DNA of 22,061 bases, taken from positions 1 through 22,061 of the forward strand of contig JBGAIQ010000078.1 of assembly GCA_044225365.1 (NCBI GenBank), given 5' to 3'. Numbering within the stretch: the stretch's first letter is position 1; the number at the start of each line of letters is the position of its first letter. This stretch comes from Planctomycetota bacterium. Lineage in GTDB: Bacteria; Planctomycetota; B15-G4; JADJEK01. Below the pieces are notes generated by a model that was not told the origin of the DNA, did not search any database, and saw only the letters and a list, made by a program, of their open reading frames with translations. Shown here in pieces: positions 1-22,061 of the stretch. The position numbers were made by a program, and so were the translations under genes.

Positions 1-155
1 GTCACGAAGAGGACGAGGCGCTTCACGACGAGGTCGTCCTGCTGGCACACCGCGACGGTGGGTCGCCAGCGATCGAAGCGAGCGGGCCCGAATCCCCCGT
101 CGAGCGTGGTGCCGAGGAATCCGAAGACGGTGACGCCGTGATGGGACTTAGCCAT
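1..155 (-). CDS. rtcR: RtcR, sigma54-dependent RNA-repair transcriptional activator (N-terminal CARF region; partial, continues beyond position 1)
   Basis: Manual translation from the ATG at 155 gives MAKSHHGVTVFGFLGTTLDGGFGPARFDRWRPTVAVCQQDDLVVKRLVLFV. This matches the RtcR N-terminal pattern (FGFxGTxLD...RWRPTxxxCQQ). It is divergent from rtcB/rtcA as in known rtc loci. Absent from the ORF track. Confidence 0.93.
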   Translation of the reverse strand, partial: MAKSHHGVTVFGFLGTTLDGGFGPARFDRWRPTVAVCQQDDLVVKRLVLFV

Positions 156-166
156 GGGGATCAAAA

Positions 167-180
167 CTATCCGATAGGAT
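167..180. promoter_or_regulatory. Putative RtcR upstream activator site (overlapping inverted repeats)
   Basis: CTATCCGATAGGAT contains CTATC-C-GATAG (167-177) and ATCC-GATA-GGAT (169-180). It lies about 105-115 bp upstream of the -24 element, a typical enhancer distance. Assignment to RtcR is inferred. Confidence 0.45.
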
Positions 181-281
181 CGAATACGGGAAGAGTTCGC
201 GCGGTCGTCGATTCGCCAAATTCCGTCGCAAGCCAATTATGTTGATGTGGTTGTGTTTCGCGAGACGAGTCCGGCACCTCG

Positions 282-297
282 CGGCACGTCCTTCGCC
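282..297 (+). promoter_or_regulatory. Sigma54 (RpoN) -24/-12 promoter for the rsr-Y RNA-rtcB-rtcA operon
   Basis: CGGCACGTCCTTCGCC has GG at 283-284, exactly 10 nt, then GC at 295-296 (consensus TGGCACG-N4-TTGC). It is next to a sigma54 activator gene. Predicted +1 near 308. Confidence 0.75.
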
Positions 298-367
298 ATG
301 CCTTCATCGCGCTGCGAACGTGGCGCTTTCCTCAGCGTGTGTCCTCTCGTCTCTCGTCGGTGCTTCC

Positions 368-1975
368 ATGGTGAATCGAACCCTTTTCTCGTCGCTTCTC
401 ACGCGCCTCTTCCCCGCGAGCGACGCGGTGAACGAGGCGGGCGGCAGCGCTTACCGCTTCACGGACGAACACGCGCTCGCGCAACTCGCGGTGACCGGGT
501 GTCTGAACCAGACCTACTACGCGGATGCAGGGGCTCAGCTCTCCGCGGTGCGTTCGCTCGTCGCGAAGGTCACTCCCGAGTTCGTCGGCAAGACCGCCAT
601 CTACGCGAGGGAACGCGGATCCATGAAGGACATGCCGGCGCTGCTCCTCGCCGCGCTCGCATCGCCCTCATCGAATGGGGCGGCTGGCTCAGTCCTCGAG
701 CAAGTGTTCTTCCGCGTTGCGAACGACGGCCGGATGATCCGCAGCTTCGTGCAGATCCTGCGGTCGGGCGCGATGGGTCGTCGCTCGCTCGGCTCGCGGC
801 CGAAGCGACTGGTCCGTCGTTACCTCGAATCCGCAGCGCCCGAAGTCCTCTTTTTCGCCGCGATCGGCAACACACCTTCGCTCTCGGACGTGATCAAGAT
901 GGTCCATCCGCGTCCTGCTGACGCGACGCGCGCGGCGCTCTTCGGGTATCTCGTCGATCGAGATCACGATGAGGCGGCGCTTCCCGAGATCGTGCGCGAG
1001 TACGAAGAGTTCAAGCGGGGCGCGTCGAAGGTGCCGGATGTTCCATTCCGCTATCTCACGAACCTGAAACTGTCGACCGCGACGTGGACGGCGATCGCGC
1101 GCAACGCGTCTTGGACGACGGTGCGAATGAACCTGAACACGTTCCTTCGCCATGGCGTCCTTGCGAACGAATCGGTCGTCCGCGAACTCGCGGCGAAGCT
1201 GCGCGATGGGCGCGAAATTCGACGGGCGAGAGCTCTCCCATACCAGATCCTCGTGGCGCTTCGAAACGTGGATCGTGGTGTACCGGCGGAGTTGCGATCG
1301 GCCCTGCACGATGCCCTCGAGATCGCGACGGCGAACGTGCCAGCGATGACGAAGAAGATCGCGGTGGCGATCGACGTCTCGGGCTCGATGGCTTCGCCGC
1401 TGACCGGCGTTCGAAAGGGTGCGACTTCACAGGTCCGCTGCGTCGACGCCGCGGCGCTCTTCGCTGCCTCGATCGTTCGGAAGAACCCGTCGGCGAGCGT
1501 CGTCGCGTTCTCGACCGAGGCGCGTCGCGTCGCACTCGAACCGAAGGACACGATCGCGACGAACACGACGCGGATCAGTTCGCTTCTCGGTGGCGGCACG
1601 AGCGTGAGTTCCGCGCTCGGGCTGCTGAACGCGGAGCGCGAAGCGCCGGACCTCGTCGTGATCTTCTCGGACAATCAGTCGTGGGTCGACACGCGCACGA
1701 GCGGAGCGACGGCGCTGCTCGAGGAGTGGAGTCGCCTGAAGCGTGCGAATCGAAGTGCGCGTCTCGTGCTCGTCGATCTGCAGCCGTACACGACGACCCA
1801 GGCCTTGGATCGCGTCGACGTGATGAACGTCGGCGGGTTCTCCGATTCGGTGTTCACCGTGATCGCCGAGTTCGGAAGCGGGCGAGTGGATGGCCTCGTG
1901 AAGCGAATCGAGGCCGTCGACCTGGACCGCAAGGTGAGCCCTTCCACCGTGAACGTAGAAGTGAAGAACGAATGA
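368..1975 (+). CDS. rsr: Ro60/Rsr-like TROVE-domain RNA-binding protein with C-terminal vWA domain (535 aa)
   Basis: N-terminal NEAGGSAY...HALAQLAVTGCLNQTYYA, KMVHPRP and RMNLNTFLRHGV motifs; MIDAS residues DVSGSM, GGGT, SDNQ. Start moved from 239 to the ATG at 368, because the longer ORF would run through the sigma54 promoter. Confidence 0.92.
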   Translation: MVNRTLFSSLLTRLFPASDAVNEAGGSAYRFTDEHALAQLAVTGCLNQTYYADAGAQLSAVRSLVAKVTPEFVGKTAIYARERGSMKDMPALLLAALASPSSNGAAGSVLEQVFFRVANDGRMIRSFVQILRSGAMGRRSLGSRPKRLVRRYLESAAPEVLFFAAIGNTPSLSDVIKMVHPRPADATRAALFGYLVDRDHDEAALPEIVREYEEFKRGASKVPDVPFRYLTNLKLSTATWTAIARNASWTTVRMNLNTFLRHGVLANESVVRELAAKLRDGREIRRARALPYQILVALRNVDRGVPAELRSALHDALEIATANVPAMTKKIAVAIDVSGSMASPLTGVRKGATSQVRCVDAAALFAASIVRKNPSASVVAFSTEARRVALEPKDTIATNTTRISSLLGGGTSVSSALGLLNAEREAPDLVVIFSDNQSWVDTRTSGATALLEEWSRLKRANRSARLVLVDLQPYTTTQALDRVDVMNVGGFSDSVFTVIAEFGSGRVDGLVKRIEAVDLDRKVSPSTVNVEVKNE

Positions 1976-2106
1976 GAGCGGGTTCGGCGGATGCCGTCGG
2001 GACTCCATGGGCAAACCGGGGCAACCCGGGATCGGGTTCGAATCCCGAGGCTCGCCGCGAGGCGAGTCGTGTCCCGCAATTCCTTGCCGCCGAATCCGCT
2101 CTGTTT
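1975..2106 (+). ncRNA. Y RNA-like (YrlA-related) structured ncRNA
   Basis: 16-bp terminal stem 1975-1990/2087-2102 (one G-U) followed by GTTTT. Inner stem CGGGAC 1998-2003/GTCCCG 2071-2076. GCAA hairpin 2016-2029. T arm TCGGG-TTCGAAT-CCCGA 2032-2048. 8-bp GCGA-capped hairpin 2049-2068. Located between Ro60 and rtcB, where Salmonella carries yrlB/yrlA. Exact ends uncertain. Confidence 0.82.
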
Positions 2107-2130
2107 TCCACGTTCGAATGAGACACAATC

Positions 2131-2172
2131 GGCCGGACGGCGGGCGAATGCCTCGTCGCCCGTCGTCCGGCC
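2131..2172 (+). ncRNA. 17-bp hairpin carrying a Ro60-binding-type motif (mini Y RNA or cis element in the rtcB leader)
   Basis: GGCCGGACGGCGGGCGA (2131-2147) pairs with TCGCCCGTCGTCCGGCC (2156-2172), one G-U, 8-nt loop. It contains GGCGAATG (2143-2150), matching the bacterial Y RNA motif GNCGAAN(0-1)G. The hairpin is directly visible; its function is inferred. Confidence 0.55.
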
Positions 2173-2191
2173 CCTTCTCCCGAGATTCGTC

Positions 2192-3415
2192 ATGACGCAG
2201 TACATCGAGATCGAAACGGCCAACGTGCCGATCAAGGCCTGGATCCAGGGTGTCGAAGCCGACCCCAACGCAATCCAGCAACTTCGAAACGTGGCGAGCT
2301 TGCCCATCGTGCACTCGCACGTGGCCGCGATGCCGGACGTCCACTTCGGGATCGGCGCGACGGTGGGCAGCGTCATCCCGACGAAGCGGGCGATCATCCC
2401 GGCCGCTGTGGGAGTCGACATCGGTTGCGGCATGATGGCGGTGAAGACGTCGCTGCGCGCGGAGGATCTGCCCGACGACCTGAAGGCGATCCGCTCCGCC
2501 ATCGAGGCGGCCGTGCCGCATGGGCGCACCGATCAGGGCGGTCGCAACGACAAGGGCTCGTGGCGTTCCGAGCTGCCGGCGCGCGTCGCGGCGGCGTGGA
2601 AGCTGCTCGAGAAGGACCAGCGTCGCATCGTCGAGAAGCACAAGAAGCTCGACGCCGGCCGCAGCGCGGGCCAGCTCGGTACGCTCGGCAGCGGCAATCA
2701 CTTCATCGAGATGTGTCTCGACGAGAGCGGAAGCGTGTGGATCGTGCTGCATTCCGGCTCGCGCGGAATCGGCAACAAGATCGGCACGCACTTCATCGCT
2801 CTCGCGAAGAAGGACATGGGCCGTCAAGTGGCGAACCTTCCGGATCGCGATCTCGCGTATCTCGAGGAGGGCAGCGCGCACTTCGACGACTACGTCTTCG
2901 CGGTCGACTGGGCGCAGCGCTATGCGCGGCAGAATCGCGAGATCATGATGGCGCACGTGCTCGAAGCGCTCGCGCTGCGCGAGGAGCTGCCGCACTTCAC
3001 GACCGGCGAGATCGCGGTGAACTGTCACCACAACTACGTGCAGCTCGAGCGGCACTTCGGCGAAGACGTGTTCGTCACCCGCAAGGGCGCCGTGCGAGCC
3101 GGCGCGGGCGAACTCGGCATCATCCCGGGATCGATGGGCGCGCGCACCTACATCGTGCGCGGCCTCGGCAATCCCGACAGCTACGAGTCATGCAGCCACG
3201 GCGCAGGGCGCGTGCTCTCGCGCAGCGAGGCGAAGCGGCGCTACAGCGTGGAGGACCACGTGGCCGCCACGGCCGGCGTCGAGTGTCGCAAGGACTCCGG
3301 TGTCCTCGACGAGACCCCGATGGCCTACAAGGACATCGACAAGGTGATGGAGGCGCAGAAGGATCTGGTCGACGTCGTCCACACGCTGAAGCAGGTCGTA
3401 TGCGTGAAGGGGTAA
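2192..3415 (+). CDS. rtcB: RtcB 3'-phosphate/5'-OH RNA ligase (407 aa)
   Basis: Motifs MPDVHFGIGATVG, VGVDIGCGM, GTLGSGNHF, HSGSRG, NCHHNY, RKGA, IPGSMG, SCSHGAGR (guanylylated His) and DETPMAYKDI. Start set at the ATG at 2192; the 1991 extension runs through the ncRNA. Confidence 0.97.
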   Translation: MTQYIEIETANVPIKAWIQGVEADPNAIQQLRNVASLPIVHSHVAAMPDVHFGIGATVGSVIPTKRAIIPAAVGVDIGCGMMAVKTSLRAEDLPDDLKAIRSAIEAAVPHGRTDQGGRNDKGSWRSELPARVAAAWKLLEKDQRRIVEKHKKLDAGRSAGQLGTLGSGNHFIEMCLDESGSVWIVLHSGSRGIGNKIGTHFIALAKKDMGRQVANLPDRDLAYLEEGSAHFDDYVFAVDWAQRYARQNREIMMAHVLEALALREELPHFTTGEIAVNCHHNYVQLERHFGEDVFVTRKGAVRAGAGELGIIPGSMGARTYIVRGLGNPDSYESCSHGAGRVLSRSEAKRRYSVEDHVAATAGVECRKDSGVLDETPMAYKDIDKVMEAQKDLVDVVHTLKQVVCVKG

Positions 3416-3466
3416 CGAGATCGTTTGCGTTCGAGCCCGGTTCGAAGGGCTTGCGGAGTTGCGGTC

Positions 3467-4495
3467 ATGATCGTGATCGATGGTTCGGAGGGCGAGGGTG
3501 GCGGACAGGTGTTGAGATCCTGTCTTTCCCTCGCCCTCCTGACGGGGCGCGAGTTCCACATTCATTCCATTCGTGGCAGGCGCGAGAAGCCGGGATTGAA
3601 GCGACAGCATCTCGTCTGCATCGAGGCTGCGGCGGCGATCGGAACTGCACGCGTCGATGGCGCGAGCGTCGATTCGCGAGAAGTTGTGTTCCGACCGGGG
3701 AAGGTACGGGGCGGCGTTCACCACTTCCCGATCGGCACCGCGGGAAGCACGTCGCTCGTGCTCCAGACCCTGCTCCTGCCTTTGCTCCTCGCCAACGAGC
3801 CGTCGACGCTGGCGATCGAGGGTGGCACGCACAATCCGCTCGCGCCGCCCTATCCCTTCCTCGAGCAGACCTTCCTCCCGATCCTCCGGAAGATGGGCGC
3901 TCGGGTCGCGACGAAGCTCGTGCGGCCTGGGTTCTTCCCGGCGGGAGGTGGCAGGATCGAGGTCGCGATCGAGCCGTCGACGCTGGCGTCGATCGATCTC
4001 GTCGAGCGCGGCGAATGGCGGATCGAGCGGGCGCTCGCCTACGTCGCGAACCTTCCGCTGTCGATCGCGGAACGTGAGCTCGCGGCGATCCGAAAGCGCC
4101 TCGCGATCGATCGTTCGTCGTGTCACGTCGAAGCCACTCGGGAGACGCCGTCGCCCGGGAACTTCGTCACGATCGACGTACGGACCTCGAGTCACGTCGA
4201 GGTGTTCACCGGGTTCGGTGAACGCAGGAAGAGCGCAGAGTGGGTGGCGAACGAAGCCGTCGACCAGGTTCGTGCTTTTCTCGGGACCGGCGTCCCGGTC
4301 TCCGAGCACCTCGCCGATCAACTGCTCCTGCCCTTCGCGGTCGCGGGCGGGGGGAGCTTCCTCTGCGGAGAGCCGAGCGAGCACGCGCGGACGAACGCTG
4401 CGATGATCGAACGCTTCCTTCCCGTGCGCATCTCGTTCGATCGCGACGAGTCGACGCCGTTGCCGATCCATCGCTGCCGCGTCGTGCGGTCCTGA
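3467..4495 (+). CDS. rtcA: RtcA RNA 3'-terminal phosphate cyclase (342 aa)
   Basis: MIVIDGSEGEGGGQVLR, PGLKRQHL, GGTHN..APP, GFFPAGGG, HLADQL and SEHARTN (adenylylated His position). GGAG at 3455-3458 precedes the ATG at 3467. Confidence 0.96.
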   Translation: MIVIDGSEGEGGGQVLRSCLSLALLTGREFHIHSIRGRREKPGLKRQHLVCIEAAAAIGTARVDGASVDSREVVFRPGKVRGGVHHFPIGTAGSTSLVLQTLLLPLLLANEPSTLAIEGGTHNPLAPPYPFLEQTFLPILRKMGARVATKLVRPGFFPAGGGRIEVAIEPSTLASIDLVERGEWRIERALAYVANLPLSIAERELAAIRKRLAIDRSSCHVEATRETPSPGNFVTIDVRTSSHVEVFTGFGERRKSAEWVANEAVDQVRAFLGTGVPVSEHLADQLLLPFAVAGGGSFLCGEPSEHARTNAAMIERFLPVRISFDRDESTPLPIHRCRVVRS

Positions 4496-6541
4496 TCAGC
4501 GGGGGTAGAGGACGAGTCGCCCGAGCGATGCATCCTCGACGCGTCGGAAGCGGGAGAGGAACGGCTCGCCGAGCACGCCTTCCGCATAGGGGGCCGCGTA
4601 GCCGTCGACGACCACCGCCGGCACTCGCGCCGTCGACACGTTGCCGATCACGATCGATGCGAGTTGCACCGTCGGTACCTCGGGCTGCTGCGGATCGGTG
4701 TGGAACTTGATGCGCGGGAGGCTCGGCAACGAGTAACCCGCGCCGACGACGGCGGACGCAGGGAGGACGCTCGTCTTCTCCGTGGGGTCGAGCAGGAGAT
4801 TCACCGACACCGATCCGTTGATGCGCGCCGACACGACGAGTCGAGTGTCGCCGGGCTGGAAGTCGATGACGATCGCGCCCGGACCGCCGGCGAGATCGCG
4901 CGCCCGGTCCGCCTTCACCCGCATCTCCCCAGCGACCTTGGGATCGACGAGTGCCGCTTCGCCGAAGATCTGCGCCGCTTCCTCGAAGCGGCGCGCTTCC
5001 ATGAGGTAGTCGCCCGCCCGAGCGCGCAGGAGCGCATTGCTCGGGAAGAAGCGGCGCTGCTCGAGGAGCAGCTGGATCGCGTCGTTCACGAGTCCTTGCG
5101 CCTTGCGCTGCGCGGCGCCCTCGATGAGCAGTCCCGCGCCCTCGCGCAGGAGTTCGTCTCGCTTCATCGGGTTCTTCACGGCAGCGGTGTTGAAACAGGC
5201 GATCGCACTGACGAGGTCGCCGGTCGCGGCCAGAGCGCGACCCTTCGCGGTCCACAGCTCCGCATCCTCGGGCAATCGCTGTAGCACCTCGGTGAGGATC
5301 GCATTCGCATTCGCCGCGGTGCCGTTCGCGAGCGCATCGCGCGCGATCTCGAGCGTTGCGGAGGAGAGATCCGTCGCCACGTCGGGGAGGAGGCGCGGCT
5401 CCTCGGCGGTGAGCGCGAGCATGAGCCTTACCGCTTCCTCGAACTGTCGAGCGTCGATCAACTGGCGCACGCGCTTCAGTCGAGCCGCGGGCGCACCGGG
5501 TCCTGAACTCCGCAGGAAGAACTCGAGGGGGACGGCGGCGTTGCCGAGCTTTGCGAGCGGCGCTGCCGGATAGGTCGGGAGTGAGTCGGTGCCCTTCTTC
5601 GATTGGAGTGCGAAGACGCGCCCTTCCGCATCGATGGCGACGCCACGGAACTTCGGCTCGGGTTCAGGGCCGTATCGCGGCCCGCCGCTGATTCGATCGA
5701 TCCGTCCGGGCTGGAGTTTGCCCGTGGCTTCCCTCCACTTGCTGTCGTCGACCGGACCGAGCCAAGTGACGTCGACCGGACCCCCGATCGGTGCGTACGG
5801 GATCTCGAGCGCTTTGAACGGCTTCGCCGTCGTCACTTCGAGCAGGGAGAGATCGAACGCCGCGTCCTGCCCCGCGACTCCCGTCACGGGGAGTTCGACG
5901 CCGCTCGCATCCACGACGACGAGGGAGGCAGCGCCGGCCAGCACTCCGAGCGTCGCAACGACCCGCTTCTCGCCACAGGCGAAGCAAGGTGCTTCGTCGA
6001 GTTCCGCGCCGCTCTCGTCGCGCGCGATCACACGCAGGATCGAGGGACCAAAGCGCGCTCGTAGTCCGGCGGGCGTCGTGTCGAGCGGTTCCGTGGGAAC
6101 CGGCGCGGGTTCGGGGAGCTTCACTTCCTCGCGGACCGGCGCGGTCGGAACATCGGTTTGGGGGACGTAGACCACCTGTGGCTTCTCGGCGACCTTGCGC
6201 TCGAGTTCGGCGATCATCGCGCGGAGCCTTTGGAGGTCGGCAGCTTCGTTCTCGAGGGCATCGATCCGCGACGTCACGAAGTGAACCGTCGCCGCGCCGC
6301 CGACGAGCACTCCCACGAGCAGGCCGACGACGAGGATCGCGATCCACGGCGCGCCATGCCCATCGCGTTGACTCTTCGGCACGTCCTGTTTCGCCCCGCA
6401 GCGATCGCAGTAGACGGCGTCGTCCCGGATCGCCTCGAGGCAGTTGCGACAACGTTGCAATTCGTGCTTGCCGAGCGGCGGCTTGTCGTCGCCGACCGGA
6501 GCGACCGGTCCGAACAATGGGACGGAATCGTCGTCGTCCAT
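4496..6541 (-). CDS. Membrane-anchored protein: zinc ribbon, TM helix, coiled coil, degenerate trypsin-like domain, TPR repeats, C-terminal retropepsin-like domain (681 aa)
   Basis: CRNC...CDRC; hydrophobic WIAILVVGLLVGVLVGG; DLSLL and IDAEGRV trypsin-like scaffold; TPR-like helices (LPEDAELWTAKGRAL, FPSNALLRARAGDYL); VSARING..LLLDPT..GVLGEPFLSRF aspartyl-protease-like C terminus. Confidence 0.7.
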   Translation of the reverse strand: MDDDDSVPLFGPVAPVGDDKPPLGKHELQRCRNCLEAIRDDAVYCDRCGAKQDVPKSQRDGHGAPWIAILVVGLLVGVLVGGAATVHFVTSRIDALENEAADLQRLRAMIAELERKVAEKPQVVYVPQTDVPTAPVREEVKLPEPAPVPTEPLDTTPAGLRARFGPSILRVIARDESGAELDEAPCFACGEKRVVATLGVLAGAASLVVVDASGVELPVTGVAGQDAAFDLSLLEVTTAKPFKALEIPYAPIGGPVDVTWLGPVDDSKWREATGKLQPGRIDRISGGPRYGPEPEPKFRGVAIDAEGRVFALQSKKGTDSLPTYPAAPLAKLGNAAVPLEFFLRSSGPGAPAARLKRVRQLIDARQFEEAVRLMLALTAEEPRLLPDVATDLSSATLEIARDALANGTAANANAILTEVLQRLPEDAELWTAKGRALAATGDLVSAIACFNTAAVKNPMKRDELLREGAGLLIEGAAQRKAQGLVNDAIQLLLEQRRFFPSNALLRARAGDYLMEARRFEEAAQIFGEAALVDPKVAGEMRVKADRARDLAGGPGAIVIDFQPGDTRLVVSARINGSVSVNLLLDPTEKTSVLPASAVVGAGYSLPSLPRIKFHTDPQQPEVPTVQLASIVIGNVSTARVPAVVVDGYAAPYAEGVLGEPFLSRFRRVEDASLGRLVLYPR

Positions 6542-6802
6542 GGCGCTCGCAGGGAAATCGCTCTCGAGCTCGAAGGGGGCAGCGTAGACGACCGAGTGCG
6601 TTTTCTCCTGTCCGTGATTCTCTACCTTTTCGGCGGGGCTGCGACGAGTCGATGGTTGTGGTAGGGTCTGCCCCGTAGGAGTTCGCGCGAAGGAGTTCGG
6701 GCCGGGGTCCGCCCCGCGGCGAGGGCGTTCACGCGCGAGGATTCAGAACCACTCGAATCGAGCATTTCGGGCCCTTTCAGCCCAACAACAGAGGATCGCT
6801 TC

Positions 6803-7693
6803 ATGCTGCGAAGCAAGCCGTTCGCCGCCATTTTCTTCGTCGTCGCCATGGCCACGAGCGCGCTCGCGCAACCACCGGCTCCGTCGCCGGATTCCGGCGA
6901 GGGTCGCAAGCTCGACGTCAAGACCGGGAAGCTCACGATCGGGAGCAACGAGGTGGTGATGAACCTCCCCGATGGTTTCGTCTACCTGACGAAGGCGGAC
7001 GCGCGCTACGTCCTCGAGGACCTGTGGAAGAACCCGCCGGATCCGCGAGTGGACGCGCTCATCCTGCCGGGAACGAAGGATGGACCGGCGGAGAACCAGG
7101 ACGTTGCGGTGATCGTGACGCTCGAGCGCGACGGTCACATCGACGATTCGGACGCGAAGAAGACCGACTACGACGAACTGCTCTCGAACATGCAGGACGA
7201 GACGAAGGAGTCGAGCGAGGAGCGCGTGAAGCACGGCTACGACTCGGTCGAACTCGTCGGCTGGGCCGAACCCCCGCATTACGACGCATCGACGAAGAAG
7301 CTGTACTGGGCGAAACACCTCCGCTTCAACGGATCGGACGAAGTGTTGAATTACGACGTGCGCATCCTCGGCCGGAAGACGACGCTCGTCCTGCGAGCCA
7401 TCTCCAGCATGGAGAACCTGAAGCAGGTTGGCCCCGTGTGCCAGACGCTGCTCGGCGTCACCGAGTTCACGCCGGGGAATACGCACTCGGATTTCAATCC
7501 GAGCGTCGACAAGGTCGCGGCCTACGGCATCGGCGGGCTGATCGCGGGCAAGGTGTTGCTCAAGGTCGGCCTGTTCGCGAAGTTCTTCGCCGTCATCGTC
7601 AAGTTCGGCAAGTTCGTCGCGATCGGAGTGATTGCCGCGCTCGGCGCACTGAAGCGCCTGTTCACGCGGCGCCCTGCGGCGCCGACGCCCTGA
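6803..7693 (+). CDS. DUF2167 family membrane-anchored protein (296 aa)
   Basis: Signal peptide; GWAEPPHYD...KLYWAK, LNYDVRILGR and DKVAAYGIGGLIAG motifs; C-terminal hydrophobic anchor. Confidence 0.85.
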   Translation: MLRSKPFAAIFFVVAMATSALAQPPAPSPDSGEGRKLDVKTGKLTIGSNEVVMNLPDGFVYLTKADARYVLEDLWKNPPDPRVDALILPGTKDGPAENQDVAVIVTLERDGHIDDSDAKKTDYDELLSNMQDETKESSEERVKHGYDSVELVGWAEPPHYDASTKKLYWAKHLRFNGSDEVLNYDVRILGRKTTLVLRAISSMENLKQVGPVCQTLLGVTEFTPGNTHSDFNPSVDKVAAYGIGGLIAGKVLLKVGLFAKFFAVIVKFGKFVAIGVIAALGALKRLFTRRPAAPTP

Positions 7694-7755
7694 ATCGATC
7701 GAGTTCGACGGATCGTTTCGTTGTCGCTTCGGGGATCGCGTCGTAACCTTCCGCC

Positions 7756-9297
7756 GTGGATCCGCCCGACACCTCTTCGAACGCCATGACCGCGCGCAAC
7801 GGCGTGGTCATGGCGCTGCTGCTCGCACTCGCGTTCCTCGCGTACTTCCCAGCGCTGTCGAACGCGTTCTACAACGACGACGCGATCTTCCTGAATCATG
7901 CGCGCCGCATCCTCGAGCATCCGACGGCGCTCGTCACCGAGCATCCGCTCGGTTACTTCCGTCCGGTGTATTCGGCGTACATCACGCTGATCTATCTCGT
8001 CGGTCGAACGAGTCCGGTCGGGTACTACCTCGCCGGAATCGTGCTGCATGCCGCGACGGGGTTCCTCGTCTATCGGCTCGGGCGGAAGCTGCTGAACGAC
8101 TCGTTCGCCGCGTTCGCGGCCGGGGCGCTCTTCACGATCTTCTTCTCGCACAGCGAAGCGACCGTCTGGATCGCGGCGCACAACTCGACGCTCGTTTGTT
8201 TCCTCGCGCTCGCGGCGACGCTCGCTCACATTCGCGCGTGCGAGAAGGACACGGTGGCGTCCGCGATCGTGACGGGCGTGCTCGTCGCGCTCACGCTGCT
8301 CACGAAGGAGCCGGGAATCGTCGCGCTCGCATGGGTGCCGCTCGCCGAATGGCGGCTGTTCGGCTTCAAGCACTGCTTCTCCAAGCAGTCGCTGCTGCGC
8401 TACGCGCTCGTCGCCGTGGCGGCGGCGATCTACCTGCATGAGAATCCGCGCCTGCTCGGCAACGCATTCGCCGAGAACAGCGGCAAGGTCGAGTTGCGAT
8501 CGACCTTCGGTTTCGTGACGCCCGCTCGCGTCCTCGGCGCCACGTTCTGGTTGTTCTCGTGGCTGCGCTCAGGGCATGAATCGCTCGCACCGTCGCTCGG
8601 CGTCGCCGTACTCGCCATCCCGCTCGTCGCGTGCTTCCTGCTCTCGCAGAAGCGCGTGCCCGACGCTTTGTTCGCGATCGGATTCCTCATCGCGGCGATC
8701 GTCCCGGCGTGCAGCACGACCTTCCAGCAGATGAATGGATCGCGACTCTACTACTTCCCGACCGCGGGCGCGGCCCTGCTGGTCGCCGCGTTGATCGCTG
8801 CAATGCAGGATCGACTGCGAGATGCATCGCAACGCACGAAGTTCGCGAGCGTTCTCGTCGGCCTGTTCGCGCTCTACGCCGGCGTGAACATTCGCGCGAT
8901 CCACGTCGTCAACGATTCCGACTACCTGCCGATCTCGCGGCTGCAGACGAACCTCGCGAAACAGATCGGACCGCTCGTCGCGCAGGCGGGAAAGAAGCCC
9001 GTCTACGTGCTCGAACCGTGGCTCGACAACATCATGCACGCGCAGCAGTTCCTCGAACTCTTCGCGAGCCTCGATCCGAATCGAGTGAAGCGAATCGTCA
9101 TTCCGCGCGCCAATACGGGTTGGCTCTCGCGGCAGCGCGAGTCGGGCGCCTCGCTCGTGCTCGATGCCGACGACCAGGGAAACCTCGCTCCGGCGATGGC
9201 CTTTCCGAGCACGCGGAACTCGGCGCAGAACCTGCCGCGTTCGTCGGATACGGGCGTCTTCGCCGATGACGTCCGCATGCTCGCGATCTTCCCGTAA
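7756..9297 (+). CDS. Polytopic membrane protein, GT-C-fold glycosyltransferase-like (PMT/ArnT/TMTC-related)
   Basis: DD motif after the first TM helix (FYNDD), YFRP, HSEATVWIAA, LTKE and RLYYFP motifs; many hydrophobic segments. Start may be GTG 7756 or the in-frame ATG at 7786. Confidence 0.68.
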   Translation: MDPPDTSSNAMTARNGVVMALLLALAFLAYFPALSNAFYNDDAIFLNHARRILEHPTALVTEHPLGYFRPVYSAYITLIYLVGRTSPVGYYLAGIVLHAATGFLVYRLGRKLLNDSFAAFAAGALFTIFFSHSEATVWIAAHNSTLVCFLALAATLAHIRACEKDTVASAIVTGVLVALTLLTKEPGIVALAWVPLAEWRLFGFKHCFSKQSLLRYALVAVAAAIYLHENPRLLGNAFAENSGKVELRSTFGFVTPARVLGATFWLFSWLRSGHESLAPSLGVAVLAIPLVACFLLSQKRVPDALFAIGFLIAAIVPACSTTFQQMNGSRLYYFPTAGAALLVAALIAAMQDRLRDASQRTKFASVLVGLFALYAGVNIRAIHVVNDSDYLPISRLQTNLAKQIGPLVAQAGKKPVYVLEPWLDNIMHAQQFLELFASLDPNRVKRIVIPRANTGWLSRQRESGASLVLDADDQGNLAPAMAFPSTRNSAQNLPRSSDTGVFADDVRMLAIFP

Positions 9298-9303
9298 GGG
9301 GAT

Positions 9304-9870
9304 CTACGGCGAAGGCGCGGGAGGCGGCAGGGGCAGGCCGGTGAGGCCGTCGATGCTGCGCGCGTTCTTCGTCTTGCGATACTGCATCACGCCGGCCTCG
9401 CCGCGCTTCTCGTTCGACCGATTCAGAGTGTCGCGGTGTTCCTTGAAGTCGTAGCGCGGAACGGCGTAGCCGCAGGAATCGGCGATCCTCGTCACCTCGA
9501 CACGGACGATCGCGCGAGCGCCGGGATGATCCGGGAACCGTCGGCGCAACTCGTCCCATCCCTCGGTCTCGGGCGCGACGAAATCTCCGCGTCCGTACAG
9601 CCGCACGATCTTGGGTGGGCCTTCGAACGCGCAGAACATGATGACGATGCGCCCGTTCTCGCGCAGGTGCGCGATCGTCTCGATGCCGCTGCCGGTGAGA
9701 TCGAGGTAGGCGACGCAGGTCGGCGAGAGCACGCGAAACGAATCGAGACCCTTGGGCGAGCAATTCACGAGGCCGTCCGCCGCGAGCGGGGCGGTGGCCA
9801 CGAAGAACATCTGCTGCTTCGCGATCCACTGCGAGAGTTCGTCACTGATCTCGTCGTACTGCTTGCCCAC
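9304..9870 (-). CDS. Pyridoxamine 5'-phosphate oxidase-like FMN-binding family protein (188 aa)
   Basis: QQMFFVATAPL...VNCSPKG, YLDLTGSGIETIAHLRENGRIVIMFCAFEGPP and SCGYAVP motifs. Start reassigned to the GTG at 9870, preceded by AAGAAGGAAG, which removes the overlap with nhaA. Confidence 0.88.
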   Translation of the reverse strand: MGKQYDEISDELSQWIAKQQMFFVATAPLAADGLVNCSPKGLDSFRVLSPTCVAYLDLTGSGIETIAHLRENGRIVIMFCAFEGPPKIVRLYGRGDFVAPETEGWDELRRRFPDHPGARAIVRVEVTRIADSCGYAVPRYDFKEHRDTLNRSNEKRGEAGVMQYRKTKNARSIDGLTGLPLPPPAPSP

Positions 9871-9982
9871 GTCGTTCTTCCTTCTTGACGCACTCGAAGG
9901 CATCCAGTGTATCGGCTGCCCAGCGGATCGCGGGATCCCTCCGCCTCGCGGAATCGCGACGCATTCGATAGGGTCATGGTGA

Positions 9983-11152
9983 ATGAACACCACGGCTTCC
10001 GAATCGAACCCGGAATCGAACGGCTCGTCGAACGCGACTCGCGTCGGGCTCATCCTGATCGCGGCCGCCGTCCTCGCGATCGTGCTCGACAATTCGCCGC
10101 TCGCTTGGCTCTACGACGATCTGCTCGATACGCCGTTCTCGATCCGTCTCGGATCCCTCGGGCTCGAGAAGCCGCTCCTGCTTTGGATCAACGACGGCTT
10201 GATGGCGGTGTTCTTCCTCCTCGTCGGGATCGAGATCAAGCGCGTGCGGATCGAAGGACAGTTCCAGCAAGTCCGGAAGGCGATCTTGCCGCTCTTCGCG
10301 GCGCTCGGCGGCATGGTCGTCCCGGCCCTGTTCTATTCGGCGTTCAATCACGCCAACTCGGACGCACTGCGTGGCTGGGCCATCCCCTGCGCGACGGACA
10401 TCGCCTTCGCACTCGGTGTCCTGTCGCTCGCGGGATCGAAGATTCCCACGTCCATCCGTTCGTTCCTCACGGCTGTCGCCGTGATCGACGATCTCGGCAG
10501 CATCGTCATCATTGCCGCCTTCTACACGGCGAGTCTCTCGTTCCCGGCGCTCGTGATCGCGGGTGTCTGTTGCGCCGCGCTCGCGATCATGAATCGAGCC
10601 GGAGTCACGAGGATCGGCGCCTATCTGCTCATCGGCATCGTGCTGTGGGTTGCGGTACTGAAGTCGGGCGTTCACGCAACCCTTGCCGGCGTCGTGCTCG
10701 CGCTCGCCATTCCGCTGCGGGCGAAGGACGCGCATGGCGAATCGCCCGCGATCGCGCTCGAGCACCAACTGAAACCCTGGGTCGATTACTTCATCCTCCC
10801 CGTCTTCGCGTTCGCGAACGCAGGCCTACCGCTGCTGCATCTCGACGCACGCGCCGCGCTCGACACGATTCCGCTCGGGATCACGACGGGACTCGTCATC
10901 GGCAAACCGATCGGCATCGCCGGCTCGACGTGGCTCGCGAATCGACTCGGCATCGCGTCTCCACCCGATGGCGCGACGTGGAAGCACGTGCTCGGCGCGG
11001 GCCTTCTCGGCGGCATCGGATTCACGATGAGCCTGTTCATCGGCTCACTCGCATTCGACAGCCCGCTCCTGCTCGAAGAGGTTCGCCTCGGAGTGCTCTG
11101 CGCGTCGTTACTCGCGGGAATCCTTGGGTATGGAATGTTGAAGCGCGCTTGA
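9983..11152 (+). CDS. nhaA: Na+/H+ antiporter NhaA (389 aa)
   Basis: WINDGLMAVFF, ATDIAFA, AVIDDLG (paired Asp), KSGVHATLAG, GKPIG and GIGFTMSLFI motifs. Confidence 0.95.
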   Translation: MNTTASESNPESNGSSNATRVGLILIAAAVLAIVLDNSPLAWLYDDLLDTPFSIRLGSLGLEKPLLLWINDGLMAVFFLLVGIEIKRVRIEGQFQQVRKAILPLFAALGGMVVPALFYSAFNHANSDALRGWAIPCATDIAFALGVLSLAGSKIPTSIRSFLTAVAVIDDLGSIVIIAAFYTASLSFPALVIAGVCCAALAIMNRAGVTRIGAYLLIGIVLWVAVLKSGVHATLAGVVLALAIPLRAKDAHGESPAIALEHQLKPWVDYFILPVFAFANAGLPLLHLDARAALDTIPLGITTGLVIGKPIGIAGSTWLANRLGIASPPDGATWKHVLGAGLLGGIGFTMSLFIGSLAFDSPLLLEEVRLGVLCASLLAGILGYGMLKRA

Positions 11153-11156
11153 ACCG

Positions 11157-13652
11157 ATGCGAACCCTCTGCCTTCTCATCCTCCCGCTGATCGTCTGCGC
11201 TGCCGCGGCGCGACCCGCCGCGGCGCGATTTGAAATCGCCGCGGTGAACTTCGGGCAAGCGCCGATCACGCCGCGCGCGCTCGATGCTTCGGGAAACGAG
11301 GTGGAAGGCGCGCTCACGATGGAACGCGTACCGATCGCTTCGTTCGGTGGCGGCGAATCGATCGTGCTGCATGCGAAGGCATCGCAGCCCATCGCGCGGA
11401 TCGAGCTGTTCCAGCGCCGACCGCTCGCGGGTGTGAGCCCTGTCGACTCGAGCGAGATGCGGGTGATGTACTTTCCCGTGCGCCTGCCCGCATCCTCCGG
11501 ATCCTCCGAATCGCCCCCCTCGATCGGATGCGTCGTCGGGGCGCTCTCGAATCACGTCGAATCCGCGCACCTGCTCGCGATCTCGAGGGCCGATCGAACC
11601 GCGGCCCTCGTACTGGAAGGCGAGGGCGCGACGATCGCGGTCGATGTCGACGAGACCGGCACAGTCCTCGGAACCGTCTCGATCGATTGCTTTTCGTTGG
11701 GAGCCCGGTCGGGCGCCTTCGAGGCCAAGGTCTCGTGTCTCGCCGCGCCCGATGCGATCGATGCGATCGAACTGCTGCGGGCGCGGGACCGTCACGTTCG
11801 TAGCGACGGCGATGGCGTCGCGCTCGCATCGATCACCGTGGCGAACGCGCCGCGCGCCTACTCGCTCGACCGCTGGTTCGTGGCCCACGAAGACGGCACG
11901 TACCTCATCGACGTCCTCGCGCGCGGCGCGCAGGGCCGGCCGCTCGACCTGTTCCGTGGCGATGGCGTGCCTTCGCTGTGGGCGTCGGTCGCCGAGGGCT
12001 CGAAGTGTCGCACGCTCCTCGTCGATCCCTCGATCGAAGCGCGCACCGTCGCGATCGTGGGACGCGACATCCTTCCGGGAGCCGGCGAGAGGTTCGCGGT
12101 GGAGGATCTCGACACCGGCGAAGCGCTCGGTCACGGTCGCGACACGGTGCTCGTTCCATTGCCGTCGGGTGGGCGACGGTTCTTGCAGTTCTCGGCCGTG
12201 AAGAGCGATTCGTCGCCCACACCGAAAATCCTCCTCGTTCACGGGCCTTCGCCGCGCGAACGCTTCGAACTCGAAGAGGTCTTGCCGTACGCGCCGGATC
12301 TCGCCGCACGCGCGCTCGGTGCGCTGCACGAGAACGGAATCGTCTTCGTTGCTCTGAAGGGAGGCGACGATCTCGAAACGGTTCCCGCCCCTCTCGCGTC
12401 GCTCATGATCCCGACGATCGTGCCGTATCACGCCGTGCGTCGCTCGGAGACATTGAGAGGCGGCCTCGAGAGAATCGCGCAGTTCGCCTCCAACGTCGAA
12501 TGGGCGCTCGGATTTCCGCCCCAGGACGTCGACTCGAGGGACTGGCTCGTCTGTCTCGAGGCGGGCTTCTACGCGACTCCCCTCCAGCCGCGGCTCGTCG
12601 ACGGGATGCCGGCCGCGCGCGGATTCGCCGTGTTCATGAATCCGGGGATCGTCGTCGTGACGTCGGGTCTCTCCGAGTCCGAACGTAATCAGATGGCGCA
12701 GGGCGTTCGCGATCCGGTTGCGGCGACGGACGTCCTGCGACGAGTCGTCGACGCCCAACAAGCCGTGCGTCTGTCGCGTGAGCCGACGGGATTGTTCAAA
12801 GCGCTCTCGCGCCTCCCGCGTTGGACGCAGGACGATTTCGTGCCCGGCGATCCGATCGTCATGATGCGCTGGGCCGCGATGGTGAGTGGCAAGACTCAGC
12901 GCCGATTGCGGTCCTTGCCCGTCGCGAAGGGCGCGCCCTCGCTCCCCGAGGACGTGTTCGAATTCACGTCGCCGATCCAATTCGCGCTCGATCTGCCGCA
13001 GCCGTTCGCGCAACCGATCGTCGCCGTCGTGCGCTCGGTGAAGGAGGACAGCGGCGACGTGACCCTCGCGTACGAGGATCGCCCGCTCGAGAGCATCGCG
13101 CGGTCGAAGGACGAGCGAGGACTTTGGCGCGAGGAGATCTTCGTCCTGCCCCCGGAGTGGGCCAAGGGCCAGGTCCGGGTGGCGCTCTCCCTCATGGCGC
13201 AAGGTGGCATCGGTCGCGTCGCCCGTGTCGCCTTCTTCGCGAGTCGAAGCGACGACGGCATCCCGCTAGCGCTCCTCACGCCACTCGCGATCGCGCCGAA
13301 TCCGGCCGCGGTGGGAGTTTGCCATCGCATCGACGGGACGCCGCTCCTCGATCGCGGGGAGGGGTACTTCAACGGCCTCGAGATGCTCGCGGGGAGCGAG
13401 GTGGTGTACGAACTGTCGGGTGACGCGAAGCCAAGGCGGCTCGAATTCGGAGCCACCGCCACGGGAACGCCGACCGTCCTCGTGGTGCGGGCGGATGGCG
13501 TCGACAAGGCCCGCTACGAACTGTCACCGAACGCGAAGGAGCCTCTGCGGGCGCGGCTCGAGATCGTCGGGGCGAAGCGGCTGCGGTTCCTCGTCGAGAC
13601 CGCGGCGGGAAGCGGCGGATCGGTCTTCGTCCTGGATCCGCGCGTTCGCTGA
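11157..13652 (+). CDS. Large secreted protein with C-terminal NPCBM/NEW2-like domain (831 aa)
   Basis: Signal peptide MRTLCLLILPLIVCAAAA. The C terminus IDGTPL...FNGLEMLAGSEVVYEL...VRADG...LEIVGAKRLRFLV...DPRV fits the NPCBM pattern. The rest is unrecognised. Starts 4 nt after nhaA. Confidence 0.6.
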   Translation: MRTLCLLILPLIVCAAAARPAAARFEIAAVNFGQAPITPRALDASGNEVEGALTMERVPIASFGGGESIVLHAKASQPIARIELFQRRPLAGVSPVDSSEMRVMYFPVRLPASSGSSESPPSIGCVVGALSNHVESAHLLAISRADRTAALVLEGEGATIAVDVDETGTVLGTVSIDCFSLGARSGAFEAKVSCLAAPDAIDAIELLRARDRHVRSDGDGVALASITVANAPRAYSLDRWFVAHEDGTYLIDVLARGAQGRPLDLFRGDGVPSLWASVAEGSKCRTLLVDPSIEARTVAIVGRDILPGAGERFAVEDLDTGEALGHGRDTVLVPLPSGGRRFLQFSAVKSDSSPTPKILLVHGPSPRERFELEEVLPYAPDLAARALGALHENGIVFVALKGGDDLETVPAPLASLMIPTIVPYHAVRRSETLRGGLERIAQFASNVEWALGFPPQDVDSRDWLVCLEAGFYATPLQPRLVDGMPAARGFAVFMNPGIVVVTSGLSESERNQMAQGVRDPVAATDVLRRVVDAQQAVRLSREPTGLFKALSRLPRWTQDDFVPGDPIVMMRWAAMVSGKTQRRLRSLPVAKGAPSLPEDVFEFTSPIQFALDLPQPFAQPIVAVVRSVKEDSGDVTLAYEDRPLESIARSKDERGLWREEIFVLPPEWAKGQVRVALSLMAQGGIGRVARVAFFASRSDDGIPLALLTPLAIAPNPAAVGVCHRIDGTPLLDRGEGYFNGLEMLAGSEVVYELSGDAKPRRLEFGATATGTPTVLVVRADGVDKARYELSPNAKEPLRARLEIVGAKRLRFLVETAAGSGGSVFVLDPRVR

Positions 13653-13743
13653 AGCGGATTCGCCGGGCATTGGCGCTTCCTCTTTACCGTCTCTTGTTGG
13701 ATCATTGGTCGAAGCCCGACGCGAAGCCCATAGACCGGAACGC

Positions 13744-14454
13744 ATGAAGAAACCCTTGATCCTCGTCGTGGACGACGAACCGCATCTCGTCGATCTACTG
13801 AAGCATCATCTGACGCGTGAGCACTACGAGGTCGATGTCGCAAAAGACGGCGAATCGGCCATCGCGAAGGCGCGCAAACGGCTTCCCGATCTCGTGGTCC
13901 TCGATCTGATGTTGCCCGGACTCGACGGACTCGAGGTCTGTCGCAGACTGCGCTCCGAACCGCGCACCGAACACGTCCCGATCATCATGCTGACGGCGAA
14001 GGCCGAAGAGACCGACGCCGTGATCGGCCTGGCGCAAGGCGCCGACGACTACGTCCGCAAACCCGTCGGCATGCGCGAACTGCTCGCCCGTATCAGCACG
14101 CGCTTGCGAGCGGCGGCCGCTCAAAGAGCCGAGGAAGAGCGCAAGGTGCTCCGCTTCGGCGATCTCGTCATCGATTCCGTGAAGCACGAAGTCGAACTCA
14201 AGGGCGAGTCGATTCGCCTCACGATGACGGAGTTCAAACTGCTGCGCCACCTCGTTCGCAACGCTGGGCGCGCGTTCTCGCGCAACGACCTGCTCGATGC
14301 GGTGATCGCGCCCGATACCGTCGTCGTCGACCGCAACGTGGACGTCCACGTCGCGACGCTGCGCAAGAAGCTCGGCGAGTACGGTCCGTACATCGAGACG
14401 ATTCGAGGCCTTGGATACAAGTTTCGCGAGCAACCCGTCGCGTCGACCCCCTGA
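13744..14454 (+). CDS. phoB: OmpR/PhoB-family response regulator, probable PhoB (236 aa)
   Basis: ILVVDDE, LDLMLP (phospho-Asp), IIMLTAK, GADDYVRKP, LTMTEFKLL, RNVDVHV..LRKKL and IETIRGLGY motifs; adjacent to a kinase and pst genes. Start set at the ATG at 13744. Confidence 0.85.
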   Translation: MKKPLILVVDDEPHLVDLLKHHLTREHYEVDVAKDGESAIAKARKRLPDLVVLDLMLPGLDGLEVCRRLRSEPRTEHVPIIMLTAKAEETDAVIGLAQGADDYVRKPVGMRELLARISTRLRAAAAQRAEEERKVLRFGDLVIDSVKHEVELKGESIRLTMTEFKLLRHLVRNAGRAFSRNDLLDAVIAPDTVVVDRNVDVHVATLRKKLGEYGPYIETIRGLGYKFREQPVASTP

Positions 14455-14463
14455 CGCAACCGA

Positions 14464-16296
14464 GTGATCGGAAGCAGCGCCGCAGCGAGAGAGAATAGAA
14501 ACGTGTTGTTGCCCGAGACCTTCTCGAGTCGAGTCGCGCTCGCGTTCTCCGTCGTGGTCGCGGCTTTGCTCGTCGCCAGCGCGTGGGTCGTCGAGCGAAG
14601 GTCGCAGACGTTCCATGAAGCGGAGGTGAGGCGTCGCCTCGACGCCATCGCCGTCGCCACGAGCGACGACGCCAAGGCGGTCTTCGAAGGAAGGATGACC
14701 CGCGAGGCGTTCGGCGAGAAGATCGCGAAGCTGGTGGCGGAGACGGGCGTTCGCTTCACGCTCATCCGCGCCGACGGCTCGGTGGTCGCGGACAGTTCGA
14801 CGTTCCCGGTCGAGAATCACGGCGATCGCCCCGAATTCCTCGAGGCGATGAAGAGCGGTCGCGGCAGTAGCGCGCGTCAGAGCAATACGACGATGCACCC
14901 GATGTCGTACGACGCGTGGCGCATCGACTCCGACCACGGACCGCTCGGCGTGTTGCGAGTCTCCGCCTTCCTCGATCAGCTCGATGCCGAGGTGGCGATC
15001 CTGCATCAGGCCGTGATCTACACCGCGATCGGCGTCGTCCTGCTGGGGATCCTGTTCGCCTTCATCACGTCTCGCGTGCTCGCAAGACCGCTGGAATCGA
15101 TCGCGTCGGCGGCCGACGCGGTGGCGAGCGGTGCGAAGAGCAGCGCGATCCGCGTCGAGGGACCGCGCGAGGTGCGCCGCCTCGCGGATGCGATCAACGC
15201 GATGGCGGATGAACTGCGCGCACAGATGACGAGCATCGAACGCGCCCGCGCCGAGACCGAGTCGATCCTCGAGTCGCTGAAGGAAGGTGTCGTCGCGATC
15301 TCTCGCGGCGAGCGTCTGATGCGGATGAACGTCGCTGCGGCTCGACTCCTCGGGATCGATCGCCCGCTCGATCCCGGCGAGCAACTCTGGCGAGCCGTCC
15401 GTTTCCCCGAGCTCGAAGCGGCGCTGCGTCAGGTCATCCTCGAAGGCCACGAATCGGTCCATATCGACGCGAATTCGCCCCGCAACGACGGATCCGTGAT
15501 CTCCCTCACGATCACGCCGCTCGGCAACGGCGGCGGCGCCGTCGCGATCCTCTCCGACGTGACCGACATCCGTCGCCTCGAGAAGGTGCGCAGCGATTTC
15601 GTCGCCAACGTCTCCCATGAGATGCGGACCCCGCTCGCCGTCATCATGGGCGCGATCGAAACGCTCGAGGATCCGACTCTCGGCGATGCGGATCAGCGCA
15701 AGTTCCTCGAGATGGCCCGCCTCAACGCGGATCGCATGAAGAACATCGTCGAGGACCTGCTCGAACTCTCGAAGATCGAGGCCGAGGGCGACACGATCGC
15801 GCTCGAGCCCATGAACATCGAGACGCCGATCCGAAACTCGATGAGCGCGCTCCAGTACGCCGCGGACACGAAGCACATCCACGTCGAACTCCATCCGCCG
15901 CCGCAATCGCCGATCCTCGTCCAGGGCAACATGAAGCGGCTCGAGCAAGTGTTCTCGAATCTGATCGACAACGCGATCAAGTACACGCCCGAGGGCGGCA
16001 ACGTTCGCGTGCGGATCGATCTCACGGACAAGGAAGTTTGCATCGAGGTCGAGGACACGGGGATCGGCATCCCGCAGCATTCGCTCTCGCGGGTCTTCGA
16101 ACGCTTCTACCGCGTCGACAAGGGTCGCTCGCGCGACATGGGCGGCACCGGCCTCGGCCTCGCGATCGTGAAGCATGCGACTCGCGCTCACGGCGGCAGA
16201 GTGACGGTCCGCAGCGAAGAAGGCCGCGGAACGACGTTCGGCGTGAGTCTGCCCCGCGTGTCGGTCGGGCGACCGGCTCCCCAACCGGTGGATTGA
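14464..16296 (+). CDS. phoR: Sensor histidine kinase, probable PhoR (2 TM, extracytoplasmic domain, HAMP, PAS, HisKA, HATPase)
   Basis: FVANVSHEMRTPL (H box), NLIDNAIKYT, DTGIGI, FERFYRVDKGRSR and GGTGLGLAIVKH motifs. The true start may be the GTG at 14503. Confidence 0.87.
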   Translation: MIGSSAAARENRNVLLPETFSSRVALAFSVVVAALLVASAWVVERRSQTFHEAEVRRRLDAIAVATSDDAKAVFEGRMTREAFGEKIAKLVAETGVRFTLIRADGSVVADSSTFPVENHGDRPEFLEAMKSGRGSSARQSNTTMHPMSYDAWRIDSDHGPLGVLRVSAFLDQLDAEVAILHQAVIYTAIGVVLLGILFAFITSRVLARPLESIASAADAVASGAKSSAIRVEGPREVRRLADAINAMADELRAQMTSIERARAETESILESLKEGVVAISRGERLMRMNVAAARLLGIDRPLDPGEQLWRAVRFPELEAALRQVILEGHESVHIDANSPRNDGSVISLTITPLGNGGGAVAILSDVTDIRRLEKVRSDFVANVSHEMRTPLAVIMGAIETLEDPTLGDADQRKFLEMARLNADRMKNIVEDLLELSKIEAEGDTIALEPMNIETPIRNSMSALQYAADTKHIHVELHPPPQSPILVQGNMKRLEQVFSNLIDNAIKYTPEGGNVRVRIDLTDKEVCIEVEDTGIGIPQHSLSRVFERFYRVDKGRSRDMGGTGLGLAIVKHATRAHGGRVTVRSEEGRGTTFGVSLPRVSVGRPAPQPVD

Positions 16297-16310
16297 CTTC
16301 GCCCTCGACC

Positions 16311-16332
16311 GATCTTCACGAGATCTTGACGA
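16311..16332 (+). promoter_or_regulatory. Pho-box-like 11-bp tandem direct repeat upstream of pstB
   Basis: GATCTTCACGA (16311-16321) and GATCTTGACGA (16322-16332) are 10/11 identical. An 11-bp period is characteristic of PhoB/PhoP sites. Confidence 0.65.
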
Positions 16333-16414
16333 TCCGACTGCACTCTGACGCCACATCGAGCTGACGGCGACGAACTCTCGTCGCGAGCAACTCGTGCGGA
16401 CGTTCGAGGAGCGC

Positions 16415-17323
16415 ATGATCCAGGTCCATCGCAGTCTCGCAGCATCGACGAACGGTCTGCCCGAATCGATGGAGACGGCGCGCGGCCGGATCTCGCTCGA
16501 GTCGCCGCGGACCGCCAACGCGACGTTGCCCGGCGAACGCCGCTCGATCCTCGATGTCGATGCCGAGCGCGCCGAGAAGATCCGCATCCAGTCCCTCGAT
16601 CTGTTCTATGGCGCCAAGCAGGCGCTCTTCGGCGTCGGCCTCGTCGTCTACGAACGCTCGGTCACCGCGCTGATCGGCCCGTCGGGCTGCGGCAAGTCGA
16701 CCCTGCTCCGCACGATCAATCGCATGAACGACCTGGTCGACGGCGTTCGGATCGTGGGCAAGGTCGAGCTCGACGGTGAGGACATCTATCACCGCGACGT
16801 CGAGGTCGAGATCCTGCGCCGTCGCATCGGCATGGTGTTCCAGAAGTCGAACCCTTTCCCGAAGTCGATCTACGAGAACGTGGCCTACGGACCGCGCATC
16901 CTCGGGATCAAGGACAAGGCCGTCCTCGACGAGATCGTCGAGACCAGTCTCAAGCGCGCGGCGCTGTGGGACGAGGTGAAGGATCGCCAGAAGGACAGCG
17001 CTCTTGGACTCTCCGGTGGTCAGCAGCAGCGACTGTGCATCGCGCGCGCGCTCGCGACCGATCCCGAAGTGTTGCTGATGGACGAACCCGCTTCCGCGCT
17101 CGACCCGATCTCGACCAACAAGATCGAGGACCTGATCCACGACCTGAAGAGCCGGTACACGATCGTCATCGTCACGCACAACATGCAGCAGGCCGCGCGC
17201 GTGTCCGACCGGACCGCGTTCTTCCTGAACGGCGTCATCGTGGAAGAAGGCCCGACCGAGCAGATCTTTAGCACGCCGCAGAAGAAGGAAACCGAGGACT
17301 ACGTCACGGGAAGGTTCGGTTGA
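16415..17323 (+). CDS. pstB: Phosphate ABC transporter ATP-binding protein PstB
   Basis: [52 protein letters not shown] and [10 protein letters not shown] motifs. Start uncertain: GTG 16394, ATG 16415 (after GAGGAG) or later. Confidence 0.95.
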
Positions 17324-17391
17324 GCCTTTTCGACGCAGGATCCTCACGACCCGAACAACGCAACCGACCCGCAAGAAACAGGAAAACAGAT

Positions 17392-18372
17392 ATGAAGCTC
17401 ACAGGACTCGTTCTTTGCTCCCTCGCCGTCAGCGCCGTGGCATTCGCTTATGCGTCCGTGGCCGCTCCGCAGGACACGATCCATGGCAAGAAGTACGAGA
17501 AGCCCGCCGACGTCAAGATCACGGGCACGCTCGATTCCGTCGGCTCGGACACGATGATCAATCTGATGACGAACTGGGCGGAGGGCTTCAAGCGCTACTA
17601 CCCCGACGTCAAGCCGCAGATCGAGGGCAAGGGCTCGGCAACGGCGCCCGTCGCACTGACCGGCGGGACCGCGCACTTCGGCCCGATGTCGCGCGACATG
17701 AAGAAGGAGGAGTCGGACGACTTCGAGAAGAAGTTCGGCTACAAGCCGACCGCGATCCGCACGTCGCTCGACGCGCTCGCGGTGTTCGTCAACAAGGACA
17801 ATCCGATCGAGAGCCTGACGTTCGAGCAGGTCGACGCGATCTTCTCGAAGACCCGCAAGCAGGGCGGCAAGGAGGACATCACCACGTGGGGCCAGCTCGG
17901 CCTCAAGGGTGACTTCGCGTCGAAGCCCATCAGCCTCTTCGGCCGCAATTCGGCGTCCGGCACCTACGGCTACTTCAAGGAACACGCGCTCAAGAAGGGC
18001 GACTTCCGCGACACCGTGAAGGAGCAGCCCGGCTCGTCGGCGGTCGTCCAGGGCATCTCCGAGGATCGCTTCGCGATCGGTTACTCGGGAATCGGCTACC
18101 TCACCCCGAGCGTGCGCGCCGTCCCACTCGCGCCGGCCGCCGGCAAGAAGGCCGTCGCTGCGACGAACGAGAACGTGCTTTCCGGTGAGTACCCGCTCAG
18201 CCGCTACCTGCAGATCTACGTGAACAAGGCGCCGGGGAAGCCCCTCGATCCGATGGTGAAGGAGTTCCTGAAGTTCGTCTTGTCGCGCGAGGGTCAGGAG
18301 ATCGTCGAGAAGGAAGGGTACATGCCGCTCCCCGACAGCATCATCGCAGCCGAGCTGAAGAAGCTCGACTGA
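17392..18372 (+). CDS. pstS: Phosphate ABC transporter substrate-binding protein PstS (326 aa)
   Basis: Signal peptide; VGSDT, GKGSATA, MSR, DALAVFVN, GRNSASGTYGYF and YPLSRYL motifs. ATG at 17392 follows AGGA. Confidence 0.93.
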   Translation: MKLTGLVLCSLAVSAVAFAYASVAAPQDTIHGKKYEKPADVKITGTLDSVGSDTMINLMTNWAEGFKRYYPDVKPQIEGKGSATAPVALTGGTAHFGPMSRDMKKEESDDFEKKFGYKPTAIRTSLDALAVFVNKDNPIESLTFEQVDAIFSKTRKQGGKEDITTWGQLGLKGDFASKPISLFGRNSASGTYGYFKEHALKKGDFRDTVKEQPGSSAVVQGISEDRFAIGYSGIGYLTPSVRAVPLAPAAGKKAVAATNENVLSGEYPLSRYLQIYVNKAPGKPLDPMVKEFLKFVLSREGQEIVEKEGYMPLPDSIIAAELKKLD

Positions 18373-18388
18373 GATCGTACTTCGCAAA

Positions 18389-20677
18389 GTGAAGACGACG
18401 CTTCCACCGATGCCTGGAACTCCCCGACGCGGGAGTGACGATGCCCGCTCGCGCCTCGGCGATACGCCCGAGGCGCGACGGCGCATCGCCAGATTGCGTC
18501 GCATCGACGCGCTGATCGCGGGATCGATCAAGTTCGGTGGCATCGCGATCATCGTCGCGGTGCTCGCGATCTTCGTGTTCGTGGCGAAAGAGGCGTTGCC
18601 GCTGTTCCTGCCGACCTCGATGAAATTGTCCGGCACGAGCATGAACGTCGACGAGCCGTCGGCGCGACCCCTTGCGGTGGGTGAGGACGAGTATCGCGAG
18701 AAGGGCTGGGTGCTGTCGTCGCGGGGCCGCGTTCGGTTGCTCGACTTCGCCGCATCGAACGGCGGTAAGACCGAGGGCGAGGTTCCGCTCGACGGATTCG
18801 CCGAGTCAAGAGTCACCTGTGGCGCGCGCGCGGTCGGCTCCGACATGATGGTCGCCGCGACCGCGGACGGCAAAGCGACCGTCGCGATCGTCGCCTACGA
18901 ACCCGTCTATGGCGACGGTCGACGCACGGGGCAGACGATCCAGGTCGCATCCCAGATCGCGTTCCAGCTCCGCAAGGACGGGGGACCGATCGATCACGTC
19001 GCAATCGCTGGCGATCCTTCGCAGATCGTCGTCGTCGGTGTCGCCAAGGGATTCCTCGGCGTGGCGGTGAAGCGAGAGCTCGCACCGGAGCCCAAGATCG
19101 GCGAGTCGAGTGCGGCGCTCGAAGGACGGGAGCCCACGGCGCTCACACTCAGCGAATCCGGCGACAATCTGATCCTCGGCTTCCGGGACGGGAGCTGCCT
19201 GCGGCTCTCCCTCGATGGCGTCGACGCCACTCCGAAGGAGCGTCTGCCGTGCGGCAACTCGGAGATCACCGCGCTCGCATACGGCTTTGGCTCCGAGACC
19301 CTGCTCGTCGGTGATCGCGACGGCCACGTCACCGGCTGGCAAGGCGTGCGCTCCGACCGCGGACCCACCCGCACTCTCACGCGCGTTCGCGACTTCGGAA
19401 CGATGAAGAGCGCGATCACGACGTTCGCCGCATCGCGCCGCGACAAGAAGTTCCTCGTCGTCGACAAGAGTGGCAACCTCCGACTCGAGCACATCACGAC
19501 CGAGAATCGCCTGGGAGAGCTCGATGCCGAGAAGCTCGCCCTCGGGCCCGTGAACGGGATCATCGGCCCCAAGTCGGACGGCGGGGTGATCGTCTCCGAC
19601 TCCGGGGAACTCCGCGAGTGGGTGAGCGATGCGAATCACCCCGAGATCTCCCTGCGCTCGCTCTTCGCGCCGATGATGTACGAGGGCTACGACTCGCCCC
19701 AATACGTGTGGCAATCGACGGGCGGCGGCGATGATTTCGAACCGAAGCTCTCGCTCGTCCCCCTGATCTTCGGATCACTGAAGGGCGTGCTCTTCGCGAT
19801 GCTCTTCTCGGTGCCGATCGCGATCCTCGCGGCGCTGTTCGTCAGTCAATTCGCGTCGACGCGGATCCGCGGCCTCGTGAAGCCGACGGTCGAGTTGATG
19901 GGCGCGCTGCCTTCCGTGGTCGTGGGCTTCCTCGCAGGGCTTTGGCTCGCGCCGCTCATCGACCGCAATCTGATGGCGACGTTCCTCGTCCTCTGCGCAC
20001 TTCCGATCGCGGTGATCGCCGCCGGCCTCGTGTTTCGCAAGCTGTCGAACCCTGCGCGGCAGCGATTCGCGCTCGGCAAGGAACTCTGGTTCTCGCTGCC
20101 GTTCCTCGCGACGGGCGTCGTGATCGCGATCCTGATCGCGCGGCCGATCGAGAAAGCGTTCTTCCACGGCGATCTGCGATCGTTCCTCGTCGACGCGCTC
20201 GGCGTGGCGTACGACGCGCGCAACTGCGTGGTCGTCGGCATCGCCCTCGGTTTCGCCGTCATTCCCATCATCTTCACCGTCGCCGAGGACGCGATGTCCA
20301 ATGTTCCGCGCGCATTGCGCGCCGCATCGGACGCGCTCGGGGCTTCTCGTTGGCAGACGGCGTTCAACCTCGTTCTGCCCGCCGCGAGTCCCGGCATCTT
20401 CGCCGCGTTCATGTTGGGCTTCGGCCGCGCCATCGGCGAGACGATGATCGTCCTCATGGCGACCGGCAATACGCCGATCCTCGACGTGTCCCCGTTCAAC
20501 GGCATGCGCACGATCGCAGCCTGCATCGCGGTCGAGATTCCCGAAGCGCAGGAAGGCAGTACTCACGCTCGCGTGCTGTTCCTCGCGGGCACGCTCCTCT
20601 TCCTCTTCGCATTCCTCGCGAACACCACGGCCGAAATCATCGGCGACCGCCTGCGCAAGAGGTATGCGCGATGGTGA
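18389..20677 (+). CDS. pstC: Phosphate ABC transporter permease PstC, long form with a WD40/beta-propeller-like extracytoplasmic domain (762 aa)
   Basis: YEGY...WQSTGG.DDFEPKLSLVPLIFGSLK, KPTVELMGALPSVVVGF, EAA-like loop ASDALGASRWQT and GRAIGETMIVLMATGNTP motifs. Confidence 0.92.
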   Translation: MKTTLPPMPGTPRRGSDDARSRLGDTPEARRRIARLRRIDALIAGSIKFGGIAIIVAVLAIFVFVAKEALPLFLPTSMKLSGTSMNVDEPSARPLAVGEDEYREKGWVLSSRGRVRLLDFAASNGGKTEGEVPLDGFAESRVTCGARAVGSDMMVAATADGKATVAIVAYEPVYGDGRRTGQTIQVASQIAFQLRKDGGPIDHVAIAGDPSQIVVVGVAKGFLGVAVKRELAPEPKIGESSAALEGREPTALTLSESGDNLILGFRDGSCLRLSLDGVDATPKERLPCGNSEITALAYGFGSETLLVGDRDGHVTGWQGVRSDRGPTRTLTRVRDFGTMKSAITTFAASRRDKKFLVVDKSGNLRLEHITTENRLGELDAEKLALGPVNGIIGPKSDGGVIVSDSGELREWVSDANHPEISLRSLFAPMMYEGYDSPQYVWQSTGGGDDFEPKLSLVPLIFGSLKGVLFAMLFSVPIAILAALFVSQFASTRIRGLVKPTVELMGALPSVVVGFLAGLWLAPLIDRNLMATFLVLCALPIAVIAAGLVFRKLSNPARQRFALGKELWFSLPFLATGVVIAILIARPIEKAFFHGDLRSFLVDALGVAYDARNCVVVGIALGFAVIPIIFTVAEDAMSNVPRALRAASDALGASRWQTAFNLVLPAASPGIFAAFMLGFGRAIGETMIVLMATGNTPILDVSPFNGMRTIAACIAVEIPEAQEGSTHARVLFLAGTLLFLFAFLANTTAEIIGDRLRKRYARW

Positions 20678-22061
20678 CGGCGCTGACCAGCAAGCAGGGT
20701 GGAGCGCGGAAGGGAGAGTCGTTCGTCTTCGGCACCGGCGCGGCTCTGCTCCTCACGATCGTGCTCGTCGTCGGCGTGATCCTCGTCCTGATCGTCAACG
20801 GCCTCGGCTTCTTCTGGCCGAGCGATCTCGTCCGATTCGAGACGAAGGACGGCAAGACTCACCTCGGACAACCCTGGCGGAGCGAGCAGATCCCGCAGGC
20901 TGCGAATGCCGACGGTACCGAGAAGGAACTGCGCAAGCGCACGCTATGGCGAGTCGGCAATCGCAGGGAGTACTCCGGAGCCGATTTCCTCTGGGTCGAC
21001 GACGACAGCGTCACGACGCAGTCGAGTCCGAGGGACGCGATCCTCATCGAGCGCATGGAATGGGGCCCGGCGCTCGGAACCCTGTCGTCGTTGCGAGTCG
21101 ATGGCAAGGTCGTCGACGCCAACGGGGAGGCTCTGCACTCGCAGTTCCTCGAACTCGTCGACCGTGCGATCGCTGAGGAGCGCAAGGGCACCTTCGTGCC
21201 GCGCGCGGACGAAGCCCGCTACGTCGGCGTGATCGAGATCGCCGATGGCCGAAAGGTCGAGCTCGCCCTCGCGGGAGTCGTCCGCGTGGTGCGTCCGAAC
21301 GCACTCTCCATCTTCGGTAAGGCGCGCGTCTACGGTGCGCGTCTTTGCGAGTTCCTCTTCGGCGAACCGCGCGAATCGAATACCGAAGGCGGGATCCTGC
21401 CGTCGATCCTGGGGACGCTCCTCATGGTCATCGTGATGAGTATCTTCGTGGTGCCCCTCGGCGTCATCGCGGCGCTCTACCTCAACGAGTACGCGCGGCA
21501 GGGCACGCTCGTTCGGATCGTGCGCCTCGCCGTTTCCAACCTCGCGGGCGTCCCGAGCATCGTGTTCGGCATGTTCGGCGTCTCGTTCTTCGTCTACACG
21601 GTGGGCAAGTCGATCGATCGCACGTTCTTCTCCGACAAGCTGCCGTCGCCGACGTTCGGCACGGGAGGCATGCTGTGGGCGTCGGTGACGCTCGCGCTGC
21701 TCACCTTGCCCGTCGTGATCATCTCGACCGAGGAAGCGCTGCGCGCCGTTCCGCGCAATCAGCGCGAGGGCTCGCTCGCACTCGGCGCCACCAAGTGGCA
21801 GAGCATACGTTCGGTGATCCTGCCGGCATCCCTTCCGGGGATCCTGACGGGCATGATCCTCGCGATCGCGCGCGGCGCAGGCGAAGTCGCACCGCTCATG
21901 CTCACGGGTGTCATCAAGGCGGCGAACGCGCCGATCATCGATTCCGAATTCCCCTTCCTCCACCTCGACCGCAAGTTCATGCACCTCGGGTTCCACATCT
22001 ACGACGTGGGTTTCCAGTCGCCCAATGTCGAAGCTGCGAAACCGATGGTCTACATGACCGC
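20671..22061 (+). CDS. pstA: Phosphate ABC transporter permease PstA (partial, runs off the window)
   Basis: Manual translation from the ATG at 20671, which overlaps the pstC stop: NGLGFFWP...PRESNTEGGILPSILGT...YLNEYA...NLAGVPSIVFGMFG...EGSLALGATKWQ...ARGAGEVAPLM...MHLGFHIYDVGFQSPN. Absent from the ORF track. Confidence 0.93.
   Translation, partial: MVTALTSKQGGARKGESFVFGTGAALLLTIVLVVGVILVLIVNGLGFFWPSDLVRFETKDGKTHLGQPWRSEQIPQAANADGTEKELRKRTLWRVGNRREYSGADFLWVDDDSVTTQSSPRDAILIERMEWGPALGTLSSLRVDGKVVDANGEALHSQFLELVDRAIAEERKGTFVPRADEARYVGVIEIADGRKVELALAGVVRVVRPNALSIFGKARVYGARLCEFLFGEPRESNTEGGILPSILGTLLMVIVMSIFVVPLGVIAALYLNEYARQGTLVRIVRLAVSNLAGVPSIVFGMFGVSFFVYTVGKSIDRTFFSDKLPSPTFGTGGMLWASVTLALLTLPVVIISTEEALRAVPRNQREGSLALGATKWQSIRSVILPASLPGILTGMILAIARGAGEVAPLMLTGVIKAANAPIIDSEFPFLHLDRKFMHLGFHIYDVGFQSPNVEAAKPMVYMT

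Follow-up and report, generated by a model that had tools for sequence, protein, structure and literature searches.

Profile searches of the window, the whole 22,061-nt stretch of DNA from a Planctomycetota bacterium analysed here, reveal the gene order rtcR <> rsr - RNA - rtcB - rtcA, which matches that of the Salmonella Y RNA operon, rsr-yrlBA-rtcBA, as given in excerpts of PMC7790460. The N-terminal part of rtcR (3-236, minus strand; Pfam PF06956 RtcR, 48.7 bits, E 7.9e-13) is divergent from rsr and runs beyond the contig start. The gene for the Ro60 orthologue, rsr (368-1975, plus strand), is recognised by Pfam vWA_Ro60 (62.7 bits) and TROVE (23.6 bits); its product aligns with Rsr of PDB entry 2nvo over residues 20-507 (E 2.7e-23) and reaches 92 bits with NCBIfam Rsr, under the equivalog cut-off of 900. 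The open frame extends from 239, and since homologue matches begin only at about residue 42 of it, the ATG at 368 is probably the start codon. Farther downstream on the same strand lie the genes for the RNA ligase RtcB (2192-3415; Pfam RtcB, 434 bits) and the RNA 3'-phosphate cyclase RtcA (3425-4495; Pfam RTC, 241 bits; NCBIfam, 414 bits).

The putative Y RNA, which is of a D-arm-less type, spans 1975-2102 on the plus strand, its 5' end coinciding with the rsr stop codon; it is delimited by its fold, a sub-threshold match to Rfam YrlA and the homologues found with a covariance model (R1, see below). The minimum-free-energy fold has -76.6 kcal/mol, compared with -58.65 +/- 4.32 kcal/mol for 200 shuffled sequences (z -4.16), none of which was as stable; the minus strand folds more weakly (z -3.63), and the T-loop consensus is absent from it. 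A closing stem of 16 bp (1975-1990 with 2087-2102) and an inner stem of 6 bp (1998-2003 with 2071-2076) are followed by the unpaired linker UCCAUGGGCAAA (2004-2015; the segment 2005-2015 reads CCATGGGCAAA), which carries a conserved ACA(U)-type motif and a GG. Then come a 5-bp hairpin capped by GCAA (2016-2029), a T arm with a 5-bp stem and the loop UUCGAAU (2032-2048; 5' strand of the stem UCGGG) and, at a spacing of 0 nt, an 8-bp hairpin capped by GCGA (2049-2068), the analogue of a closed acceptor stem. At the place of a D arm, only two nucleotides, GT (2069-2070), separate this hairpin from the 3' strand of the inner stem. The elements listed by an earlier sequence-only reading are all recovered in the fold of 1975-2102 at the positions it gave, and its claim that the D arm is missing holds. 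The GNRA hairpin, which that reading had taken for an extra, instead occupies the site that, in the description given in excerpts of PMC4201824, belongs to the optional V arm in YrlA or to the anticodon arm in Yrn1.

Within the long stem, GGCGGATGCC (1986-1995) stands opposite CCTTGCCGCC (2082-2091). A GCCGAA on the 3' strand, to which attention had been drawn earlier, is indeed present (2089-2094), but the Rsr-site motif conserved among the family members belongs to the 5' strand, where GGCGGAUG of the window is aligned to GNCGAAUG of the homologues. The segment that contains this motif, GGCGGAUGCC (1986-1995), begins in the last bases of the closing stem (1986-1990), and the Y RNA pattern GNCGAAN0-1G is found here on the 5' strand of the long end stem, with GGCGGAUG one base off. 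The pair beside the internal loop is G-C in the window (G1990 with C2087); of 113 aligned matches, 106 have A-U and three have G-C at this place. GGCGGAUG represents a form of GNCGAAUG in which an A-U pair is replaced by G-C, a compensated change.

The covariance model R1 was built from a single sequence, the Y RNA of the window, and searched against the window and 80 rsr loci (E <= 1). It yielded 136 matches, of which 134 share the strand of rsr; nearly all are located just downstream of this gene. In a 113-row alignment, which is fitted to R1's own structure, mixes canonical and D-arm-less units and contains the window's own minus strand as one row, 94.1% of the cells are paired, compared with 65.9% after shuffling and 39-55% when the partners are slid; a MAFFT alignment (A1) was out of register for such counts and was replaced by this model-based one. 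Double changes occur in 39 of 40 pairs, supporting all five helices: the closing stem (92.3% of cells paired, double changes in all 16 pairs), the inner stem (97.5%, five of six pairs), the hairpin at the GCAA position (89.6%, five of five, although it is missing from many rows), the T arm (98.8%) and the acceptor-like hairpin (90.7%, eight of eight), at whose place the relatives have hairpins of unrelated sequence. Pairing amounts to 91-96% in the helices when the 36 D-arm-less rows are taken by themselves. RNAalifold recovered the closing stem, the inner stem and the T arm from a MAFFT alignment of 13 D-arm-less units, with double changes in 19 of 24 pairs.

Closer to the organism itself, contigs that are 95-99% identical keep the Y RNA with one internal change, GCAA to GUAA (2022), which is still a GNRA loop, and in a locus from the same order (G021) rsr is followed by a D-arm-less Y RNA (42 bits) and then by a canonical YrlA. 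A blastn search of the Y RNA against 40 relatives returned only a 26-nt match to the T arm in one genome. On the organism's own genome, a search with RF02553 that scored 150 of 769 candidates, and for this reason passed over the Y RNA of the window itself, returned a single match of 21.4 bits on a different contig, a place where R1 has no match, and regular expressions run over the whole assembly found no further unit with Rsr motif and T loop; the 68 matches of the loosest expression were mostly due to chance and were discarded. In Myxococcus phage Mx1, which encodes a 44%-identical Rsr, R1 has no match within 3 kb.

At gathering thresholds, no Rfam family matches anywhere in the window. Below them, YrlA (RF02553) aligns over its full length with 33.1 bits (E 1.3e-05; cut-off 69), and does so out of register: the GCAA hairpin of the window falls on the T arm of the model, the T arm on its acceptor stem (AS) and the acceptor-like hairpin on its D arm. 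The Deinococcus Y RNA (RF01053) reaches 17.8 bits (E 1.1; cut-off 80), and other weak scores come from mascRNA (21.1 bits) and tRNA-Sec (15.3 bits, E 2.4). Two patterns derived from the RF01053 consensus and used to look for Yrn1 of D. radiodurans gave 0 matches and 3 unrelated ones, respectively, and R1 found nothing meaningful on those three. A tRNA was considered and rejected: the RNA has neither a cloverleaf with anticodon loop nor an open acceptor end, there is no Rfam tRNA match, and ARAGORN finds 0 tRNA or tmRNA genes in the window. None of these searches gave the strong full-length match to the existing YrlA model that would have removed the novelty.

The lack of a D arm is shared by about 35 R1 matches, with 35 curated members in 35 loci. 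The subtype was defined by a Y RNA frame with a T arm, the lack of a D-stem half in either flank and a GG at most 5 nt after ACA(U), all of which the window has (UCCAUGGG). On this sequence evidence, the RNA of the window is a member of a recurrent D-arm-less Y RNA subtype in rsr loci of several phyla, which is so far unannotated; the tables of predicted Y RNAs in Chen et al. 2014 may already list some of the units. None of the D-arm-less units attains an Rfam cut-off: one of them, from a Myxococcales MAG (L022), scores 13.8 bits with YrlA and nothing with the Deinococcus model. Their canonical neighbours score 69.6-80.2 bits on RF02553 in 13 of 20 related loci, and the D-arm-less type occurs together with a canonical YrlA in 28 of 31 loci. 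Cultured organisms that carry a D-arm-less unit include Chthoniobacter flavus Ellin428 (L010:4199-4328), Lysobacter sp. CA199 (L012:4903-5016) and Labrys spp. (L041, L058, L066, L068). Since the Rfam model misses the subtype, the number of Y RNAs per locus is at present underestimated.

Classes were assigned by regular expressions and inspection; one truly D-arm-less unit (L016) was scored as canonical because a real tRNA comes after it. A GG within 5 nt after ACA is found in 33 of 38 units scored as D-arm-less, at least three of which in fact bear an unusual D arm, versus 25 of 94 canonical YrlA units (p = 2e-10, a value that overstates the evidence because it is counted over related sequences). 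The T-stem 5' strand GCGGG or GTGGG occurs in 73 of 94 canonical versus 11 of 35 D-arm-less units, the T stems of the latter being variable. About half of the D-arm-less units have no hairpin 5' of the T arm, so that the architecture of the window is one of several sub-forms, and in some relatives the GG is only 4-6 nt away from the T stem. Elsewhere, the units form tandem arrays of 2-5 at varying distance to rsr, and rtcB is not always the next gene. The proposal of a distinct module is sustained insofar as the subtype differs from canonical YrlA as a class; its novelty is smaller than had been claimed, because excerpts of PMC4201824 provide precedents for a T arm without a full D arm in Yrn1 of D. 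radiodurans and YrlB of M. smegmatis.

The locus, the Rsr-site stem, the weak full-length match to YrlA and the covariation with homologues all argue for the Y RNA call made earlier: positions 1975-2102 very probably specify a bacterial Y RNA of the D-arm-less subtype, composed of an Rsr-site stem and a reduced tRNA-like module. This RNA would most likely be cut from an RtcR-controlled rsr-rtcB-rtcA transcript; a scan of 1800-2300 found no promoter-like or terminator-like site adjoining it, so that a discrete RNA would depend on processing. The long terminal stem is predicted to hold the site for Rsr (Ro60), with GGCGGAUG as its 5'-strand motif, whereas the distal module would present a consensus T arm stacked on the closed acceptor-like hairpin, with a capped hairpin 5' of the T arm and no D arm. 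The GG of the linker may assume the role of the D-loop nucleotides G18/G19 and cap the T loop, such that a tRNA elbow would still form; we infer this docking from the enrichment of the GG and from the D-loop-like linkers of relatives. By analogy to Yrn1 in Deinococcus, the RNA may tether or gate Rsr. For YrlA, a sequence-specific factor has been proposed that binds its conserved D and T stems; this factor presumably does not bind the RNA of the window.

Elbow formation is the part of this scheme for which an alternative has to be weighed most seriously. The RNA could be an Rsr-binding Y RNA, a D-arm-less YrlA that does not mimic the tRNA elbow; its T arm would act alone or be idle, and the GG would be kept for another contact, for example with Rsr or an effector. 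We regard this as possible, although somewhat doubtful. Removal of the D arm from the canonical order V-T-AS-D yields exactly the order seen in the window, and the 4-6 nt between GG and T stem in some relatives point in the same direction. According to excerpts of PMC4201824, deletion of the T arm of Yrn1 had no noticeable effect on complex assembly, and YrlB of M. smegmatis, while possibly possessing a T arm, lacks a complete tRNA-like domain. The enrichment of the GG precisely where the D arm is missing speaks for the elbow, however, as does the linker of seven or eight relatives, which resembles the 3' half of the tRNA D loop and stem.

In these seven or eight relatives, two D-arm halves flank the module, one on each side, which suggests that the Rsr stem enters via the D loop. 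For seven split-D-arm units, RNAalifold did not predict the GAGC/GCUC helix and paired GAGC with GGUC of the variable loop instead; the idea of a split D stem is therefore based on the fact that both halves are conserved and on folds of single sequences. A broader reading, which as a whole we put forward only tentatively, would be a second widespread and unannotated Y RNA family in the rsr loci of at least six phyla, whose module is joined via the D loop rather than via the anticodon stem as in YrlA, the tRNA being opened at about positions 16/17. Full forms would have both D-stem halves (5' GG-N-A-GAGC-R and 3' UA-GCUC-AG), and reduced forms, the RNA of the window and perhaps Yrn1, would have lost the D stem and kept only the GG. 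If true, Yrn1 and YrlA, in the judgement of Chen et al. 2014 products of independent evolution (PMC4201824, excerpts), would be connected with each other, and the scheme would agree with an origin in tandem tRNA transcripts. Rsr would then be located at the elbow of the tRNA rather than at its anticodon end, which implies another geometry and probably other partners than those of YrlA.

Signs of erosion do occur at the locus. A second element lies between the Y RNA and rtcB, a perfect 17-bp hairpin (2131-2172, plus strand; -44.1 kcal/mol, z -4.82) in which a 5' Rsr-site motif (GGGCGAAUGCC) is directly joined to a 3' motif (CUCGUCGCCC). The near-relative contigs have about 100 extra nucleotides at 2147-2151, and their loose end there reads as a canonical D arm; the element is probably a canonical YrlA stripped of its whole tRNA-like module. 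This neighbour in the same assembly, the score under the Rfam cut-off and the patchy occurrence of rsr, present in 1 of 40 relatives, would also suit a Y RNA that is itself a decaying, non-functional remnant of YrlA. Such decay is nevertheless quite unlikely: none of the five helices is broken, the T loop fits the consensus perfectly, the change at the Rsr site is compensated, the near-relative contigs conserve the RNA, and at least 35 of 80 rsr loci, belonging to several phyla, show the same architecture with covariation, mostly next to a canonical YrlA that is intact. Still slightly less probable, in place of a free RNA, is an element that acts in cis within the operon mRNA (for processing, stabilisation or attenuation) or a remnant of a tRNA gene: the start at the rsr stop codon, the lack of an own promoter or terminator in the scan and the weak mascRNA and tRNA-Sec scores are compatible with it, but ARAGORN finds no tRNA, the conserved Rsr-site stem is a defining feature of Y RNAs, the tandem arrays vary in their distance to rsr and are sometimes not followed by rtcB, and the Y RNAs of Salmonella and Deinococcus are likewise processed from polycistronic precursors (PMC4201824, excerpts).

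As a D-arm-less Y RNA, the RNA bears through its reduced module on the role and the reader of the tRNA-like domain of Y RNAs (discussed in excerpts of PMC4201824 and 10.1101/312249). Two types side by side offer a built-in comparison: the Rsr stem, the T loop and the acceptor-like helix are shared, and the D and T stem sequences are features of YrlA only; loss of the D arm and of the conserved T-stem sequence and acquisition of a conserved GG mark the D-arm-less type. For the tRNA origin of Y RNAs, and for the view of Yrn1 and YrlA as separate inventions, the relatives with a split D arm are informative.

Among known systems, circularly permuted tRNAs, tmRNA and viral TLS share with the RNA of the window a T arm and an acceptor-like helix outside translation as well as permuted connectivity; in contrast to them, it has no free CCA end and no anticodon loop, and a Ro60-binding stem is attached. 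YrlA, for which a structure from S. Typhimurium is available (Wang et al. 2018, preprint 10.1101/312249, excerpts), resembles it in the same-strand rsr neighbour, the terminal stem with a GNCGAAUG-type 5'-strand motif, the inner stem followed by an ACUACAU-like element, the optional hairpin 5' of the T arm, and the consensus T arm (2032-2048) with a closed acceptor-like hairpin straight after it (2049-2068), both of which covary. YrlA, however, continues with UA and a D arm of about 17 nt (GCUCA...GAGC), whereas the window has only GU (2069-2070); the near-invariant T- and D-stem sequences of YrlA are not found in the window, which has the linker GG. M. smegmatis YrlB, compared by its description, is a 'second' Y RNA, just as the D-arm-less type lies beside canonical YrlA, but the excerpted description mentions neither a GG motif nor an acceptor-like hairpin nor a distribution. 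In layout, the RNA of the window is closest to Deinococcus Yrn1, with which it was compared via the Rfam model alone: both have a GG-bearing single strand, a short GCAA-capped hairpin and a T arm in this order and lack a full D arm, and the RF01053 alignment pairs up CAUGGGC, the GCAA hairpin and the T arm. The model of Yrn1 in excerpts of PMC4201824 comprises D-loop features as well as anticodon and T arms, oriented in that way. The window differs in its YrlA-type Rsr module and in the acceptor-like hairpin that follows the T arm and is absent from the RF01053 consensus structure.

The elements drawn in the sequence-only reading match both the sequence and the minimum-free-energy fold base for base. 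On the + strand, a 16-bp closing stem (1975-1990 with 2087-2102), a 7-nt/10-nt internal loop in which GGCGGATGCC (1986-1995) faces CCTTGCCGCC (2082-2091), and a 6-bp inner stem (1998-2003 with 2071-2076) lead into an unpaired 12-nt linker (2004-2015), a 5-bp GCAA hairpin (2016-2029), the T arm (2032-2048; 5-bp stem, loop UUCGAAU) and an 8-bp GCGA hairpin (2049-2068) abutting the 3' end of the T arm. The D arm is missing, as had been claimed: only GU (2069-2070) comes before the inner stem's 3' strand. The fold reaches -76.6 kcal/mol versus -58.65 ± 4.32 for 200 dinucleotide shuffles (z -4.16; 0/200 as stable); the reverse strand folds more weakly (z -3.63). ARAGORN finds no tRNA here.

Domain matches define the locus layout as rtcR <> rsr - RNA - rtcB - rtcA. 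The gene 5' of the Y RNA encodes a full-length Ro60/Rsr orthologue (Pfam vWA_Ro60 and TROVE; E 2.7e-23 against PDB 2nvo Rsr, residues 20-507), rtcB (434 bits) and rtcA (241 bits) lie 3' of it, and the N-terminus of the CARF-type regulator RtcR (3-236, - strand; PF06956, E 7.9e-13) is divergent from rsr, the contig beginning inside its gene. The rsr frame is open from 239, yet homologues align only from about residue 42, past 239-367, so the ATG at 368 is probably the true start. A sigma-54 promoter sought by eye at about 271-287 is matched only imperfectly. The Y RNA starts at the rsr stop codon, and no promoter-like or terminator-like site was found flanking it; a free RNA would thus need to be processed from the operon transcript. 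Other Y RNAs are reported in PMC4201824 as processed from longer transcripts. Directly after rtcA, the opposite strand (4496-6541, -) encodes a protein of 681 aa that combines TPR repeats with a retropepsin-like aspartyl protease domain at its C-terminus.

Rfam 15 matches nothing in the window at gathering thresholds. Once the filters are relaxed, YrlA comes out best, matching over its full length (1-114 of 114; E 1.3e-05), but at 33.1 bits against a cut-off of 69 and out of register: the GCAA hairpin falls on the model's T arm, the window's T arm on its acceptor-like stem and the GCGA hairpin on its D arm.

At the DNA level the Y RNA matches none of 40 relatives, and with the query used rsr was found in only 1/40 genomes of the same family or order (41 genomes scored including the window's own, 19 of them at least 90% complete); relatives were therefore sought via the Rsr protein. 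This yielded 80 rsr loci at ~50% identity, spanning Planctomycetota, Verrucomicrobiota, Myxococcota, Acidobacteriota, Alpha- and Gammaproteobacteria and others. The rarity of rsr among relatives, together with closest homologues ~50% identical and scattered across many phyla, suggests that the rsr/Y RNA cassette spread horizontally as a whole. Scanning for the T-loop motif gave 202 sites in 81 sequences (the 80 loci and the window's own region, L002). Of the 80 loci, 60 were put through ARAGORN, which called tRNAs in only 7. True tRNA genes lie among or beside Y RNA arrays at loci L006, L016, L024 (two tRNA-Arg directly after rsr), L027, L035 (seven tRNA genes) and L051.

R1, a covariance model built from the window's RNA alone with the structure of the sequence-only reading, gave 136 matches at E <= 1 in the window and the 80 loci, nearly all just downstream of rsr and 134 on its strand, the other two being reverse-strand echoes. 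These homologues bear out all five helices, each 90-99% paired in the 113 matches at E <= 0.3. Standard pairs occupy 94.1% of cells versus 65.9% in shuffled controls (0/500 as high) and 39-55% when partners are shifted by 1-3 columns, and both sides change in 39/40 pairs, in an alignment that is fitted to R1, mixes canonical and D-arm-less units and includes the window's minus strand among its rows. Independently of R1, RNAalifold was applied to 13 D-arm-less units in a plain MAFFT alignment; it recovered the closing stem, the T arm and an inner stem of 8 bp, with double changes in 19/24 pairs; the two variable hairpins are absent from this result because of indels. Myxococcus phage Mx1 (L090; record 56915-58564) encodes, near tRNA-Gly and peptidyl-tRNA hydrolase, an Rsr that shares 44% identity with the window's across 97% of its length; R1 has no match within 3 kb, and a possible Rsr-motif stem lies near L090:5187.

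The majority of units are canonical YrlA, with T arm, hairpin and then UAGCUCA...GAGC; a second class has no D arm before the return to the inner stem. Regular expressions, applied to units with Rsr motif, ACA motif and T loop and blind to variant T loops, gave 94 canonical (61 loci), 38 D-arm-less (34 loci) and 2 split units; 3 of the 38 really bear an unusual D arm (UGGUGUAGAGG type), and a D-arm-less unit in L016 was misclassed as canonical because a real tRNA follows. Canonical-order units with another D-arm type (UGGUGUAGAGG... or GGCGCAAUGGCAGCGC, not UAGCUCA...GAGC) occur at L030:5332, L032:5277 and L036:4560, and also at L019:4393 and L038:4506. The list curated by eye holds 35 D-arm-less units in 35/80 loci, plus the window; across these 36 rows, pairing is 91.6% in the closing stem, 95.8% in the inner stem, 90.9% in the 5' hairpin, 96.3% in the T stem and 93.5% in the acceptor-like hairpin. 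Their sub-forms have both hairpins (the window's type), lack the 5' or the acceptor-like one, or keep the T arm only. In an Rfam scan of 20 loci at gathering thresholds, 15 canonical units in 13 loci pass the YrlA cut-off (69.6-80.2 bits), and 0/24 D-arm-less or split units pass that of any family.

D-arm-less units have canonical company: in 28/31 loci by the regular-expression count, and by inspection in the remaining three (Rfam YrlA matches in L012 and L049; a unit with T arm, hairpin and D arm at L055:4258). Their order varies (14 before, 14 after); in G021, the sole rsr-bearing relative of the window's order, rsr is followed by a D-arm-less unit (42 bits) and then a canonical one. Y RNA frames with ACAU-(N)-GGGA and no T arm occur at L057:4077-4195, L061:4080-4190, L048:4065-4173 and L004:1923-2022, the three alphaproteobacterial loci among them carrying a different conserved hairpin pair as module. 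Minimal Y RNAs of Rsr stem, inner stem and small loop (L043:4071-4145, L049:4074-4156, L074:4074-4156, L031:4126-4193, L033:4106-4184), often first after rsr, recall the published YrlB/Yrn2 type.

The D-arm-less class has sequence marks of its own. A GG that begins no more than 5 nt past the conserved ACA(U) occurs in 33/38 D-arm-less versus 25/94 canonical units (Fisher p 2e-10, overstated because the sequences are related), groups being set 3' and GG counted 5' of the T arm; the window's own stretch reads UCCAUGGG. The T stem, near-invariantly GCGGG or GTGGG in canonical units (73/94), is free in D-arm-less ones (11/35), the window having UCGGG. AGUACA occurs in 7/35 versus 1/94, and the window's ACUCCA in 3/35, all Myxococcota loci, versus 0/94.

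Seven to eight units carry a split D arm: GG-(N)-A-GAGC-R follows ACAU on the 5' side and UA-GCUC-AG precedes the return strand, with a capped 5-7-bp hairpin, AGGUC, T arm and acceptor-like hairpin between the halves (L015:4196-4342, L019:4200-4337, L030:5979-6104, L033:4225-4358, L054:4404-4532, L065:4403-4546, L018:3529-3664, perhaps L023:4391 onwards). These stretches correspond to tRNA consensus positions 18-26 and 8-15. The Figure 2B legend of Chen et al. 2014 (PMC4201824) describes the same positions. In single-sequence folds of L015, L018 and L019 a GAGC/GCUC helix closes around the three arms; RNAalifold on seven split units gave no such helix and paired GAGC with the variable-loop GGUC, and covariation speaks neither way, since the four pairs hardly vary. 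If the helix forms, split units are whole tRNA cloverleaves with the D loop opened at ~16/17 and joined to the Rsr stem. The window has GGGCAAA in place of GGCAGAGCG of L015 and GU in place of its UAGCUCAG, and in sequence its RNA looks like the split-D-arm form minus the D stem. The earlier suggestion of a different permutation of the tRNA elbow gains comparative support from this.

Metagenome DNA contigs from three other studies, 95-99% identical to the window, keep the Y RNA; the sole change within it, 2022 C>T, turns GCAA into GUAA and retains the GNRA, and one more (2104) falls just outside the stem. A second element (2131-2172, +) is a perfect 17-bp hairpin, GGGCGAAUGCC joined directly to CUCGUCGCCC (5' and 3' Rsr-site motifs), and is ~100 nt longer in these contigs: one aligns in two pieces 102 nt apart, overlapping by 5 nt at AATGC (2147-2151), and a loose contig end at the junction carries canonical D arm sequence. 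The second element is thus probably a canonical YrlA that has lost its entire module between AATGC repeats, as a real allele or by assembly collapse; one contig of sequencing run X4 spans the junction as in the window. This deletion accounts for the failure to find a canonical YrlA in the genome and makes the D-arm-less RNA the one T-arm Y RNA found intact in the 94%-complete assembly. A second, partial rsr copy (G000:C62:25216-25731, L086; 90% identical over residues 1-172, ending at the contig end) may be a paralogue or come from a co-binned strain; on the stretch scanned, R1 gives no Y RNA match.

The window's RNA is very probably a genuine Rsr-binding Y RNA. Published work on the family has Y RNA terminal stems binding Rsr via a 5'-strand motif, Yrn1 tethering Rsr to PNPase and perhaps gating it, and TruB modifying the T loop in both YrlA and Yrn1 (PMC4201824; 10.1101/312249). 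The T arm and 8-bp hairpin could stack into a 13-bp acceptor/T-like helix, with the linker GG capping the T loop; a tRNA elbow formed through such docking is slightly less likely than not. A partner other than YrlA's would be expected, as the RNA lacks the conserved sequences of the D and T stems.

Literature on bacterial Y RNAs turned up by full-text search comprised two YrlA papers, an operon paper and passing mentions, and this search gave no account of a widespread D-arm-less or split-D-arm class. A later Annual Review reportedly covers bacterial Ro60 and Y RNAs. The preprint 10.1101/312249 credits a tandem-tRNA origin model to Sim and Wolin 2018. The window's RNA is a variant within the known Y RNA kind. 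Its locus is organized as the Salmonella rsr-yrlBA-rtcBA RNA-repair operon (PMC7790460). Chen et al. 2014 (PMC4201824) give the YrlA arms as V (optional), T, acceptor-like stem and D, 'a possible T-arm' for M. smegmatis YrlB and, for Yrn1, no full D arm but D-loop features, an 'anticodon arm' and a T arm in opposite orientation; they report no Yrn1 orthologues and expect more variants. Although its score is only 17.8 bits (E 1.1) against a cut-off of 80, the Deinococcus Y RNA model aligns the window's CAUGGGC, GCAA hairpin and T arm in the same order; YrlA is opened at the anticodon loop, whereas the split units, if their helix forms, are opened in the D loop, a different permutation.

Follow-up and report, generated by a model that had tools for sequence, protein, structure and literature searches.

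Among the described systems closest to the present locus is the Salmonella operon rsr-yrlBA-rtcBA, whose published layout stands under RtcR, as given in the available text of PMC7790460. Bacterial Y RNAs carry the published motif GNCGAAN0-1G, and hairpin-type second Y RNAs without a tRNA-like module have been reported for S. Typhimurium (YrlB), M. smegmatis (YrlB) and D. radiodurans (Yrn2), according to the accessible part of the work of Chen et al. (2014, PMC4201824). For Ro60, of which Rsr is the bacterial orthologue, the available portion of another study states that the protein contacts mainly the 5' strand of the Y RNA helix, and it cites a crystal structure of Xenopus Ro60 with a Y RNA stem fragment, PDB 1YVP (10.1101/312249).

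The locus analyzed here shows the operon layout of the Salmonella system (available text of PMC7790460). It is situated in a stretch of 22,061 nt, the whole of which is called the window in the following, and its gene order is a divergent rtcR, a sigma-54-like promoter, rsr, a YrlA-like Y RNA, a 42-nt hairpin, rtcB and rtcA (Table 1). Hence, the host operon of the hairpin is an ordinary rsr-Y RNA-rtcBA RNA-repair operon of the RtcR/sigma-54 type, i.e. a known setting. The site 5' of rsr is a putative sigma-54 promoter by comparison with the consensus TGGCAC-N5-TTGC, and its letters are preserved, there with TGGCAC, in a second copy of the region on another contig of the same assembly (C62:24837-25733, 84% identical to window positions 1-882). 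This second copy extends from rtcR across the promoter region into the first part of rsr, with Rsr being 90% identical over 172 aa, and breaks off at the contig end, while the contig of the window begins at the corresponding point. The divergent rtcR is whole on C62, where it is a minus-strand ORF of 549 aa with the Pfam domains RtcR (PF06956, 248 bits) and Sigma54_activat (156 bits). The duplicate rtcR-rsr copy either stems from two related strains that were binned together or represents a second locus, and may be the reason why both contigs end here.

Table 1. Features of the locus and the short-class elements of other loci (window coordinates unless a locus is named).
Feature	Position	Strand	Basis
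rtcR, 5' part	1..155	-	contig begins within gene
Sigma-54-type promoter-like site GGCAC-N5-TCGC, 5' of rsr	283..296	+	read by eye
rsr, bacterial Ro60 orthologue	368..1975	+	Pfam vWA_Ro60 62.9 bits, TROVE 24 bits
Full-length YrlA-like Y RNA	1975..2102	+	16-bp closing stem, GGCGGAUG motif, 96-nt interior
42-nt hairpin lacking an interior: closing stem of a second Y RNA with its candidate Rsr-binding module	2131..2172	+	sequence, fold, motif comparison
GGCGAAUG, matches GNCGAAN0-1G	2143..2150	+	motif from the available text of PMC4201824
AATGC, common to both split-alignment pieces; likely deletion/insertion junction	2147..2151	+	X4 record 16
rtcB RNA ligase	2192..3415	+	Pfam RtcB 434 bits
rtcA RNA 3'-phosphate cyclase	3467..4495	+	Pfam RTC 241.5 bits, RTC_insert 54 bits
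Short-class elements in other rsr loci	L027-L041, L049, L079, L082-L090 (e.g. L031:4119-4192), L017:4090-4274, L024:4131-4204, L091:4037-4125		

Some further observations concern the surroundings of the two RNAs. An ATG at 1991 on the plus strand opens a 474-aa frame (1991-3415) that is in phase with rtcB and crosses the YrlA-like RNA as well as the hairpin, and the Pfam RtcB domain begins at residue 30 of the 407-aa form starting at 2192. With this in-phase ATG, a gene caller could give an over-long RtcB that conceals both RNAs. Convergent to rtcA, positions 4496-6541 of the minus strand encode a 681-aa protein that contains TPR repeats and, at its C-terminus, an aspartyl protease domain of the retropepsin-like kind (Pfam Asp_protease_2), and positions 17320-20677 of the plus strand harbour a PstS-like phosphate-binding protein followed by a 762-aa ABC permease. 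Several long ORFs, among them 9907-11190 and 13795-16587, gave no Pfam match, and the remaining window looks unremarkable.

The first RNA behind rsr appears as a full-length Y RNA of the YrlA type. It shows GGCGGATGCC at 1986-1995 and CCTTGCCGCC ahead of its 3' arm, and its interior carries the T-arm-like GGUUCGAAUCC. The GGCGG variant in this element pairs with CCGCC, which represents a compensated change of the stem-closing pair. The Rfam model YrlA (RF02553) matches with 33.1 bits and an E value of 2.2e-5, its gathering score of 69 not being reached; no Rfam family reached its gathering score anywhere in the window, and the YrlA model gave no match in the whole genome at E values up to 0.01.

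The 42-nt hairpin starts 156 nt past the rsr stop codon and 28 nt behind the first Y RNA, and lies on the strand of rsr (+), as bacterial Y RNAs do. Its letters are GGCCGGACGGCGGGCGA-AUGCCUCG-UCGCCCGUCGUCCGGCC, for which RNAfold predicts a stem of 17 bp (16 Watson-Crick pairs and one G-U pair) with the 8-nt loop AUGCCUCG at -39.8 kcal/mol; the z-score is -4.54, and none of 200 dinucleotide shuffles was as stable. The apex GGCGAATGCCTCGTCGCC at 2143-2160 reads GGCGAAUG-CC-UCG-UCGCC, and as in Y RNAs in general the stem is formed by the ends of the element and bears GNCGAAN0-1G on its 5' strand. The interior module of a Y RNA was sought in the hairpin and is absent, the 8-nt terminal loop being all that stands there. 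Likewise, neither the T nor the D arm of a tRNA-like domain was found, and the Rfam YrlA model did not match over 2131-2172 at E values up to 10. With regard to the YrlB/Yrn2 type, the element is a hairpin that bears the motif, five of its eight loop letters being pyrimidines. No terminator site was called at the hairpin; the stem is followed by CCCUUCUCCCGAG with no T-run, and the rtcB ATG (2192) stands 19 nt behind it. The preliminary description was accurate in what it reported here, namely the hairpin with its 17-bp stem, the apex reading and the match to GNCGAAN(0-1)G, an outer stem that is not a copy of the upstream one, and the rtcB start codon 19 nt on without an intervening U-tract.

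A 76-nt query containing the hairpin found one match in the 6.53-Mb genome, so the element is not a dispersed repeat of the REP type, a possibility that had been raised before. Moreover, both genome strands were scanned for GNCGRAUGC when followed by YUNG and a pairing strand that gives a stem of 8 or more pairs, which gave five hits; two of them are the neighbouring elements described here, with stems of 16 and 17 bp, and the stem lengths of the remaining three are 8-10 bp. In the window, the 10-mer GGCGRATGCC is present at two sites compared to 0.27 expected from shuffles, both sites lying directly past rsr and on the same strand. GC-rich hairpins are common in this genome of 65% GC, where 209 stem/loop registers with at least 12 perfect pairs were counted (one hairpin may count several times). 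Therefore, what goes beyond chance is the apex motif together with its position, not the stem as such.

How far this element resembles those of other bacteria can be judged from a survey of rsr loci. Scans with the Rsr protein of genome contigs (51 loci) and metagenome contigs (49 loci) provided 99 usable loci from many phyla, in which Rsr is about 50% identical (43-53%) to Rsr of the window. In 78 of these 99 loci rtcB follows 3' of rsr on the same strand, some of the remaining ones being cut by contig ends. With the element definition used for the genome scan, 95 distinct Y-RNA-like elements were found outside the window, and their consensus is GGCGAAUGCC on the 5' strand and CUUG-UCGCC on the 3' strand. 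The corresponding strands of the hairpin are GGCGAAUGCC and CUCG-UCGCC, with the deviating C occurring at that 3' position in 17 of the 95 elements. Two to six Y-RNA-like elements are frequently arrayed between rsr and rtcB, commonly with spacers of about 20-40 nt, and tandem Y RNAs ending about 30-40 nt 5' of rtcB were commonly seen in the fetched loci. Closer to the window, a search with the Rsr protein found no rsr in the 11 other genomes of the family, and a DNA search of 40 relatives returned nothing relevant, the one match being 37 nt long (G034, E 2.3e-4). The conservation comparison is thus made with loci of which none exceeds 53% Rsr identity, none of the 11 family genomes having rsr.

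The interiors of the 95 elements are bimodal in size, with 31 being 42-64 nt and 64 being 71-217 nt long, and 21 of the 64 long ones fall between 110 and 120 nt. Interiors below 42 nt were found in none of the 95 elements of the 99 other loci, the hairpin of the window having one of 8 nt. The short class (Table 1) shows no tRNA-like domain; it folds into a closing stem that bears GGCGAAUG and, past an internal loop, one further helix, which often contains GGGACUAC-like letters. None of seven short elements in the seven loci scanned was matched by the Rfam YrlA model at E values up to 0.01. In L031, L088 and L091 the short element ends about 30 nt 5' of rtcB, and in L031 and L088 it is the sole one found between rsr and rtcB (with the Rfam check covering L031 only). 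The short class seems to lack a family model and may be the equivalent of YrlB. In the Burkholderiales loci, an 11-bp stem UCGCGUGGCGA/UCGCCACGCGG is nearly invariant and the interior is variable. Very long Y RNA arrays 3' of rsr were observed in L017 (4098-5096, two short elements and four YrlA matches in Rfam) and L024 (4143-5259, one short element and four YrlA matches in Rfam); these arrays precede rtcB or stand without rtcB. Collectively, the survey indicates that rsr loci usually have Y RNA arrays and that a common short class is missed by the Rfam YrlA model, which is relevant to annotation, because gene callers can extend rtcB across such RNAs.

The history of the hairpin became accessible through sequencing data of near relatives. 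The stretch is nearly complete only in two runs of one sample that may be its source, X1 and X2, with 0.99 and 0.84 of its sampled words, respectively, and contigs of three other studies and of one RNA run were aligned to window positions 1500-2800. Record 16 of X4, a contig of 2517 nt that belongs to a study different from that of the probable source run, is 93-97% identical to the window and aligns in two colinear pieces. The first pairs window 1503-2151 with record positions 736-1384 (17 differences), and the second pairs window 2147-2779 with record positions 1-633 (46 differences). Between both pieces 102 letters remain unaligned, exactly at the hairpin loop, and the two pieces have AATGC in common. 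The long form in this contig, which is known by length and position only, would accordingly share the closing stem and have an interior of 4+102+9 = 115 nt, which is the modal size of a full Y RNA. Record 11 of X3 covers 2147-2373 and then continues leftwards with 47 unlike letters, which would fit the presence of this long form in a third study as well. Record 10 of X3 extends from 1946 to 2165, i.e. 14 letters beyond the junction at a bridging threshold of 31 letters, and from it the short form may also be present outside the source sample. The X6 contigs end at 2120 and resume at 2193, leaving the loop uncovered. Among the differences listed, no well-supported base difference falls into the two arms of the hairpin. 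The RNA run X20 contains 0.05 of the sampled words and has no bearing on expression; its contigs are less than 95% alike and cover conserved parts of rsr and rtcB only, none lying over the hairpin. As a separate observation, record 10 of X3, a contig of 329 nt, omits window 1845-1945, i.e. 101 bases at the 3' end of rsr that the X4 contig keeps, and this gap may be a deletion variant truncating Rsr in one population.

On these grounds the hairpin is probably the internal-deletion stub of a second Y RNA that has lost its interior. The 102 extra loop letters of the relative, the flanking AATGC and the resulting 115-nt interior at the modal size make a deletion stub the likeliest origin. It is further supported by the match of the module to the consensus of the 95 elements on both strands, and by the context, since the divergent rtcR is followed by rsr, rtcB and rtcA, and Y RNAs in tandem are usual at loci of this kind. 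According to this model, a second Y RNA gene would have stood in tandem 3' of the YrlA-like Y RNA in an operon of the order rsr, Y RNAs, rtcB and rtcA. Its interior, the effector module, would then have disappeared when about 107 nt were deleted between two AATGC repeats, an event by which the internal-loop strands AUGCC and CUCG would have been fused into the present 8-nt loop. The stub might still be transcribed within the operon RNA and be able to bind Rsr as an effector-less remnant. We infer from their length and position that the 102 letters are a Y RNA interior, and hence that a deletion rather than an insertion took place. Transcription of the stub as part of the operon is likewise inferred, being expected for a hairpin that lies inside the operon without a terminator-like tail. 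Binding of Rsr is plausible by analogy, because the stub keeps the published Ro60 recognition feature, the conserved 5' strand of the helix. However, an identical signature would result if extra DNA had been inserted into an ancestral mini hairpin, e.g. a small mobile element that duplicates 5 bp of its target. The perfect 17-bp stem and the intact consensus loop strands also look as they would in a selected minimal element, and the 14 letters of X3 record 10 past the junction allow for a short form outside the source sample.

Two further ideas were tried and rejected. First, viral contigs were scanned with the pattern GGCGAATGC-N0-14-YTYGTCGCC, which matched at least 118 stretches, and 80 loci were examined. 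Their stems extend over 5-8 pairs only (50, 23, 5 and 2 loci, respectively), and in none of the 80 loci was rsr, rtcB or rtcA present within 1.5 kb. With stems of at most 8 bp and none of these genes nearby, such matches are attributed to chance and not regarded as related elements. Second, the hairpin could have occluded the rtcB start. Partition-function folds in three contexts showed no pairing of the hairpin with the start codon, the unpaired probability of A2192 and U2193 being 0.56-0.87.

Selection as a minimal element would mean that the 42-nt hairpin is a working minimal Y RNA, kept for binding Rsr without tethering an effector, and serving either as a gate or decoy that competes with the long Y RNA or as a cis operator of the rsr-rtcBA transcript. 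This we regard as unlikely. The full GNCGAAN0-1G motif is there, its partner strand is intact and the stem is perfect, which would suit such a function. The published view, as found in the available text of 10.1101/312249, is that Ro60 makes its contacts mainly with the 5' strand and that Y RNAs can gate Rsr. Moreover, short Y RNAs lacking a tRNA-like domain are widespread (31 of 95) and can be the sole element found between rsr and rtcB, as in L031 and L088. On the other hand, the size of the hairpin is unique, no interior of the 95 others being shorter than 42 nt, all short-class elements retain the second helix past the internal loop, and the nearest relative possesses the long form. The apex-pattern matches on viral contigs provide no parallel, being due to chance only, and the rtcB start codon is predicted to be mostly unpaired (A2192 0.78-0.87). 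It is a doubtful but specific idea that the stub serves as a natural effector-less Rsr ligand, either released from or retained on the operon RNA, which occupies Rsr and recruits no partner. Such a ligand would adjust the amount of Rsr left to the full Y RNA or link Rsr binding to what becomes of the rtcBA message, and the long/short polymorphism between near-identical strains would let the element change naturally from a tethering Y RNA to a pure gate.

Still less probable appears the reverse history, according to which the mini hairpin is older, was never a full Y RNA, and the 102 letters of the relative were inserted later with a 5-bp duplication. The AATGC repeat flanking the extra DNA indeed resembles a target-site duplication. 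However, an insertion would leave unexplained why the resulting 115-nt interior coincides with the mode of full Y RNAs; the loop consists of exactly two consensus internal-loop strands, which is hard to derive except from a Y RNA, and no mini hairpin occurs in the 99 other loci. Hardly credible, finally, is a generic hairpin of the mRNA (a stabiliser of its 5' end, a processing site or a weak terminator) bearing the motif by chance, for which the 209 registers of at least 12 perfect pairs (several per hairpin possible) and a weak Rfam match to the plain hairpin model Scr3202 (23 bits, E 0.52) could be quoted, against the excess of GGCGRATGCC directly past rsr, the restriction of 16-17-bp stems in the genome-wide element scan to these two elements and the missing T-run, or an assembly artefact, against the 0.99 and 0.84 of sampled words present in X1 and X2.

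The preliminary description had interpreted the hairpin as the Rsr-binding module of a Y RNA with its interior absent and, beyond that, as the candidate for a new mechanism. The first part stands, given the consensus match on both strands and the 8-nt loop. The second is unsupported; hairpin-type second Y RNAs are already described in the available text of PMC4201824, and tandem Y RNAs before rtcB are common. The comparison of the apex across orthologous loci, which had been proposed as a check, speaks against a dedicated mini element, with 0 of 95 interiors below 42 nt and 102 additional loop letters in a near relative. Short elements without a tRNA-like module stand ahead of rtcB elsewhere, and therefore an Rsr-binding hairpin of this sort is not new in kind. 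The hairpin is probably a previously unseen, degenerate form of a known kind of Y RNA. Should the stub bind Rsr, these data would contain no smaller natural Ro60 ligand, and it could serve binding and structural studies as a minimal substrate. Because near-identical strains differ in having the long or the short form, the contribution of the effector module could be tested cleanly.

Among the known systems, YrlA (RF02553) shares with the hairpin the closing-stem consensus GGCGAAUGCC ... CUUG-UCGCC and the place between rsr and rtcB, but the hairpin differs in having no tRNA-like effector module and no Rfam match at E values up to 10. The short class is closer in that it combines a motif-bearing closing stem with the lack of a tRNA-like domain, some copies standing about 30 nt 5' of rtcB, whereas all its members keep the internal loop and the second helix, often with GGGACUAC-like letters. 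YrlB and Yrn2 are, like the hairpin, adjacent to rsr on the same strand, located beside a tRNA-like Y RNA and equipped with GNCGAAN0-1G (available text of PMC4201824). They have been found bound to Rsr in experiments and are apparently longer, YrlB of M. smegmatis with a possible T-arm (same source). In the hairpin of the window, compared by description, the motif stands directly at the terminal loop, past which the element does not extend. A further difference is the order of the elements, the YrlA-like RNA coming first and the stub second in the window as compared to rsr-yrlBA-rtcBA in Salmonella (available text of PMC7790460). Finally, PDB 1YVP shows that an isolated Y RNA stem can suffice as a Ro60 ligand in vitro, as cited in the available part of 10.1101/312249; the RNA in that structure was made in the laboratory from an animal Y RNA, whereas the hairpin of the window is a natural sequence.
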